A stretch of 63,265 nt of DNA, the filler included, from Anaerolineae bacterium (GTDB lineage: Bacteria; Chloroflexota; Anaerolineae; Epilineales; Epilineaceae): the NCBI GenBank assembly GCA_029262755.1. It is 6 parts of 6 records of this genome, joined end to end, with 100 filler letters (N's around TTAATTAATTAA, not from the genome) between each part and the next. Parts side by side here need not be neighbours in the genome. Positions count along the whole stretch, not along the records: positions 36,707 to 56,429 come from JAJCYU010000077.1; 5 more parts are not named here. One strand, 5' to 3'. Position 1 is the stretch's first letter. The number at the start of each line of letters is the position of its first letter. Under the pieces are notes generated by a model that worked only from the letters and a program-made list of their open reading frames with translations, did no database searches and had not been told where the DNA came from. The position numbers were made by a program, and so were the translations under genes. Below, one piece after another: positions 1 to 63,265 of the stretch.

Positions 1-1076
1 AGCTCAAGCTGTGTGCTGCGTCGTCCGGGTGAGAGGAAGGCCACCGCACCGCCCGCCGGCGACCATGCGAACGCGCTCGCGCCGGCCGCGATGGCCTTGC
101 CAGATGCGCTGGTAGTGGCGGCCAAGACCGTAGGCTCGGAGCCGTTGTCAGGCGATGCGGAATCCGGAGAGGGCGGAGGCGCCCCCCGCCATTCGCGCGT
201 CGAGACCGGACCGGTGCCGTGACGCGCGGCCAACCACGCAATCTGTTCGCCGTCGGATGTGAAGGCTGGGTAGCGTAGATCCACGTCCCCCCGTTCCGGC
301 GCCGTGGCGACCGCGATCGCGTCCCCGCCCTCCGCGGGCGAAACGAAGAGGCTGAACCCACCGGACTGCTCGTCCCACCCGGACCAGGCAACCAGCCGTC
401 CGTCTTGCGACCAAGCCGGGTCCATGGCGGCGTAGGCGGGCGGGCTTAGCGCGTACTCGCCTCGATTCGCGCTATCGGGTTCAGTGGCCGCCTCGTCCTC
501 CAGGTTGCTCCCAGTCGCTCCGCTACTGGATCCATCGCCACTCGATCCAGCGCCGCCCAAGCCCTCATCACCCGTTCCACCACCACCAATCGGCCGGACG
601 TAGATCGTCCAACCGTCCTCGTCGTAGCGTTCGTAGGCGATGCGATCGCCGTGTACCGCGGCGCGACCAACGTAACCCTCCGGCGCCGTGAGCCGCTGCG
701 GGGCGCCGCCCTCGCGCGCGACGCGCCACAGGGCCCAGCCGTCGTCCGTGCGCGCCGAGAGGATCAGGGCACCGCCGTCCGGGGTCCATGTGACATGATC
801 GATGGCTCGGAAGCCGGCGACCAACGTGCGAGGCTGGCCGCCCTGCGCCACGTCCAGCACGACGACGCCCGCCCCCGCATCCGTCGGTGCCGCGAAGGCC
901 AGCGTACCCACGAGCCATGGTGGCGGCGCCGGCGTCGGGGGCGGCGCTTCGACCACGGGCGCCGGCCGATCAGGCAGCGGCGCCTCCGAAGGGTCCGGAC
1001 CGCAAGCGACGGGCATCGCGAGGAGCACGACGAAGACAAGGGCAACGCGACGCAGTAGCACACGCTGTTGGATCAC
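1..1076 (-). CDS. TolB-like/PD40 beta-propeller lipoprotein (3' end runs off the window; absent from the ORF track)
   Basis: Manual translation from GTG 1076: MIQQRVLLRRVALVFVVLLAMPVAC (lipobox), a Pro-rich linker, then PD40-type repeats VTWTPDGGALIL, PAWSQDGRLVAWS, PAFTSDGEQIAW, FAWSPAGGAVAF. No stop before position 1. Confidence 0.8.
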   Translation of the reverse strand, partial: MIQQRVLLRRVALVFVVLLAMPVACGPDPSEAPLPDRPAPVVEAPPPTPAPPPWLVGTLAFAAPTDAGAGVVVLDVAQGGQPRTLVAGFRAIDHVTWTPDGGALILSARTDDGWALWRVAREGGAPQRLTAPEGYVGRAAVHGDRIAYERYDEDGWTIYVRPIGGGGTGDEGLGGAGSSGDGSSSGATGSNLEDEAATEPDSANRGEYALSPPAYAAMDPAWSQDGRLVAWSGWDEQSGGFSLFVSPAEGGDAIAVATAPERGDVDLRYPAFTSDGEQIAWLAARHGTGPVSTREWRGAPPPSPDSASPDNGSEPTVLAATTSASGKAIAAGASAFAWSPAGGAVAFLSPGRRSTQLE

Positions 1077-1495
1077 GTGGTAGTGGGGAACCTGAATGTG
1101 GGTACCGCAGAGGGCCGGGCCGTGGTTCGGCCGGCTTCGCGATGCGTCCTGACTCGCGCTCACGCTCCGTCGAGCGCGCCGGATCGGAGGGAGAAACATC
1201 GGCAAGGACCTTCCGGGGCCCACTCGGTGCGGCTTGCACCAAGTGGCGTCCACGTCGGGGGCGGGGGTGGGGTAGGTAGGGGGCGGAAGTGCATGCAATC
1301 GTAGACTACAACCCCACCGGGGGGCACATGTCCCTAGTCAATTCAGATGAGCACCGCGCTTCGGCCGCGATTCGGCCCGCGACCATCCATTCCGCTCGAG
1401 AGCCTCGGGCGCACGTCGTCGGTTCGACCGCGACCCCAGGCTCCCCCGGAGGAATCCGTCCTGGCGCACGCTGCGATGATCGATCCCGGCCCCAC

Positions 1496-1539
1496 AAAAA
1501 AGACGTGACCCCGCGGGCTCCCGCCGCCGGGTCACGTCT
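1496..1539 (-). terminator. Rho-independent terminator downstream of the ABC operon
   Basis: 11-bp inverted repeat AGACGTGACCC (1501-1511) / GGGTCACGTCT (1529-1539), followed on the minus strand by a T run (A tract 1496-1501). Confidence 0.7.
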
Positions 1540-1702
1540 CGTGGATGCGCCAGTAGTCTGGTTGTGAGGGTCGCGATCGGCGGACCAGTGTCGATTGCCG
1601 CGTCGTGCGATCCTGCCCCTGATACGGGCTGGGGCTGAATAAGGTTTCGAACCCGCTACGTTCGGGCGCCCTCGTAGCCGCCTCGTATGGTTTGACGAGC
1701 CC

Positions 1703-2584
1703 TTAGTCGTCCGCGTAGTCGATCTCCAGGTAGCGGGAGCGCCAGCCGGCGATTGCAAGCAGCACGGCAGCCAGAAGCAACACGCCGGGAAGCGCGATGG
1801 CCAAGGGCGGCGGATCGGCGATGATCGCGATGCGGCCGCGGTCGATTGGGACCGGGATCAGGGACTGCAAATACCAGATCACCGAGAAAGGCTTGAGTAG
1901 TCGTGGCAGGAAGAGGTTGGCGGATTCCCAGGCGAGCAGGATCAAGACGGGGATGATCGGGTTGCGGAAGATCATCCCGACCGTAAGGAACACGGCGCCG
2001 TAGCCGAGGCAGGCCAGGGCTGCAATGGCCACGTAGATCAACAGGTGGCCGATGCCGGATGGACCGCTCAGATGGCCGAGAGCCGCGGCGCGGTCGTAGG
2101 GCAGTTACATCAACAGCCGCGTGATGGCGGTCGATAGGCCGAACACGAAGGCCGCCGCGAGCAAGCCGCCGAGAAACTTGCCGGCGACCAGTACCTCGCG
2201 CCGCACGGGCGAAAGAAAGTAGTAGTGCAGGGTGCGCGAGAGCATGTCGCCGCGAAAGAGCCGGACGAAGATGGCGACACTTCCGAAGAACACACAGAGG
2301 CGCACGATCAACGCGTCGAACACGTCGGCGAACATGATCTCTTCGTTCGCCAGGCTCGCGAAGTCGATGTCTTCCTGGAAGATCAGGAACGCCACACCCT
2401 TGGCACTCATCAACAAGACCGGCAGAAGCGCCAGGCTCCAGACGGCAAAGGCGGTCTTGCCGCGCAGGCTCTTGCTCAGCTCGAGCCGTGCGATACCGCG
2501 CACCTGGCGCCACCATAGGACCGGGCCTCCGACGGACGGGCCATAGGCTTCGGCACCGTCGATCTCGGGTGCGATCACGCTCAT
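1703..2584 (-). pseudogene. ABC-2 type permease interrupted by one in-frame TAA (2105-2107)
   Basis: ORFs 2105..2584 and 1703..2041 are in the same frame. Read-through gives ...ITRLLM*LPYDRAAALGHL...IYVAIAALACLGYGAVFL. Contains the ABC-2 motif TLHYYFLSPVRREVLVAGKF. Confidence 0.75.
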
Positions 2585-3633
2585 GATCCGTCTCCCTTGG
2601 ACTCGATCAGGTATTCGTAAACGGCCGCGACGTCATCGTCCGCGGGCACGACGGATTCGATGAGGTGGCCGTCGAGCACATAGCGGCTGAGCGCAGCATG
2701 GAAGCGCGCTGCGCTTCGGGTCCGTGCCAGCAAGCCGCCGCCGTCGTCGTGCACACGCGCCTCCACGACGTGGTCGGCTTCTTCGGCGAAGAGCCTGGCC
2801 GCGAGGGCCGCGGGCTCCGCGCAGCGTACGAGCACCCCGATCGGATGCTCGGCATCCATCTCTTCGCGCACGTCCGCGATGCCGCCCTGGGCGACGATGT
2901 AGCCGTGGTTTACCAGGACGACGCTGTCCGAGAGGGTATCGACCTCGTGTAGGATGTGGCTGGACACCACCACGTGATGGCCGGCGTCTGCCAACTCGCG
3001 GAACATGGACGCAACCTCGGAACGCGCCATCGGATCGAGGCCGTTCAGCGGCTCGTCCAAGATGAGCACCTTCGGGCGATGCGCGATGGCGCTGGCAATC
3101 TTGATCCGTTGCCGCATGCCCTTGCTATACGCTGCGATCTTGCGCCGCGCGGCATCACTCATGCCTACCCACTCGATCGCCTCGTCCGCCATCGCGTTGG
3201 ATCGGCGCACGCTGATGCCGCCCACCTGCAAGAAGGCCGAGACGAACTCCCGGCCCGTCATGCCGGCCGGGAAGTTGTCGTATTGGGCACAGTAGCCCAC
3301 GAGCCGCAATAGCCGCTCCGGCTCTTCCGGCGTGACGCCGAGCACGGAAATCTCGCCGCGGGTGGGCTTGAGCAAGCCCGCGATCAGATTCATCAAGGTT
3401 GTCTTGCCTGATCCGTTCGGGCCGACGAGGCTCGTGATGCCCGGATCAATGCTCAGGTTTACGCGGTTGACACCAAGCACCTCGCCGTAGAATTTGGAGA
3501 CGCCGGTGAAGCGAATCGTTGCGGGGGCGGCCGACTCCGCCGGCGCCGTGCCGGCGAGGCCGCGCGGTGCATGTCCGTTGGTCGCCCGCGGCTCCTTGAC
3601 GAGTACGTCGTCGGCTGCGTTCGGCCGGCTCAT
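2581..3633 (-). CDS. ABC transporter ATP-binding protein
   Basis: Walker A GPNGSGKTT, signature YSKGMRQR, Walker B LILDEP, H-loop SSH. ATG 3633 overlaps the upstream stop (ATGA). Confidence 0.95.
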   Translation of the reverse strand: MSRPNAADDVLVKEPRATNGHAPRGLAGTAPAESAAPATIRFTGVSKFYGEVLGVNRVNLSIDPGITSLVGPNGSGKTTLMNLIAGLLKPTRGEISVLGVTPEEPERLLRLVGYCAQYDNFPAGMTGREFVSAFLQVGGISVRRSNAMADEAIEWVGMSDAARRKIAAYSKGMRQRIKIASAIAHRPKVLILDEPLNGLDPMARSEVASMFRELADAGHHVVVSSHILHEVDTLSDSVVLVNHGYIVAQGGIADVREEMDAEHPIGVLVRCAEPAALAARLFAEEADHVVEARVHDDGGGLLARTRSAARFHAALSRYVLDGHLIESVVPADDDVAAVYEYLIESKGDGS

Positions 3634-4514
3634 GAGCGCACCTCCGCATAGGCGCGGATGCGGCTTGCAATGACCAGGGCGCTCACGATGCAGGCCAGTG
3701 CCAACACGATCCACCCGCTGAGTGGCGTCAAGGTGGGGCCGCCGGTCAGGGTCAGCAAGTCGCTGCCGCCGAAGAGTTGATTCCACACCGTGCCCACGAC
3801 ACGGGTTGGTGAGATCAAATAGCCCCACCGTGTGTCCAGGACGGCGTTGATGGCCTCCGCCATGCCCCGTGAAACGAAGACCGCGCCCAACATCAGGCCG
3901 CGCGCAACCCAGCGCCGAGAAACGAGGGACGACAACGCGAGGGTCACCATCGAAAGCGGCAGGATGAGCGCCCAGCTCGCGAGGAAGGCCGCTGGAACGG
4001 CATGACCGTGCTCCTGCCACCACGGGGCGCCGTCAAAGCCGTATTGCAGCAACGACAAGAGCAGCACCGGCAACCAGGTGATGGCCGAGAGCGGCACGAG
4101 CAGCACGGCCAGCTTGCCGGCGCCGTAGGTCAGGCGCGAGATGGGCCGCGAAAGGTAGAGCGGCAACGCGTTGTCGCTCAGGTCGCGCGCCATGAGCGGC
4201 GGCCCGACCACGAGCGCGAGCACGAAGGTCATCCAACCCTGCATCACGAGAAAGGTCGTGTAGAACTCGGTGCCGATGGAGACCTGGTCGACGAAGCCCT
4301 GTCCGAGTAGCTCCAAGACCGTAGCGTTGTGACGGGCGTAGATCACGGCCGCGCTCACGGCCGGCAACGCGAAGCCCGCGACAAAGGTAATGAGCGCCAT
4401 CCGCGAGCGCAGGATGTCGCGCATGGCATAGCGCGGGATGACGAGACGACGTGCCCAGCGTGAGGTGAGCGCGCCATCGTAGGGTTCGAAACGGCGCTCG
4501 TAGAGCACGGCCAT
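3630..4514 (-). CDS. ABC-2 type transporter permease
   Basis: About six hydrophobic segments; motif DLSDNALPLYLSRPISRLTYGAGK. Confidence 0.9.
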   Translation of the reverse strand: MAVLYERRFEPYDGALTSRWARRLVIPRYAMRDILRSRMALITFVAGFALPAVSAAVIYARHNATVLELLGQGFVDQVSIGTEFYTTFLVMQGWMTFVLALVVGPPLMARDLSDNALPLYLSRPISRLTYGAGKLAVLLVPLSAITWLPVLLLSLLQYGFDGAPWWQEHGHAVPAAFLASWALILPLSMVTLALSSLVSRRWVARGLMLGAVFVSRGMAEAINAVLDTRWGYLISPTRVVGTVWNQLFGGSDLLTLTGGPTLTPLSGWIVLALACIVSALVIASRIRAYAEVRS

Positions 4515-5548
4515 CAGGAGGCCTCCGTCGAGGAGTCCGCCACGACGGCGGCATGGGTGTCGGTGGGGGACAACGTTCCGGACGACGCTCGATCGCCCGT
4601 GCCTTCGCCTTGCTGCGCGACAGGACCGGCGGTGATGCCCATCGCCGCAAGGAAGATGTCCTCGAGCGAGTCGCGGCGGTGGCTGAAGCGGCGGATATGT
4701 ACGTCGTTGGCAGCCGCGGCCGCGTAGAGATCGCGGACCGTGACTTCGGCCGGTGTGATTACCTTCAGCTGCGAGCGGCCATGTAGCGCCACCTGGCAGC
4801 CGAGCTCTGCCACGGCCGCGGCGAAGGCCTGGCGATCGCCACGGATCTCGATGTCCAGGAAGCGTTGGTTGGTCTTGCGCTCAGCCGCCAGATCGCAATG
4901 CCGCGCGATGCGGCCGTCCTTGAGGATCAGCACCTCTTCGCAAGCCTGCTCCACGTCGTGCAACAGGTGGCTGGAGAGGACGATGGTGACGCCGGAATCG
5001 CGGATCTGCTGGACGAGACGCACCATGCGGATTCGTCCGGCCGGGTCGAGCCCATTGGTGGGCTCGTCCAGAAACAGCAGCTTTGGTCCGTGCACGATGG
5101 CCTGCGCGAGCTTCGCCCGCTGCTTCATGCCAAGCGAGTACGTGCGGATCTCGCGGTAGCGCGATTCGCCCAAGCCCACCGCGATCAAGGCCTCATGCGC
5201 ACGCTCGAGCGCAACGCGCGGCGGCAAGCCGGAAAGCTCGCCCATGAGCCGCACGAAGCGCACGGCGCTCATGTCACCGATGAAGCTGTCGCGCTCCGGC
5301 ATGTAGCCCACCAACCGGCGCAATGCGCGCGCGTCATTCCGATCACGAATGTCGTGGCCGAGTACCTCGGCCGTGCCCGCGCTGGGACGGTGGAAACCGA
5401 GCAACGTGTGGATCAGGGTGGTCTTGCCCGCACCGTTGGGCCCGAGCAGGCCCAGCGCGCGGCCGGAAAGTTCCGCCGAGAGATCGTGCAGGATCGGGCG
5501 CCCGCCAAGGCGGACGCCCAGATCCTGCAACGAGATTATCCTGTTCAC
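4514..5548 (-). CDS. ABC transporter ATP-binding protein
   Basis: [29 protein letters not shown] 5548 overlaps the upstream TGA (GTGA). Confidence 0.95.
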
Positions 5549-8500
5549 TTGCCTTCGGATGCCGCGTCGGCGTCGAAGGCGCCTTCGAGCATGAGCGGAT
5601 CGCCCATCGCGTCCCAGTCCGACGGGAGCGGTAGATCGGACGAATCCAGACCGAAGAGCCCTCCCGCGCCAAGGATCGTGCCGAAGTCCAAGGCGCTCGC
5701 CGCGGAGGCGCCGCGCACCCGGATCCGATCCGAGTCGGCCCAGGCCACCAGCAGCGACGGCGCAAGGCTCGTCGCCAGACCCATCTCGGCTCCGCGCGAT
5801 GCCATCGCCTCGTCGGCAACCGCCGCCGCGCCGCCCAACAAACCGCCCAGGTCCTGCCACACGATGGCCGAGAAGTCGACGTCGCCGCCGCTCGGTAGAC
5901 CGGCGCGGAAGGCCGGATCGGTCGTGATGTCCAGGCCGCTCTCGCGGACCCGAGCCGCCTCGCCGATCAAAGCTGGGTTGGAGGAAGCTACGAGATATCC
6001 GTCGAGCACCGCGTAATGCATGCTGAAGACCTCGGCGCCATCCGCCGCGATGCTCCAGATCGTGCGACCGCCAACCTCCTCAGCGCTCAGCGACAAGCGC
6101 CGTCCGCGCAGCGGTTCCGGCATCGCATCGCCGCGCTCCAACTCCTCGGCCGCAATGCGCTCGTTGATCCGCTCCACGGTGTCGGCCACCGCGTTCTGCA
6201 AGGCCGCGTCGTCGTAGACCTCGACGATCAGCTTCCACGACGGCTCCGGCAGCACTGGGCCGTCGAGCGCGAAGGCGACCTCACCACCGAGCGGCGCGGC
6301 CAGGGCACGCAACAGCTCCATGTGCATGACCATGTCGTGATCGACATCCTCGCCGTCCATCGGCATGCCGTGAATTCCCTGCGCCAGGTCGAGCAGCTGC
6401 GCAACGATAACCTCGGGGCGCTCGATCACCGCGGCGCTCACCAAGGTGGCGTCCGTGGAGATGAAGCCAAGCGCGCCCATCGGTGCTGGAGCGGCCAACC
6501 AAGACGCCAAACCCTTGCGCGCGCCGTCGAAGCCGACCGTGGCTTCCAGCTCCGCGCGCCCGTCACGCTCCGTCTGCGTCACGATGACGTGTCCGATGCC
6601 CGCAAGCCCCGAAGCCTCGATGGCCTCGCGGCCCTGCGCGTTCGGGTTCCCGTCATTGTCCGATCCGTCTTGGCTCTCGTTGTCGTCTTCGTACCCATTC
6701 ATGCCGGCGTCGCCGATGACCTCGTCGATGACGTGGCTCTCGAATACGCGACCGACATCCGCGGCGAACAACGCATCCGCGCCGCCCGCCATCGCCTGGG
6801 CGATACCGGTGAGCAGATCCTCGTCCATCGTGGCACCGCCCGCGGCCGACGCGGCCAGCGGGACGAGCGAGGCGGCCATCGGCGACACGCCGACGATGCC
6901 GTTGCCCAGCCACACGTAGAGCGCTTCGTCGATGCCGTTGTCATGCAGCCCAACGAAGGGCGCGTTGCCGTCGGCATCGGCCGTGTTCACGTTGTCCATG
7001 CCGTCATCGGCCACGCCGTTGTTCTCGACGTCGGCGGTCACGTCCGCACCCTCTGCATCCAGCGTGCTCTCCGTGCCGATCGCAGCGTCGACGTCCGCGC
7101 CCGGATTGGGCTCGATCACGGCGTGCTCCGCCACGAAAGCCGCGGGATCGTCCAGGAAGGTCATTGGCGGTAAGTCGCCCTCGTCGGCCAGCGTTGCGAA
7201 GTTGTTCCACTCCGCTTCCACGACCTGGCGGAAAGCCGCGGCGTCCGCGACCTCCGCGAACACGACGGGCAGCGCGGGCTGGCCGTCGGCGTCGAGCGTC
7301 AACGCGATCGCGACCTCGTCGCCGACCTCGCCGCCGAGGCGACCCATGGCCTCGACGAGGGTGTTGATGCGCTGCTCGGTCTGTGGATCGTCCATGCGCT
7401 CGGCCCACCACGTTGCGAGCACCGGGTTCTCCGAAACGCGCTCACGGAACAAGATCCAGCTCTCCGCGAAGGTCGCGCCCAGGTTGGGCAGAGAGACGAA
7501 CACGACCGTGTCCGCCGGCGCCGCCGCGGCCAGCCGCGAGGTGCTGCGCGGACCCGGTCGCGTGACGGTCTCGTCGATCTCGCGCCCGATCTCGACCAGC
7601 GCGGATAGGATTTCTTCGTAGCGCTCCGCGTTCTGGCTCCATGCCACGTCCTGGAAGACGGGCACCGCGCCGACGAGCGGGCTGGACGCAAACTGTTGGC
7701 CCGGCAACAAGCGCGCGCGCTGGCGGCCGCTGGCCACCCCGACCTCGCCCTCGATCACGGAGACGCGCGAGCCCTTCGTACCGTGGCGCACCGCGAAGAT
7801 CGTGCCGCGAACGGTGACGTTCGCATCATCGGTGGCCACGCGCAGCCGGCCGCGTCCCTGGGGCGCGGCTTCGATCACGATGTTTCCCCGCTCTAGGTCG
7901 ACGATCGTGCCGTCGCCTCGGGTGCGCAACGCAAGCTCAGCGCGTGCGTCCAGCTCGATGCGGGAGCCGTCGTCCAGCGTCAGGACGGCTCCACCGTCAC
8001 GGGTCGCACGCAGCCGCTGACCCGGGGTGATCGCATCGCCCACCGCAACCGCGGAGGCGCCGTGATCATCCACGTGCACGAGGCTGCCCTCCACCGTCTC
8101 CACGTGAGCCAACACGCGGTTGGGCATCAACAGATCCTGTCCGGCCCACCACGTCGATAGGCCTGCTACCAGGACCACGGCCGCTGCCACGGCCCACGAG
8201 GCGCGCGAGTGCCACGCGGGGCGTGCCGCCGCCGCGGGCAACGCGACCGGCCGATCCGCCGGCCGCCGACGTCGCGGCGCACCGCTGCGCGCTGCGGTTA
8301 CCGCGGCGCGGAAGGCGGCGTCGGAACCGATGCGGTCCTCGACGAGCATCACCTGGCCGGCATCCAATTCGCCGTCCAGGTAGGCGGGGATCAGCTGCTC
8401 GAGATCGTCCGACCCGGCCACCTGTCCTGCGCGCCCAATCTCGGCCTCGATCTTCGCCCAGGCACGCTGCCCTGTGCTGGAGAGCTCCTGCTCGGACGGC

Positions 8501-8598
8501 GTCTGTGCACGCACGCTCTCGACCGCGCGGTCGAGGAGGGCGTCACGTTGCTCGTCGATGGGGGACATGGCGTCCTTCTCGTTATCGGTCGTGCTCAT
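5545..8598 (-). CDS. Membrane anti-sigma factor: degenerate ZAS-like N-terminus, TM helix, FecR domain and large extracytoplasmic C-terminal domain
   Basis: [10 protein letters not shown]...VEDRI anti-sigma-like N-terminus, [19 protein letters not shown], FecR motifs LDDGSRIEL / [10 protein letters not shown] / [17 protein letters not shown] before ATG 8598; adjacent to the ECF sigma gene. Confidence 0.8.
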
Positions 8599-8698
8599 GG
8601 CTTCCTCTCGCTTCGTAGGGGCCGCCTGTTTGGTGGCCCGTTGCGACCGGGAATTTGTGTTCGAGGCGGATGTGTCGGACGGGTTTGCGCCTTGCGGA

Positions 8699-9343
8699 TC
8701 ACGCATCGTCGGAACCAACCGTCGCGTTCTCACCGTTCACATCCAGGGTGTCGCGCAATCGCTTGCGTGCCCGGAAGAGGGTCACGCCGATGCTGCTCTC
8801 GGACGTGCCCATGTGGGTGGCAATCTCGCGATTGCTCCAGCCTTCGAAGTAGCGCAGGGCGAAGATCTCGCCGACGCGCGGTGCGAGCGCCGCGACCCCG
8901 ATGCGCAGTCGATCGCGCAACTCAGCGGCGCCGTGGCCCGCGTCGCGGTCCGGCGCACCGTCCGACGCGGGCGGTGCATGGCGTTCGCGGGTGGTCGTCG
9001 ACGGCCCTTCGCCGTCGCGCGTCACCTCGAACGGAATGATGTTGCGCCGCTTGCGAGCGCGCACGATGTCGAGCGCGGCGTTGATGGCCGCGCGGTTCAA
9101 GTACGCTGCGGGGTTGTCCAGCCCATCGGGCACGCCTTCACGCGCCAGCCGCAGGAAGACCGTCTGCAAGACGTCCTCCGCGTCGTGGGCGTCGCCCGTG
9201 ATGCGCCATGCGGCTTTTAAAGCCGCGGCATGATGGTCCCGGTAGAGCGCCGCAAGGCGATCTGTCGCCACGGCTTCGCTCCTCCGCGGGCGGGCCTGCC
9301 CGCCACGCAGCAGGCCTCGCCTCAAGGCCGGGGTGGCTGTCAT
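8699..9343 (-). CDS. ECF (sigma-70 group 4) RNA polymerase sigma factor
   Basis: Region 2 DAEDVLQTVFLRL...AYLNRAAINAALD, region 4 FALRYFEGWSNREIA...TLFRARKRLR. SD AGGAGG at 9355-9360; start could also be GTG 9349. Confidence 0.95.
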   Translation of the reverse strand: MTATPALRRGLLRGGQARPRRSEAVATDRLAALYRDHHAAALKAAWRITGDAHDAEDVLQTVFLRLAREGVPDGLDNPAAYLNRAAINAALDIVRARKRRNIIPFEVTRDGEGPSTTTRERHAPPASDGAPDRDAGHGAAELRDRLRIGVAALAPRVGEIFALRYFEGWSNREIATHMGTSESSIGVTLFRARKRLRDTLDVNGENATVGSDDA

Positions 9344-9642
9344 GGTCACGTCCACCTCCTCATTTCGAGGACGGGCTCTTCGTTGCGAGGAGCCACGTCC
9401 GGGTCTACGTCGAATGCGCCGAGCCCTTAGCGGCGGGCTCTTTGAGCGCCGTCGGGTCGATGATTCGTGCCCGACATGCTGTTCGACGCCGAGGAGGAGG
9501 ATTCCATTATCGCATCGCGTACCGATTCAAGCGCGTTCGGATCGCACGCGCGCGGACAGGGAGCAAGGACCGGACGCCGGTGGAGACCGGATGGCGTCGA
9601 CGAACGGTGTCGATGCAATCCGTCCGTGCGATAACAGAGGAC

Positions 9643-9719
9643 GCCCCGCGCCCCGCGCCCCGCGACCTACGCCCCGCGACCTACGCCCCGCGACCTACGA
9701 CCCGCGACCCGCGACCCGC
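9643..9719. repeat. Intergenic short tandem repeat (7-bp CCCGCGA-like units; 14-bp GCCCCGCGACCTAC x3)
   Basis: Seen directly: gccccgcgccccgcgccccgcgacctacgccccgcgacctacgccccgcgacctacgacccgcgacccgcgacccgc. Confidence 0.85.
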
Positions 9720-9775
9720 AACGGATCATCCAGCCGCAGGATGCGTGCTGTCTCGTAGCGTCATGCTACGACGGC

Positions 9776-10207
9776 TCAGGTCACAGTCAGCCGCGTGGGC
9801 TTGAAGGTCGCGGTCTCGGTGAGTACATCCGCGCTGCCTTCGGAGAGCGAGGGAAACTCCAAGCCGGTCAGCAGACAATCCTCGTAGACATAGGATTTGC
9901 CCGTGCCCTTCTTGGTGAGCTCCACGATCACCACATTCCGCCGCTGGTTCTTGCCCTCGACCGTCGCGTTGATCCACTCCAGCATGGCCTTGCGGCCCGC
10001 GGACAGGTTGCCGCGCAGCGTGACCGTATCGACATACTTGTGGCCCGGCGTGGTTTCGTGCGTGGCCGAACGTGGATCCGCCTGGAGCACGATGCCGCCA
10101 CCGGTGCAGGATTCCCACGCGGAATCGGCGTCCGTTCCCGCTTTTCCGCCTAGGATCTCGACGCGGAAACCGTGGACTTTTGTTCGTTGGAAGTTTTCTT
10201 TCGCCAT
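9776..10207 (-). CDS. Phage T4 gp19-like / Afp1-Afp5-like contractile-tail tube protein
   Basis: 143 aa with tube-family pattern FRVEI...PGHKYVDTVTLRG...MLEWIN...RRNVVI...SYVYEDCL...FPSL...ETATFKPTRL. SD GAGGAGG upstream. Confidence 0.8.
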   Translation of the reverse strand: MAKENFQRTKVHGFRVEILGGKAGTDADSAWESCTGGGIVLQADPRSATHETTPGHKYVDTVTLRGNLSAGRKAMLEWINATVEGKNQRRNVVIVELTKKGTGKSYVYEDCLLTGLEFPSLSEGSADVLTETATFKPTRLTVT

Positions 10208-10231
10208 GACGCTGCCTCCTCGGCCAATGCC

Positions 10232-10882
10232 CTACGCTAACTCGACGCGGCTCATCTTGCAGGTGATCGTTTCAACAGCGACATTGGACGACGGGCTGTA
10301 CTCGCCGGGATCCCAGCTCGTCGGGAAGCAATCGTGCGCGTTCCAACGACGTGACTCGGAGCCGTCTCGTTTGAGCACGATCACGGAAATCTGCTTGCGG
10401 ATATCGGCGCCGCGCGCGGCTTCGTCGAACCAGGCCTTGAGCGCATCCGCGTCGGGCCCGGGATAGGTGCGCAAGGTGATCGAGCCGTAATGTCCGTCAC
10501 CGGGGTCGAATTCGCGGTAGTCCCAATCCACGCCCGCCGGCCTCTCGCGCACGTCGAAGCGCAGCGGCTCCGTCGCGACGCCCTCGATCTGCGTCAGCGC
10601 GACACCGTCGATCTCGACCCGGAAACGACCCTCGCCGTTGCGCAGCTCGCCGGCATCGCCAGCCTTGTCCTTGCTCGCCGGCGCCGCGGAGGCGGTCGCC
10701 GTGCTCATGCCGCGCACGCCGGCCAAGGCCGCGCCGGCCGCACCGATCTTGATGACGGTGCGCCGGTCGATACCGGGCGTAGCGGCGCCGTCCTTGCGAT
10801 CCCGCCCGTCTCCGGACTGTGGTTTCGCGTCGGATCGGTCGCAGCTGGAGTCAGTATCGGAGCCAGTGGATGGCACGTTCAT
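10232..10882 (-). CDS. T4 gp19-like tail tube protein with N-terminal twin-arginine (Tat) signal peptide
   Basis: Signal GIDRRTVIKIGAAGAALAGVRGMSTATASA|AP, then tube domain FRVEIDG...PGDGHYGSITLR...LKAWF...RKQISVI...RRWNAHDCFPTSW...VETITCKMSRVEL. SD GAGGGAG before ATG 10882. Confidence 0.8.
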   Translation of the reverse strand: MNVPSTGSDTDSSCDRSDAKPQSGDGRDRKDGAATPGIDRRTVIKIGAAGAALAGVRGMSTATASAAPASKDKAGDAGELRNGEGRFRVEIDGVALTQIEGVATEPLRFDVRERPAGVDWDYREFDPGDGHYGSITLRTYPGPDADALKAWFDEAARGADIRKQISVIVLKRDGSESRRWNAHDCFPTSWDPGEYSPSSNVAVETITCKMSRVELA

Positions 10883-10943
10883 GGCTTGTTTCTCCCTCGC
10901 GACCTCGCATAGCCCCCGGCTTGGGGCATGGATCGCCGCGTCC

Positions 10944-10949
10944 AGTATA
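10944..10949 (-). promoter_or_regulatory. Possible -10 element (TATACT) for the tube-gene pair
   Basis: TATACT on the minus strand about 60 nt upstream of ATG 10882 in GC-rich DNA; no clear -35. Confidence 0.4.
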
Positions 10950-11021
10950 CGTGATCCGCGCGGGCGACGACCGCAATGCGGCCAAGCGAGCTCCGCGTCG
11001 CTTCTCAACGGTTCCTCAACG

Positions 11022-11781
11022 CTACCGCGGCAGGCCCAACGGCACCGTGACGAGCCCGCCGCCATCGACGGCCACCGCGAGAGTGTCGCCCGTCACCGCG
11101 ATGTCGCGGACGCCGTACCACGAGCTCGGCAACCACCTTCGCGGTCCGAGCGCTACCGGGCGAGCCGGGTCTTGCACGTCGTAGGCTTCGAGCCAACCGC
11201 TACCGTGGACCACCAGCGCCACGTCGCCGTAGGTCGCGAGCCCGCGCACGCCTCGCTCGCTGAGGTGGATCGACGCGCAATGGGTGCGCTTCGGCCAGCG
11301 CGAACACCGCGGTTGAGCCAAGCTCGCTGGGACCGGCCCCCTCGCGCAGCTGCCGGTCGAGCCCGATCAGGCCGTCGATGTCTCGAATCGCGCTCGTCGC
11401 GACCCCCACCCGCCGTCCCGCGACGACGGGTCGACGGAGTGACAGAGAGTCGTGCTCGACCCGTGGTTGGGCAGCGATGTCCGTTACTGCGAACCGCCGA
11501 AGAACATCCGCCCCGCGCTCTCCACGGGCCATGGCGAGCGGCTGACCATCGGGATCGAGGATCGGCCTGCCTTTGTTCGGCCACGGTTCGGTGCGCAGCG
11601 GACCCTCATCCCGTGGCTCCACCCAGAGGGCGCCAACACGTGCTCCGCTCACACGGCTCAATCGTCGTTGTGGCGTAGTCGGAAATCGTCCCATGGAAGG
11701 AGGATGCCCGATGTGCGGCCGACCTTGCACACCGCGTCCCGCCCGTGCTCCTATGCGGCCTTCACGAGTGAGAACGGCCAC
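11022..11781 (-). pseudogene. Decayed LVIVD-repeat surface protein (C-terminal remnant)
   Basis: WLEAYDVQDPARPVALG...VRDIAVTGDTLAVAVDGGGLVTV in 11022..11321; the upstream part appears to be in another frame; no credible start. Confidence 0.55.
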
Positions 11782-11847
11782 TCCCGCGATTCAAGGGCTC
11801 GCTCTGCCCGACGTTGACCCAGAGGGGACCCTGGCCCACTCCAAGAA

Positions 11848-12756
11848 TCACGTGCCCTCGCCGCCCTCGCCGCCCTCGCCGCCTTGACGCTTTCCCTCGC
11901 CCCGCAACTTTCCGCCACCTCGAAGCTCTCCGTCGCCATGAAGTTCACCGTCGCCTGCAAGCTTCCCCCCGCCGGCGAGCTTCCCACCAGCGGCGAGCCT
12001 TCCGCCGCCCGTGAGCTTCCCGCCGCCTGCGAGCCTCCCCTTGCTCGCGAGCCTCCCGTCGCCTGCGAGTCTCTCGTCGCCTTCGACCGACGTGCCTCCC
12101 AGCTGATCGCCGCCCTCGAGCCGCCCATCCGCCGCACCGCTTCCCTGACCCACGATCGGCGCCGCCTCGCCCCAGGTCGCGCCGAAGACGGTTTCGGTCA
12201 GCGGACGGCGAACGCGCGGCGCGTGCTCGCGCTGGGCGAGGGCCTCGGGTAGATCCGCCGGGTCGCCGAGATGGCCGATAGCCACCGCGGTCATGGGCGT
12301 AAACCCTTCGGGAATCCCAAAGGCTTCCCGTGCGCGATCGCGGTCGAAGCCGCCCATCTGGTGCAGGACTAGGCCGCGTGCCGTTGCCTCGACGCTCAGC
12401 TGCGCCAACGCCAGCCCAAGGTCGTGTCCAGCGTGGCGGTTGGGCCGGTCCTTGTAGGCCAGCCGGTCTGCGGTAACGGCCAGCATCAGCACACCGGCCC
12501 GGTGCGCCCAGCTCTGATTGCCCGCGGAGAGACAGCCGACCAGCTTCTGAAACACGATGGGGTCGGCATGCCTGCGCGCGACGATAGAGCGCCAGGGCTG
12601 CTCGTTGAACGAGGAGGGCGCCCAGCGCGCTGCCTCGAGCAAAGAGCGCAGATCCGCGTCGTCGACCGGACGGTCGGCGAAGGCGCGCGGACTCCAGCGC
12701 CGCCGGAGGAGGTCGTGGATCGGGTGATCGACGGGGGCGGAGCGGTCCACGGGCAT
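11848..12756 (-). CDS. Nitroreductase family protein with Gly-rich hexapeptide-repeat C-terminal tail
   Basis: IHDLLRRRWSPRAF, EAARWAPSSFNEQPWR, GLVLHQMGGFD. ATG 12756 with GGGAG SD. Confidence 0.9.
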   Translation of the reverse strand: MPVDRSAPVDHPIHDLLRRRWSPRAFADRPVDDADLRSLLEAARWAPSSFNEQPWRSIVARRHADPIVFQKLVGCLSAGNQSWAHRAGVLMLAVTADRLAYKDRPNRHAGHDLGLALAQLSVEATARGLVLHQMGGFDRDRAREAFGIPEGFTPMTAVAIGHLGDPADLPEALAQREHAPRVRRPLTETVFGATWGEAAPIVGQGSGAADGRLEGGDQLGGTSVEGDERLAGDGRLASKGRLAGGGKLTGGGRLAAGGKLAGGGKLAGDGELHGDGELRGGGKLRGEGKRQGGEGGEGGEGT

Positions 12757-13000
12757 CTCCCAGTGTGTAGAGGAATGTAGGGCAGCAGGGTAGGGCAGCG
12801 GGAAGGAAGCAATCGTGGACGTCGAGCGCCCAGCAACGGCCGGACGGCATCGTTGGTCGACAGGACGCGCCGTGAGATGGATGTCACGCATTGTAGACGC
12901 CACGCATCGTTCGCGTCCCGGCGCGGCGTTTCCCGCCCGGTGATGGGGCCGTGTTGGTCGAGCGAGATAGTCGAGCGAAACAGTCGAGCGTGACGAGCCC

Positions 13001-13561
13001 TTACGGCGCCCCTCCGCTCAGCCGCTGCGCAAAGTCCGTGTCGGGCTCCAACATGTCCACGGCGGCTGCCGCGGTGGACATCGCTTCGTCCGTGGTGGGC
13101 AACTCGCTCATGCGCCGCAGAAACTCGGTCTGCGATAGCACGCGCACGTACCGCTCCACTTCGGGCACGGGCAGGCCGCACATCGTGTCCATGTCCAGCG
13201 CCAGATCCGCCTCGGCGGTGGTGGTCAGGGCGAGGGTCAACCCCGCGCCGGGCATGGCGGCCTCGAGCAGCCCGACTTCCGGCACCCGGAAAAAGTACGT
13301 GTAATCGAGGCTGTCGAGCCGCAGCGTGACCGGGGCGCCGGTGGGCAGGAGGACGTCGCGGGTACCGTAGCGGTCATCGTCCGTACCGAGCACGCCGTCC
13401 ACGCCCGGATAGCGCACGTACCACTCGTGATCGATGCCGGTCAGCTCGACCACCACCGGACCCTCCGGCATTCCCGAGCCACCACACGCGGTCGCGATGA
13501 ACGCCACGGCCGCCGCGCAGAGCAGCGCGGTGGGCCGTAGTGCGCGGCGGCGAGCGGTCAT
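13001..13561 (-). CDS. Cytochrome c oxidase subunit II-like cupredoxin lipoprotein lacking most CuA ligands
   Basis: Lipobox IATAC; VELTGIDHEWYVRYPG...LPTGAPVTLRLDSLDYTYFFRVPE...MPG...MCG. ATG 13561 overlaps the upstream TGA. Confidence 0.7.
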   Translation of the reverse strand: MTARRRALRPTALLCAAAVAFIATACGGSGMPEGPVVVELTGIDHEWYVRYPGVDGVLGTDDDRYGTRDVLLPTGAPVTLRLDSLDYTYFFRVPEVGLLEAAMPGAGLTLALTTTAEADLALDMDTMCGLPVPEVERYVRVLSQTEFLRRMSELPTTDEAMSTAAAAVDMLEPDTDFAQRLSGGAP

Positions 13562-15774
13562 TCGCTCGCGCTCTCCTCCACGATCTCCACCGCGGTCCCG
13601 CTCGCGATCGGACCCTCGAGCACCTGCGTGGCGCCCGTCGGCCACGTTACCTCGATACGATCGGCTGCGCTCACGTCGCCCAAGCCGACGTACAACGGCT
13701 GATCGCTCTGCGCGAGGTAGCCGGACTGGCCGTCGTGGGCAAAGGTCTGGGTCATCGCGCCGGAGATCACCCGAACCACGGCGCCGAGGCCGTCGCGGTT
13801 GGAGGTGGTGCCCTCGAGATCGATGGTCAGGTAGTTCAGACCCCCCAGCTCCGACAGGTTGCTGGTGAGCACCATGGGCGGCGCGTTCCACTCGCCCATG
13901 ATGACATCGAGATCGCCGTCTTGGTCGATGTCCACCAGCAGCGTGCCGCGGCTGCTGTGCGCCTCCGCGTAGCGTACGATGCCCTCTTCTCCGTCGCAGT
14001 GGCGGTTGCCCGCGTCGGGGCCGTCGCAATCGACCACGAACCATGGGCGGAAGAGCGATCCGTCCGGCCGCGGCTCGAGCCCGACCGCGAACTCCGCGTC
14101 CACGAAGCCCGCTCCGGCGTTGTTGAGCAAGAGGCTGTTGGGACCGTAGCGGAACCAGAAGCCCATGCCCGCTGAGATCAGCGCGTCCTCGTAGCCGTCC
14201 GCGTTCAGATCGCCGATGCTCAGCCCCCAGGGCCAATACATCTCGGCGCCCGTGTCGTCCGAAACGTCGGCAAACGCACCGCCGTCCGCCTCGAAGAGCG
14301 CGTTGCCGAAGATGCTGATGCCGCCCGTGCGCAAGGTGGATTCGGGCCACTGCTGGCGCATCTTGAGCTTGTCGTACTCCGCCGTCGTGTTCTCCATCAT
14401 GTCCGAGTGCATGTCGGTGACGAGCAGATCGAGATCGCCGTCGTTCTCCATGTCCAACGTCCCTGCGCCCATGGCCCCCCAAGGCGTGTAGGGGAACACC
14501 TCGCGGCTACGGCGCACGAAGGCCTGGCCCTGCTGGTTCTCGTAGTACTCGTCGTTGCCTTGCATGTCCAGCACGTAGAGGTCGATCCAGCCGTCCTCGT
14601 TGGCGTCGATGGGCGCCATGTCGCCCGTCCAGCTTGGGTCCGTGCCCAAGCCCATGGCCTCCGTCACGTCCGCGAAGACGCCGCCGCCCTCGTTGTGGTA
14701 CAAGCGGCTGACCTCGAGGCGGTCCGCATAGGCGTGGCCGGCGAACGCGTCGCTCAGACCGACCCAGTAGCGGTAGGCAAGCGGGTCTTCCAGGTCGTTC
14801 GTATCGGCGGCCGCGGCCTGCTCGCTTCGACCGGTGTACACCCCGACAACCGACAGATAGAGGTCGAGGTTGCCGTCCTTGTCGTAGTCGAAGAAATCGG
14901 CGCTGGACGAATGGCCCTTGTAGCCGAGCCCCGCCGCCGCCGTACCATCTACGAAGGTGCCGCCGCCCTCGTTGAGGAAGAGGTGATCGCCCTCCTTGAT
15001 CGTGCTCACGTACAGGTCGGGATCGCCGTCGTTGTCGATGTCCGCGAAGGAGGCCGTGACGCTGATGACCTCGTCCAGGCCGACGCCCGCCTGCGCCGTG
15101 ATGTCCTCGAACTCGCCGCCGCCGAGACCGCGGTACAAGGCGTTGGAACCGACCTGCGATACGAAGTAGAGGTCGAGCAGACCGTCACCGTCGACATCGG
15201 CCGTGATCACGCCGTTGCCGTGATCGTAGTGGTTGTTCTTCATCTCCTTGGCGCCATCGGGCGTGGCTCGATGCCGCCAGGTGATGCCGCTGCTCGCCAG
15301 CGCGTCGCTCAGCCGAAAGTCGGCCCGCACGCCGGACGCGTCCACCGTGGCGGCCTGCGCCGTCGTGCGCTCCGCCACCCATTCCGGATCGGCGGGCAGG
15401 TCGTCGACCTTCAAGTACAGCGGCGGCAAGGTCTCGCGCTCTTCGGGAACCATCGTCGGCAGCGGCGGAACCGTGACGGATTCGCCGCCGGCCATGCTCT
15501 CGTCGGATGCCGCGTCCGACGAAGCGTCCTCGCTCGCATTCGAGCTCTCGTCGCCCGCCTCCGTGCTCGCGCTCGCGTCGGCAGCCTCCGTGAGCGCCAT
15601 CTCGACCGCCGGGCCATCGGGTTCGACCGGCGCATCCTCGGACACGTTCGCGCGACAGCCGGACATGACGAGCAGGGCCCCGAGCGCCACAGGAGCGCAG
15701 CGGCGGACCAAGTCCGGTCGGACGTCGGAGCGCGGGGACGAGGCCCAGCGCGATAGTCGGGAAAAAGCGTTCAC
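13558..15774 (-). CDS. CRTAC1/ASPIC-UnbV family lipoprotein (FG-GAP repeats), paralog 3
   Basis: Lipobox VMSGC; DxDxDGxxDLY repeats; C-terminal ASPIC/UnbV NRDGLGAVV...GQSGYLAQSD...GLG...IEVTWP. Confidence 0.9.
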   Translation of the reverse strand: MNAFSRLSRWASSPRSDVRPDLVRRCAPVALGALLVMSGCRANVSEDAPVEPDGPAVEMALTEAADASASTEAGDESSNASEDASSDAASDESMAGGESVTVPPLPTMVPEERETLPPLYLKVDDLPADPEWVAERTTAQAATVDASGVRADFRLSDALASSGITWRHRATPDGAKEMKNNHYDHGNGVITADVDGDGLLDLYFVSQVGSNALYRGLGGGEFEDITAQAGVGLDEVISVTASFADIDNDGDPDLYVSTIKEGDHLFLNEGGGTFVDGTAAAGLGYKGHSSSADFFDYDKDGNLDLYLSVVGVYTGRSEQAAAADTNDLEDPLAYRYWVGLSDAFAGHAYADRLEVSRLYHNEGGGVFADVTEAMGLGTDPSWTGDMAPIDANEDGWIDLYVLDMQGNDEYYENQQGQAFVRRSREVFPYTPWGAMGAGTLDMENDGDLDLLVTDMHSDMMENTTAEYDKLKMRQQWPESTLRTGGISIFGNALFEADGGAFADVSDDTGAEMYWPWGLSIGDLNADGYEDALISAGMGFWFRYGPNSLLLNNAGAGFVDAEFAVGLEPRPDGSLFRPWFVVDCDGPDAGNRHCDGEEGIVRYAEAHSSRGTLLVDIDQDGDLDVIMGEWNAPPMVLTSNLSELGGLNYLTIDLEGTTSNRDGLGAVVRVISGAMTQTFAHDGQSGYLAQSDQPLYVGLGDVSAADRIEVTWPTGATQVLEGPIASGTAVEIVEESASE

Positions 15775-15868
15775 GATGCTCTCCTAGAGCGCGGCCGAAT
15801 CGGCGGCGCATGGTTTGCGGGGCGCGGGCGTAGAGCTACGACGGTGCAGGTCACCGGCCTTAACGGCC

Positions 15869-17953
15869 TTATTCCTGGACGATCTCGAGGGTGGTGCCTG
15901 CCGCGAAGGGCCCTTCGACCACCTGCGTAGCGCCGCCCGGCCAGGTAACCTCGACGCGTTCCACGTCTGAGGCGTCGCCGAGGCCGAAGTACAAGGGTAG
16001 ATCGCTTTGCGCCAGATAGCCCGATTGGCCGTCGTTGACCTTGACTTGGTCGCGCCCACCGGCCCGCACGCGCACGACGGCGCCCAACGCGTCGCGGTTG
16101 GCACTGGTGCCCTCCAGCTCCACCGTTACGGAGTGCAGTCCGCCGCGTTCGTCGAGATTGTTGCGCAGGATCATCGGGCTCGTGTTCCACTCGCCCATGA
16201 CGACGTCCAAATCGCCGTCCTCTTCCAGATCGAGCATCAGCGTAGCGCGGCTGCTGTGCGCTTCCCAGAACTGGACGACGCCCGTCTTGTCCGCACAATG
16301 CGATAACTCCGCGTCCGCCCCGTCGCAATCGACCGCAAACCATGGCTGGAAGAAGGTGCCGCTTGGGCGTGGCTCGAGGCCGACGACGAACTCCGCGTCG
16401 ACGAAGCGTTCGCCACCGTCGTTGAGCAAGAGGCTGTTGGGCCCGTAGCGGAAGGTAAAGCCCATGCCGGCCGAGATCAGCGCGTCGTCCCATCCGTCCG
16501 CGTTGATGTCACCGGTGCTCAGGCCCCAAGGCCAAAACATCTCCGCACCATTCTCGTCCGAGATTTCCGTGTAGCCATCGTCTCCGGCCTCGAAGAAGGA
16601 GTTGCCGAGGATGCTGATGCCACCGGTGAGGAACGTGGCTTCCGGCCACATGGGCCGAGCCTTCGACTTGTCGTATTGCGGAGCCAGGTCTTCGATCATG
16701 TCGGAGTGCATATCCGTCACGAACAGATCCTGTGCGCCGTCGCCGTTCCAGTCCAAGACTTCGCCGCCCATGGCGCCCCATGACGTGTTGTTGAACACTT
16801 CGCGGCTGCGCTTCGTGAAGCCCGTACCCTGCTGGTTCTCGTAGTATTCGTCATTGCCCTGCATGTTGAGCAGGTACAGGTCCGTCCAGCCGTCTTGGTT
16901 GATGTCCACCGGCAACGTGTCGCCGTTCCACGCGCGTTCGTCGGCCAGCCCCATCGCGTCCGTGACATCCTCGAATCGGCCGTCGCCCACATTGTGGAAC
17001 AACCGGCCGCTCTCGGTCCGGTCGCGGAAGGTGTGGCCCGCGAACGCATCCTCCAGGCCGACCCAATACTCGTAGTCCTGGGGATCCGCGGGATCGTTCG
17101 TATCGGCCGCCGCCGGTGCCTTGTCCGCCGTGGTATAGATGCCGACCACGGACACGTACAGGTCGAGCAAACCGTCCTGGTCGTAGTCGAAGAAGTCGGC
17201 GGCGGAAGGGTGTCCGAGATAGTCCGCGCCCGATTCGGCACTGGCGTCGCGAAACACGCCGCTACCGTCGTTGAGGAACAGGCGATTGCCTTCCTTGATG
17301 GTCGTGACGTAGAGATCGGGATCGCCGTCGTTGTCGACGTCCGCGAAAGAGGCCGAGACGCTGACCGCATCGTCCACCGCAACCCCCGCCTGCTCCGTGA
17401 CGTCCTCGAAGCGCCCCTCGCCCAGCCCGCGCATCAGGCCGTTCGCACCGATCTGCGATACGAAGTACAGGTCCGTAAGGCCGTCTCCGTCGACGTCCGC
17501 GGCGGCGATGCCGTTGCCGTGGTCGTAGTGGTTGGGCTTGAACACCTTGGCCCCATCCGGCGTCGTCCGATGCTGCCAAGCGATTCCGCTCTCGGCCAGC
17601 CCGTCCGTCAGGCGAAAGTCCGCACGCAGGTCGGTCGCGCCGATGGCGCTCGCCTGCTCCGCGGAACGCGCCGCCAACCAACCCGGCGGCGGCGGCGCTT
17701 CGTCGCCGCTGAAGTAGGCCTTGGGCGACAGTTCCCGCTCCGCCATGTCATCGCCCGTGCCGGCGCTCGTATCAGTCGGCGCGGCTACGGCGGTGGTCGC
17801 GATTTCGACTGGAGCGACGGGCTCGGCGGGGGCATCCGGCTCCCCCGCGTCGCACGCGGCAACGCCTAACGAGAGTGCGCAGGCAGCGAATACCAGGAGA
17901 TGCGGCCGCCACAGGGAGCGAAACGCGGATAGGTCAGGGCGCAACGGGGGCAC
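15869..17953 (-). CDS. CRTAC1/ASPIC-UnbV family lipoprotein, paralog 2
   Basis: GTG 17953 after SD AAGGAG; lipobox GVAAC; same repeat and ASPIC/UnbV motifs. Confidence 0.9.
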   Translation of the reverse strand: MPPLRPDLSAFRSLWRPHLLVFAACALSLGVAACDAGEPDAPAEPVAPVEIATTAVAAPTDTSAGTGDDMAERELSPKAYFSGDEAPPPPGWLAARSAEQASAIGATDLRADFRLTDGLAESGIAWQHRTTPDGAKVFKPNHYDHGNGIAAADVDGDGLTDLYFVSQIGANGLMRGLGEGRFEDVTEQAGVAVDDAVSVSASFADVDNDGDPDLYVTTIKEGNRLFLNDGSGVFRDASAESGADYLGHPSAADFFDYDQDGLLDLYVSVVGIYTTADKAPAAADTNDPADPQDYEYWVGLEDAFAGHTFRDRTESGRLFHNVGDGRFEDVTDAMGLADERAWNGDTLPVDINQDGWTDLYLLNMQGNDEYYENQQGTGFTKRSREVFNNTSWGAMGGEVLDWNGDGAQDLFVTDMHSDMIEDLAPQYDKSKARPMWPEATFLTGGISILGNSFFEAGDDGYTEISDENGAEMFWPWGLSTGDINADGWDDALISAGMGFTFRYGPNSLLLNDGGERFVDAEFVVGLEPRPSGTFFQPWFAVDCDGADAELSHCADKTGVVQFWEAHSSRATLMLDLEEDGDLDVVMGEWNTSPMILRNNLDERGGLHSVTVELEGTSANRDALGAVVRVRAGGRDQVKVNDGQSGYLAQSDLPLYFGLGDASDVERVEVTWPGGATQVVEGPFAAGTTLEIVQE

Positions 17954-18069
17954 GGGATGCTCCTTGGAATGGTAGAGCCGCAAACGGCACCCATGATAAC
18001 ACCGACTTTGCCGTTCGCGGCTATTCCATGCCCGATGTCTGCTCCATCTGTGTTCTTGAACGAGTCCTT

Positions 18070-20196
18070 CTACTGGACGATATCCACGCGCATTCCTGCC
18101 TCGAAGGGGCCGTCGACGATCTGTGTGCCGCCGCCGGGCCACGTCACCTCGATGCGCTCGACCGTGCTCGCGTCGCCTAGACCGAAGTAGAGTGGCTGAT
18201 CGCTCTGCGCAAGGTAGCCCGACTGCCCGTCGTGCACGCGCACTTGCTCGCGCCCGCCTGCGACGACGCGCACGACGGCGCCCAGGCCGTCGCGGTTGGC
18301 CGTGGTGCCCTCCAGATCGATCGTGATCGTGTTGAGTTCGCCAAGCTGCGCCAAGTCGCTGGTCAGGACCATCGGCGGGGCGTTCCACTCGCCGGTCACC
18401 ACATCGAGGTCACCATCGCCTTCGAGGTCCACCAGCACCGATCCGCGGGAGCTATGCGGCTCCCAGAGCTGGAGGATGCCCGTCTGGCCTTCGCACAGCG
18501 GGTGCTGCGCATCCCGCCCGTCGCAGTCCAGGACGAACCATTTGCGAAAGTACGTCCCGTCCGGTCGTGGCTCGAGCCCCACGACGAACTCGGCGTCCAC
18601 GAAGCCCTGTCCCGCCTCGTTGAGCAGCAAGCTGTTAGGGGCGTAGCGGAACGTGAAGCCCATGCCGCCGGCGACCAGGATGTCCTCCCAGCCGTCGGCG
18701 TTCAGGTCGCCCGCGCTCGCGCCCCAGGGCCAATAGGTCTCGCTGCCGTTGGCGTCGGAGATCTCGGTGTAGCGCACGTCCTCTTCACCGGCGCCTTCCT
18801 CCGCCTCGTAGAACGCGTTGCCGAGGATGCTGATGCCGCCGGTGAGCAACGTGGAATCCGGCCACAGCGGGCGCGACTTGAGTTTGTCGTACGCGATCGT
18901 CGTGTTCTCCTGCATGTCGGAGTGCATATCCATGACGAAGAGATCCTGGGCGCCGTCGCCGTTGAAGTCGCGTGCCAGGGCGGCCATGGCGCCCCAGGGT
19001 GTGTTGGGGAAAAGCGCGCGACCGCGCGAGACGAAGCCTCGGCCCTGCTGGTTCTCGTAGTACTCGTCGTTGCCCTGCATGTTGAGCACATACAGATCTG
19101 TCCACCCATCGCGGTTGACGTCCATCGGCACGGCGTCGCCGCTCCAGCCGCGCTCGTCCGCGAAGCCCATGGCCGCGGTGACGTCCTCGAAGCGGCCGTT
19201 GCCCGTGTTGCGGTAGAGGCGGCTGCCTTCGGTTCGATCGCCGTACATATGACCGGAGAAGGCGTCCTCCAGGCCGATGTAATAGGAGTAGGCGCGTGGA
19301 TCCTCGACGTCGTTGGTGTCGAGAGCGGCCGGACCCTGTTCGCGCGCTGTGTAGACGCCCACCACGGACAGGAAGAGGTCGAGCAGCCCGTCTTGGTCGT
19401 AGTCGAAGAAGTCCGCGGCAGAAGAGTGGCCCACATAGTCGACGCCAGAGCCCTCGCTCACGTCTGTGAAGCCACCGGCGCCGTCGTTGAGGAAGAGGCG
19501 ATTCCCCTCCTTCAACGTCGTGACGTACAGGTCGGGGTCGCCGTCATTGTCGATATCCGCGAACGAGGCCGTCACGCACACAACGGAATCGAGCGCGAGA
19601 CCTTCGTCGGTGACGTCCTCGAATCGACCATCGCCCACATTCCGGTACAGCGCGTTCGAACCGATCTGCGTGATGAAGTACAGGTCTTGCAGCCCGTCTC
19701 CGTCGATGTCGGCAGTCGAGACGCCGTTCCCGTGGTCGTAGTGGTTGGCCTTGAAGGCGATGGCACCGTCCGGCGTGGTCCGGTGCCGCCACGTGATGCC
19801 GCTCTCGGGCAACGCGTCCGTGAGCCGAAAGTCGGCCCGCACGGGCGAGGCCTCCACCGAGCTTCGCTGCGTCGCGACGTGTCCGGGGAGCCAATCAGGG
19901 TCGTCCGGCGCCACGGGCCCCGCCTTATGGGTCTTGGGCGACTGTTCGCGCTCGCCGTTGGGCTGCACGGCGTCGGAGGTCGGCTCCGAAACCGGGAGGA
20001 CGGGATCGATGCCGGCTTCCGCGGCGCGTTCCGCGGTGCCAGGCTCTGCGATCGACGCGGATTCGCCCGGCGCATCAATAGTGTCCGTGCCAGGTGCGCA
20101 GGCCGATATGACGATGGTGACGACCAACGCCGCCACGCCAGAGAAGAAGAATCGTCGGGTGCTGGAGAGGTGTGCGTGATGATGTGCTCGGGCCAT
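18070..20196 (-). CDS. CRTAC1/ASPIC-UnbV family lipoprotein, paralog 1
   Basis: SD AGGGAG; lipobox VISAC; same repeat and ASPIC/UnbV motifs. Confidence 0.9.
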   Translation of the reverse strand: MARAHHHAHLSSTRRFFFSGVAALVVTIVISACAPGTDTIDAPGESASIAEPGTAERAAEAGIDPVLPVSEPTSDAVQPNGEREQSPKTHKAGPVAPDDPDWLPGHVATQRSSVEASPVRADFRLTDALPESGITWRHRTTPDGAIAFKANHYDHGNGVSTADIDGDGLQDLYFITQIGSNALYRNVGDGRFEDVTDEGLALDSVVCVTASFADIDNDGDPDLYVTTLKEGNRLFLNDGAGGFTDVSEGSGVDYVGHSSAADFFDYDQDGLLDLFLSVVGVYTAREQGPAALDTNDVEDPRAYSYYIGLEDAFSGHMYGDRTEGSRLYRNTGNGRFEDVTAAMGFADERGWSGDAVPMDVNRDGWTDLYVLNMQGNDEYYENQQGRGFVSRGRALFPNTPWGAMAALARDFNGDGAQDLFVMDMHSDMQENTTIAYDKLKSRPLWPDSTLLTGGISILGNAFYEAEEGAGEEDVRYTEISDANGSETYWPWGASAGDLNADGWEDILVAGGMGFTFRYAPNSLLLNEAGQGFVDAEFVVGLEPRPDGTYFRKWFVLDCDGRDAQHPLCEGQTGILQLWEPHSSRGSVLVDLEGDGDLDVVTGEWNAPPMVLTSDLAQLGELNTITIDLEGTTANRDGLGAVVRVVAGGREQVRVHDGQSGYLAQSDQPLYFGLGDASTVERIEVTWPGGGTQIVDGPFEAGMRVDIVQ

Positions 20197-20467
20197 GTGC
20201 TACGGCTCCCTGAGTGTGGCGAGACGAAGGGCATGTATAGGAGGGTCTCGGATAAACGATGCGAAACCACAGCTCTAAACACCGACCGCGACGTTTGGGC
20301 ACCGTGCAAATGATCGGTCGCCAACGGTTCGAAACGGCCGCGTCTCACCGATCCGGCTAGACCCCGTCGACCCCGCCGACCCCGGGACCGCCGGGTCCGT
20401 GATACCATCGCTACCCTGGATCGCAGGCCTACAGTCGGTCCACTCCACCCGAGCGAGGGAGCGCGGC

Positions 20468-21616
20468 ATGACGAGTTCGATCACCTCGGTGCCCGTCATT
20501 CATCTCGGCTGCGGAGGGGTCGGCCGCGCGTTCGTCCAACAAGTCCTGGAGTCGCGCACGCACCACGGTAAGCGCCATGGACTCCGCTTGGCGCTCGCCG
20601 CGCTCGCCGACTCGCGTGCCGCGGTGCTCGCGAACATCGCGGGACTGGGCATGTCCGATGACGCCTTGCGCGCGTGCATGGACCTCAAGTCCGCAGGCGG
20701 CAGCCTGGCCGATCGTCCCGATGCGCTCGCCGCACAACGCGGGCCTTGGTGGTTGGAGCGCGTGCCCGGTCCCGGCATCGTGGTCGACAACACGGCCGAC
20801 CCCGACCTCGCCCCCGCGCTGATCGCGACCCTGGAGGCCGGCTGGCACGTTGCGCTGGCCAACAAGATCCCGCTGGTCGGCGCGATGGCGGACTACCGGT
20901 CGATCGCATGGCGCGGCGGACCAGGGCGCGAGGCACGACCGGACGGCAGCGCCAGCGCCGGGCGCGCAATGTGGGAATCGACCGTCGGCTCCGGCGTGCC
21001 CGTGATCGCCACGTTGGAGCGTTTGCGCGCTGCCGGCGACACGGTCCGCAGGATCGAGGGCACGTTCAGCGGAACGATGGGCTTCCTCACAAACGGGCTG
21101 CGCGAGGGCCGCGCTTTCTCGGACCTGGTGCGCGAGGCGCGCGAGCTCCATTTCACGGAACCGGACCCGCGTACGGACCTCGGCGGTATCGACATGGCGC
21201 GCAAGGCCCTGATCCTTGCCCGCGGCTGCGGATGGGATCTGGAGCTGGACGATGTCGAGGTGGAAGCGCTCTATCCTCCCGCCTTGGACGCTCTAAGCGT
21301 CGCGGGCTTCCTGGATGCGCTGGAAGCCTTGGACGAAATCATGGCCGCCCGCGTTGCGCGGGTCGCCGACGAGGGCTCGGTCCTGCGCTACGTGGCCACC
21401 GTCGATCCCGAGGCCGGGGTCTGCCGGGTCGGGCCGACGGCGGTCCCCGCGGACAGCCCGCTCGGCCGCCTGCGCGGCACCGACAACCTGGTCACGTTCC
21501 ATAGCCGCTGGTACGACCCGGAACCGCTCGTGCTGCAGGGGCGCGGCGCCGGCGTCGACGCGACGGCGGCCGGCGTGCTCGCGGACGTCGTGCAGCTCGC
21601 GGGGCTGTTGGTATAG
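20468..21616 (+). CDS. hom: Homoserine dehydrogenase (stand-alone, ThrA/MetL HSDH-domain type)
   Basis: LGCGGVG Rossmann motif, ALANK, ESTVGSGVPVI, GTFSGT, FTEPDPRTDLGGIDMARK, GRGAG. Confidence 0.9.
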   Translation: MTSSITSVPVIHLGCGGVGRAFVQQVLESRTHHGKRHGLRLALAALADSRAAVLANIAGLGMSDDALRACMDLKSAGGSLADRPDALAAQRGPWWLERVPGPGIVVDNTADPDLAPALIATLEAGWHVALANKIPLVGAMADYRSIAWRGGPGREARPDGSASAGRAMWESTVGSGVPVIATLERLRAAGDTVRRIEGTFSGTMGFLTNGLREGRAFSDLVREARELHFTEPDPRTDLGGIDMARKALILARGCGWDLELDDVEVEALYPPALDALSVAGFLDALEALDEIMAARVARVADEGSVLRYVATVDPEAGVCRVGPTAVPADSPLGRLRGTDNLVTFHSRWYDPEPLVLQGRGAGVDATAAGVLADVVQLAGLLV

Positions 21617-21645
21617 GCTGAGGGTCTTGCGTCTCAGGAGGTCCC

Positions 21646-23724
21646 ATGTTCGCCGTCTCGAAGCGCCGTCAGTACCCGATCTCTCGCAGGACCGACCCCG
21701 GGCGCGGCCACCGCTTGGCCCGCGGCGCCACGATCGCCGTGGCCGCCGTGCTCGTGCTGGTCGCCGCCGGCTCGAAACGCTACGCCATCCGCGCCCAGCC
21801 GCCCCAGGGCACTGCGCCGCGCGTCGAGGGGCACCTGCTCGGCTACCGCTGGGTCTACCTCCAGAACAACTTCCAGGTGATCGAGAACGTCGCGCGGGTG
21901 AAAGCCATCCTCGACCGCGCTGCCGCCGCCGGCTTCAACGGCGTCATCTTCCCGGACGGGAAGCTCGGCCGGCTCGAAGACGGCTCCTTGCTGCCCCGCT
22001 ATCACACGCACCTGGACGAGGTCCTGGCGCATGCCCGTGCGCTGGGCATGACCGCGATGCCCGCCACCGCGGACTTCGGCTACTCGGAGTCGATCCTTTG
22101 GCACGACCCCAACCTGGCGGCCACGCTGCCGGTACGAGCCTCCCGGCACGTCGCCCGCGGCGGCCGGCTGGTGCCGGACGACGCCGTGCCGGTACGCATC
22201 GTCAACGGGGACTTCGAGGATGTGCCGGACTCCGGACACGCCTTCCCTGGTTGGGCCTGGCAGGATCAGCCGGGCGTCACCTCCTTCGTCGACCGCGACG
22301 TGCGCCACGGTGGACGTGCAAGCATCCGCATGGAGGCGCCGGGCGACACAAACCCGCCGGCCGGTAACGCGCGCATCCAGCAAGCAATCGCGGTCGAGCC
22401 ATTCCGGCACTACCACGTCTCGGTCTGGGTGCGCACCGAGGGCTTCGATGGCGGCGATGTGCGGGTACTGCTGCTGGGCCAAGGCCCGCAGCGCACGTTG
22501 AATTGGAACTCGGTGCCCGCCGCCGTCACGCAGGACTGGACCCGCTTCGACGTCACGTTCAACACGCTGACCCACGATACGGTGCTGTTCTACCTCGGCG
22601 TATGGGGTGGCCGCGGCGGCACGATCTGGTGGGACGATGCACGGATCGAGCCGGCGGGGCTGTTCAGCCTGGCGCGTCGACCCGGCGCTCCGGTTCGTAT
22701 CACCAGCGACGACGGTGCAACCGTGTACGAGGAGGGCCGCGATGTCCTACCGCTCGCGGACCCCAAGAGCGGCAACGTCCGGTGGCCCGGCGACTACGAT
22801 CTATGGCACGTGGCCCCGCCGATCGAGCTGGCCCCCGGCAGCCGGATCGCGGACGGCGAGCGCGTGCGCATCTCGTGGCACCACATCCCCTTGATCCACG
22901 GCGAGCAGGTCACGGTCGCGCTCAACGAACCGGCCGTCTACGACATCGTCGAAACACAACTGGCGAGCACCCGCCGCGCCTTCGAACGCAGCGACGCTTT
23001 CGGCGGTTGGATGCTCGGCTTCGACGAGATTCGCGTGCACGGCTGGGACGAAGCGCCGGCGCCGGGCGACGGCAGCCCGGGTGCCGCGCTCGCGGCGAGC
23101 ATCGGTCACGTGCACGACCTCGCCCGTGCGATTGACGAACACGCGCCGCTTTGGGTGTGGTCGGATATGTTCGATCCGTTTCACAACGCCGCGGAGCGCG
23201 AGACACCGTACTACCTCGTCGACGGCGATTGGCGCGGCAGCGCGCAAGGGCTCGATCCCCGGATCGGCATCCTGAACTGGAACCGCGGCGCTTCGCGGCG
23301 TGATTCCGCCTCCTTCTTCGGCGAACGCGGCCACCGCCAGATCCTGGCCGGCTACTACGACGCATCGCCGAACCGCTTCGCCGACCGCGCATGGTTGGCC
23401 GAACTCACCGGCATCCCCGGCATCGACGGCGTGATGTATACACAATGGGGCAGCGGCTTCGATCGCCTCGAGGCCTGGGCGGAGCACGTCTGGGGCGACG
23501 CAACGTGGGAGCCGTGGCCGCCGGAAGGCGCGGCGACCGCGACGGTGCCGCCCGCGGCGACCGCGACCGCGACAGTGGCCGTGACCGGCACCGGCACCCC
23601 CGTAGCGACGGCGCCGATCGCCCCGACGTCGGCTGCGCCTACCGCGACCGATGCCATGCCCGGCACGGCCGAGCCCGGCGGTCCAACCCACACGACGCTC
23701 GCCCTGCCGTGGCTGGCGCGCTGA
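21646..23724 (+). CDS. Secreted putative glycoside hydrolase (TIM barrel, GH20-like DE pair) with inserted CBM4/9-like domain, Pro/Thr linker and C-terminal LPxxxR motif
   Basis: Signal peptide; VNGDFE CBM start; GFDEIR, VWSDMF, GVMYTQW; ends ...TLALPWLAR. Confidence 0.65.
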   Translation: MFAVSKRRQYPISRRTDPGRGHRLARGATIAVAAVLVLVAAGSKRYAIRAQPPQGTAPRVEGHLLGYRWVYLQNNFQVIENVARVKAILDRAAAAGFNGVIFPDGKLGRLEDGSLLPRYHTHLDEVLAHARALGMTAMPATADFGYSESILWHDPNLAATLPVRASRHVARGGRLVPDDAVPVRIVNGDFEDVPDSGHAFPGWAWQDQPGVTSFVDRDVRHGGRASIRMEAPGDTNPPAGNARIQQAIAVEPFRHYHVSVWVRTEGFDGGDVRVLLLGQGPQRTLNWNSVPAAVTQDWTRFDVTFNTLTHDTVLFYLGVWGGRGGTIWWDDARIEPAGLFSLARRPGAPVRITSDDGATVYEEGRDVLPLADPKSGNVRWPGDYDLWHVAPPIELAPGSRIADGERVRISWHHIPLIHGEQVTVALNEPAVYDIVETQLASTRRAFERSDAFGGWMLGFDEIRVHGWDEAPAPGDGSPGAALAASIGHVHDLARAIDEHAPLWVWSDMFDPFHNAAERETPYYLVDGDWRGSAQGLDPRIGILNWNRGASRRDSASFFGERGHRQILAGYYDASPNRFADRAWLAELTGIPGIDGVMYTQWGSGFDRLEAWAEHVWGDATWEPWPPEGAATATVPPAATATATVAVTGTGTPVATAPIAPTSAAPTATDAMPGTAEPGGPTHTTLALPWLAR

Positions 23725-23811
23725 GCGCGAACGCGTCCGGCGCTTGCCGACCAGCGACCGGCCATCGCCGACGTGTGCGCAGGTGATCCCCGCGTGATTC
23801 CCACGCAATCG

Positions 23812-23840
23812 TTGACCCTGCGGGCCTGGACGCCCATAAT
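23812..23840 (+). promoter_or_regulatory. Sigma-70-type promoter for tpiA-rnj
   Basis: TTGACC (23812-23817), 17-nt spacer, CATAAT (23835-23840). Confidence 0.65.
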
Positions 23841-23856
23841 TACGCGGTTGTTGTAG

Positions 23857-24633
23857 TTGTCAATCACAGGGAGCAACACTCTGCGCAGGACCCTGATCGC
23901 AGGCAATTGGAAGATGCATACGACCGTGGCCGAGGCACGCGACCTCGCGGCCGCGGTGATCTCGGCGACCGCCGACATGGCGGGCGCGGACGTGCTCCTC
24001 GCACCGCCGTTTACGGCGCTTGCGGACGTCTCGCGTTCCGTGGCGGGTAGCGGCATCCTCGTCGCCGCGCAAGACTGTCATTGGGCCGATCAAGGCGCCT
24101 TTACGGGCGCGATCAGCCCCGCGATGGTCGCCGAATGGGCCACGCACGTGATCCTCGGCCACTCGGAGCGCCGTGCGCTCTTCGGCGACACCGACGACGA
24201 GGTCAACCGCAAGGTGCACGCGGCGCTCGGCCACGGCTTGGCGCCCATCGCCTGCGTCGGCGAGAGCGAAGCGCAGCGCGACGCGGGCGACGCGGATAGC
24301 GTCGTTGCGGCGCAAATCGACGCGGCGCTCGCCGGCGTGGCGGACAGCGAGGCACTTCGGCTCACCCTGGCATACGAGCCAGTGTGGGCCATCGGAACCG
24401 GACGAGCCTGTGACAAGGGCGAGGCGGCGCGCGTCTGCGCGCTGGTCCGCTCTCGCCTCGCCGCGCGCTTCGGCGCCGACGCGGCGGCACGCATCCGCGT
24501 GCTCTACGGCGGCTCCGTGAAACCGAAAAACGTTAACGGCTATCTGGCCGCGGACGATATAGACGGCGCCCTCGTGGGCGGCGCATCCCTGGCCGCGGAA
24601 TCCTTCGCGTCCCTCGTGGCGGCGGCGAGTTAG
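23857..24633 (+). CDS. tpiA: Triosephosphate isomerase (true start may be CTG 23881)
   Basis: IAGNWKM, GHSERR, AYEPVWAIGTG, LYGGSV, DGALVGGASL. Confidence 0.98.
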   Translation: MSITGSNTLRRTLIAGNWKMHTTVAEARDLAAAVISATADMAGADVLLAPPFTALADVSRSVAGSGILVAAQDCHWADQGAFTGAISPAMVAEWATHVILGHSERRALFGDTDDEVNRKVHAALGHGLAPIACVGESEAQRDAGDADSVVAAQIDAALAGVADSEALRLTLAYEPVWAIGTGRACDKGEAARVCALVRSRLAARFGADAAARIRVLYGGSVKPKNVNGYLAADDIDGALVGGASLAAESFASLVAAAS

Positions 24634-24675
24634 TCCTCGCGCAGCGTGCGTCACGCTACCAAAGGAGCACTCTTC

Positions 24676-25716
24676 ATGAATCCAACCCTTCGCATCATCC
24701 CCCTCGGCGGCTTCGGCGAGGTCGGGCGCAACCTGACGGTCCTCGAGTACGACGGCCAGATGATCTGTATCGACTGCGGCTTGATGTTCCCCGAAGGCGA
24801 CATGCCCGGCATCGACATCATCCTGCCCAACTTCACGTACCTGAAGGAAAACGTCGACAAGATCCTCGGCTACTTCATCACCCACGGCCACGAGGACCAC
24901 ATCGGCGCATTGCCCTTCGTCCTGCCCGAGGCGCCGGCGCCGGTGTACGCCACGCGCCTGGCGCGAGGCCTCATCGAGGTGAAACTCAAGGAGCACAAGC
25001 TGCTCGAGAAGACCGAGATGCATACGGTCTCCCCGCGGCAGGTCATCGAGCTCGGCCCCTTCAAGATCGAGCCCTTCCGTGTCAGCCACTCGATCCCCGA
25101 CACCGTCGGCTTCGCGATCGACACGCCCCTCGGCATGGTGGTGCACACGGCGGAGTACAAATTCGACCTGACGCCGGTCGACGGCCAGACCACCGACATC
25201 CATCGCCTGGCAGAGCTCGGCCAGAACGGCGTGCTCGCGCTGCTCTCCGACAGCACGAACGCCGAGCGCGCGGGCCACACGCCCTCCGAGGCCATCGTGA
25301 AGGAGGCCATGGAACGCGTTTTCGAGCGCGCCCTCGGTCGCGTGATCATCTCGACCTTCGCATCGAACATATCGCGCATCCAGGAAGTGCTCAACGTCGC
25401 CGTGGAGTTCGACCGCAAGGTCGCCGTGGTCGGGCGCTCGATGGAAAAGAACACAAAGATGGCGCTGGAGCTCGGCTACCTGAAGGTGCCGCCCGGCACC
25501 CTGGTCGGCCTGAGCGAGCTCGAGAAGCTCCCGGACGAAGAGGTCACGATCGTCTGCACCGGCACGCAGGGCGAGCCGACCTCGGCCCTGGTGCGCATGG
25601 CCCACAACAACCATCGCCACGTGCAGCTGAAGAAGGGCGACACGGTCGTGCTCTCTGCCTCGCCCATCCCGGGTAACGAGGAGTTGGTGCACCGTACGCT
25701 CAACGAGTTGTTCAAG
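24676..25716 (+). CDS. rnj: Ribonuclease J (partial, cut by contig end)
   Basis: IPLGGFGEVGRN, THGHEDHIG, HSIPD, DSTNAE, GTQGEP, PIPGNE; SD AAGGAG. Confidence 0.97.
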
Positions 25717-25816
25717 NNNNNNNNNNNNNNNNNNNNNNNNNNNNNNNNNNNNNNNNNNNNTTAATTAATTAANNNNNNNNNNNNNNNNNNNNNNNNNNNN
25801 NNNNNNNNNNNNNNNN
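25717..25816. other. Artificial contig-joining spacer
   Basis: N44-TTAATTAATTAA-N44 (stops in all six frames). Confidence 0.99.
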
Positions 25817-26030
25817 TCATGTGCTCCCAGGGGTTGGACACGTGCATGCTGTACGGCAACGGCGGGCTAAAGTAGCTCAGATCTTGAACCACAAACGGCA
25901 GGGGCCAGCCAAAGGACACCGACGATAGTTCTGCCTGGTCGAAGACCTCTACTCGATCGAATCGCAGGGATGTACAGACCAGCACAAAGGACAGGACGGC
26001 GATGATCAATGTCTTGCGTGTTGGCATCAT
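25817..26030 (-). CDS. Hypothetical membrane/secreted protein (partial)
   Basis: Hydrophobic N-terminus and FGWPLPF motif; SD GGAGG; runs into the gap. Confidence 0.55.
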
Positions 26031-26259
26031 ACCCTCCGGGTCGGGCCTTCGACTGCGTCACTTCACGTATTCCATGCGCGTCTCTGCATCCACGTTGTAA
26101 GCATCCTCGAGGCCGTGCCGACCGCTTCAGAATAGCAGGCTATCCTTGGGGCGATCCCTGGCGGATCGTGGCGGACTTCTACACTCGAAGTGCTACTGTC
26201 GATCCGCACGATTGTTGCCACGTGAGTCCTTCCGCATCCCTGTACCTAGGAGCGCACCC

Positions 26260-26589
26260 ATGGCCTACGACGAAACCCTTGCAGCCCGCATGCGCGCCGC
26301 CCTCGCAGACCGTGATGACGTCAGCGAGCGCAAGATGTTCGGCGGTCTGTGCTTCATGGTGGCCGGTCATATGGCCTGTGGGACGCATGGTGAGGAGATC
26401 ATGGTGCGGGTCGGGCCGACTGCGCATGCCGATGCCCTCGCCCGCCCGCACGCGCGGCCCATGGACTTCACGGGCAGGCCGATGAAGGGCTTCGTGTTTG
26501 TCGGGGTCGAAGGGATTGAAAGCGACGAAGATCTGGCTGCGTGGGTGGGGGACGGCGTTGCCCATGCGACATCGCTGCCACCAAAGTAA
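26260..26589 (+). CDS. TfoX/Sxy N-terminal domain family protein
   Basis: MAYDETLAARMR...ERKMFGGLCFMVAGHMACG...MDFTGRPMKGFVFV...LPPK; SD AGGAG. Confidence 0.9.
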   Translation: MAYDETLAARMRAALADRDDVSERKMFGGLCFMVAGHMACGTHGEEIMVRVGPTAHADALARPHARPMDFTGRPMKGFVFVGVEGIESDEDLAAWVGDGVAHATSLPPK

Positions 26590-26645
26590 CGCAGTGGTGA
26601 TATCCTGGGCGCGGGGAAGGACGCACCGCGCACAAGGAGCCCACA

Positions 26646-28277
26646 ATGCCCGCACGGTTGCCCGCCGGTCCGATCCGCACCATTCGCACCCGCGAGGGTG
26701 CCGACGCGCCCTTTTATTTGCTGCCGTTCGACGAACGAGGCCTGTGCACCGGCCCGGCGACGCGCGCGCATTTGCTTGCGGCGGCGAGCGCCCGAGCGGC
26801 AGGGGATTCCGGTTCGAGCGGTGGGAGCGGTGGCGCGACCGGTGATGGTGATGGGACCGGTGACGGTGCCTCCGCGCAGCCGGGCGATGCTTTCACCGAT
26901 ATCGTGCTCTTCTGCCACGGCTGGAACAACGACTGGACCGTGGCCACGGAGCGATTCGCCGACTTCATCGACGGCTTCGCCGCACTGCGACGCGGTCTCG
27001 ATGCACAGGCCACGAAGCCGTGGCGCCCGCTCTTGGTCGGCGTCTTCTGGCCGAGCACGGCCTGGGTCTTCGGCGAGGACGAGCGCGGGCCGGACATCGC
27101 CGCCGGTGGCATGGACGTCGGCGGCGCGGGGTCGGGCGCGGGCAGCGGTGTGCCGGATGCCGGCGAGCAAGATGTCGTCGAGCTGCTCGCCTCCTTGTCG
27201 GCCGGCCTGAGCGCGGACGACGCACTGCGGCTGTACGCGCTCGCGCAGGCGGACGCGCTCGACGCGGACGGCGCTCGCGCGTTGGCGAAGCTGGTCGCGC
27301 CGCGGCTCGCCGCTGATGACGAGTTGGGTGGCGGCGGAGCCGAAGCGGACGCGCCGCCGGATGCGGACGAGCTCGTCACGCTGTGGGCGGCCGCCGCGAC
27401 GGTCGACGATGGTGCTGGGGCGGGAAGTGGGTCCGCAACCACCGATGGCTCCGGCGGCGGCGCGGTCGGCGCGACGAGCGAGGGCGGTCCGGACGGCCAC
27501 GCCGGTGGACTGGAGGACTTCGGCACGGTTGGGGGGTCGAGCGCTTCGGGCGGTGCCGGCGGGACGACCGGTCAGGACGCCGGCGACCCGGATGCGGCGG
27601 GCTTGTTCTCGGCCATCGATCCGCGCAAGGCGCTGCGGCTGCTGACCGTGTGGCGGATGAAGGACCGGGCCGGCGTGGTGGGCGCACACGGTGTCGGGCC
27701 GCTGGTGCGCGAGATTCTGGAGACGACGTCTGCGCGTGTGCACTTGGTCGGCCACTCCTTCGGCGCGAAGGTAATGCTGTCTGCGGTAGCCGCTGGACCC
27801 GCGCCCGTACGACCCGTTCGATCGATGCTGCTGTTGCAGCCGGCCGTCTCGCATTTGTGCTTCGCGCCTGCGGGCCGCGTGCCCGGCACCGCGCGACCCG
27901 GGGGCTATCACGAGGTCCCCGCTCGCGTCGAGCTGCCCGTGGTATCGACCTTCAGCAATCGGGACGTGGCGCTTCGGCACACCTTCCACCTCATGCTGCG
28001 CCGCAAGCGCGACCTCGGCGAGGCGGAGATCGCGGCGCCGGGCGAGCCGCCCAGCCGCTACTGCGCCCTCGGCGGCTATGGGCCGCGCGAAGCATCGCAG
28101 GCGCTTCGCGACCTGCCGGCGGCACGCGAGGCGGTGGATCTGCCGCAAGACATCGGCGTCCTCGGCCTGGACGGCGGCGTCGAGGACGCCGCCGGGCGGC
28201 CGCGCATAAGCGGTCACGGCGATATCAGCAACGAAGCCACGTGGTGGTTGCTCCACGCGTTGGTGAATGCGGACTGA
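26646..28277 (+). CDS. Alpha/beta-hydrolase fold protein (Ser hydrolase)
   Basis: FCHGWNN oxyanion-type motif, GVFWPS, nucleophile HLVGHSFG, FSNRD, C-terminal SGHGDI; Gly-rich insertions. Confidence 0.8.
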   Translation: MPARLPAGPIRTIRTREGADAPFYLLPFDERGLCTGPATRAHLLAAASARAAGDSGSSGGSGGATGDGDGTGDGASAQPGDAFTDIVLFCHGWNNDWTVATERFADFIDGFAALRRGLDAQATKPWRPLLVGVFWPSTAWVFGEDERGPDIAAGGMDVGGAGSGAGSGVPDAGEQDVVELLASLSAGLSADDALRLYALAQADALDADGARALAKLVAPRLAADDELGGGGAEADAPPDADELVTLWAAAATVDDGAGAGSGSATTDGSGGGAVGATSEGGPDGHAGGLEDFGTVGGSSASGGAGGTTGQDAGDPDAAGLFSAIDPRKALRLLTVWRMKDRAGVVGAHGVGPLVREILETTSARVHLVGHSFGAKVMLSAVAAGPAPVRPVRSMLLLQPAVSHLCFAPAGRVPGTARPGGYHEVPARVELPVVSTFSNRDVALRHTFHLMLRRKRDLGEAEIAAPGEPPSRYCALGGYGPREASQALRDLPAAREAVDLPQDIGVLGLDGGVEDAAGRPRISGHGDISNEATWWLLHALVNAD

Positions 28278-28460
28278 GGCGCGTCGATGCACCGTGCGGA
28301 GCGATGCGACGCGATTCGACGGGAGGCAGCGCGATGCGATTCGACGGGACTTGACGTGGAGAGACGCGGGGCAATGCAACGTTCAGCGACGCACCGCCTG
28401 ACGCGGTAGCTGCACGGACAACGTAGCGGCACACGGCCAACGGCACCCACACGATCGAGG

Positions 28461-30145
28461 ATGGCCATGGCGGAGATGTTGAAGCGCGAGTTCGACCTAC
28501 TAGCGCTCGTTGTGCGGATGGACACGCGCAGCGGCGTGGCCGTGCGCTGTTCGTTGGAGGGGCACGAGGGAGGCGAGAAGGAGGTCGTGACGGAATGGTC
28601 GTGGCCACCCGAAGCCTTGGGGCTGCCCGACTCGCTTTCCGGCGCGGGACGGCGGGGGCGCGGTCGGGGTCCACGCGACCAACGATTCGAGTTGCCGGAC
28701 GAATTGCTCCAGGGCTTGCGGGCGTGGATGGAGCAGGAAGATCACGTCGGGCGGACGCTTTGGCTGCACCTCGCGCCGCCCAAGGGCTATCTGGCCGCGC
28801 TGCCGTGGGAGCGGCTGTTGCAACCGGCGATCGGAGCACCCGTGCTGCGTCTGCCGGACTTCTACCAGCGTCCGCCACGAGAGACGCCGCGTACGTTGAG
28901 CGTGGCGCTCTGCGGAAGCGCCCCGTTGGCCAAGGGGGCCTTCGGGCTCAGCCATCATCTGGCCAAGCTCGCCGCGGTGTACGCCGACGCGCCGCGCGAG
29001 AGTCGGCGGATCCACCTCTTCACGGATCGCGCCCATCACGGCGAGGTCAGCGAGCTTGCCGGGGCGAAAGCGGACGAGCTCGGCGCAACGCTCGTCGCCC
29101 ACGATCCCGAGGGCGCCGCGCGCTACGACATCCCCGACGCGACATCGAGGGTGGTGGATCCCGGCGGTCGGCTGGTGAACCCGTGGCTGCTGTGGATGCG
29201 CGATGCCCTGCGCGGCGAGAGCGTGGACGTGGTGCACCTCGTCGGCCACGGCTACCTATGGGGCGAGCGCGGCGCGTTGGCCTTCGCCGGATCGCCGTGG
29301 CACGAAGACGACCCCAGGTGGGCGCGCTTCGTCGGCGCCGAGGAGCTCCTCGCGTTCAGCACGCAGGTGGGCGCGTGGTCGATCGGCATGAGCTCGCCGC
29401 CCAAGAACGTCAGCCGCGTGGGCATGCGCCTCCTGGCCGATCGCCTGGCGGACCTGCGGCCCGGCCCCGTCTTGTTGCACGAACTGCGCGCCGATCCCGA
29501 GCTGTCCGCAATGCAGGCGGCAGTCGACTTTCTCTACGCACCCGGTCCCGGCCGGCCGCCCGCCTCCGACGCGCTCTCGCTGTGGTGTCAGCCCTACCGC
29601 GTGCGCACGGAGGTCGGCGCGAGCAGCGTGGAGGGCGGCGAAGCGTGGATCGCCGGCGGCGAGGCGAAGGAGAAGCGCATATTCCCCAGCATGTCACCGA
29701 GCGAATCCGGCGAGGCGCTTGAAGATGTCTACGCTACAAGCAAGGACGTACCCGGCTGGGTCGCAGCATCCGAGCGTTATGTCGAGCAGAGCGTGTTGCA
29801 GGTGGCTAAACAGGCCGAGGCAGGATCGCTGCCGAGCGATTTCGATCCCTCCGCCCTAGAGGGGCTGATCGGACGGCTCAAGCGGGCGGTGGCGGATGGG
29901 GCGAGCGGGAGTGATGAGGGGGGCGAGGGCGGGAGTGGAAGTGAGAGTAGGAGCGCGAGTGGGAGTCGGGGCGATGCGGACCGTGAAAGTGCAGGTAACG
30001 GTGAAGGTGAAGGAGGTGGTAGGGCCGAGGGTAAGAACGCGAGCGACGATGCGGAAACGTCGCCGGGCGATCGCGAAGCCACCGCCGACGAACGTCCTTC
30101 CGACGCAGCCGACGACGCCGCGTCGCCTCGCGACGGGAGGCGCGC

Positions 30146-30149
<4 letters not shown>
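28461..30149 (+). CDS. CHAT (caspase-HetF)-like protein, probably catalytically degenerate
   Basis: LAALPWERL and VDVVHLVGHG CHAT motifs; expected catalytic Cys strand reads AWSIGMSSP; acidic Gly/Ser tail. Confidence 0.6.
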
Positions 30150-31672
<1,523 letters not shown>

Positions 31673-31731
31673 CGCAGCGGCGCTCGATGTGACGCGAGCA
31701 CGGCAGGGAGCGATTGACACGTAGAACTCGA

Positions 31732-31786
31732 CGCCGACCGCAACAACCACAACGACCGCAACGACGACAACGACGACAACGACACC
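31732..31786 (+). repeat. Intergenic imperfect 9-bp tandem repeat (CAACGACGA-like)
   Basis: cgccgaccgcaacaaccacaacgaccgcaacgacgacaacgacgacaacgacacc. Confidence 0.75.
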
Positions 31787-31824
31787 GTATCCGGGCGTAC
31801 TGGATCTCGATGATGGAGGCGAAG

Positions 31825-32250
31825 ATGGCGAGCAGCTGGCCGGATCGATTGCAGATCAACGCGTGGACGGGCGGGGCTGAAGCGGAAGGCGCTGTCGCCG
31901 ACAGCGCGCGGGTGTGGGCCGAGACGAGCCACCTGCCCGATCGGCCCGCGCCGCTCGCGGCGGACGAGCCCGCGGACGAGCGAGATTGGTGGGATGCGCG
32001 CGTGGGCTGGGGCCTCGTGCTGCCCGACGACGATGCCATGTCCAACGACGACAAGGCCGTGGCGGCAGACGCACCGGCCGCGATCCAGCGCCTGCTCACG
32101 GCGCGGACGAAGCGCATTGCCGACATGGCGGCCGACGCTTCGATGGGAGCGCCCGTTCTTCGGTGGCGAGGCGATCTTGGCAGCGAGCGTCTACGCCGCC
32201 ACGACGTCGGCTTGCCTGCTCAGGACCTGGACCTCACCGCTTCCCGCCGC
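31825..32250 (+). CDS. N-terminus of a putative C25 (gingipain-like, clan CD) peptidase-family protein (partial)
   Basis: SD GGAGG; DWWDARVGWGLVLP...DAPAAIQRLL...APVLRW resembles N-termini of C25-like proteins found beside CHAT genes. The catalytic domain lies beyond the contig end. Confidence 0.45.
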
Positions 32251-32350
32251 NNNNNNNNNNNNNNNNNNNNNNNNNNNNNNNNNNNNNNNNNNNNTTAATT
32301 AATTAANNNNNNNNNNNNNNNNNNNNNNNNNNNNNNNNNNNNNNNNNNNN
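32251..32350. other. Artificial contig-joining spacer
   Basis: N44-TTAATTAATTAA-N44. Confidence 0.99.
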
Positions 32351-33767
32351 CGAGCAGCACCGAACGCAGCGCGCCCTCTTGCGCGGCCACGTGGTAGCGG
32401 TCCGCATCTCCGGCCAGCGCCCGCAGGTGCGGCGCATCGTGCGCGTCGCCATAGCCGATCGCGTGCAGCGTGACGCCGGCGGCGCGCATGCGCGCGGCGG
32501 TCTCCAACGCGGCGCTCGCCCCGGCCTGCTGACGCCCGTCGCTCAGCAGCACGACGAAGGTACGGCGGGGACGTTCCTCTCGCCGTGCGCGCTCGACGAT
32601 CTCGAGGGCAGCCTCCAAGCCGCGGTCGATGCGCGTGCCCTCGCGCCAGGTGATGCCGGCCACGGCGCGCGCGACCGCCGTCAGGTCGGTGGCAAGATCG
32701 ATCTCTACACGTGCCCGCTCGCCGAAGCTAACGATCGCAAGCCGGTCGTCGGGCAGGGCCAGGGCGCGGGCAAAAGCCATAGCGGCATCCTTCGCCTCCA
32801 CAAGCTTTGCGCCTGCCATACTCGAGGATGCATCGAGCACCAATACGACATCGGCGTGGACCGAGCGCGGTTTGTCCGTCTCTCGCAGCGTCAAAGGGAG
32901 GTAGACGAGGGATGGTGCGGGCGGCGGAGCCGGCGTCGTCGGCGCGCGCGTCGGGGTGGAGGTGGCCGTGTTTGTGGGTGCGGCGGTTGCGGACGGGGAG
33001 GACGTGGGGGTGGACGTCGCGGTTGCGGCTATGGTGGGAGAAGGCGAGGCGGTTGGGGGTGGGTACACGCCGCAGTTGATCTCGACAGCCCAGTTGTCGA
33101 TCGCCCCTATTAGGACATAACCGCCCGTGGTCGAGCTGTTGCTGCGCGTGAAGCCCAATGCGATCTCGCCCCCGCCGGCACTGAAGTCGGGATGCGCGTC
33201 GGGATCGCGGGTGACGCCGGGTAGGATCTCGGTGAAGTCGTCTGCTCGAAAAACGCGCGGACCCATGCGTTGCCAGTCGGCGGGCACGTAGGTCGGCCCG
33301 AGCGATGCGCCGTACGTACGCCCGTCTTGCCAGATCGCCAGCCCGGTGTTCTGGCCCTGGCCGAAGCCGCGCAGCACGAAGGCATCCTCCGCGTAGCAGA
33401 TCGCTTCGATGGCGCCCGCCTGCGCGGGATCGTAGGTGGCTCCGAGGAATCGATGCAGGCTGACGACACGCGGGACGTTGCGGGAGATGGCCGGCGGCAT
33501 CCGGTGCGTGACGACGCGGAACGCCCCGGGCGCTCCGCCGGCGGACCGGCGATCGATCTCGACCTGTACGCTGGAGTTGTTCGTCACAACCGTGTGCTGC
33601 CAGTCGGCCGCGACAAACTCACCGTCCTCCACCCGCATGCTCTGCTGTGCCGGGGCAGCGGCGATGAGCCCCAACGCCCCAAGCGCGACCGCCAACGTCC
33701 AGGTGGCGACCGCGCGCGGGCCACCGCGTTCGATCGCGCTTAGGTGTCTCGGATTGGGTGTCATCAT
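32351..33767 (-). CDS. Secreted protein: beta-rich N-domain, Pro/Thr linker, internal YLP motif, von Willebrand A domain (partial)
   Basis: Signal peptide; SLVYLPLTLRE; MIDAS DASSS, GTRI, LLSDG. Confidence 0.85.
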
Positions 33768-33972
33768 GCCCCTGTCGCTCCCGCTGCGTGCTGGAACCGC
33801 CCCCTTTTTTGGAGCACATCTCCTTCGTGAAGGGTAGCCCGACCCCAGAATGGTCCCAACGACCTGCTACGCAGCCGGCAAAGCGTGGATTGCCGGACGG
33901 AACCGGCTGGGCACATAGCACCGAAGGAGCCCGGCCACGGTGACCGGGCCCCCTCTTTATTGAGAGCGTGGC

Positions 33973-34506
33973 TCAGTCGGATGTGAGGGAGCCGGTGGGC
34001 TTTGTGGGCCCCTCTCCGCCTGTCCCCCAGTCGACGACAACCTGATCAGCAGTTCCCGTCCCCGCATCCAGCGTGTACTCGCCGTTGCTGTCCGTCGTGT
34101 CCGTGTCGAGCACGTTGTTGAAGCTGTCGAGGAGCGACACCGAGACGCCGGGCAGCGCGGTCGTGTCGTCGGCAAGCGTTCCGTAAAAGTTTGAGTCTGC
34201 CAGGCTGGGCAGGACGATGTTCACCTTCACGCCCTTCGTGTTCCCCGTGAATCCCCAGTCCCCGTTGCTGTCCGTGGTATCCGTGTCCAGCTCCCCGTCC
34301 GCCGCATCCAACAACGCGACCGCGGCACCTACGACAGGGTCGGGCCCGGTCGCCTGCGCGTCGATCGGCCTCAAGGCGAACGTGAGCGCCATCGCGGTGA
34401 TCAGTACCAACGGCGCGAGCGACGGATGTCGGAGCGCGCGTCGGGCGTGTGATAGCCGGATGTGGGCCCTATTGAATCCAACGAAACTCATCCTCGGTTG
34501 GCTCAT
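33973..34506 (-). CDS. Small secreted protein with duplicated SdrD-B/CnaB-like segment
   Basis: SD AAGGGAG; signal ending AQA; VALLDAADGELDTDTTDSNGDWGF and VSLLDSFNNVLDTDTTDSNGEYTL. Confidence 0.7.
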   Translation of the reverse strand: MSQPRMSFVGFNRAHIRLSHARRALRHPSLAPLVLITAMALTFALRPIDAQATGPDPVVGAAVALLDAADGELDTDTTDSNGDWGFTGNTKGVKVNIVLPSLADSNFYGTLADDTTALPGVSVSLLDSFNNVLDTDTTDSNGEYTLDAGTGTADQVVVDWGTGGEGPTKPTGSLTSD

Positions 34507-34764
34507 GGCAGCGACTCCCTTGGGTGGTCGGACAGCGCACGATGTACCGTCCCTTTGGTCTCTACAGCAGGATACGCAGCCACCGTTGCAAGAGCGTTCG
34601 CCCTGCACTGAATTCGAGCGGACGCGTTCTCGGGAACGACACGGAATCTTCTTGGAATGCTGCTGTTGCCACCTGAGTCGTCCTCGCATGTAGCCCTAGT
34701 GTGTCTGTACCCTCGTCCGTACACGGCGCGCCTCGGCGCTTTTGCACCCTAGGGGCAGCACGAC

Positions 34765-36606
34765 ATGGTGATCCCACAGCCGGGTGCTCGATCCCACGCT
34801 CACGACACGTGCATCCGCGGCGTAGCCACGATCGTCGCGGCCGCGTGCTGCGTCGCGCTTGGCGTTGGGGTTTCGGCGTCTCGTACGGACGCCCACGAAA
34901 CGGACTCGCCGCGCACCGCGCAGACCGCGGATCTGCCCGCGCCGTTCTCCGGCGCGCTGGGCGGAGCAACGACTGCCATTGCCGTGGATGGCGCGAACTG
35001 GATCGCAGCGCGCGGTGTGCGGGTTGCGCGAATCACGCCGGTGGATGGGCGCATCGAGCACGTCGCCTCTTCCCGGCCGTTGGATGGCATGGTGGCGCAT
35101 GTCGCCGTCGCGGGTGATCGTGCCGTGGCGCTCACCGACGGCGGTGCGTGGACGCTCGATCTCTCGGAGCGCGAGGCAGCGCCCAGGCTCGTCGGGTGGA
35201 TCGCGCTGCGGCAGAACGAGCAGCCGATGGGGGTGCGTATCGTCGGCAACCGCGCCTGGCTGGCGCTGGGTGACGGCGGGATCGTCGTGCTCGACATCGC
35301 AGATATGCTGGAGCCGCGGAGGGCCGCGCACGTTGCGGTCGCTTCCCGCGCAATTGGCGTCGCGGCGCGCGAGGACCTCGTTGCGTTCACCACCTCAACC
35401 ACGTGCGCTCTGCAGCCGACGGACCCTCCGGGCAACCTCGTCCTCTTAGATCCGCGGGACGCGTCGCCCTCTCGCATCGGAACGCTCACGATCAGCTCGT
35501 GCGCGCCCGCGCTTGCGCTCGACGGCGACCGGCTGTGGCTGCTCGACGGTCGCAACGGCCTGGCGGCGATCGACATCGCGGACCCGCGCATGCCACGCTT
35601 GCTTGGACACGGCACGTATGCCACGGACACAAGCGGTTTTCGGCATCCGGTTTGGCTCGGTGTTCATCGCGGCTGCGCGGTCATTGGCTTCCCTCATGGC
35701 GCCGTAGAAAGGCAATGTGAGGGCGAAGAACCGGGGCCGCGCGGTGTCGTGCTCCCGGGGCACGGCCCCGTGACCAGCGCCGCGCTCCTCGGCGACACCC
35801 TCGTGCTCAGCGGTCCAGGAGCGGGCGTGCGGACGCTGGACATCGGCCCGGATGCCGAGGCAGCAACGGTCCCGAATGCGGGTTGGGAGCCGACCATTTT
35901 TCCGGGCCGTCGCATTGGCGTGCACGGCGACACCCTCTGGCTCGGCGCCGGCGCCGCTGGACGGTCGTTCTACCGCGCCACCACGATACAGGGCGGCGTG
36001 TGGCGCCTCGACGTGCGCGATCCGGCAGCCCCGGTTCCGTTGGCCGGCGAACCCTTTATCGGCGAGGTCTATCCGGACGATCTGGCAATCGCGGATGACC
36101 GTGTGTACATCTACCCCGACATGTGGCGGGTCCGGGTCCTGAACGCACTGGACGGCGCCACGCTCGGATTCATCAAACCTGAAATCTTTCCGATCCAGCT
36201 TCGCCCCACCTCCCAGGCGCTCATTGCCGAGACTCTAGGCGACCTGCTGGTCTATGGACCGCTCGGTCCCGACGAGCAATCGCGAATCGGCGCGGCTCCC
36301 GGCACCAGGAACCCACGCAGAGGCGCGGAGTACTATGCAGCAGCATTCGACAACGTCGTCGTCGCTTTCGACGGCCTCACGGTAGACGAATGGGACGTCG
36401 CGGATCTCGCCAATCCGGTGCACCGGCGATCGTGGCCTTTGGCAGCCCGAGGCGTCGCGGTGACGAAGCGATTCATCTTCCAGCTCGACGCCGCCGGCCT
36501 GCACGTCTTTGATCGCTTGGATCCGGCGCGCAGCGAGCTCGGCTTCATCGATCTCGATACGAGGCGCGGAATAATCCGTTCCCTGATCGCCACCGACGAC
36601 ACCGTC
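34765..36606 (+). CDS. LVIVD-repeat (beta-propeller) secreted protein (partial)
   Basis: Signal peptide; repeats GIVVLDIADMLEPRR, GLAAIDIADPRMPRL, VWRLDVRDPAAPV, WDVADLANPV. Confidence 0.8.
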
Positions 36607-36706
36607 NNNNNNNNNNNNNNNNNNNNNNNNNNNNNNNNNNNNNNNNNNNNTTAATTAATTAANNNNNNNNNNNNNNNNNNNNNNNNNNNNNNNNNNNNNN
36701 NNNNNN
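36607..36706. other. Artificial contig-joining spacer
   Basis: N44-TTAATTAATTAA-N44. Confidence 0.99.
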
Positions 36707-36815
36707 GGTCGCACACCTTGTGGGGGCCGGTAGGGGGGACAGCGCAGCGCCCGTTCCACCGTGCACGCAGAGGTTCACATCTCGGTCACCGAGCACGAGT
36801 CTTGCGTCGCCCCCC

Positions 36816-38120
36816 TCACGACCCCCGCTTCACCACCGGCAACAGAATCCGCATTGCACTCCCGCCCGGCTGCGCCGTTCGCGCAGGCGTCGGGGTGCCG
36901 GACGATTGCGTGGCCTCCGGCGCGCGCGTTGGGGTGCCGGTGTCCACGCTCGTCGGAGAGCTCGTCACCGTGCGCGTGGGTCGTGGCGTATCGGTTGGTC
37001 CCGGCGTGGCCGATATCGCGACGGTCGGCGTGTTCGGCACGACGGTCGGTTCAACCGTGCGCGTCGGCCGGCGGGTCGCCGTGGGCCTCGGTGTAGCCGT
37101 GGGGGTGGCCGTGCCGGTCGGCCGACGTGTCGGCGATGGCACCGCGACCGTCGCGGTGGTCGTCGCGGTGGTCGTCATCGTCGCCGTCGTGCTCACCGCC
37201 ATCGTGGCCGTCACGGTCGCGGTGGTTGTTACGGTCGCGGTGGCTGCCACGGTTGCGGTGGTTGTTACGGTCGCGGTAGTTGTCACAGTCGCTGAAGCTA
37301 TGACGGTGGCCGTGCTAGTGCCTGTGACCGTCGCCGTCGCGCTACCCGTGACCGTCGCCGTCGGCGTTGTGGTGGCCGCAATCTGCGTTGGGGTCGGCGT
37401 CATCGTCGCCGCGATCTGCGTTTGGGTCGGTGTCGTCGTCGCCGCGATCTGCGTCTGGGTCGGCGTCGTCGTGGCCGCGATCTGCGTTTGGGTCGGCGTC
37501 GTCGTGGCCGCGATCTGCGTTTGCGTCGGTGTCAGTGTTACCGTTGGTGTGCGGAACTGCGGTGGGATCCAGGTGGGCGATGGAGTGCGGGTGGGCGCCT
37601 CTTCGGCGCAGGGCGGGAGGTCGCAGACGAAGTGGAAGGTCACGGCATCGCCCACGAACACGTCTTCGATGCGGCGATCGCTTTCCAGCCGAACGCCAGG
37701 AGGCAGGTTCCAGGTCTGGATCGACACGAACCACGGCCGGGCGGGGTTTAGTTCGAAGAAGAAGGCCTCGCCGTCCACCGTATCAGTGACGTACGTCGTG
37801 GGTCCCGTGCCGGGATCTTGGATGCCGGCGTTGGCCTGCAACGTCATCGTGTAGATCGTCTCGGTCATCCCGTGCGTGCCGGAGATCATGGTGCACGCTT
37901 GAATCGTGCCGGAGATGTCGGCAATACCGTCCGCGCACGGATTGACGCCGATGTCTGGTTGCGCCGCGGCCGGCAGCATCGCGGGCGTACCAGCGACGAA
38001 CGCGGCCATCGCGAGCGCAGCGACGATCGCCCATAGCTGGCGCGGACCGGTCCGAGACCGAGTGTCCGGCTCGCTCTCGGGTGGTCGGCCAAGGGAAGGT
38101 ACCGTAGGCAGAGAATTCAT
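36816..38120 (-). CDS. Secreted protein with small Cys-containing head, long Thr/Pro stalk and C-terminal LPxxxR motif
   Basis: Signal LWAIVAALAMAAFVAG...AAA; Thr-rich repeats; ends MRILLPVVKRGS. Confidence 0.75.
   Translation of the reverse strand: MNSLPTVPSLGRPPESEPDTRSRTGPRQLWAIVAALAMAAFVAGTPAMLPAAAQPDIGVNPCADGIADISGTIQACTMISGTHGMTETIYTMTLQANAGIQDPGTGPTTYVTDTVDGEAFFFELNPARPWFVSIQTWNLPPGVRLESDRRIEDVFVGDAVTFHFVCDLPPCAEEAPTRTPSPTWIPPQFRTPTVTLTPTQTQIAATTTPTQTQIAATTTPTQTQIAATTTPTQTQIAATMTPTPTQIAATTTPTATVTGSATATVTGTSTATVIASATVTTTATVTTTATVAATATVTTTATVTATMAVSTTATMTTTATTTATVAVPSPTRRPTGTATPTATPRPTATRRPTRTVEPTVVPNTPTVAISATPGPTDTPRPTRTVTSSPTSVDTGTPTRAPEATQSSGTPTPARTAQPGGSAMRILLPVVKRGS
37362..37530 (-). 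repeat. 33-bp coding tandem repeat x5 (PTQTQIAATTT)
   Basis: Unit gccgcgatctgcgtttgggtcggcgtcgtcgtg repeated contiguously. Confidence 0.9.
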
Positions 38121-38238
38121 GGCGCGATCGTACACCAGACCGGTCGACGAGTGGTCCTACCGTTTGCGGTTCGTGCACGAGCAATTTGTCCGTCCACTCC
38201 GGCGCTAGCCCCGAAGCCCACACTAGGAGCCCCTTCCC

Positions 38239-38973
38239 ATGAAGGACTACCGCCCATCGATGTCCTTCGGCCCCGACTCCGCCGCCCAGTACGACGAGGT
38301 CGAGCAGCGCGGCGACGAAGAAGCGGCCGCCGCCTTCCTCGCCGCGCTGGCCGGCGACGGCGCCGCGCTCGAGCTCGCGATCGGCACGGGGCGCATCGCG
38401 CTGCCGCTCGCGGAGCACGGGGTTCGCGTCGACGGCATCGATTTCTCGCCCGATATGATCGCCCAGCTGCGCGCCAAGCCCGGCGGCGAGCGGATCGCGG
38501 TCACCGAGGGCGACTTCGCGGACGTGGATGTGGCCGGCAGCTACCGCCTGATCTACGTGGTCTTCAACACGCTGTTCAACCTGCTGAGCCAGGAAGAGCA
38601 GGTCCGCTGCTTCGAAAACGTCGCCCGCCACCTCACCGCGGACGGTTGCTTCGTAGTGGAGGCCTTCACGCCGGCCTTCCTGATCCGGTTGCAGGACAAT
38701 CAGTACGTCAACGCCGAGGCCGTCGAGGTCGACCGCGTGCGGCTCGACGTGCTCCGCCACGACATGGCGACGCAGACGATCGAGGAGAGCCATGTGACCA
38801 TCACCGCCGACGGCGTGCGCCTGGCTCCCGTCGTCCAACGTTATGCGTGGCCCAGCGAGCTCGACCTCATGGCACGCGTCGCAGGACTACGCCTCAAGGA
38901 GCGTTGGGCCGGCTGGACCCGCGAGCCTTTCACGTCCGACAGCGGGAATTGCGTCTCCGTGTACGGGCGGTGA
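38239..38973 (+). CDS. Class I SAM-dependent methyltransferase
   Basis: Motif I ALELAIGTGR, GIDFSPDM, EGDF, VFNTLFNL. Confidence 0.92.
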   Translation: MKDYRPSMSFGPDSAAQYDEVEQRGDEEAAAAFLAALAGDGAALELAIGTGRIALPLAEHGVRVDGIDFSPDMIAQLRAKPGGERIAVTEGDFADVDVAGSYRLIYVVFNTLFNLLSQEEQVRCFENVARHLTADGCFVVEAFTPAFLIRLQDNQYVNAEAVEVDRVRLDVLRHDMATQTIEESHVTITADGVRLAPVVQRYAWPSELDLMARVAGLRLKERWAGWTREPFTSDSGNCVSVYGR

Positions 38974-39164
38974 GCGAGCGCATGCCGCGGCTCCATTCCC
39001 ACGCCGACAGAGTCCACCCCTGAGCTGTGACGGGCATCACGGCAACCGCCCTCCTACCCGCCCTAGACTGTCCTTAGAGGCGCGCGCATGCGTTGCGCCG
39101 GGGCATCGGCACCACGCCGCGACGCGCTTCCTTGAACCCTGTTGGAGCGTGTTGGAGGTGAAGC

Positions 39165-40424
39165 ATGAAGACGTGGACCGGTTTGGGCTTGTTCTTTGGA
39201 TTGATGAGCGGCTTGGTATGGGCGATGACGGGGGACGTGAACACGGCACAGGCGGAACCCGAGGCCGGACGCTTCAAGGTGCACCGGCTTTCCTCGGATC
39301 GCGACATCCGGGACATTGCGGTGGCCGACCTGGACGGTGACGGCGACATGGATGTCATCGGCATCCAGCCTACACGTCGCCTGGTCCTCATGTGGGAGAA
39401 CCTCGGCGATGGTCGTACGTGGCGTAAGCACGCCATTCAGCGGCGGCCAATCAGAGCGTACGGCATCCAGCCGGCCGATCTCGACGGCGACGGCGCAACC
39501 GAGCTGTTGCTGCTCGTGGACGAGGCGTTACAGGCCTTCCGCTATGACGCGGAAGACGGGATGTCGGGCGAGCCATTCGCTTTGCTACGCAACCCTGGGT
39601 TGAGGCTGGAGGCATCGGGGGACTTGGACGGGCGCGCGGGTGAGGAGATCCTTACGCACGACTGGCAGGCCGACGAATTGTTCGTGCTGCGCACGCTCTT
39701 CGGGGGCGAGGCGCAGGAGGGCGAGGCGGAGCTGGATCTGTCGCCATTTGTGGACGTCGCCGGCGACCAAATCGACGCCAAGCGTGGAACGCTGGCCGAC
39801 ATGGATGGCGATGGCCGAATCGACCTGGTTACGCTGCGCGAGTCGCCGAAACGGCTACGGTGGCTGCGCCAGGACGAGCACGGCGCCTTCCTCACGCAGC
39901 CTTCGCGCACGATCCCAGTTGGGAGTCACTCGCTCCTTGAGGCAGGCGACGTCGATCGGGATGGCGACATGGACCTCTTCTTGGCCGGCAAGAGGCAGAA
40001 GTTCACACTCGAGCTGGCTTTCAACGACGGCACGGGCGGCCTAGCGGTGGAACGCTCGGACCTGTGGCCGCCCAACATCAGCGCCTGGGACCTGGAACCG
40101 GCCGACATCGACGGCGACGGCGACGCGGACTTCGTCGGAATGCGGATGGAGGGTTTGGTGTGGCTCGAGAACCCGGCCGATGCGCCCCCAACCCCGACCG
40201 CACTGCCGACCTACACGGCAAGCCCCGTCCCTCCGACGGCCACCGCGATCCCAACGGCCACCGCGCCGCCAACACCAACGCCCACGCAACGCCCGGAACC
40301 GACGTCGAAGGTACCGACGCCGCCGGCGACGGCGACGGCGACGGCGACCGTGACCGCGACGGCGACCGTGCGCGACATTGCAGACATGCCGTCCGCGCTA
40401 TACGTACCCCTGGCCATGCGATAG
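39165..40424 (+). CDS. Secreted FG-GAP/VCBS repeat protein with Pro/Thr linker and C-terminal YVPxxxR motif
   Basis: Signal ending AQA; multiple ADLDGDGDMD-type repeats; ends ALYVPLAMR; SD GGAGG. Confidence 0.85.
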   Translation: MKTWTGLGLFFGLMSGLVWAMTGDVNTAQAEPEAGRFKVHRLSSDRDIRDIAVADLDGDGDMDVIGIQPTRRLVLMWENLGDGRTWRKHAIQRRPIRAYGIQPADLDGDGATELLLLVDEALQAFRYDAEDGMSGEPFALLRNPGLRLEASGDLDGRAGEEILTHDWQADELFVLRTLFGGEAQEGEAELDLSPFVDVAGDQIDAKRGTLADMDGDGRIDLVTLRESPKRLRWLRQDEHGAFLTQPSRTIPVGSHSLLEAGDVDRDGDMDLFLAGKRQKFTLELAFNDGTGGLAVERSDLWPPNISAWDLEPADIDGDGDADFVGMRMEGLVWLENPADAPPTPTALPTYTASPVPPTATAIPTATAPPTPTPTQRPEPTSKVPTPPATATATATVTATATVRDIADMPSALYVPLAMR

Positions 40425-40638
40425 GCGCGCCGTAGCGCTGCTTCCGCCGGCCAGACGCATCGCGATTGCGCTCAGTACATGCCGGTCCGGAGCGCAATCG
40501 TCTACCATTTCCTCGTCGAGGCGAACCCGCTCTGCCGCGTACCACGCGATCTCGCGGCTTGCGGCCTAGCCCGCCTCGAGTTCCACCCCGCGACACGCCA
40601 TCCCCACACCACCCAATCGCCCACCAAGGAGATCCCCC

Positions 40639-41217
40639 ATGGCCACCATCCGCGACGGATCCAAAGGCGCGCTCGTTGTCGTCGACGTGCAGGTCGGCGT
40701 CGTGAAGGACGCGTGGGAAGCGCCGCGCGTCATCGGCAACGTCGCGCGTGCCGTCGAACGTGCGCGCGCCGCGAACCTGCCCGTGATCTGGGTTCAGCAT
40801 GCCGACGACCAGTTGGCGCACGGCAGCGATGCCTGGCAGTGGGTTCCCGAGCTTGTGCCCGCGGAGGGTGAGACGCGCATCCACAAGAACTTCAACTCAT
40901 CGTTCGAGGGCACGGAACTCGAGGCGGAACTCGCGCGGCTCGGCGCAAGCCACATCGCCCTTGCCGGCGCGGCAACCAACTGGTGCATCCGCGCCACCGC
41001 ATATGGTGCCCTGGACCGCGGCTACGACGTGACGCTGATCGAGGACGCGCACACCACAGAGACGATGGAGTTTCAAGACGGTTCGCGCATCGAGGCATCC
41101 GACGTCATTCGGGAGCTCAACATCGCGCTGAAGTGGCTGAGCTATCCCGATCGCTCCAACGCCACGGCCACTGCCGACGCCATCGACTTCGCGGGGATGG
41201 CCGGCGCGGGAGCGTAG
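40639..41217 (+). CDS. Isochorismatase-family cysteine hydrolase
   Basis: ALVVVDVQ (Asp), IHKNFNSSF (Lys), ATNWCIRAT (Cys), DAHTT. Confidence 0.92.
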   Translation: MATIRDGSKGALVVVDVQVGVVKDAWEAPRVIGNVARAVERARAANLPVIWVQHADDQLAHGSDAWQWVPELVPAEGETRIHKNFNSSFEGTELEAELARLGASHIALAGAATNWCIRATAYGALDRGYDVTLIEDAHTTETMEFQDGSRIEASDVIRELNIALKWLSYPDRSNATATADAIDFAGMAGAGA

Positions 41218-41339
41218 GTCAAACGGGGATCGACCGCCCGAGGAAGAACGCGCCCACCGTTGCGTGCGGCACAGGGTTTCGATATAACAAATACGGGGAA
41301 GGTGCTTGAAATAGGGGGGGAACCAGTTCGGGGGATTGC

Positions 41340-42422
41340 ATGCGAACGCTGAGCTCAACATCGACGAAGAGAGCGGCAACGGCTAAGAAGCCAACCACGA
41401 CCAAGAAGAGGCCGTCTACGGCGAGAAAGCCCGCAGCGGCCAAGAAGAGGCCCGCGGCGACCAAGAAGCCGACGGCAGCAAAGAAGAAGCCGGCGGCCAA
41501 ACGGAAGCCTGCCGCGGCAAAGAAGCCGGCCGCCGCGAAGAAGCGCACGCCGGCCAAGAAGCCGGCCGCGGCTCGGAAACCAGCCGCCAAGAAGAAACCG
41601 GCCGGCGCAAAGAGGAAGCCGGCCGCCAGGAAACCTGCCGCGGCTACGAAGAAGGCCTCTACTGCCAAGAAACGCACGCCGGCCAAGCGTGCTCCAGCCA
41701 AGAAGACGGCGAAGAAGCCGGCAGCGCGAAGCGTGCTCGAGAAGCGCGTGGCTGCGGTAAGCAAGACGATCGAGAACAAGATGTCGGCCGCGGCGAAGTC
41801 GATCGAGGCCACGGTGGCTGCGGCGGGGAAGTCGCTCAAGAGCGTCGGTGGGCCGTCGAAGACCACGACGAAGGCGAGACCCGCCGCGAAGCGAACGGCC
41901 AAGCAGAGGACCGCGCGCGCCAAGAAGGCCCCAGCCAAGAACCCGCTTGCCCGTAGCACCGGCAAGCCGGTCGCACACGGCGCACCGCACGTCGATCCAC
42001 CGTTCAGGCCTTACGGCGGAAAGAAGCCGTACATGTTTGTCAGCTACTCGCATCGCAACACCAAAGAGGTGTTCGAGACGATCTCAAAGCTCAAAAGCCG
42101 ACGATTCCGAATGTGGTACGACGAGGGGATCGAGCCGGGCACGGAATGGCCAGAGGTTATCGGCAAAGCGATTCACGGTTGCCACACGCTGCTTGTGTTC
42201 ATGAGCCGGCACGCATCCGAATCTCGAAACGTGCGCAACGAGATCAACATGGCCTACACGGAGGGCAAGGAGATCAAGGTCGTGTTCCTGGAGGAGACGG
42301 CGTTGACCCAAGGCCTGCAGTTGCAAGTAGGGACCGTGCAGTCCGTCAACAAATACGACCTGACGGAAGCGGACTTCTTCGACAAGCTGATGACGGGGCT
42401 TGGGACCACGCTGAGGACCTGA
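41340..42422 (+). CDS. Histone H1-like Lys/Ala-rich N-terminus fused to a TIR domain
   Basis: About 200 aa of KKPAAAKK-type repeats; TIR box1 PYMFVSYSH, MWYDEGIEPG, LVFMS, SRNVRNEI (Glu). Confidence 0.9.
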   Translation: MRTLSSTSTKRAATAKKPTTTKKRPSTARKPAAAKKRPAATKKPTAAKKKPAAKRKPAAAKKPAAAKKRTPAKKPAAARKPAAKKKPAGAKRKPAARKPAAATKKASTAKKRTPAKRAPAKKTAKKPAARSVLEKRVAAVSKTIENKMSAAAKSIEATVAAAGKSLKSVGGPSKTTTKARPAAKRTAKQRTARAKKAPAKNPLARSTGKPVAHGAPHVDPPFRPYGGKKPYMFVSYSHRNTKEVFETISKLKSRRFRMWYDEGIEPGTEWPEVIGKAIHGCHTLLVFMSRHASESRNVRNEINMAYTEGKEIKVVFLEETALTQGLQLQVGTVQSVNKYDLTEADFFDKLMTGLGTTLRT

Positions 42423-42459
42423 GCGACGCCGTCGACGTGCCGAGGTCGGCCCCGGCGAC

Positions 42460-42930
42460 ATGCTCTGCAGCGGAACCCGATCGGGCTACGAGACGGTCGA
42501 CCAACGGCGCCGGCAGCTCGGCAAAGGCGCACGCATGCACTGCGACATCGTTGTCGCCGTGGACGAGCCCGCCGGCGTGATCCTCGCGATCGGCGGCAAT
42601 GTCTACGGCACGGTCTCCCTCAAGCGCCTACCCGCCGTGCGCGAACAGGGCATCCATCTGCACGCCCGCGACGCGATGTTCGCACACCTCCAGCTCCGCG
42701 CCGACGCCATCGAGCCCGACGCGCTGCGCACCAGCGCCACGGTCCGCGCCCTTACCTGCGCCGAGGGCTTCACGCCGCCGAGCCAGGTCGAGGTCTTGGA
42801 GCTAGGGCTGCGCGGGCCGGCGTGCGGTGACGTGAGCGTGGAGGCGGGGGTCGGGGCGGAAGCCGGGGCCTCAGGTGACGTCGCGGAAGAGGGTGCCGAG
42901 TACGGGCCGCCGTTTCTCGATCTGCCGTAG
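42460..42930 (+). pseudogene. C-terminal remnant of a DUF2272-like protein
   Basis: (PGD)MLC...RMHCDIVVAVD...AIGGNV...VSLK; no N-terminal half, SD or signal; begins right after the TIR gene stop. Confidence 0.55.
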
Positions 42931-42984
42931 GGGGCTCGTTCTTCGGGTTGATTCCGCAATTCGATTTCGTGGAGCGATCGAGAC

Positions 42985-43476
42985 CTAGTCTCCGGAATCG
43001 GAAGCGACGTCATCGAGCCAGTCGGCGAACGCGCCGAGGTCATGGACGACCAGCGCGAATACCTCCGCAAGTCCCTCGACGAGCAGTCCCACTTGTTGCG
43101 GGTCGAGGTTGAACGCATAGACATTGCGCACGACATGGCGGAAGCCGCGATAGCGATCAAGTTCGTTGCGGGTCTCTGCGCTGAGAACAGCCGGCCGTAC
43201 GTCCGCGATCTCGGCCGCTAACTGAGACAGTAACGCTCGGTGCCAGTCGCCGCCTACGGGTTTGGCCTCGTCAATAACTTCTGCGATCAGTTCAAACAAC
43301 CGCTCAGCCCCAGCGTAGAATCCGTGGAGGTTTAGCGCGACAGCATCCACATACCAATCGTCGGTAGCGCGCCGACTTTCTGTCCAGATCCGCTCGGTGC
43401 GGCTCACAACATCGCCGACCTCTGCGAGGCCGGAGCGGATCCGGCCCGCTAACACTCGGTTCCCCGGCCGGCTCAC
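42985..43476 (-). CDS. HEPN (HepT-like) ribonuclease toxin
   Basis: LHGFYAGAERLF, DWHRALL, YRGFRHVVRNVY; GTG 43476 overlaps the MNT stop (GTGA). Confidence 0.85.
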   Translation of the reverse strand: MSRPGNRVLAGRIRSGLAEVGDVVSRTERIWTESRRATDDWYVDAVALNLHGFYAGAERLFELIAEVIDEAKPVGGDWHRALLSQLAAEIADVRPAVLSAETRNELDRYRGFRHVVRNVYAFNLDPQQVGLLVEGLAEVFALVVHDLGAFADWLDDVASDSGD

Positions 43477-43850
43477 AGCGCAACCCCTTCCGTCTCGATA
43501 GCCGTCGAAAGCGCGTCGGTGCAGTATTCGGCTCGGACAACGCTGATGCGCAGGTCGCGGCCGAGATCTTCGAGACGTGACAAGGCCACGAGGTGCTCTT
43601 CGGGACCAAGTCCCCAGGCCGCAAGGTCGATGTCCGAGGACGAAGAGAACCAAAGACCATGGGCGAGCGATCCGAACAGGACCACCCGTGTCGCGCCGAA
43701 CTCGTCTGCAAGCACACTCGCCGCGCGTTTGGCCACGACCAGGGCGCGCCGCTTGCGCTCGGCCAAGGCGCGCGCATCCCGTTGCGTCCGCGCCAGCATG
43801 GTGCGTCGATATCGTGTCCGCGCTTCGGCGGTCGAGTCGATCTGGGTCAT
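43473..43850 (-). CDS. Minimal nucleotidyltransferase (MntA-like) antitoxin
   Basis: VLFGSLA...SDIDL (GS...DxD) motif; coupled to the HEPN gene. Confidence 0.9.
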   Translation of the reverse strand: MTQIDSTAEARTRYRRTMLARTQRDARALAERKRRALVVAKRAASVLADEFGATRVVLFGSLAHGLWFSSSSDIDLAAWGLGPEEHLVALSRLEDLGRDLRISVVRAEYCTDALSTAIETEGVAL

Positions 43851-43856
43851 GTGGCC

Positions 43857-43862
43857 ATTGTA
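43857..43862 (-). promoter_or_regulatory. -10 box of a probable leaderless MNT-HEPN transcript
   Basis: TACAAT-6 nt-ATG(43850), no SD. Confidence 0.55.
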
Positions 43863-44050
43863 TCCCAACGCGCGAGTACCGGTGGAAGCGAGAACGCGCT
43901 GTTGATGCAGGACACGTCCAGCGCGAGCTTCGGGCTGGAGGTTGAATTCGAGGTCTCGATCCGGCGGGCTTGCGGCAAAAACGGTCCGCGCTAAGGTCCA
44001 GTCTCTATTTTCTCCCACGATCGGGATCGTCCGGCTCATTTGGAGACCTC

Positions 44051-45460
44051 ATGGACGCTCGAAGACCCCACACCGTCTTCTTGATGATCGTGCTTGCGAC
44101 CACCGCCTGCTCTTGTCGCGGTGTCGAGGCCGACCCGACCGCCTCGCCGGGCCTTCCGGCCGACCTTGCAGCCACGGCAGAGGCTTTGGCCGAACTCGAT
44201 TCCGGCCCGTAACGTTCGACGCCGGATCCGAGTTCGCAAGCCGCCAAGACGGGGGTCCCGGATGGGTCGGCCGAAGCGCAGCCCCCGACCTCTGACGCAT
44301 TGTCGCTGCCATCGCGCACACCCAAGCCCTTCCCGCTCACCTCCGGGAGTAAGCAGGCAAGGCAATGGGCCTCCTTGAGCGCAGGCGAGTCTCATCTCTG
44401 CGCGACGCGGCCCAACGGCACGGTGCATTGCTGGTCCAATGAGTTGGAGCGGCCACTCCTGTGGTCTCGCGGAAACTGGGGAGATCGTGTGTTGGGGGAA
44501 CGCCGAAAACGGTGCACTGCGCTCTCCGCCGGGACCCTTCGACGCGCTCAGCACAGGAACCGGCTATGCGTGTGGATTGCGTACCGACGGCACCCTCACG
44601 TGCTTGGGTCAACCCGGGGGATTGTGGTCCTTCGTGGGCCAGGCGCTGTGGCCACCAGGTGAGTACAGCCAGGTTTCTGTGGGCGCCTCATTCAGTTGCG
44701 CGATCACGACTTCCCAGACGATCACGTGTTGGGGCCGCGAGGCCGACTCGGAGATGAAGCCGCCTTCCGGCACGTTTAGCAGGATCAGCGCGGGTCTCAC
44801 CCATGCCTGCGGCCTGAGGACGAACGGCACCGTCGCCTGTTGGGGCTCCAATTCGGACGACGAAGCGACACCTCCAAGCGGCGTGTTCTCCCATGTGAGC
44901 GCCGGAGATTGGTTCGGTTGCGGCGTGCGAGAAAACGGTACGTTGGCGTGCTGGGGGTTTGACGAGTATGGACAGGCATCGCCGCCGGACGGCACCTTCC
45001 GGCATGTCTCCGCGGGCGCCGACTACGCCTGTGGTATTAAGTCAGACGGATCCGTTGCGTGTTGGGGTCGGGAAGCGGAGCCTGCGACCACACCGCCAAC
45101 CGAAGCCTTCGCAGATGTCAGCGTAGGGATGGGCTACGCCTGTGGCCGGACGGAGGACGGAGAAATCACCTGTTGGGGGCAGGCTACGACGGAATGATGA
45201 ACGTGCCTTCCGGCTCCTTCCAACAGATGCAGGCGAGCGAGAAGCACACATGTGGGGTCATGACAGATGGCTCCGTCTCCTGTTGGGGCGCCCATGTACC
45301 GGGCGCTCTGAGTCCGCCGGCCGTGGAGCTCGTCCAGGTCAGCGTGCAGTCGGACCACGCCTGTGGGATTCGGCCCGATGGCACGCTCATCTGCTGGGGC
45401 GGCAACACCACGGTGACGGAAGAAGACGAAGAGGACGCGCTGTTTTCTTTCCCGTTCTGA
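44051..45460 (+). pseudogene. RCC1-like beta-propeller lipoprotein, disrupted
   Basis: Lipobox TTAC; repeats xSAGxxHxCGxRxDGTxxCWG; in-frame TAA 44210-44212 and frame changes near 44440 and 45180. Confidence 0.8.
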
Positions 45461-45530
45461 TCGCCGACCGTGCGCTGATCGCCAAACCTGGCGCCCGTTG
45501 TCGAGCCACAGAAGCCCCAGGAGCCCCGCC

Positions 45531-46661
45531 ATGCGCGCCGTGCAGCTCGTCGCCACCGGACGTCCCCTCGAAGACCGCGCTGTCGCGCTCCCCGAGCCAG
45601 GACCGGGCGAGGTGCGCGTACGCGTCGCCGCCGCGGGCATCTGCCACTCCGACGCCCACTACCGCCGCGGCGGGCCGAGTCTCGGCTCGCTGCCTCTGAC
45701 CTTGGGGCACGAGGTGGCCGGCACGGTCGACGCGGTGGGCGAGGGGGTCGCGGAGGGCGCGTGGGATGCGGTAGACGAAGGGGTAGCGGAGGTCGCGCCG
45801 AACCCGCCAATCGAAGTGGTCTCTAGTGACACGAATCGTGCCCTCGCCCGTGCTCTCGTCCCCGGTGAACGCGTGTGCCTCCACTACCTCGTCACCTGCG
45901 GCCGCTGCGCCGCCTGCCTGCGCGGCGGCGAGCAGTTCTGCGCACGTGTGCAGATGATCGGCAAGGATCGTGACGGTGGCTTCGCGGAGTACATCGTCGT
46001 GCCGGCGCGCAACGCCATCCGCGTTCCCGACGCGGTGTCGCACGCGCATGCTGCGGTGATGATGTGCTCCTCGGCCACAGCCTGGCACGCGCTGGTCAAA
46101 GGCCGGCTGCAACCAGGCGAGAGCGTGGCGGTCTTCGGCATCGGCGGGCTCGGCGTCTCGGCCGTGCAGCTGGCCGACGTCTTCGGCGCCGCCACGGTGT
46201 ACGCCGTCGACCGCGTGCCGGCCAAGCTCGCGCTCGCCGAACGGCTGGGCGCGGTGCCCGTTTCGGCCGCGGAGGGCGATGATCCGCTCGCGGCGCTGGC
46301 GGCGCTCACCGGAGGTCGCGGCGTCGACGTCGCGCTCGACCTCGTGGGCAGGCCCGCGACGATCGCGGCGGCGGTGAAGTGCTTGGGCGTCCAGGGTCGA
46401 GCGGTCTTGGTCGGCATCGGCGATCGGCCCTTCACCGTCGATCCCTACCGCGACATCCTGGGCAAGGAGACCGAGATCATCGGCTGCTCGGACCACATGC
46501 ATGGCGAGATCGCCGGGTTGTTGGAGTTAGCCGCGAGCGGGCGGCTCGACCTGGGCGCAGCCGTCACGCGCGAGGTGCCGCTCGCGGCGGGGGCCGTGAA
46601 CGCGGCGCTGGACGCGCTGGAGGCGGGGACGGATGGGGTGCGGACGGTGGTGCGGGTGTGA
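45531..46661 (+). CDS. Zinc-dependent alcohol dehydrogenase (MDR family)
   Basis: GICHSD, GHEVAG, structural CGRCAAC...FC, FGIGGLG. Confidence 0.93.
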   Translation: MRAVQLVATGRPLEDRAVALPEPGPGEVRVRVAAAGICHSDAHYRRGGPSLGSLPLTLGHEVAGTVDAVGEGVAEGAWDAVDEGVAEVAPNPPIEVVSSDTNRALARALVPGERVCLHYLVTCGRCAACLRGGEQFCARVQMIGKDRDGGFAEYIVVPARNAIRVPDAVSHAHAAVMMCSSATAWHALVKGRLQPGESVAVFGIGGLGVSAVQLADVFGAATVYAVDRVPAKLALAERLGAVPVSAAEGDDPLAALAALTGGRGVDVALDLVGRPATIAAAVKCLGVQGRAVLVGIGDRPFTVDPYRDILGKETEIIGCSDHMHGEIAGLLELAASGRLDLGAAVTREVPLAAGAVNAALDALEAGTDGVRTVVRV

Positions 46662-46818
46662 TGGGCATCCGTTCGTTTGTCGACTCCTTCCTCCGCCGGA
46701 TCGGACGGCGAGATCGAGGAGTACGATTCCCATACACTGTGCGACGAAGCTCGTTCCCGCGGCCAGCGCGAACGTCACCGCCATCGTCACGTGATCGAAC
46801 CACCGTGCCCAGGAGAGG

Positions 46819-47829
46819 ATGCCGATGAAGAATGCCGCGCGCGCGATGGTCTTCACCCTCGTTCTGCTGCTGACCCTGCCGATGACGATCACCTATTTCG
46901 TGGCGTACTATCTCGTGATCGTGCTGCTTAACCGGCGCCGTGGGATCTCCGGCACGGCCTACGAGCCCTTCACCGCCCGGCTGCTCATGCACGACGTCGG
47001 CGAGCGCGAGGACGAGGCCGCCGCACGGCTGGCGCGGGCATTGCCGGCGACCGCGCCCTGGCTGTGGCCCTTGATGTCCTTGCCGATCCAATGGGCCGTC
47101 CGGCTGAGCGGCACGACCCCGGCGCTGCTGCGCTACCCGCCGGAGCACCCACCCGGCCTGATGGCCCTGATGACGCTGCGCACCGAGTTCTTCGACGAGA
47201 CCCTGCGCGAGGCTCTGGGGCAGGTCGAGCAATTGGTCATTCTCGGCGCCGGTTGGGATACCCGCTGCTATGACCTGCCCACAGACGCGGGCGTCCGCTT
47301 CTTCGAGGTGGACGCTCCGGCTACCAGCCGCGCCAAGCAAGCGGCTGTGGCCAAGGCCGGCCTCGACGCCGACCACGTGACCTTCGTGGCCACCGACTTC
47401 AACGAGCGCACGTGGCTCGAGGCCCTCGTTGAGCACGGCTTCGAAGCGAACCGGCCCACCTTCGTGCTGTGGGAGGGCGTAAGCATGTATCTCGAAGATC
47501 ACGCGGTTGACGCCACGTTGCGCACGGTGGCGTCCTTCCCGCCCGGCAGCCGCATCGCCTTCGACTACCTGGCCGAAGAGCTCGTGCGCGGCGAGCCACC
47601 TTTTCGCCTGCTCGGTCCCTACATGACGGCAAGCATCGGCCTGACCTACGGTGAGCACATGGTCTTCGGCCTGCCGACCAAGCCCGACGCGAAGACGGCG
47701 GCGTCGGCCTTCGTGGCGGCCCACGGCCTCACGCTGCGCCGCTACGCCGCCATCGGCCACAGCGACGAAGGCCAGGTGCCATGGTACGGCTTCGTGCTTG
47801 CGGGGGCGGGGGCGGAGGCGGACGAATAG
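46819..47829 (+). CDS. LCM/Ppm1-type SAM-dependent methyltransferase
   Basis: LRTEFFD, QLVILGAGWDTR, FEVD, WEGVSMYL, FDY. Confidence 0.9.
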   Translation: MPMKNAARAMVFTLVLLLTLPMTITYFVAYYLVIVLLNRRRGISGTAYEPFTARLLMHDVGEREDEAAARLARALPATAPWLWPLMSLPIQWAVRLSGTTPALLRYPPEHPPGLMALMTLRTEFFDETLREALGQVEQLVILGAGWDTRCYDLPTDAGVRFFEVDAPATSRAKQAAVAKAGLDADHVTFVATDFNERTWLEALVEHGFEANRPTFVLWEGVSMYLEDHAVDATLRTVASFPPGSRIAFDYLAEELVRGEPPFRLLGPYMTASIGLTYGEHMVFGLPTKPDAKTAASAFVAAHGLTLRRYAAIGHSDEGQVPWYGFVLAGAGAEADE

Positions 47830-47990
47830 GGGCGACGGCGTCCGCGACGCGGATGCGAGCGGAGGCGATCCCAACAAGGGCCTGAGTTACAACTACCTCT
47901 GGTTGCGCAACTGCGTGTGTGTCGCAAACTCGGCACACCCGCGGCGCCTACCGGGTCGATTCGCCGACACGCCGTACGTACAACATACAT

Positions 47991-48199
47991 ACGGACGATC
48001 TTCGCTTCGCCTGGGACCGGCGCAGGAGCTTTGCGAACGCTACCAAGAGCGCGTATTGCGCCTGGATCGCGAGACGATCGCCTACTTCAAGGACATGGCA
48101 GCCGAGACCGGCATCCCATACCAGAGCCTGATCAACCTCTACCTGCGCGACTGCGTGACCACGAAGCGCAAGCTGAATATGGCGTGGGGGAAGCGGTAG
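47991..48199 (+). pseudogene. Collapsed BrnT/BrnA toxin-antitoxin remnant
   Basis: ACG-DDLRFAWDRRRSFANATK (BrnT-like N-terminus, start mutated) joined out of frame to LRLDRETIAYFKDMAAETGIPYQSLINLYLRDC (BrnA-like C-terminus). Confidence 0.7.
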
Positions 48200-48518
48200 G
48201 GGCCGCATCGTTCCAGCACGCGTATGAACCTACCGCGATCGTCCGGTTCGCCGCCGCCGGCTCCACGCCGGCCGGGGCGACCGCGGTATTGATCGGGGAT
48301 GTGGACCCATTCGATCGTCCTTTCCTCCGCCTTTCGCCCCTCTTGATCGCGCCCTAAGCCGTTGCTTCGAGCCTTCTGGTCCAATCCGGACCAGAGGGGC
48401 TCGTCGCGCGTCTGCGTGCGGCAAACTCGTTTCTGCAACCGCGTCGTGGCGATGCGAACGTTGAAACGATTGAATGACGAGCCTCGGAAGCCCGCGAGCT
48501 AGAGGAGGTTCGACCACC

Positions 48519-50165
48519 ATGCCCCAACACTGTCCTAAGCCACTGTTCACCGTCCGGATGGCCGAAGGGATCGTCCACGGAAGGACCAGTTTCTGGTCCC
48601 CGTGGTATCGACGTCTCGATCGAAGTCTCGGTAGGCCCAGTTGCCGTGCCCAGCGCCGCGGAAACGTCGCGACCTTCGTACGTGCGCTTGCGCTGGTTGC
48701 CGCCTTCGTTGCGCTCCAGTCCTCGACCGCCCATGCGCAGGCCGTCGGGCCGATCGACGCCCGTGTCACTTCGGACAACGCATACGGCTTCGGATACGGC
48801 GGACCGAACTCCATAGATGGACCAAGCGCCTACTTGGGCAAGCTCGAGAACTGCGACCCGCAAGACATCTTCAGCTGTGCATCGGGGCCGGAGAAGTACT
48901 CCATCCCTGCGACGGCTGTTGCGGGGGCCACGCATCTCTATCTGATCGCGTGGGCCGATCGCGGCAGCACGCAAGGCATCATCGGGCAATTCACAGACAC
49001 CAGTACCGGCGTCACGTTGCGCACAGGGGAGGGCAAGTGGGAGGTCTACCGCACCAACCAGCCCTACATTGCCTGTGACGCTACCGACCCCGGCGGCCCG
49101 CCGATCGTGGGCATCAACACGCAGATTGACACCGCCACGAAGGGTGGCTTGTGGATGCCCGTCGTCGAGGTAGCCGACACGAAGTACGACAACGGCGTGT
49201 TCGGCGAGCCCAATAACGGGCCTCAGGACACGTTCCCGCTCGTGTGCGACGACAGCGGCGCGCCCAACAGCATCGGATCGACGGCACGCTGGATGTGGTA
49301 CGACGCAACTCGGCCGATGTCCGGCGCCACCGTGAACCCGTTCGTCTATCGCGATAACCCTATCGATGGCTATCTGATCTTCCGGCTGGCACTCAACCAA
49401 TTCGATCCGTGCATGTCGCTTCGGACGCGCGAGGTCGTCTGCGAACCCGGACCGTACGGGCCTTCCGGCTGCTACCGGGTGAAGTTCCGCCTGACGAACG
49501 ACGCGAACATCACCGCCAACTATGTCGGCGTTCACCCCAATGACGGCGGCACTGTCTCGCCCGGCGTGATCGAGCTGCTCAATCCGATCACGAAGGGTCA
49601 GCAGGCGAATCGAGAATTCGTTTGGTGCCCTCCGCCAGGGTATGCCGGAGGCATGCCGTCCTTCTCGCTGACCTTGATGGACGAGCAAGGAGGCGGCTGC
49701 TGCGCGAGCCGGCTGACCATAGATCTGCCGGATTGCCCGCCGATCTCGGATTGCTTCCAAATCCCCGAGGCCACGGCGACGTGTGTGCCCGGAGCGGCGC
49801 CGGGGACATTCAAGTTGAGCTTGCTGATCAGCAAGGGCGCAGGCGCACGCACATTGCACCTGCTGGCGCCGGCGCCGATGAAGATCTCGCCTCAGCCGCA
49901 CTACCTTGGTCCCGTGGCCGGGACGTTCGGGCCCGTGAAGTACACCATCGAGGGCGCACCAGGCAACAGCTATCCGCGCCGCGTGTGCTTCTGGGTGAAC
50001 CTCACGCCTCCCGTGTCCAGCGACGATCCCTACGACCTGACGGGCGATTGTTGCAGCGAGTACGTCTGTGTCCTCGTGCCCTATTGCGGATTGCCTACCC
50101 CAACGGCCAACCCCAACCCGCTGTCGGCGGATAGCACCGCACGGGGTCTGGGCGACGGATCGTGA
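48519..50165 (+). CDS. Secreted Cys-rich beta-structured protein of unknown function
   Basis: SD AGGAGG; signal ending AHA; VTSDNAYGFGYG N-domain; many Cys including CC pairs; start uncertain. Confidence 0.7.
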   Translation: MPQHCPKPLFTVRMAEGIVHGRTSFWSPWYRRLDRSLGRPSCRAQRRGNVATFVRALALVAAFVALQSSTAHAQAVGPIDARVTSDNAYGFGYGGPNSIDGPSAYLGKLENCDPQDIFSCASGPEKYSIPATAVAGATHLYLIAWADRGSTQGIIGQFTDTSTGVTLRTGEGKWEVYRTNQPYIACDATDPGGPPIVGINTQIDTATKGGLWMPVVEVADTKYDNGVFGEPNNGPQDTFPLVCDDSGAPNSIGSTARWMWYDATRPMSGATVNPFVYRDNPIDGYLIFRLALNQFDPCMSLRTREVVCEPGPYGPSGCYRVKFRLTNDANITANYVGVHPNDGGTVSPGVIELLNPITKGQQANREFVWCPPPGYAGGMPSFSLTLMDEQGGGCCASRLTIDLPDCPPISDCFQIPEATATCVPGAAPGTFKLSLLISKGAGARTLHLLAPAPMKISPQPHYLGPVAGTFGPVKYTIEGAPGNSYPRRVCFWVNLTPPVSSDDPYDLTGDCCSEYVCVLVPYCGLPTPTANPNPLSADSTARGLGDGS

Positions 50166-50644
50166 CGCACCAGGGTTGGGGGTCCTGGAAGCAGCCTGAA
50201 AGGCGTCGCCAGTCGGCGCTCGGACTGCGCGCGGCACCGGCATTGGTTGCATTGATCGTGCTCGGAGTTGCCGCCGGCTACGGACAGCGGGGCGCACACA
50301 GCGCCACCGGATCCGCGTCTCCCGCCATGCTCCTCGACGGGCGATCGGGCCCGTACGGCCACGACGTACCGACGATCACGCCCGCCGGCGTTCAGCCCGG
50401 ACCAGGCGGCGTGCCCACGGTCACTGTTGTACCGCGTCCGGCAGTGACCGGCGTTCCCACCGTGACACCGGCGACCGGCGACGTTCGGCGCGGTGTGCCG
50501 ACCGTAACGCCGGCGTCGGGCGTCACCCAAGCGCCGTCCACACCGCGTTGGACGCCGACGGCACGCTGGACACCAACGGCAGGTCCGACACGCGATCCGA
50601 ACACCCCGGCCGGTTGGGCATATCTGCCGAACCTGTTCCGATAA
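50162..50644 (+). CDS. Small secreted Pro/Thr-repeat protein with C-terminal YLPxxxR motif
   Basis: GTGA overlap; hydrophobic ALVALIVLGVAAG; VPTVTP-like repeats; ends WAYLPNLFR. Confidence 0.65.
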   Translation: MTHQGWGSWKQPERRRQSALGLRAAPALVALIVLGVAAGYGQRGAHSATGSASPAMLLDGRSGPYGHDVPTITPAGVQPGPGGVPTVTVVPRPAVTGVPTVTPATGDVRRGVPTVTPASGVTQAPSTPRWTPTARWTPTAGPTRDPNTPAGWAYLPNLFR

Positions 50645-50700
50645 ATCGAATAATGACCCGGCTCGCGCAATGCGGGCCGACGCATGGAGGAATACCGATC

Positions 50701-52164
50701 ATGACCGTCTTTCGACGTAGGACGGGCCTTTTCATCGTGGCCGCGCTTCTACCGATCACTGTCTTCTACGCGCAAGCCCAAGCGCAGGACACCGCCGCTG
50801 ACTCCGCCAAGGACAACCGTCCGTTGGCGGGCGATTTCGAACTCGCGCCGCTGGGCGCTCCGGAGCCAGGCTTGGACGCCAGCCTGCTCGACGCCTTGCA
50901 ACAGGCATCGCCGGCCCTGGCTCCCAGCGCGCCGGCCGATAGCCCATCAATGAATAACGTGGTGTCTTGCAATCCCACGGTGTGCAATCACCCGGACAGC
51001 TACTGTGTCCAGGTCTCGTTCCCCGACACGGAATGGCGCGCCTGCATTCGCGACGTAGGCATGAAGGGGCTTTGGGTCGGCCCCGTCGATCTGCGCCGCG
51101 AGTCGGGCGATCCATGGAGGCGCGTGCTCTACGAGGCCGGGCTCGCGGAGATCCACGTCGCCTATGACCAATACACAAACGGAGAAAACAACGACTTGCC
51201 GGATATGCGTTGGGGCACTCAGTTACCTATGACTACAGACGATGCCGGCCCCCACGGAGCGTTGCTGACGCTGCCGGGCGCATCGGATCCCGAAGTAGTC
51301 GCGGAAGTGCGAGATCGTGGACCGGCGTGGCTGTGCAAGTTCGCCGGCAACGCGACAACCGGCGCACCGCCCAAGTACGAGGTGCGGCGCGGCGAAGAGT
51401 TGCTGCTTTGGGGTGTCTACGACGGCGGAGATTACGACAACATCATCCAATACGGTCTACGCGACGATGGCACCATGACCTTCCGCACGGGCGCCACCGG
51501 CTACAACAACAATGACTCCAGCGCCACGGGCCCGCTCTCCCAAACCTTCGAACCGCATGTGCACACCGGACTATGGCGGGTGGACATCGATCTTAACGGC
51601 GCCGCGCACGACTCTGCGCACCTTGTCGAGCACTTCGAGCCCGCGCCTTCGGGACCCAACCACAACGGCAAGGTGATTGAAGGCCCGTTCAAGGGAGGCA
51701 AGGAAGGATTGACCTACTGGAATCCGTATCGATTCACGAGCCTGACCGTGGAGGATCAGACCCCAAACGTTCACGGCAACCCCATGGGCTACTCCCTGGT
51801 GCCGATTCGCACCGGTTCAGCGCGGCATTTCGGCGCAAGCCAGGTCTGGACGCACTTCGACCTGGGTGTCACCCAATACAAGAACCCGCACGCCGGACCG
51901 AAGGGGTGGACCCAGACGTGGATGTGGCCGGACGATTACCTCTTGGATGACTGGCAGGAGGGCGGTTCCGTGATCGACACCGACCTTGTGCTCTGGCACA
52001 ACACGTCCAGCCTGCACACCCCCCACGATGAAGATCGCGCCGCATCACCGTACACGAACGAACTGAACGGCGTCACCAACATCCACTGGAGCGGCTTCGA
52101 CATGGAACCGCACAACCTCTTCAACCACAATCCGCTCGGAGGTCCGGGCCGCTGCGGTCCGTAG
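50701..52164 (+). CDS. Secreted copper amine oxidase catalytic-domain-like protein
   Basis: SD GGAGG; signal ending AQA; VLYEAGLAEIHVAY, GDYDNIIQY...DDGTMTFRTGATG, PHVH...WRVDIDLNG, DLVLW...HTPHDED, FDMEPHNLFNHNP. Confidence 0.8.
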   Translation: MTVFRRRTGLFIVAALLPITVFYAQAQAQDTAADSAKDNRPLAGDFELAPLGAPEPGLDASLLDALQQASPALAPSAPADSPSMNNVVSCNPTVCNHPDSYCVQVSFPDTEWRACIRDVGMKGLWVGPVDLRRESGDPWRRVLYEAGLAEIHVAYDQYTNGENNDLPDMRWGTQLPMTTDDAGPHGALLTLPGASDPEVVAEVRDRGPAWLCKFAGNATTGAPPKYEVRRGEELLLWGVYDGGDYDNIIQYGLRDDGTMTFRTGATGYNNNDSSATGPLSQTFEPHVHTGLWRVDIDLNGAAHDSAHLVEHFEPAPSGPNHNGKVIEGPFKGGKEGLTYWNPYRFTSLTVEDQTPNVHGNPMGYSLVPIRTGSARHFGASQVWTHFDLGVTQYKNPHAGPKGWTQTWMWPDDYLLDDWQEGGSVIDTDLVLWHNTSSLHTPHDEDRAASPYTNELNGVTNIHWSGFDMEPHNLFNHNPLGGPGRCGP

Positions 52165-52282
52165 CACGGACGGTGGCTGGTGACGGCTTGGGATGAGCAG
52201 ATCGTCGGCGGGTGGCGCGAAACAATGGCGCGCCCGCCGACGGTCCCTTCAGGTAGCGTCAGAACCGCGCCGCCCCACCCCC

Positions 52283-52735
52283 CTACGCCCGCTCCCGCGC
52301 CGCCTCCACCGCCTTCGCAATCCGACGCTCGCGCGTCGCCTCCGCCTTGGCCGTCCCGACCTGGCGGACCCATTCCTTGCGGCGCGACGGGGCGAGCTGA
52401 TCGAAGGCCTCGCGCAATCCGCTCGCCGTGAGGGCCTCGGCTAGGTCAGCGGGCACTTCTACGATGCGTGGCGTGGTCTCGAGTTTGAGGGTGACCTCCA
52501 GCTCCGGCTCTTCGCCGGTGAGTCCGGCCGGCTCGCGATGCTCCTTTGCGATGCCGACGAGGTACTCCCCTCCCATCCGAGCAACGGTGGAACTCCACGA
52601 GTGCGTGCCGATCGTGACGGTGACCGGAGGCCTCTTGCTCTTGCCCAGTCGCTCCACGACCTCGTCCGGGACCACGATGCCCATCGTATCCTTGCTACGG
52701 CCGCGGATGACTCTCGCCAGAAACGTCTCTGCCAT
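52283..52735 (-). CDS. DUF1905 + YdeI/OmpD-associated domain protein
   Basis: GIVVPDEVV...KRPPVTVTI...VEVPADLAEAL...FDQLAPSRRKEWV...AKAEATRERRI. Confidence 0.88.
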   Translation of the reverse strand: MAETFLARVIRGRSKDTMGIVVPDEVVERLGKSKRPPVTVTIGTHSWSSTVARMGGEYLVGIAKEHREPAGLTGEEPELEVTLKLETTPRIVEVPADLAEALTASGLREAFDQLAPSRRKEWVRQVGTAKAEATRERRIAKAVEAARERA

Positions 52736-52789
52736 TTTGCCCTCCTGGATCTTCGGCGATGGCTGCCCGACGCCCCCCTCTACTGGAGC

Positions 52790-53497
52790 CTATTCCTCAT
52801 CGGCCAGCGTACGAATGAATGCGACCACGTCATACAAGTCCGGCTCGGTAAGCGAGGGATTCCCGCCCCACGGGGGCATCGCGGCACCGGACACGTTGTC
52901 CGGATCGTCGACAGCGCGACCGGCTTGGATGAACGCGACCAACTCGGCGTCCGACAGTTGATCGACCAGCGCGCTGTTCGCCAGACCGATACCGAGCCCG
53001 TCCACGCCTTCGCCCGCTGCGCCGTGGCAGCCGGCGCATATGGTGTAAAGGTCTGCCCCGCGTTCCACGGCCGCGGCTGTAGACGAGGTGGCGTCGGCAC
53101 CGGCCGTGGCTGAATAGATGCTGCCCACCGTGAACGTCAGCAACACGAAGGCGAGCGAGACACCGGATAGCACGGCGACTCGCCGACTCTTGGCCGTGGC
53201 ATCGGAGGTCGGAAACCAGTAGTAGGCAAGACAGAATGCCAGCGGGGCCAGACCTCCCAGGTAGTGAATATAGAGCTGCAAGAACCCGAGTCCTTGATCG
53301 AGCAACTTGATGCCCGCCAAGGCTTGAAGCATCAAGGACGCTTGAAACAGTACGAACACAAGGTTGCCGGCGGTCGAAAAGGGCTTCTTCCGCCACGCCA
53401 GGCGTCCTGCAACGATTAGAAGTACACCGTTGCTAACGAGTACGAGCGTGCCTATCCACAGATGCACCTCGGATGGCAACACGAGTTTGTCGATCAT
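52790..53497 (-). CDS. Membrane protein (about 4 TM) with C-terminal monoheme cytochrome c
   Basis: CAGCH heme motif, distal AMPPWG, four hydrophobic segments. Confidence 0.85.
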   Translation of the reverse strand: MIDKLVLPSEVHLWIGTLVLVSNGVLLIVAGRLAWRKKPFSTAGNLVFVLFQASLMLQALAGIKLLDQGLGFLQLYIHYLGGLAPLAFCLAYYWFPTSDATAKSRRVAVLSGVSLAFVLLTFTVGSIYSATAGADATSSTAAAVERGADLYTICAGCHGAAGEGVDGLGIGLANSALVDQLSDAELVAFIQAGRAVDDPDNVSGAAMPPWGGNPSLTEPDLYDVVAFIRTLADEE

Positions 53498-53592
53498 GAA
53501 GGGAGATCCTTGGACAGTATTGAAATGGTGGGCTGCGTGCTTTAGACACGTCGCATCCGCGTCGTGTCAACGAGTAAGGCGGAAACGAGCGC

Positions 53593-53979
53593 TCACTGTC
53601 CTGGCGGCGGCTGCCAGAGCTCGACCTTGTTGCCCTCGGGATCCATGACCCAACCGAACTTGCCGAAATCGGGATCGTCCGCCGGCTCCAGGACATCGCA
53701 CCCTTCGTCCCGGAGCAGCTGGAGCACCGCGTCCAGGTCCTCGACGCGATAGTTGACCATGAACGTCGACGTGCTTGGTGCGAAGCCATCATCTTCGGCG
53801 GAACCGATGGACCACACGGTCGATCCCGTCGTCGGATTGCCCGCCGCGTCTGTCCAAGTGAACGAGGCGCCTCCCCACTCCTGGACGTCAATGCCCAGGT
53901 GCTTCTTGTACCACGCCTGTAGCGCGGCAGGGTCCTTTGCGTGGAAGAAGATGCCTCCGATACCTGTGACTCTCTTCAT
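53593..53979 (-). CDS. VOC/glyoxalase family protein
   Basis: MKRVTGIGGIFF...WYKKHLG...MVNYRVEDL...GKFGWVMDPEGNKVELWQP. Confidence 0.92.
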   Translation of the reverse strand: MKRVTGIGGIFFHAKDPAALQAWYKKHLGIDVQEWGGASFTWTDAAGNPTTGSTVWSIGSAEDDGFAPSTSTFMVNYRVEDLDAVLQLLRDEGCDVLEPADDPDFGKFGWVMDPEGNKVELWQPPPGQ

Positions 53980-54137
53980 GGAGCCTCCGAAGTGCGCCTG
54001 AGTCGGCGTGAAGTGGGTTTGCGACGTACCGCGCATTGTCGCTTAGCCGCGCGGGGCAGCGAACGAAATGACGGGACGCAGCGAAGGTAGCGCAGAAGCT
54101 CCCACGAGCCGAGATCGCCTTCCCGGGAACTGCGACG

Positions 54138-56429
54138 TCAACCCCGCGCTTCACCATCCTCCCACAATTCCCCCGCTTCACCCCCCACACCCGTCCCACG
54201 CCCCACGCCCCCCGCCACGATCGCCTTCCGCACGATCTCCGCGAATCGCTCGTCCGACCAGTACCCCGTGTGGCCACCGCGCGGCAGGCGATGCACGTCG
54301 CCGGGGCGCTGCGAGCCGTGGCGGCCGACGTCGGTGCCGACGAAGTCGTCGTCGCGGTAGACGTTGATCCAGCGGATCGAGGACCGGTCGGCAAGGCGTG
54401 CCCAGCGGTCGTGCTCCAGGGCGGGATAGGCATCGGCGAAGTAGTGCTGGTAGAGGTGGGCGAAGGGCGAGCCCATTGTGATCAGCGTCACGGGTAGATC
54501 GCCGATGTGCAGAGTGCGATGCTCCGGGTGTTCGTCGTTCGGACAGGAGGCGAGGTCGGTGCCGGCTAGGGCCTCCAGGGCGATGATGGAGCCTTGGCTG
54601 TGGGCGACCAGGATCAGGTGCTCGAGGCCTGGATTGTCGGCCACGATCTCGTTCACGACCCAGCGCAGGCGCGCGGCGACGCGCCGTCGGCCGAAGTAGT
54701 CGGTGCAGCCGCCGTCGTCGCGCTCGGTGCGGAAGTGATGGGCGACGTCGAGCAGCAGGTCGCCGCCCCGGCGGGCGCTTGGGAGGAAGGGGATGAGGGC
54801 CACCGAGCCGACGACGCCGGTGAGCGCGCGGAACACGCCGTTGAAGCGCTTGATCTCGCAGAGCGCTGTATCGGTCGTCATCGACTGCATGCCGAGCGCC
54901 TCGCCGGTGCGCAGCAACCCGTCTAGGCTTGCCGATACCCACGGCGGATACACGGCATCGAAGAAGGCGAGGAACGTCGCGCCGACGCCGAGCACCGACG
55001 AGATCAGCACCACGAACACGACGGCGCCCGGCACGATCAAACGCGGCGGCGCGGCGTCGGCTTGGCCGGATGCCGGCGGAGCGGTCGACTGCGAAGTAGA
55101 CGATTGCTCATCGCTCCGTGCGCGGCGGCTGTGAACGACGATCGTGCGGTAGGACCACACGATTAAGAACGTGGCGAGAATCAGGAATGCGCTGAACCAC
55201 GAGAAGCCGTACCATGCCGAGCTGCGGCTGATCGTCGACTCGAAGAGCGGGCTGCTCAACGTGCTGGGCAGGTTGCCCAGCAGCAAGAACCACAGCGTGG
55301 GCAGCAGGATGCTGAGGATGCCCACCGGGACGGCTACCGCCACGAACGAGACCATGACGCCGGGTTTTTCGACGTCCGGCGCCACGATCCAGCGAACGAC
55401 GGACACAACGATCAACAGCGCCATTCCAACCGCCACGAGCGACCAGAGGCCGAGGGCAAACCAGCTAAGCGTGGTGAAGTATCGGCCGATGCGGCTGTCA
55501 TCGGTTCCGCTGTATTCGTCGGGGACGTCGCACGCGCCCTCCGCTGCGGCGTCGGTCTTGACCGCTGCCGTGACGGGCGCGTCGACCGGGCTCGGGTAGC
55601 CATCGGGGGCTGCGGTTCCCGCCGGGAGTGCGGTCGCCGTGGCGACTGCGGCCGGTTCGGGATAGCCCGAACGTGTCTTGGCGCCCGCCTCCGCGCGATC
55701 GTCGTCGCCAACGGGCGAGGCCGCGACGCGAGCATTGTCGCCAACGCTTGCGTCCGCGTCCGCGCGACTGAGCCGCGGTGTACCCAATCCGCCCCATGTG
55801 GCGACCAGCATGAGGCCGGCGATGATGGCGGTGCCGAGGAAGACCGCCTTGAATCGTCGGAACCGGCGGCTGCGCGACAGCGACAAGGAAAGGAAGGCCA
55901 GGATGGCGGCCGCGCCGCACGCCACGAGACTGGCGTGCGTCTCCACCCCATCCCATTGCAGCACCGGTTGGAGCAACGCGACCGTCGCAATCAGGCCGAG
56001 CAGCACCAGGTTCACGGAGACCAGCCCGATCCGGACCAGGTCCGCCACCGCGGCGGCCAGCGCTTGTTGCGCGACGGCCAGTTGGCGGCCGAACGGGCTC
56101 GCGCCTTCCGTGGCTGTCGCCGCGTCGCGGGCAACGTGACGCAAGTCGAAGACAAGCTTCACCAATCCGAGCAACGTGCCCAACACGCCCTGGGCCATGC
56201 GGCTGGCATCGGCCCAATGCACTTCGGCGAAGCGCACGGAGCGCGCGCCGATCGTGGCATCGCGCTGCACGCTGACGAAGGAGCGCATCCGGAAGGTCTC
56301 GTCCTCGAGCGTGTTGTGGTCCTTCATCCAACGGCTCTCGCGCGCGCCACGAAGGACCGATGGGTGACCCGTGGAATCAGCGTTCTGCGCGATCCGACTG
56401 GCGACCGACGGATTCACCGATCCGCTGCC
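54138..56429 (-). CDS. Multi-pass membrane protein with C-terminal alpha/beta-hydrolase domain (5' end cut by contig edge)
   Basis: EVHWAD N-motif, multiple TM segments, VAHSQGS, ITMGSP, WINVYRDDDFVG, GGHTGYW. Confidence 0.8.
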   Translation of the reverse strand, partial: GSGSVNPSVASRIAQNADSTGHPSVLRGARESRWMKDHNTLEDETFRMRSFVSVQRDATIGARSVRFAEVHWADASRMAQGVLGTLLGLVKLVFDLRHVARDAATATEGASPFGRQLAVAQQALAAAVADLVRIGLVSVNLVLLGLIATVALLQPVLQWDGVETHASLVACGAAAILAFLSLSLSRSRRFRRFKAVFLGTAIIAGLMLVATWGGLGTPRLSRADADASVGDNARVAASPVGDDDRAEAGAKTRSGYPEPAAVATATALPAGTAAPDGYPSPVDAPVTAAVKTDAAAEGACDVPDEYSGTDDSRIGRYFTTLSWFALGLWSLVAVGMALLIVVSVVRWIVAPDVEKPGVMVSFVAVAVPVGILSILLPTLWFLLLGNLPSTLSSPLFESTISRSSAWYGFSWFSAFLILATFLIVWSYRTIVVHSRRARSDEQSSTSQSTAPPASGQADAAPPRLIVPGAVVFVVLISSVLGVGATFLAFFDAVYPPWVSASLDGLLRTGEALGMQSMTTDTALCEIKRFNGVFRALTGVVGSVALIPFLPSARRGGDLLLDVAHHFRTERDDGGCTDYFGRRRVAARLRWVVNEIVADNPGLEHLILVAHSQGSIIALEALAGTDLASCPNDEHPEHRTLHIGDLPVTLITMGSPFAHLYQHYFADAYPALEHDRWARLADRSSIRWINVYRDDDFVGTDVGRHGSQRPGDVHRLPRGGHTGYWSDERFAEIVRKAIVAGGVGRGTGVGGEAGELWEDGEARG

Positions 56430-56529
56430 NNNNNNNNNNNNNNNNNNNNNNNNNNNNNNNNNNNNNNNNNNNNTTAATTAATTAANNNNNNNNNNNNNNN
56501 NNNNNNNNNNNNNNNNNNNNNNNNNNNNN
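56430..56529. other. Artificial contig-joining spacer
   Basis: N44-TTAATTAATTAA-N44. Confidence 0.99.
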
Positions 56530-56530
56530 T

Positions 56531-56632
56531 GCATATAAAGAAGAAGCCGAAAAAGCGAAACAACCAGGTTATAAACCTCCCGCAATGGATGTACCAGATG
56601 AAGACTATGACGATGATAATACTAACAGTTAA
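56531..56632 (+). CDS. 3' end of an unidentified gene (partial)
   Basis: Open frame AYKEEAEKAKQPGYKPPAMDVPDEDYDDDNTNS* from the contig edge. Confidence 0.4.
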   Translation, partial: AYKEEAEKAKQPGYKPPAMDVPDEDYDDDNTNS

Positions 56633-56843
56633 TGGATAATAACATCCATCGTAAAGGGGCGTATAAAACATTCCTTTATACCAATTCAATTGACCGATCA
56701 GAAATTGAAATCTTCTAAGTTACACGCTATACTTAATTCAAAAGGCAATATTCTTAAACTAATAATTAATGTTTTGTAGGCGAATCAAATAAAGCAAATT
56801 TAATTATTAATTACCAATCTGGCAGAGCCAGAACACATAAAAA

Positions 56844-58523
56844 ATGTCTAAGACGGGTTCACAAATATTAATTGATGCCTTAAAAAAAGAAAATGTGGAA
56901 TATATTTTTGGCCTGCCTGGCGGTGTCATTATACCACTTTTCGATACGTTGTTTGATGAGTCTGACATAAAATTCATACTTACGCGCCACGAACAGGCTG
57001 CAGGGCATGCGGCTGATGGATATGCCAGAGCGACAGGAAAAGTAGGCGTATGCCTCGTTACATCCGGTCCCGGCGCAACCAATTTGACAACCGCTATTGC
57101 TACGGCCTACATGGACTCCATACCCATGGTCGCCATAACCGGCCAGGTAAAAACGCACCTTATAGGCAGTGATGCATTCCAGGAAGCAGACGTAACCGGT
57201 ATCACTCGTCCTATTTCAAAACATAATTATCTGGTTAAAGATATAAAAGAGCTGGGAACGATAGTTAAAGAGGCGTTTTATATCGCTTCTACTGGCAGGC
57301 CAGGTCCTGTTGTTATCGACCTTCCTGTGGACGTAACAACAGACACATGGGATGGAGATACTCCTGACACCATAAATCTACCCGGATACAAGCCATCATT
57401 CGAAGGCAACATACGACAAATAAAAATAGCAGCAGAGGCGATAAACAGATCAAAAAGACCTGTGATTTATGCGGGTGGTGGAGTTATATCTTCAAATAGC
57501 TCAAAACTGCTTATCGAACTTGCTGAAAAAGCCAATTTACCGGTAAACACAACTCTGTTAGCACTGGGAGTATTCCCTGAAGACGACGAAAAAGCACTGG
57601 GAATGCTGGGAATGCATGGGACAGTTCCTGCCAATTATGCGGTTCATGAATCTGATTTATTAATTGCAATTGGAGCGAGGTTTGATGACAGGATTACGGG
57701 AAAGATAGATGAATTTGCTCCACAAGCACAAATTATTCATATAGACGTAGACCCAACTTCTATAAGCAAAAATATAAGGGTCGACATCCCGGTTGTTGGT
57801 GATGCAAATAATATACTTACCGAATTGATAAAACATGTAAGTTATGTTGAAAGAAAAGAGTGGTTTGAAAAGATTTCGGGATGGAAAAAGAGATATCACG
57901 TTTCTTATGATAACACAAGTGACGTTGTAAAGCCGCAATACGTAGTTGAACAACTATGTGAGGCTACCAAAGGAGAAGCAATTATCACTACTGAAGTTGG
58001 ACAGAACCAGATGTGGGCTGCTCAATATTATACCTATACGAATCCCAGAAGTTTCTTATCTTCTGGCGGTTTGGGCACCATGGGATTCGGTTTCCCTGCC
58101 GCATTAGGTGCTCAACTTGGATGTCCGGACAAAATTGTTGTTGCTATTGCAGGTGATGGCAGTTTTCAAATGAATATTCAAGAACTTAGTACTGCCGTTA
58201 AATATAATTTACCCGTTAAGGTTGCCATCCTGAACAATGGTTACCTTGGAATGGTAAGGCAGTGGCAGGAGCTGTTTTATGATAAAAGATATGCTCACAC
58301 TTTACTCGATGGTAATCCTGACTTTGTGCAGGTAGCAAAAGCCTATGGAGCTGAAGGCTTCCTGGTTACAAACAAGGAGGATGTCAGGCCGGTAATTGAA
58401 AAATCACTTTCAATAAATGGTCCTGTCGTAATAGATTTTAGAGTAGACCCGGAAGAAAATGTATTTCCAATGATTCCCGCAGGACAAGCCGTTAGCCAGG
58501 TTAAAGGCGTTGAATTAATCTGA
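56844..58523 (+). CDS. ilvB: Acetolactate synthase large (catalytic) subunit
   Basis: RHEQAAGHAADGYAR, TSGPGATN, DAFQE, GMLGMHG, RFDDR, TPP motif GDGSFQMN...NN, LGMVRQWQ. Confidence 0.97.
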   Translation: MSKTGSQILIDALKKENVEYIFGLPGGVIIPLFDTLFDESDIKFILTRHEQAAGHAADGYARATGKVGVCLVTSGPGATNLTTAIATAYMDSIPMVAITGQVKTHLIGSDAFQEADVTGITRPISKHNYLVKDIKELGTIVKEAFYIASTGRPGPVVIDLPVDVTTDTWDGDTPDTINLPGYKPSFEGNIRQIKIAAEAINRSKRPVIYAGGGVISSNSSKLLIELAEKANLPVNTTLLALGVFPEDDEKALGMLGMHGTVPANYAVHESDLLIAIGARFDDRITGKIDEFAPQAQIIHIDVDPTSISKNIRVDIPVVGDANNILTELIKHVSYVERKEWFEKISGWKKRYHVSYDNTSDVVKPQYVVEQLCEATKGEAIITTEVGQNQMWAAQYYTYTNPRSFLSSGGLGTMGFGFPAALGAQLGCPDKIVVAIAGDGSFQMNIQELSTAVKYNLPVKVAILNNGYLGMVRQWQELFYDKRYAHTLLDGNPDFVQVAKAYGAEGFLVTNKEDVRPVIEKSLSINGPVVIDFRVDPEENVFPMIPAGQAVSQVKGVELI

Positions 58524-58639
58524 GGAATGGCAAAAGCGTCATTAGGTTTTTCAGAAAAGCTGCATTTCAAATACATCAAACCATGATTAGTTAAATGTAT
58601 CTTTACTGATTTTTCCACTAAAAGGACCGTAAAGTAAGT

Positions 58640-59368
58640 ATGAATCGTTTTTATGTTCCATTCCATGCCGGTTTGAAAAACTTATGGATAGATAGTTCAG
58701 AAAGCCATCACATTATACACGTTAAAAGATTGAAAATCGGCGACAACATTATCGTGTTTAATGGAATGGGGGATGAATTTGAAGCGGAAATCGTTGAAAC
58801 TGAAGATAACAGGGTCAAAGTAGAGATTAATCAGCAGAAAACTATCAGCAAAGAAAACAGAGTCGGAATAGACATAGCGTTTGCTATCCCCAAGGGAAAA
58901 CGTTCTCACCTCCTGATCCAAAAATGTACTGAACTGGGAGTGCACAAACTAATACCAATAAATTATGAACGAAGTGTAGTAAAACTTAAGGACGAATGTT
59001 CCGTGAAAATTGAAAAGTGGCAGAAAATTGCGATTGAAGCATCAAAACAGTGTGGCCGTAACACGATAACGGAGATTAGCGAAGCTGTTAATTTTGACAA
59101 TATCCTTAAAGCTGTAGAAAGTTACGACCTTCCCCTCTTCGCCTGCAACCAATCTGATTCAAATAATCTAAAAAATACGTTGCTAGAACATCCAAAAGTA
59201 AATAGTATAATTAGTTTTATAGGTCCGGAAGGTGGATTTGCTTCGAACGAGATAGAAATGGCGAAGAAAGCCGGGTGCAGGTTTGTCAGCCTGGGGCGAC
59301 GAATTCTTCGAGTGGAAACAGCTGCAATTGCTATTTCTGCAATTCTTTCATATCACTATTCAACCTAG
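58640..59368 (+). CDS. rsmE: 16S rRNA m3U1498 methyltransferase
   Basis: HHIIHVKRL, QKCTELG, EASKQCGR, IGPEGGF, LGRRILRVETA. Confidence 0.95.
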   Translation: MNRFYVPFHAGLKNLWIDSSESHHIIHVKRLKIGDNIIVFNGMGDEFEAEIVETEDNRVKVEINQQKTISKENRVGIDIAFAIPKGKRSHLLIQKCTELGVHKLIPINYERSVVKLKDECSVKIEKWQKIAIEASKQCGRNTITEISEAVNFDNILKAVESYDLPLFACNQSDSNNLKNTLLEHPKVNSIISFIGPEGGFASNEIEMAKKAGCRFVSLGRRILRVETAAIAISAILSYHYST

Positions 59369-59396
59369 TTTTTTTAGCATTTTAAATAGGATTATT

Positions 59397-60169
59397 ATGT
59401 TATACGCAGTAATTATGGCAGGAGGTTCAGGTACCAGGTTTTGGCCCTGGAGTAGAAAAAAAACACCAAAACAACTCTTGAAGATCACAGGACAAGAGAC
59501 TATGATTACGCAAACAGTTGATCGTATTATTGGTGAGATTCCTTCAGAAAATATTTATGTTGTAACAACGTCTACCCTGGCTGATAGTATTGAAGAAGAA
59601 CTGCCTCAAATACCGGCAAGAAATATTATATCAGAGCCTTTTGGCAGAAACACGGCCGCATGTATAGGCCTTGCGGCAACCATAATTTCAAAGAGAGATT
59701 CCAATGCCATCATGGTCGTAATGACGGCAGACCATATAATTGACCCCCCTGATCTTTTCTTAAAATCAATCAAATGCGCTGAAGAACTTGCGACAGAAAA
59801 GAAGACTCTTATTACATTCGGAATAAAACCAACAGAACCATCGGTAAATTATGGCTATATACAGAGAAACGAAGATGTAATCAATCGGCAAGATTTTCCG
59901 GTTTACGATGTAAAATGTTTTACTGAAAAACCGGATCGTATGACAGCAGAAAACTTTTTAAAAAGTGGTAAATATTACTGGAACAGTGGCATCTTTGTCT
60001 GGTCGGTAAATACAATATTAGAAAATATAAATACACTTATGCCTGACTTGTCTCAGGGTCTTGTAAGAATCGGGAAATCACTCGAAACCTCTGATGAGTC
60101 AAGCGTGATTTGCCATGAATATGAAAAATTTGATAATATTTCAATAGATTATGGCATAATGGAAAAGGC
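59397..60169 (+). CDS. manC: Mannose-1-phosphate guanylyltransferase (partial)
   Basis: IMAGGSGTRFWPWSR...PKQ, EPFGRNTA, ADH, YGYI, FTEKP, WNSGIF, ISIDYGIMEK. Confidence 0.95.
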
Positions 60170-60269
60170 NNNNNNNNNNNNNNNNNNNNNNNNNNNNNNN
60201 NNNNNNNNNNNNNTTAATTAATTAANNNNNNNNNNNNNNNNNNNNNNNNNNNNNNNNNNNNNNNNNNNN
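60170..60269. other. Artificial contig-joining spacer
   Basis: N44-TTAATTAATTAA-N44. Confidence 0.99.
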
Positions 60270-60271
60270 CA

Positions 60272-61411
60272 TTCCTCGGCGCCCTATTGCCGCACGTGCT
60301 CGTCCATCCCGTGCCCGCGCCGGCCACGATTCTCGCCCGATCCGCGGCGGGCGCGACCCGTAGCGCCGCGCCGGTCGCGCGCCCATCCTCCCCGGCTACC
60401 GCTGCGACCGCGAACGCCGTCAGCACGCGCGCGGCTAATCCGACCCCCTTCCCAACGGGGCCGTGCACGGGGATCGTGGGGCGGGAGGGGCAAGCGCTCG
60501 TGCTCGACGGGAAGCCATTCACGTTCTTCGGCACCAACGTGCACTACCTGCTCGCTCCGGAGTTTCCGGAGTCGCGGATGGAGGAGGTCGTCGCCCATCT
60601 TGGGCAGCAGGGCGCCACCGTGCTGCGGGTGTGGTTCCAGCCGGAGCACGACCCGGAGCGGTTTGCGCGACTGCTGGACATCGGGCGACGACACGGGGTG
60701 CGTTTCTTGGTCACGTTGGAGGACAACGTGTTCCACGGACGCGATTGGTTCGGCGCCTCGGACGACGAGGATAACTACCGGCCTCACCTCGAGCGCACGG
60801 TGCGGCGCCACAAAGATCGGCCCGAGGTGCTGCTCTGGGAGCTGATCAACGAGCCCAACTGCGCTGGGAACTACGACCAGGGCTGTCTGGACACGATCAA
60901 GGGCTGGCTGCGCGGCCGTGCGCGCGAGGTGAAGGCCATCGACGCCTGCCACCTCGTGTCCACGGGCATGATCGGGGTGGGAAACTACGAGCGCGACCTC
61001 ACGATGTACCGGCGCACGCATCGCACGGAAGAGATCGATGTGCTGTCGATGCACAAGCGCGTCGACGAGCGGCGCGACCAGGAGTTGGAGGTCGCGTCGG
61101 AGCTGGACCTGCCGCTGATCCTCGGCGAGGTCTACGACCAGGCCTACGACAAGAGCTGCACGCCGCTGGACGGGGGCAGCGTGCGTGATCGTCGCGCCGA
61201 GCGTATCGCGGACAACCTGCGCGATGCCCTGGCGGACGGCGTCGACGGCTACATGCTGTGGGTCCACAGCGAGGGCGGCATCGAGCAACCGGACGGCTCC
61301 ACCCGCTACTTCTGCAGCATCTACGGTTACGAGCGCGATGATCCGCTTTGGCGCTATTTTGCCGACACCCCCGGCCTTCTGCCGCCCGTCCCGTGGCGCG
61401 CTGTACCCTAG
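60272..61411 (+). CDS. GH5-type glycoside hydrolase (mannanase/cellulase-like), 5' partial
   Basis: Pro/Thr linker, FTFFGTN, LRVW, acid/base WELINEP, nucleophile ILGE, GYMLW. Confidence 0.85.
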   Translation, partial: FLGALLPHVLVHPVPAPATILARSAAGATRSAAPVARPSSPATAATANAVSTRAANPTPFPTGPCTGIVGREGQALVLDGKPFTFFGTNVHYLLAPEFPESRMEEVVAHLGQQGATVLRVWFQPEHDPERFARLLDIGRRHGVRFLVTLEDNVFHGRDWFGASDDEDNYRPHLERTVRRHKDRPEVLLWELINEPNCAGNYDQGCLDTIKGWLRGRAREVKAIDACHLVSTGMIGVGNYERDLTMYRRTHRTEEIDVLSMHKRVDERRDQELEVASELDLPLILGEVYDQAYDKSCTPLDGGSVRDRRAERIADNLRDALADGVDGYMLWVHSEGGIEQPDGSTRYFCSIYGYERDDPLWRYFADTPGLLPPVPWRAVP

Positions 61412-61450
61412 GTGCGTCGGAATCGCGCTCCACCCGACCTACCTTGCGGT

Positions 61451-62188
61451 CTAGGCCGGCTCATCCTCGAGACGCGGGCCGATCGGCTCGATGCACGACG
61501 GGTCGTCGTTACCCGGTCGGTTCACGTGGGTGCTCACCGGGTACGCGCTCATACGGGCGGCGGGAAACGCGTCCATCAGGGAAGTCAGCGCCTCGCCGCC
61601 CTCGACACCGGGATCGAGCCAGCGGTCGATCTCTTCGGCGGCCAAGATGACCGGCATCCGGTCGTGCAACCGGGCGATCTTGTCGTTCGGCGCCGTCGTG
61701 AGGATCGTGAACGTATGCAGGCTCTCCACGTCCCCAGCTGCGTCCTTGTCCTTGTCCTTGTCCTTGTCCGTGTCCTTGGGGCGCCATGACTCCCAGAGGC
61801 CGGCCATCGCGAAGGGCGCGCCGTCGTCGACCATGATGCGGTAGGGCTGCTTGCCGTCCGGCGTTTTGCGCCACTCGTAGAAGCCGTCCGCGGGCACAAT
61901 GCAGCGCCGGCGCTTGAAGGCGGCGCGAAAGGCCGGCTTGGAAGCAACGGTCTCGGATCGCGCGTTGATCATCCGGTTGCCGATTCCCGGGTCCTTTGCC
62001 CAAAAGGGCACAAGCCCCCAGCGCATGAGCTCCAACTCGCGCGCTTCGCGCTCCAAAGACAGCCGCACAACCGGTGCGCGTTGGGTCGGCGCGATGTTGT
62101 AGCGCGGATCCAGCGCAGGTACATCGTCCAACTCCATCTGCGCCGCCAGCGTCTCCGGTTCGACCTTCAGCGTGTAGCGTCCGCACAT
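61451..62188 (-). CDS. SOS response-associated peptidase (SRAP/HMCES/YedK family)
   Basis: MCGRY N-terminus, YNIAPTQ, WGLVP, INARSET, GFYEW, HDRMPVIL; SD GGAGGT. Confidence 0.95.
   Translation of the reverse strand: MCGRYTLKVEPETLAAQMELDDVPALDPRYNIAPTQRAPVVRLSLEREARELELMRWGLVPFWAKDPGIGNRMINARSETVASKPAFRAAFKRRRCIVPADGFYEWRKTPDGKQPYRIMVDDGAPFAMAGLWESWRPKDTDKDKDKDKDAAGDVESLHTFTILTTAPNDKIARLHDRMPVILAAEEIDRWLDPGVEGGEALTSLMDAFPAARMSAYPVSTHVNRPGNDDPSCIEPIGPRLEDEPA
61742..61777 (-). repeat. 6-bp repeat (GTCCTT) encoding a KD insertion in SRAP
   Basis: gtccttgtccttgtccttgtccttgtccgtgtcctt. Confidence 0.85.
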
Positions 62189-62311
62189 CACCGCACCTCC
62201 GTTGAGCACGTCGAGCGATCACGCTAGCATCGCGCCCCACGCTCGTCCACGAAGGCGGGGGGCCGACCCGTAGGCCGACCCCCCGCACTTCACTCCAATC
62301 AAAGTTTCGTT

Positions 62312-62341
62312 CGTCTGATCGGGAACGAGCCCGATCAGACG
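62312..62341. terminator. 12-bp perfect hairpin just downstream of the 62359..62829 gene
   Basis: CGTCTGATCGGG / CCCGATCAGACG; no clean U-tract. Confidence 0.45.
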
Positions 62342-62358
62342 TTGCGACTAGGCGCTGC

Positions 62359-62829
62359 TTAGCGAATGCGCGCCGCGTAGTAGCGGATCAAACGCACGGC
62401 GTCAGCGTATTCGCCGTTGCCCTGCGCGATGAGGTCGGCGCCCTCGTCGCGGTTGCAGGACTCGAGAATCGCGTCCAGGCCTTCCACGGCCGTCGCCAAA
62501 CCGTCGACGGCGGCATCGTGACGCGCCTGCAGGATGGACGGCGCGATCATACCGGTGCCACGCATATCCTCGACGAGACCGTGCCCGCGACGAGCAAGTG
62601 CGGCAACCTCTTCACCGCAGGCCAACTCGGGCTTGGCGACCATGGCTGACAGCTGCGCGTCCATGTCGGCCTGCCAGGAATCGACGGCCGGCATCAGCTG
62701 CGCGACTCCGTCAAAGTAGTCATGAATCGGATTGCTCTCGGCGTGGGCACGGGTCGGCGCTAGGGCAGCACCGATCGCGAGACCGAGAACGGCGAAGGAC
62801 AGGGCAAAACGAAAGCTAAAGCTACGCAT
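62359..62829 (-). CDS. Secreted alpha-helical hypothetical protein
   Basis: SD AAGGAG; signal ending AHA; amphipathic helices with two Cys. Confidence 0.75.
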   Translation of the reverse strand: MRSFSFRFALSFAVLGLAIGAALAPTRAHAESNPIHDYFDGVAQLMPAVDSWQADMDAQLSAMVAKPELACGEEVAALARRGHGLVEDMRGTGMIAPSILQARHDAAVDGLATAVEGLDAILESCNRDEGADLIAQGNGEYADAVRLIRYYAARIR

Positions 62830-63068
62830 CAGAAGAATCTCCTTGAAGGAAAAAGGTCAACGCCGGGAAGTCTACGCCCCGACCATGAGCCGGTTGTGAC
62901 AGCTACCCGACGCTCGCCGGACGGAAGCCCGACGCCCGTCAGACCGCAAGCTGACCAAACCGCAAAACACCCAACACTCATCCAAGACGAAGCCCCCATG
63001 TCTTCATTAACCCACCCCCCTACCGAAAAGGTTCCCCGATTTCAACCCCGCACGGACACATCACACCA

Positions 63069-63100
63069 ACAAACAGGGGCGCCCCATTCGGGACGCCCCT
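63069..63100 (-). terminator. Probable Rho-independent terminator
   Basis: Minus strand AGGGGCGTCCC-gaat-GGGGCGCCCCT followed by GTTTGTT. Confidence 0.5.
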
Positions 63101-63265
63101 TACTCATTTTCTCACCCACTATCCCACTCAACAGCCTACCGTTACCCCCCGACCCGCGCACCAATTCCCCCAGGGCGTGGGCGGCACGAAGACGCGCAGC
63201 CGAGGCCGTCGCCGCGCCGTCGTGCCGGTTCACCCCGACGAAGGACTAGCAGCGCTATTGCTGAG

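Follow-up and report, generated by a model that had tools for sequence, protein, structure and literature searches.

The window, by which we mean the whole 63,265-nt stretch of DNA that was analysed, carries on a 25.7-kb contig two minus-strand open reading frames lying side by side, A (10232-10882, 216 aa) and B (9776-10207, 143 aa). Both are intact, as an earlier note on this DNA had stated, and a gap of 24 nt separates them. The features of the locus are as follows.

10944..10949, minus strand: TATACT, a candidate -10 box 62 nt upstream of the A ATG (sequence match; unsupported)
10232..10882, minus strand: gene A, inner-tube protein with a putative Tat signal, 216 aa (ORF, PF06841, AF2, Foldseek)
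10679..10882, minus strand: predicted signal region of A, residues 1-68 (sequence; alignment with RR signals of homologues)
10232..10678, minus strand: mature tube domain of A (alignments; pLDDT)
10208..10231, minus strand: A-B spacer of 24 nt, containing the SD-like box of B (sequence)
9776..10207, minus strand: gene B, paralogous tube protein without a signal, 143 aa, unusually diverged (PF06841, alignment)
9753..9771, minus strand: 7-bp hairpin past the B stop (folding; within chance)
8699..9355, minus strand: ECF sigma factor, downstream of B (Pfam Sigma70_r2/r4_2)
5545..8733, minus strand: FecR/zf-HC2 anti-sigma factor, 1062 aa, overlapping the end of the sigma gene (Pfam FecR, 58.3 bits; context)

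Purine-rich, SD-like boxes precede the ATG of A by 9 nt and that of B by 7 nt, and GC3 was 0.79 for each gene, a coding-type value. Among the expression signals listed in the earlier note, these SD boxes stood and the other two did not; TATACT occurs four times in the window against 2.5 copies expected by chance, once near the locus and never before B, and the hairpin, which lacks a T-run, folded no better than chance (z -0.77, with 41 of 200 shuffles folding as well). A and B are probably carried on one transcript, since the SD-like box of B lies within the 24-nt spacer and a consensus scan of the A/B strand returned no terminator-like site; the same scan returned no sigma-70 promoter. The motif GGAAC-N14-19-CGT, which we take to be the ECF-type promoter consensus, was absent ahead of both A and the sigma gene; the window contains 16 matches to it, a number at chance level. 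According to Pfam, the neighbours of the pair are a nitroreductase and the ECF sigma factor. The order A-B-sigma is also kept in the nearest relative, L015, in which the gene after B is 66% identical to the window sigma factor over 85 aa.

Both proteins pass the gathering cut-off (28.2 bits) of PF06841, Phage_T4_gp19, A with 53.7 bits over residues 86-213 and B with 30.9 bits, which bears out their earlier description as T4 gp19/Afp1-Afp5-type tube proteins. When A was modelled with AF2, pLDDT in the core was mostly above 84, and Foldseek returned 28 PDB matches at E<=1e-3, led by Pvc1 and Afp1, that is, by eCIS inner tubes; the top matches (Pvc1 9qgl_1A at E 5e-7, 6j0b_a and 6rap_A) were 23-27% identical. 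These matches agree with the tube fold, a beta-sandwich flanked by a single helix. In a fused relative, the A domain matched CIS tubes at Z 13-14 (VIA), and B reached a pLDDT of 77-79 in complex runs. Residues ~117-136 of A, the most conserved stretch of the family, were unordered in the monomer model (pLDDT <50 at 121-130). Against the NCBIfam equivalogs, A scored 29.9 bits for CIS1 (cut-off 220) and 19.0 for CIS5 (cut-off 260) and B had no match; sheath-linked relatives likewise fell far under these cut-offs.

A profile search yielded 1725 matches at E<=1e-3, 62 of them at E<=1e-30, and signal-bearing proteins formed the majority among the 150 best. Ten Tat-type proteins were all metagenome sequences in clusters of one or two members. 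Among sequencing runs, one from a biofilm metagenome contains the DNA of the window and may be its source, and no RNA run is listed for it. Across 401 genomes of the window's phylum, 24 had matches at E<=1e-10, the window's own genome included; the matches in the other 23 are weak (2.5e-19 at best) and come from short frames of 141-203 aa, and are therefore read as ordinary tube genes. Two genomes of the same family contained no close homologue, a word-based search with B recovered two relatives only, and a scan of viral contigs recovered none.

The N-terminal extension of A, ~68 aa in length, consists of a long acidic and serine-rich n-region, RR at residues 40-41 (codons 10760-10765), an 11-residue uncharged Ala/Gly-rich core, a basic residue and an A-S-A site, so that the RR, hydrophobic stretch and ASA site claimed previously can all be read in the sequence. 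With its twin-arginine motif, mildly hydrophobic core, basic c-region and AxA site, the region reads as Tat-type. This layout favours the Tat signal proposed in the earlier note, but the curated models do not; PF10518 gave 17.9 bits, under its cut-off of 22.7, and TIGR01409 gave no match at E<=0.01. An initial signal rule, which demanded 12 uncharged residues, scored window A as 'none'. Judged from sequence, the predicted Tat signal of window A is weak, and its n-region is unusually long. The signal region of A was nonetheless alignable with the RR signals of P0002, P0003, P0004, P0006 and P0038, and the RR and hydrophobic region aligned residue by residue with homologues at 45-55% identity. 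This alignment favours the upstream ATG as the start, as do the positions of the start codons; apart from ATG 10882 itself, GTG 10876 is the only in-frame start ahead of the RR codons, and the later ones, GTG ~10717 and ATG 10708, fall past the hydrophobic core. A TatC gene is present in the window genome (212 bits, G000:C227). For the two copies of L014, dN/dS was 0.35 in the signal region, 0.31 in the A core and 0.35 in B.

Genes for the remainder of a contractile machine were sought at two scales. Among the Pfam matches of the ORFs on the 25.7-kb contig, genes for sheath, baseplate, spike and AAA+ proteins were lacking, as had been noted before. The genome-wide search covered three families, and no sheath (PF04984), baseplate-J (PF04865) or gp25 (PF04965) gene was found in the window genome, an assembly of 428 contigs with 84% completeness. 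The label 'orphan' given to the pair earlier says too little, since A and B proved to be one member of a large family.

Within that family, A-then-B pairs without a signal lie directly behind a sheath gene in all 7 loci for which upstream sequence exists (L016, L018, L020, L021, L022, L024 and L025; 51-58% identical to A), and L021 additionally has Pvc16_N and eCIS_core; two further loci without a signal, L017 and L019, are on contigs that end too close upstream for a sheath to be judged. The stop-to-stop frames of the sheath-linked A genes leave 14-44 residues ahead of the core, with no signal-like stretch. When 155 neighbours in the fetched flanks of the signal-bearing loci were scanned, no gene for a sheath, baseplate or spike turned up at any of the 17 loci (the window, L002-L009, L014 twice, L015, L023, L026, L027, L029 and L030), in keeping with the sheath-free context proposed for the window pair. 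PF04984 was also missing from 9 of 10 other genomes with signal-bearing or RHS-fused forms; the tenth had two matches, one of them inside a Mu-like prophage tail. Sequence comparison places the origin of A and B in the sheath-linked tube pairs of one eCIS lineage. Since relatives in many bacteria likewise combine an export signal with the lack of a machine, the pair appears to belong to a family, so far undescribed, of tube proteins that leave the cell on their own.

The route of export varied with gene architecture. Sec and Tat calls were made with a heuristic rule of our own on the N-termini of 176 family members; separate A proteins were Tat-like in 34 cases and Sec-like in 5, whereas A+B fusions were Sec-like in 77 cases and Tat-like in 5 (Fisher p 2e-19, uncorrected for phylogeny). 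The 34 single-domain relatives with Tat-like N-termini also answer the question of whether homologues carry RR. Only four independent contrasts were well supported, 3.7 in the expected direction and 0 opposite (sign test p 0.125). Mean core hydropathy was 1.43 for Tat-like and 2.68 for Sec-like signals of the family. Matches to PF10518 at E<=0.01 were found in 14 of 137 proteins scanned, all single-domain, and four exceeded the cut-off (P0047, P0050, P0070 and P0169); L023 scored 29.1 bits, and the A protein of L014 passes TIGR01409. Three single-domain proteins, P0102, P0140 and P0178, carry Sec-like signals and may run counter to the pattern. A B without a signal follows within ~10-25 nt at every one of the 4 Tat-type split loci whose downstream sequence is available; these four (the window, L014 twice and L015) represent three lineages and are all the Tat-type split loci of known context. 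Sec passes unfolded chains, so that a partner follows only if fused, and Tat passes folded complexes with one signal (PMC4273604 and PMC10924467). The association of Tat with split and Sec with fused genes fits B being carried out on folded A wherever they are encoded separately, and provides comparative support for such hitch-hiking.

When A was co-modelled with the window's own diverged B, the complex scored 0.74 as opposed to 0.20 for the best of three controls; 116 of 157 solved complexes attain that mark, as do 2 of 215 mismatched pairs. Because tube homo-oligomers and the Hcp2-Hcp3 hetero-hexamer have been solved, the score may reflect likeness to those rings and not binding of the window copy. 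Contact agreement among the runs was at least 85% and partner pLDDT at least 77, and the predicted interface sets residues 99-111 of A against 112-122 of B in a lateral pairing of strands. The model supports A-B binding. Rosetta-stone fusions were found in the orders A-B, B-A and B(N-half)-A-B(C-half). A model of the fused protein P0042 (pTM 0.83) had as its two-domain matches phage baseplate hub-type chains (9euf_E, Z 9.1; 8eon_E, Z 8.7; 8kea_A, Z 8.4), at middling Z and covering 181-218 of 331 residues. The tandem-domain arrangement of siphophage tubes (8hrg, 8ed0) was considered for the fused model and rejected, with a Foldseek rmsd of ~26 A.

In the textbook view, the tubes of phage tails, tailocins, eCIS and type VI systems are assembled in the cytoplasm, and their proteins get out only when the machine contracts or the cell lyses. 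The eCIS inner tubes (Pvc1/Afp1, Pvc5/Afp5 and Streptomyces Cis1a) share with A and B the PF06841 domain, the fold and the arrangement of two paralogues side by side; they differ in having no signal peptide and in being built up within the cytoplasm, on a baseplate and enclosed by a sheath, from loci of 15-20 genes, whereas the window pair has a predicted Tat signal and no machine genes. Two tube-fold units alternate into a six-fold ring in the tandem hubs of gp27/VgrG type and in Bacteroides fragilis Hcp2-Hcp3 (PDB 9vne/9vnd), and the predicted A-B contact is likewise a lateral pairing of strands; hubs and Hcp, however, act within a contractile machine and exit by contraction rather than through Sec or Tat, whereas the route of the window pair would be Tat. 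In gene layout the pair resembles the Tat hitch-hiker PaoABC, in which the signal is on one subunit and a partner without a signal, encoded by an adjoining gene, is exported bound to it after folding (PMC4273604 and PMC10924467). Known hitch-hikers are, however, cofactor-containing redox enzymes that must fold in the cytoplasm for cofactor insertion, and no cofactor is expected in A or B. HybO-HybC hydrogenase and DmsAB are further complexes of this type. Among the hitch-hiker cases considered here, there is no structural phage-derived Tat cargo. The literature searched, subscription journals and supplements aside, yielded no description of a secreted or signal-bearing tube family; the 'signal peptide' of PMC12210884 is, in the part available, the cargo-loading N-terminus of eCIS toxins.

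The reading to which we incline, at slightly better than even confidence, is that A and B are an inner-tube pair of eCIS lineage that was cut loose from its machine and made an exported one. A would fold in the cytoplasm and bind B through the strand-to-strand lateral contact found between ring neighbours; the twin-arginine signal of A would then take the folded A-B unit whole through the Tat translocase, making B a signal-less passenger, and cutting at A-S-A would remove the signal. Beyond the membrane the two would form sheath-less rings as alternating hetero-hexamers, the counterpart of trimers of the fused A-B proteins elsewhere, and these rings may also stack, given that the family's most conserved stretch is retained. 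For the role outside the cell, our best guess is a ring or hub module that assembles by itself at the cell surface; a filament, adhesin, conduit or decoy, as put forward in the earlier note, would be other candidates. The earlier note had interpreted the locus as a domesticated tube pair exported via Tat; this is supported, with the evidence on the start codon, the RR of homologues, the fold and the missing machine all in its favour. A wider proposal, possible but doubtful, is that the family is a widespread class of secreted proteins, as yet undescribed, and that bacteria of many phyla repeatedly captured the tube genes of one CIS lineage and turned them into exported, sheath-free rings or tubes, with Sec on the fusion and Tat on a split A, serving as a surface nanotube or hub or as a decoy against particles of the donor lineage.

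A large tube family with classical export signals and without a machine would, if true, be a new fate for phage-derived parts. It would also offer a natural experiment on export logic, a two-domain unit being fused for Sec and split for Tat, and this contrast opens to a direct test whether Tat can co-export a structural complex that has no cofactor. Were the rings to stack, the pair would amount to a genetically simple, secretable protein nanotube.

Export of a functional pair has to be weighed against decay, in which the family is real and the window copy is drifting, A perhaps still exported or membrane-anchored and B no longer bound or exported. We regard this as unlikely, although B is the lone deviant in 10 of 18 otherwise-invariant columns, partly within the predicted interface strand (normally FP..YVFP), so that it may be decaying or switching partner; the A signal is under the Pfam cut-off with a short core, the end branch of A is long (0.86), and the two same-family genomes lack a close homologue. 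Against decay, both ORFs are intact with GC3 of 0.79, A is the deviant in 0 of 11 one-deviant columns, the 0.74 complex was obtained with the diverged B itself, and the nearest relative retains the A-B-sigma layout. Ordinary cytoplasmic tubes, with the other machine or prophage genes in the unassembled 16% and the RR fortuitous or the true start at ATG 10708, seem very improbable: the assembly is incomplete and the closest relatives without a signal are true sheath-linked pairs, yet the genome has no sheath, baseplate-J or gp25 match, nor do 9 of 10 other carrier genomes have a sheath gene. Sheath-linked tube genes, moreover, directly follow the sheath and show no signal-like stretch in their 14-44 pre-core residues, whereas here a nitroreductase and an ECF sigma factor adjoin and the RR region is conserved among homologues.

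A captured tube pair might instead be exported as a defence, capping or mis-assembling the incoming tubes of its eCIS lineage, which would make it a first defence against particles of contractile injection systems. In the tree, which has 148 columns and many unresolved branches (the 176-row tree was built by a quick method), the signal-bearing rows are scattered among the sheath-linked ones; by its starred branches, Tat-single forms require at least 4 changes and Sec-fused forms at least 7, and constraining the 22 signal-bearing rows to a single clade gave a p-AU of 0.043. End branches of exported forms are 0.5-1.6 as against a median of 0.1, the family is patchily distributed across phyla, and L002, L003, L009 and L014 have toxin-antitoxin, restriction-modification, HEPN and transposase genes around them. 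A decoy is still quite unlikely in our judgement; PADLOC gave no meaningful match for A, B or three relatives, no mechanism or precedent is known, the window neighbours are non-defence genes, and family members fused to PD40 propellers, to collagen repeats, to Ig-like domains or to giant surface proteins look more like a structural module. We give hardly any credence to a delivered effector, with the tube pair as payload. Three RHS-repeat proteins do end in tube domains, at the C-terminal tip where toxins usually sit (L011, partial A and full B; L012, partial A; P0143, CIS_tube and gp19), but no immunity-like gene was recognised beside the RHS forms and the tube fold has no known toxic motif; L011 and L012 have a truncated A part, the form that recombination debris would be expected to take, and most members of the family are plain Sec or Tat proteins.

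The tube-protein pair of the window belongs to an apparently undescribed family of tube-protein pairs that lack a sheath, are putatively exported and derive from an eCIS lineage. The contig that carries it (C73) covers window 1-25716 only, the remainder of the window being other contigs (at least six in the whole chain, linked by paired runs of 44 N), and belongs to a 5.06-Mb genome bin of 428 contigs that is 84% complete. The features concerned are:

10232-10882, minus strand: gene A, a 216-aa ORF
9776-10207, minus strand: gene B, a 143-aa ORF, 24 nt downstream of A
5545-9355, minus strand: ECF sigma factor and overlapping FecR/zf-HC2 anti-sigma factor of 1062 aa

Both products exceeded the Pfam cut-off for PF06841 of 28.2 bits (A, 53.7 bits; B, 30.9 bits), in agreement with the adjacent tube-protein genes claimed in the earlier note, and their locus was the sole PF06841 match in the bin (84% complete). 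An AlphaFold model of A, built with 30 relatives, had a confident core behind 75 unstructured N-terminal residues; its best PDB matches were the inner-tube proteins Pvc1 and Afp1, followed by other CIS tubes and Hcp, which bears out the gp19-like fold proposed for it. When eCIS genes were sought elsewhere, the sheath, baseplate-J and gp25 families gave zero matches in the bin (84% complete, 428 contigs). Elsewhere on the contig, the ECF sigma and FecR-type anti-sigma genes stand alongside housekeeping genes and genes for a nitroreductase, ABC ATPases and three FG-GAP/ASPIC proteins. Among named sequences, the triosephosphate isomerase of the contig is most similar to those of Anaerolineae bins (65-67% identity), which is no more than a pointer to Chloroflexota.

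Residues 1-68 of A form an N-terminal extension that is not present in ordinary tube proteins; as had been claimed, it carries twin arginines (residues 40-41) and an A-S-A site. In order, it consists of a long acidic/serine-rich stretch, the twin arginines, an 11-residue Ala/Gly-rich uncharged core, a further arginine and the A-S-A site. None of the curated models gives it more than a marginal signal: TAT_signal (Pfam) gave 17.9 bits, under its 22.7 cut-off, and TIGR01409 gave no match to gene A at E<=0.01. Downstream of ATG 10882, the only in-frame start ahead of the RR codons is GTG 10876, and further candidates come after the hydrophobic core; the RR motif is therefore part of every product that has the conserved N-terminal region. 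TatC is encoded in the same bin.

Relatives were gathered by a word-based protein search (38 proteins), a pattern scan in which each species was represented by a single genome (12 loci) and a metagenome-contig scan (19 loci); A and B domains were placed by phmmer and HMMs, and 155 neighbouring ORFs were scanned with Pfam. One kind of relative consists of signal-less split pairs, A then B, of about 149 aa each, in which the stop-to-stop frame of A leaves just 14-44 residues ahead of the core and no signal-like stretch; these A proteins are 51-58% identical to that of the window. A tail-sheath gene lies directly upstream in 7/7 of these loci for which upstream sequence exists (L016, L018, L020, L021, L022, L024 and L025), L021 has Pvc16_N and eCIS_core genes besides, and DUF6760 follows the pair in L022 and L025; these are genuine contractile injection loci. 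Among signal-bearing forms, a sheath, baseplate or spike gene was found in the fetched flanks of 0/17 loci (the window, L002-L009, L014 twice, L015, L023, L026, L027, L029 and L030; L027 is a near-copy of L005, and L028, identical to L006, was left out of the count). Their neighbours vary by locus and include NRPS, restriction-modification, toxin-antitoxin, transposase and housekeeping genes, with a Mu-portal-like gene at L007 and a weak LysM match at L004. The PF04984 sheath was absent from 9/10 genomes with signal-bearing or RHS-fused forms; the tenth had two matches, one inside a Mu-like prophage tail with Gp36, Gp37, GpP and baseplate-J, and one at a contig end. The pair had been called an orphan, a term that falls short of it, as it is one member of a large family. 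The search of 2 same-family genomes yielded no close homologue.

When 1.84 billion representatives were searched with a profile, 1725 matched at E<=1e-3; of these, 339 reached E<=1e-10 and 62 reached E<=1e-30. The best 150 of the 1725, together with the earlier sequences, were classified with A/B HMMs and a simple heuristic signal rule; 181 sequences of <=720 aa had a near-complete A domain, and removal of 5 N-terminal fragments left 176.

Architecture and signal type by the heuristic rule (n=176)
Single-A proteins: 34 Tat-like, 5 Sec-like (2 of them A-A tandems), 47 no signal
A+B in one chain (A-B, B-A, or A inserted within B): 5 Tat-like, 77 Sec-like, 8 no signal (several with visibly mis-called starts)

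The cores of the Tat-like signals had a mean hydropathy of 1.43, those of the Sec-like ones 2.68. As an independent check, TAT_signal matched 14/137 scanned proteins at E<=0.01, 4 of them over the cut-off and 14/14 single-domain proteins; L023 reached 29.1 bits, and the A protein of L014 passes TIGR01409. The locus L014 holds two Tat-A/signal-less-B pairs on one metagenome contig:

5950-7020: first Tat-A/signal-less-B pair
11039-12108: second Tat-A/signal-less-B pair

These copies lie 5 kb apart, with MazF, RHH, PIN/VapB and a second MazF gene between them, and their dN/dS values (signal region 0.35, A core 0.31, B 0.35) show that all three parts are under purifying selection.

Fused pairs occur in several settings, giant proteins among them. 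The A domain is nested between the N- and C-terminal halves of B in L005, L009, L026, L027, L029, P0005 and P0033; in P0061, P0076, P0113 and P0186 (629-695 aa) a pair with A inserted within B stands behind TolB-like PD40 propellers; in P0182 the pair follows a collagen triple-helix repeat, and in P0151 it lies within a protein of 1943 aa that also has Ig-like and DUF4214 domains. Three RHS-repeat proteins bear tube domains at the C-terminal tip, the usual toxin position of RHS proteins:

L011, 6636-8777: partial A and full B at the tip
L012, 3-3704: partial A at the tip
P0143: CIS_tube and gp19 at the tip

In the actinomycete bin of L004, a class II ribonucleotide reductase (1-4690, minus strand) that is split by intein and LAGLIDADG domains lies 3 kb away from the fused tube gene.

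Sec threads unfolded chains, and a second domain follows only when covalently attached. Tat, as described in PMC4273604 and PMC10924467, carries folded proteins and complexes with a signal on one subunit only. Sec with fusion and Tat with separate genes are what would be expected where A and B must reach the outside together. The association of Tat with split and Sec with fused forms was strong (Fisher p 2e-19) on raw counts that ignore kinship, and B was close behind A and signal-less in 4/4 Tat-type split loci with downstream sequence. This pattern favours the hitch-hiking of B that had been proposed, but the well-supported independent contrasts number just 4, with 3.7 in the expected direction and 0 opposite (sign test p 0.125). 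Tat export of A with B as its passenger is the best-supported mechanism, at slightly better than an even chance.

Complex prediction for mature A and B scored 0.74, a value reached by 116/157 solved complexes and 2/215 mismatched pairs, and the best of 3 controls scored 0.20; contact agreement between runs was >=85% and partner pLDDT >=77. The strand of A at residues 99-111 paired with that of B at 112-122, predicted to be the lateral contact of neighbouring tube-ring subunits. Because structures of tube rings, an Hcp2-Hcp3 hetero-hexamer among them, have already been solved, the pass may mirror likeness rather than binding by this copy. In the B alignment, gene B is the sole deviant in 10/18 otherwise-invariant columns, some of them in the predicted interface strand. 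The fused relative P0042 was modelled as a confident single unit (pLDDT 86, pTM 0.83); CIS tubes matched it over a single domain (Z 13-14), and phage baseplate hub-type chains gave further matches across both domains (Z 9.1, 8.7 and 8.4; 181-218 residues aligned), which would fit a trimer mimicking a hexamer. The most conserved A-domain stretch of exported forms, window residues ~117-136, is partly unordered in the monomer model and may mediate ring stacking. A self-assembling ring or hub module outside the cell is our leading guess; on the boldest reading, the exported pair may be an anti-injection decoy.

A tree of 62 rows, rooted on B, had signal-bearing and sheath-linked rows interleaved, and in it L023 (Tat) was nested with the signal-less P0008 and P0014 (support 99/81); end branches of exported forms were 0.5-1.6 versus a median of 0.1. 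A constraint that held the 22 signal-bearing rows together as a single clade cost 35.5 log-likelihood units (p-AU 0.043). By the starred branches of a 176-row quick tree, the Tat-single state must have changed at least 4 times and the Sec-fused state at least 7 times. Given the interleaving, this cost and the forced changes, the exported forms were likely recruited repeatedly, judging from 148 alignment columns.

The promoter and hairpin details of the earlier note are weaker than its other observations. TATACT, said to precede both genes, occurs once, 5' of A only, at a window-wide frequency not above chance; the hairpin 3' of B folds no better than shuffles, and consensus scans of the A/B strand found no match. 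The nearest relative, P0002 of L015 (A 59% identical), keeps the gene order A-B-ECF sigma, its sigma factor being 66% identical to that of the window. A regulatory link between the ECF sigma/anti-sigma genes and the tube pair is possible; a pattern search for an ECF-type promoter found none. The C-terminal ~700 residues of the anti-sigma factor are without domain assignment. In the 420-nt gap between B and the sigma gene, a GC-rich unit of 14 nt is repeated in tandem (9641-9719; 4.9 copies, 90% matches).

Between gene A and the nitroreductase (11022-11847) lie only overlapping ORFs and a 99-aa ORF (11022-11321, minus strand) with coding-like GC3 and no Pfam match, which may be a gene fragment or a frameshifted gene. 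Three consecutive FG-GAP/UnbV_ASPIC paralogues of 708-839 aa occupy 13558-20196 on the minus strand, and an FG-GAP protein is encoded ~1.7 kb upstream of the first tube pair of L014.

Follow-up and report, generated by a model that had tools for sequence, protein, structure and literature searches.

Thoeris and other systems of TIR signalling are being catalogued fast; to our knowledge, the way in which TIR proteins sense infection is mostly unexplained. In Thoeris, the TIR protein ThsB makes an ADP-ribose-derived signal that is bound by the SLOG domain of ThsA, and the loci often carry two TIR genes. TIR NADases are activated by clustering, and the known effectors of TIR signalling systems kill cells or deplete metabolites. 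The other proteins relevant here are the H1-like polycations of bacteria, such as HC2/HctB (PF07382), AlgP and the C-terminal tails of actinobacterial HU, which are K/A/P-rich, acid-free, repeat-built and disordered.

We have analyzed a locus in which both kinds of sequence are combined in one gene. The window, that is, the whole stretch of 63,265 nucleotides analyzed, is composed of contigs of a metagenome-assembled genome (MAG, 84% complete) joined end to end by runs of N; the genuine context of the TIR gene is only positions 36707-56429 (contig C77). Our best explanation, which taken whole we hold with moderate confidence, is that the gene codes for a disordered polycation-TIR protein of a two-gene Thoeris-like family, of which the window copy would be an orphan.

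The tail and the TIR domain

The features of the locus are collected in Table 1. The fusion of a polycation to a TIR domain, as proposed by the initial annotation, is genuine according to the open reading frame, its composition and the Pfam matches.

Table 1. Features of the TIR gene and its neighbours (positions in the window; residues numbered in the 360-aa protein)
Feature	Position	Strand	Details
Isochorismatase-family hydrolase, 5' neighbour of the TIR gene	40639..41217	+	Pfam Isochorismatase, E 2.2e-38
Leader of the TIR gene, intergenic	41218..41339	+	G-rich Shine-Dalgarno-like GGGGGA, 4 nt 5' of the ATG
CDS of the polycation-tail-TIR protein	41340..42422	+	ORF, ATG start, 360 aa; Pfam TIR_2, E 4.3e-15
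K/A/P-rich degenerate 6-7-residue repeats, residues 1-131	41340..41732	+	TRF periods 18/21/36/39 nt
Amphipathic 11-residue-periodic segment, residues 137-176	41748..41867	+	33-nt period, 2.8 copies, 41748-41841
Second basic stretch, linker to the TIR domain, residues 177-214	41868..41981	+	Net +12; low pLDDT
TIR domain with conserved PF..Y.G..PY lead-in, residues 215-360	41982..42419	+	pLDDT 72-97; alternating strand-helix fold
Codon of Glu301, putative catalytic, in invariant S-R-N-V-R-N-E	42240..42242	+	Alignment of 59 relatives
Probable rearrangement or insertion breakpoint	42438..42439	.	16 nt past the TIR stop codon
DUF2272-like ORF, 5'-truncated remnant	42460..42930	+	Pfam DUF2272, E 2.4e-6, 28 bits (cut-off 27)
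MNT-HEPN pair, independent, toxin-antitoxin-like	42985..44039	-	HepT-like HEPN toxin 42985-43653; MNT nucleotidyltransferase 43473-44039

The tail (residues 1-214) contains 51 K, 19 R, 59 A and 22 P, with no D and only 3 E, which gives a net charge of +67 and a pI of 12; residues 1-136 carry +51. Tandem K-K-P-A-A-A units are present as had been described, but instead of about 200 residues they span only about residues 17-115, as about 12 in-register copies with DNA periods of 18/21 nt (41388-41684). AlphaFold2 models the tail without secondary structure, at a pLDDT of 48-59 (about 50-58 over residues 1-131). No helix is predicted either in the segment that had been read as a short helix (pLDDT about 50), although its helical hydrophobic moment is 1.0-1.06, compared to 0.38 +/- 0.20 in 2000 shuffles. 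Only the window protein and its closest homologue, P0001 (75% identity over the TIR domain), contain this 11-mer segment, and P0001 has four of the 11-mers. The tail of the window protein matches no Pfam family at an E value of 0.01 or better, HC2 (PF07382) included; the latter is a precomputed annotation of 4 of the 111 homologues.

An internal methionine start, raised earlier as a way in which the tail might never be made, seems unlikely. From codon 2 to codon 131 there is no ATG, GTG or TTG in frame, GC3 amounts to 0.80 for the tail part of the gene and 0.79 for the TIR part, and 71 of 83 tails in the family lack an internal Met. The tail also has a dN/dS below 1 (0.12-0.55 over 63 pairs, with 0.02-0.22 for the TIR domain), and what is conserved among relatives is its composition, not its sequence. 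Judging from these features, the full-length protein, including the tail, is translated from this gene, and the tail is under constraint. A consensus scan of the leader found no sigma-70-like promoter.

The three motifs reported for the TIR domain (FVSYSH, WYDEGIEPG and SRNVRNEI) are all found in the ORF. The Pfam profile TIR_2 (PF13676) matches residues 233-342 with 56.7 bits, well above its curated cut-off of 28, and ThsB_TIR (7.6e-6, 26.7 bits, cut-off 21.2) and TIR (6.5e-5) also match above their cut-offs. The AlphaFold2 model has a flavodoxin-like TIR fold, for which Foldseek returned 56 PDB matches at an E value of 0.001 or better; those listed are TIR domains, including those of SARM1, SPARTA TIR-APAZ, EcThsB and RPP1 (1.7e-5 to 1e-3). 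The claim of an intact catalytic Glu holds insofar as E301, the putative catalytic residue, is invariant across the 59 aligned relatives; it is one of 22 invariant columns in the domain, and the window protein keeps all of them. E301 aligns, weakly (E 0.17), with the Glu of the CWDE motif of the Cat1 TIR, which we take to be the catalytic residue of Cat1; this weak alignment, together with the invariance, is the basis for equating E301 with known catalytic Glu residues. The TIR domain looks catalytically competent. PADLOC gave no ThsB-type match to the window protein, only Aga_TIR at E 1.5e-3. Using Pfam, we were unable to identify a fusion to APAZ, STING, SAVED or CARF, or a cyclic nucleotide (cNMP)-binding or other ligand-binding domain; TIR families are all that Pfam reports, and the N-terminal 214 residues are disordered and of low complexity.

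The family and its partner gene

Homologues do possess the basic tail, the absence of which had been considered a sign against the proposal. Defining it as an N-terminal tail with a length of 40 aa or more, K+R of at least 0.22 and D+E of at most 0.06, we found it together with a C-terminal TIR in 84 of the 247 relatives retrieved, and 60 polybasic TIR ORFs were found across 76 metagenome loci. The tails of the family are 41-223 aa long, with a net charge of +13 to +106; K and R make up 25-55% of them, and hydrophobic residues are nearly absent. The window protein belongs to a distinct clade of such proteins (supports of 100/99 for the C-terminal-TIR clade, 99/96 for the clade dominated by polybasic members and 100/99 for the window protein plus P0001). 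The stem leading to the latter pair is long (0.42), which may reflect changed or relaxed constraint. In some clade members, the tail is replaced by multi-pass transmembrane (TM) N-termini (P0073, P0080, P0082 and P0083), while others have TM helices plus a polybasic linker of 50-70 aa (P0085, P0163 and P0182); at locus L087, a tail-type and a TM-type TIR gene lie in tandem. The few named members are Spirochaetota. The architecture is patchy, with 17 carriers among 401 genomes sampled from the phylum of the one named genome record (Spirochaetales). A phage-borne family is not evident, as the collection viral_contigs contained one distant match only (37% identity). The exact window protein is absent from a collection of 15 billion proteins.

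The new finding on the family is its neighbour. A gene of about 650 codons, coding for a protein with a TPR-S (ASK1-like TPR sensor) module, a YpsA-like SLOG domain and a class III cyclase, adjoins the TIR gene in 45 of the 47 metagenome loci that are informative (tblastn scoring of 60 loci: 45 with the partner, 13 with no room for it and 2 without it). By ORF clustering, 41 of the 60 loci have one and the same family at position -1, and the partner adjoins the TIR gene in 12 of 13 genome loci, the remaining one having no room (12 of 12 informative). The partner lies upstream, with a gap of -47 to +30 nt between its stop and the TIR start in the metagenome loci. In almost every informative locus, therefore, the partner and the TIR gene form an operon of two genes, in that order, and a single-gene system, as had been suggested, does not describe the family.

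Pfam recognizes TPR-S, MAP3K_TRAF_bd and Guanylate_cyc domains in the partner. Its AlphaFold2 model (pLDDT 86, pTM 0.86) aligns in VIA-align with the central region of ASK1 (Z 21.4), with CyaB (Z 19.7) and, over residues 257-444, with YpsA (2nx2; Z 18.4, rmsd 3.1, 161 residues aligned). The cyclase domain has weak matches to the PADLOC PycC models (E 6e-6 to 4e-3). Judged by eye, its consensus keeps motifs of the metal-binding and transition-state types, roles that we assume for them. The partner is basic too (median net charge +14), which makes it an unlikely target of the tail. A passage of PMC9503650 describes YpsA-clade SLOG domains as sensors of variant cADPR. Altogether, the partner context points to TIR proteins that would signal to a SLOG receptor, instead of or besides plain NAD+ depletion.

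Regarding the wider neighbourhood, genes for cNMP-binding-domain proteins, transporter fusions among them, lie next door in some loci. Only 5 of the 123 neighbour ORFs scanned in homologous loci match defence models other than cNMP-binding ones at an E value of 1e-8 or better, so a defence-island context gains no support. A 613-aa protein downstream at locus L074 was considered as an alternative SLOG partner; with an hhalign probability of only 6.8% (E 0.005), it is no more than a lead.

The window copy as an orphan

In the window, the slot of the partner is occupied by the isochorismatase gene, and the TIR gene does not lie next to a gene for a signal-binding effector, as the DUF2272 remnant follows on the 3' side. 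We found no match to the partner in the window at an E value of 1e-4 or better, no match of SLOG or TPR-S profiles to the six-frame translation of the 84%-complete assembly and, 5' of the TIR gene, no remnant of the partner C-terminus better than E 0.078, that one on the wrong strand. Within the assembled data, the window copy is an orphan; with a MAG of this completeness, the partner could lie in unassembled DNA. We rejected the isochorismatase as a NAD-salvage partner of the TIR protein, since it does not recur next to the TIR gene in homologous loci.

The MNT-HEPN pair that had been placed beside the TIR gene is real: Pfam identifies the HEPN protein as HepT-like_2 (E 3.6e-34) and the MNT protein as NTP_transf_2 (E 1.3e-4), PADLOC finds PDC-S09 (E 1.7e-4), and the NCBIfam MntA score is 20.8 bits, below its cut-off of 60. 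However, the DUF2272 remnant lies between the pair and the TIR gene, and the pair is absent from the neighbour clusters common to at least three homologous loci. Not being conserved, it was rejected as a partner of the TIR protein; this unrelated pair apart, Pfam shows no defence genes near the TIR gene.

A close homologue is found in none of 40 relatives, and among 401 genomes of the same phylum only G000 and one other (43% identity) match at an E value of 1e-25 or better. The RpoB of the MAG is Chloroflexi-like, and the named relatives of the TIR protein are Spirochaetota. The DUF2272 remnant matches only positions 114-171 of the 191 of its profile. A 243-nt contig of sequencing run X3, from another study, matches positions 42439-42645 with one difference; before 42439 it is unlike the window and stays open in the DUF2272 frame, while the window frame has a stop 13 codons upstream. 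This is weak evidence, being a single contig at a depth of 2. Contigs from runs other than the probable source run match only short repeat-like pieces and the DUF2272 part. The search for mobile-element borders gave nothing beyond one exact direct repeat of 14 nt, with copies at 41173 and 42700 (about 0.06 such pairs are expected by chance, by a rough estimate), which does not coincide with the breakpoint at 42438/42439. As there is no partner on the contig or in the assembly and the gene abuts a 5'-truncated DUF2272 gene, the window copy was probably acquired alone and horizontally by a Chloroflexota-like genome, as a piece of about 1.1 kb without the partner.

Possible mechanisms and comparison with known systems

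By analogy with Thoeris, based on domain content and gene order, TIR domains that are brought together would consume NAD+ and make a signal, which the SLOG/TPR-S module of the partner would read, switching on the cyclase. The polycationic tail could provide the clustering or localization by binding a polyanion, most likely nucleic acid, with anionic membrane or polyphosphate as alternatives; the TM helices that replace or precede the tail in some clade members are as compatible with a membrane surface as with nucleic acid. If the tail binds DNA, it would constantly meet chromosomal DNA, so a discriminating trigger is missing from the scheme. At most, the orphan in the window would act on its own as a NADase or signal maker tethered to a polyanion; otherwise it would have no output. 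The NADase or signal chemistry, the ligand of the tail, the direction of signalling and a role in defence are thus what we infer from the comparison.

We consider it unlikely that the protein works as a self-sufficient abortive-infection NADase, in which the H1-like tail would allow oligomerization on phage or foreign nucleic acid and NAD+ would be depleted with no need of a receptor. The gene is solo in the window, all 22 of the invariant TIR residues are kept and the closest solved folds include the NAD+-depleting SARM1 and SPARTA, but the clade is otherwise two-gene and its ancestral role was probably to produce a signal for the SLOG receptor. Besides, the only defence genes nearby are the unrelated MNT-HEPN pair, and this explanation does not account for how self DNA is ignored.

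The tail might instead be a membrane tether and not a nucleic acid binder, holding the TIR domain on the anionic surface of the inner membrane as the TM anchors do in sister proteins, with the 11-mers aiding lipid binding. The TM N-termini and TM-plus-linker proteins of the clade, the tandem at L087 and the amphipathic moment of the 11-mers would all suit such a tether. Yet the electrostatic membrane anchors known to us are far shorter than tails of 41-223 residues, PF07382 is found on some homologues, and the 11-mer segment is limited to two proteins, which leaves this a rather poor prospect.

A Pycsar-like polarity, in which infection would lead the partner cyclase to make a cyclic nucleotide, with the TIR protein as the effector that depletes NAD+, is improbable. 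It agrees with the weak PycC matches, the motifs kept in the cyclase and the cNMP-binding-domain genes beside some loci; against it, the TIR protein has no domain to bind such a ligand, and the cyclase protein looks like a receiver in view of its two predicted sensors, TPR-S and YpsA-like SLOG. Finally, that the window copy is a functionless, recently transferred fragment of the two-gene system, intact by chance and heading for decay, is scarcely credible: the missing partner, the truncated DUF2272 gene, the long stem and the absence of the exact protein from the large collection would fit, but the frame of 360 codons is intact with all invariant residues, the GC3 of 0.80, similar to that of the host genes, and a K/A/P codon style that fits a GC-rich genome imply long residence or a GC-rich donor, and P0001 has the 11-mer segment as well, which means that at least two lineages have retained the subtype.

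Returning to the two-gene reading, we tentatively propose a more specific version of it, which we regard as doubtful in its entirety. Polybasic TIR proteins with their TPR-S/SLOG/cyclase partners might be an undescribed Thoeris-like class, in which condensation of the tail on free nucleic acid or another polyanion during infection or stress would cluster the TIR domains, the NAD+-derived product would gate the cyclase through SLOG/TPR-S, and the cyclic nucleotide would act on cNMP-binding proteins such as the transporter fusions found beside some loci; the window would then show how a distant phylum captured the sensor half on its own. What is new here is the partner gene beside the polybasic-tailed TIR gene. 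A TIR domain with a long disordered polycation as its sole appendage suggests activation by condensation on a polyanion, while a cyclase output behind SLOG and TPR-S sensors suggests cross-talk between NAD+-derived and cyclic nucleotide messengers. If acquired as we think, the orphan shows that the TIR half can move alone between phyla, and it is a simple one-gene reagent for testing if a TIR enzyme can be activated by a polycationic tail.

Our literature search for TIR proteins with an H1-like tail, for TPR-S with TIR and SLOG, and for ThsB with disorder and nucleic acid found nothing relevant, although Burroughs et al. 2015 (NAR) and Burroughs & Aravind 2020 (J Bacteriol) may already depict the operon. 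The link between SLOG and cyclases has probably been seen before, as the legend of Fig. 1A in Brzozowski et al. 2019 (PMC6459960) includes adenylyl/guanylyl cyclase among the conserved contexts of the YpsA family; unlike in our loci, TIR (0 occurrences) and a polybasic tail do not appear in its main text. Pycsar (PycC with PycTIR or PycTM) likewise has a class III cyclase gene beside a TIR gene, and the partner matches PycC weakly, but here the TIR protein contains no cyclic nucleotide-binding domain and it is the cyclase protein that has the TPR-S and SLOG sensors. The tail resembles the H1-like bacterial polycations in being K/A/P-rich, acid-free and repeat-built, with PF07382 on a few homologues; it differs from them in being fused to an enzyme domain and in matching no Pfam family, and its DNA binding is putative only.

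As for Thoeris itself, the parts of Yirmiya et al. 2025 (bioRxiv 10.64898/2025.12.03.692087) that we cite list 29 putative types and attribute to the Aravind group the prediction of a TPR domain in TIR signalling. A close one is type VIII, in which a TIR gene also lies beside an effector with a TPR domain (ThsI, CMP-hydrolase-like plus TPR). The main text includes no adenylate/guanylate cyclase effector and no polybasic TIR (its three occurrences of "cyclase" concern other things), while Figure 1 or the supplementary tables may list the configuration. Compared to type I (ThsB TIR plus ThsA SIR2-SLOG), the family described here has a class III nucleotide cyclase with TPR-S as the partner output instead of SIR2, its TIR protein carries a polycationic disordered tail of 41-223 aa and has no PADLOC ThsB match, and the window copy has no partner at all. 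In common with type I, a small TIR protein adjoins a YpsA-clade SLOG protein, the window protein matches Pfam ThsB_TIR above its cut-off, the distribution is patchy and one locus, L087, has two TIR genes.

Genomic setting and the TIR domain

The contig that carries the TIR gene (C77, window positions 36707 to 56429, 19,723 bp) is one of the contigs separated in the window by runs of N, and its GC content is 0.66 versus 0.668 for the metagenome-assembled genome (428 contigs, 84% complete). As the initial annotation had described, the gene lies near an MNT-HEPN pair, which is found beyond a DUF2272 remnant, and the neighbors on the contig are unrelated accessory genes. A second assembly, from the probable source run and not an independent sample, spans 40600 to 42950 without any difference, so the gene order is no artefact of one assembler. 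The RpoB of this genome is most similar to Chloroflexi bacterium CFX6 proteins (85% identity), with 78 to 80% identity to those of Litorilinea, Caldilineaceae, and Anaerolineae, which argues for a Chloroflexota-like host. Contig C78, with a much lower GC content, may have been mis-binned into the genome or be of foreign origin.

Features in the window (positions along the whole stretch)
Feature	Positions	Strand	Remarks
Isochorismatase-family hydrolase	40639-41217		Directly upstream of TIR gene
Direct repeat, exact, 14 nt	41173-41186 and 42700-42713		Flanks TIR gene
Shadow ORF, 248 aa	41219-41965	antisense	Overlaps tail DNA
Shine-Dalgarno-like GGGGGA, G-rich	4 nt before ATG of TIR gene	+	Sequence reading
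TIR-protein CDS	41340-42422	+	ORF, ATG start, 360 residues
About 12 degenerate 18/21-nt units encoding K-K-P-A-A-A	41388-41684	+	Repeat scan of tail DNA
33-nt (11-residue) periodic segment	41748-41841	+	Repeat scan; second basic stretch after it
DUF2272 remnant, 5'-truncated	42460-42930		Directly downstream of TIR gene; profile positions 114-171 of 191 remain
HepT-like HEPN/MNT pair	42985-44039	opposite to TIR gene	
ORF	47651-48199		Weak BrnA/CopG antitoxin-like matches, below Pfam cut-offs
Other C77 genes			Methyltransferase, FG-GAP protein, RCC1-repeat protein, alcohol dehydrogenase, LCM methyltransferase, others
Contig C78, 3,640 bp	56530-60169		GC 0.39 versus 0.668 for the genome

The Pfam profile TIR_2 matches residues 233 to 342 above its cut-off (E 4.3e-15, 56.7 bits, cut-off 28), together with ThsB_TIR (E 7.6e-6, 26.7 bits, cut-off 21.2) and TIR (E 6.5e-5), and the motifs first read from the DNA (FVSYSH, WYDEGIEPG, and SRNVRNEI) are all present in the translated ORF. 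With Foldseek, the PDB structures matched were the TIR domains of SARM1 (E 1.7e-5), RPP1, the SPARTA TIR-APAZ, EcThsB (9.6e-5), a Bacillus cereus TIR (1.4e-4), MyD88, and others, all at 11 to 20% identity. A search by sequence only gave a single match, the CRISPR-associated TIR Cat1 (E 0.17), and in this weak alignment Glu301 falls opposite the Glu of the CWDE motif. Among the 22 invariant columns of a 59-sequence alignment are S235, Y236, H238, and the W259-G263 block, and the putative catalytic Glu proposed as intact is indeed there, E301 lying within the wholly invariant motif S295-R-N-V-R-N-E301. The domain looks like an active NAD+-processing TIR. It nevertheless falls outside the catalogued defence TIR families: NCBIfam had no match, and the PADLOC matches, to Aga_TIR, were weak (E 1.5e-3).

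The polybasic tail and its clade

Residues 1 to 214 contain 51 K, 19 R, 59 A, 22 P, 3 E, and no D (net charge +67, pI 12), and the TIR part has a net charge of +1. The roughly 200 residues of KKPAAAKK-type repeats originally described hold only in part, as the true tandem repeats are confined to about residues 17 to 115, while the whole 214 residues are basic and acid-poor. In the AlphaFold2 model, based on the 59-sequence alignment, residues 1 to 215 are devoid of secondary structure (pLDDT 48 to 59) and residues 222 to 360 are confidently folded (pLDDT 72 to 97). The short segment that had been called helical is thus not a helix in the model; its helical hydrophobic moment is 1.0 to 1.06, compared with 0.38 +/- 0.20 in shuffles (maximum 1.14, n = 2000). 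Apart from the window protein, only P0001, its closest relative (TIR 75% identical), has this amphipathic 11-mer segment, which could have a role in self-association or surface binding.

Between the first ATG and codon 132, no ATG, GTG, or TTG occurs in frame, which favors a full-length tail over the internal start that had been considered, and GC3 is 0.80 in the tail versus 0.79 in the TIR part. Comparison among relatives is the stronger argument for translation. Searching with the TIR part matched 111 proteins of 198 to 630 aa, and an exhaustive search gave 13,452 representatives at E <=1e-3, of which 212 reached E <=1e-30. A polybasic N-terminal region (at least 40 residues, K+R >=0.22, D+E <=0.06) followed by a TIR at the extreme C terminus was kept by 84 of the 247 proteins fetched, essentially all of the closest relatives (51 to 75% identity in TIR), so that homologues without the tail, the other doubt raised at first, are not the rule near the window protein. 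In a re-count (n = 83; minimum, median, and maximum), tails measured 41, 162, and 223 residues, with K+R of 0.25, 0.39, and 0.55 and net charges of +13, +62, and +106, and 71 of the 83 have no internal Met. These tails cannot be aligned in sequence, and their residue style is K/A/P in high-GC members and K/R/S/T in low-GC members. In 63 pairs of related loci, which are not independent, often have dS above 1, and align uncertainly in low-complexity sequence, dN/dS was 0.12 to 0.55 for the tail versus 0.02 to 0.22 for the TIR; the least saturated pairs gave about 0.3 versus 0.07 to 0.13. From both lines of evidence, the tail is a translated, fast-evolving module constrained in composition, and its fusion to TIR defines a conserved clade.

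The exact 360-residue sequence is absent from a collection of 15 billion proteins, and the homologue search with the TIR part had no 100% match either; it may have escaped gene callers or been given another start by them.

The partner gene and the orphan copy of the window

ORFs called in 76 fetched metagenome loci included 60 polybasic-tail TIR genes, and when their neighbors were clustered a single dominant family emerged, lying same-strand at position -1 in 41 of the 60 loci. By tblastn, 45 of the 60 have this partner, whole or as a C-terminal part cut off by the contig edge, and 13 have too little upstream DNA to judge; the TIR genes start -47 to +30 nt from the partner stop codon. Only L074 and L083 have room yet lack an adjacent upstream partner, and both are partial exceptions: the L083 TIR is the same as that of L084, where a partner-like gene (31% identity) lies about 5.4 kb downstream, and a 613-aa protein downstream in L074 has an N terminus faintly resembling SLOG (hhalign E 0.005, probability 6.8%). 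The partner is also found in L077, where the TIR ORF runs off the contig. In the phylum of the one named relative, a Spirochaetales MAG, the TIR is present (E <=1e-30) in 17 of 401 sampled species-representative genomes, and 12 of 13 fetched genome loci have the adjacent partner, the remaining one having no room. The single-gene system initially proposed is therefore wrong for the clade, but fits the window copy. L087 (1642-3602) has tandem TIR genes, one polybasic-tailed and the other with transmembrane helices and a basic linker. In L074 (4774-9406, GC 0.29 contig) the partnerless polybasic TIR lies between the 613-aa protein and a protein of caspase-like type (Peptidase_C14).

The partner has about 650 to 770 aa, with Pfam domains TPR-S, MAP3K_TRAF_bd, and Guanylate_cyc, and its AlphaFold2 model is confident (pLDDT 86.4, pTM 0.86). 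VIA-align matched it to the ASK1 central regulatory region (Z 21.4, 241 aligned in model range 5 to 396), to YpsA/DUF1273 (2nx2; Z 18.4, rmsd 3.1, 161/178 aligned, residues 257 to 444), and to class III cyclases (CyaB, Z 19.7, residues 466 to 649). The SLOG part has an invariant G-x-D signature (G309, D311), a motif to which Brzozowski et al. (PMC6459960) assign an important role in YpsA-clade ligand binding. A relative with an N-terminal TIR, L095, has a 40%-identical partner upstream, so the TIR and the SLOG protein are the constant pair and the TIR appendage is the variable element.

No partner was found in the window (tblastn, E <=1e-4), nor any remnant of its C terminus upstream of the TIR gene, and in a six-frame translation of the whole assembly (84% complete) its SLOG and TPR-S profile HMMs had no match and only generic cyclase domains were hit. 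The TIR protein has no close homologue in any of 40 related genomes (best E 4.3e-7, 30% identity), and among 401 genomes of the host's phylum only this one and one other match at E <=1e-25, the latter 43% identical within an 824-aa ORF. In the maximum likelihood tree, the window protein pairs with P0001 (support 100/99, stem 0.42). The pair is nested in the polybasic clade (99/96), and the partner is present in the other clade members of known context. The window copy is thus probably a transferred gene without its partner. A short contig from another study (depth 2) matches the window from 42439 on and diverges before, yet stays open in the DUF2272 frame, which in the window is closed 13 codons upstream; with the truncated DUF2272 profile match, this puts a breakpoint 16 nt past the stop codon of the TIR gene. 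This single contig suggests insertion of a piece of about 1.1 kb, bearing the TIR gene alone, into a DUF2272 gene, or its recombination beside one. As GC3 and K/A/P codon style match the host, the transfer would be old or from a GC-rich donor, for which the L077 lineage is a candidate (GC 0.65 contig, 64%-identical TIR, partner present). Near-identical pieces of the DUF2272 remnant (42439-42930) occur in sequencing runs X2 and X3, without TIR-gene pieces. The 14-nt direct repeat, for which a rough estimate gives about 0.06 pairs by chance, is not at the breakpoint (42438/42439).

Possible function and relation to known systems

The simplest reading, which we infer from domain content and gene order, is that the polybasic TIR would make a signal and the TPR-S/SLOG/cyclase protein would receive it, with cyclase activity as the output. 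SLOG domains that sense cADPR fall within the YpsA-like clade (Iyer et al. 2022, PMC9503650), and a Thoeris type VIII effector has a TPR domain, forecast by the Aravind group for TIR signalling (Yirmiya et al. 2025, bioRxiv 10.64898/2025.12.03.692087). The reverse polarity, as in Pycsar, with the cyclase making the signal and the TIR as effector, is less likely, as the TIR protein has no ligand-binding domain in Pfam and the cyclase protein has two sensor modules. Possible receivers of the cyclase output are the neighbors with cNMP-binding domains in a subset of loci (6 of 123 scanned; SulP-STAS or MMPL transporter fusions, or a 622-aa protein), which would suit a cNMP output but may be a coincidence in cNMP-rich genomes. 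Such genes lie beside the TIR operon in the Spirochaete-type loci L025 (7645-11763), L028 (7744-9990), L036 (7567-9840), and L083 (7697-10447).

The genome has nine other TIR_2 matches, on contigs other than that of the TIR gene (C277, C218, C223, C30, C315, C255, C184, C282, and C8), seven in open frames of 1015 to 1362 aa and the other two of 121 and 474 aa. The one examined (L112:437-4471, minus strand) combines TIR_2, class III cyclase, AAA/NB-ARC, and TPR in a single 1344-aa protein, so the TIR-cyclase link recurs here as a fusion.

In length, charge density, scarcity of acidic and hydrophobic residues, and repeat build, the tail is like H1-type nucleic acid condensers; HC2 is a precomputed annotation on 4 of the 111 homologues, and the window tail has no Pfam match. 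As TIR enzymes generally need self-association, condensation of the polycation on a polyanion is a plausible switch that would turn the TIR on. Polyanion binding by the tail seems likely, and nucleic acid is the foremost candidate ligand. A target that is purely DNA is opposed by two points: some clade members have transmembrane N termini replacing or preceding the polybasic linker, and chromosomal DNA is always present, leaving no discriminating trigger. The partner is an improbable target of the tail, being itself basic (median net charge +14, pI 9.2). The tail-TIR fusion is real and on firmer ground than in the initial annotation, and we place middling confidence in the overall reading, including the function proposed here.

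Patchy spread, inter-phylum transfer, and TIR-SLOG pairing are typical of defence systems, and a defence role is a reasonable guess. The neighborhoods do not bear this out: among 123 scanned neighbor ORFs (136 listed), 11 had a PADLOC match at E <=1e-8, six of them through cNMP-binding domains and the others to mad2, mad3/8, caspase, MNT, and a MotB-like protein. IMG/VR had a single distant relative.

Our literature search found no published account of a polybasic-tailed TIR or of a TIR and TPR-S/SLOG/cyclase operon. The Fig. 1A legend of Brzozowski et al. (2019, PMC6459960) has A/G cyclase among the YpsA contexts, and comparative-genomics figures may already depict the architecture of the partner. 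Yirmiya et al. (2025) name 29 putative Thoeris types, with DNases, RNases, phospholipases, hydrolases, transmembrane proteins, and domains of unknown function as effectors; the effector classes named in their main text include no adenylate/guanylate cyclase. By analogy, the polybasic TIR and its partner may be a Thoeris-like variant of TIR signalling.
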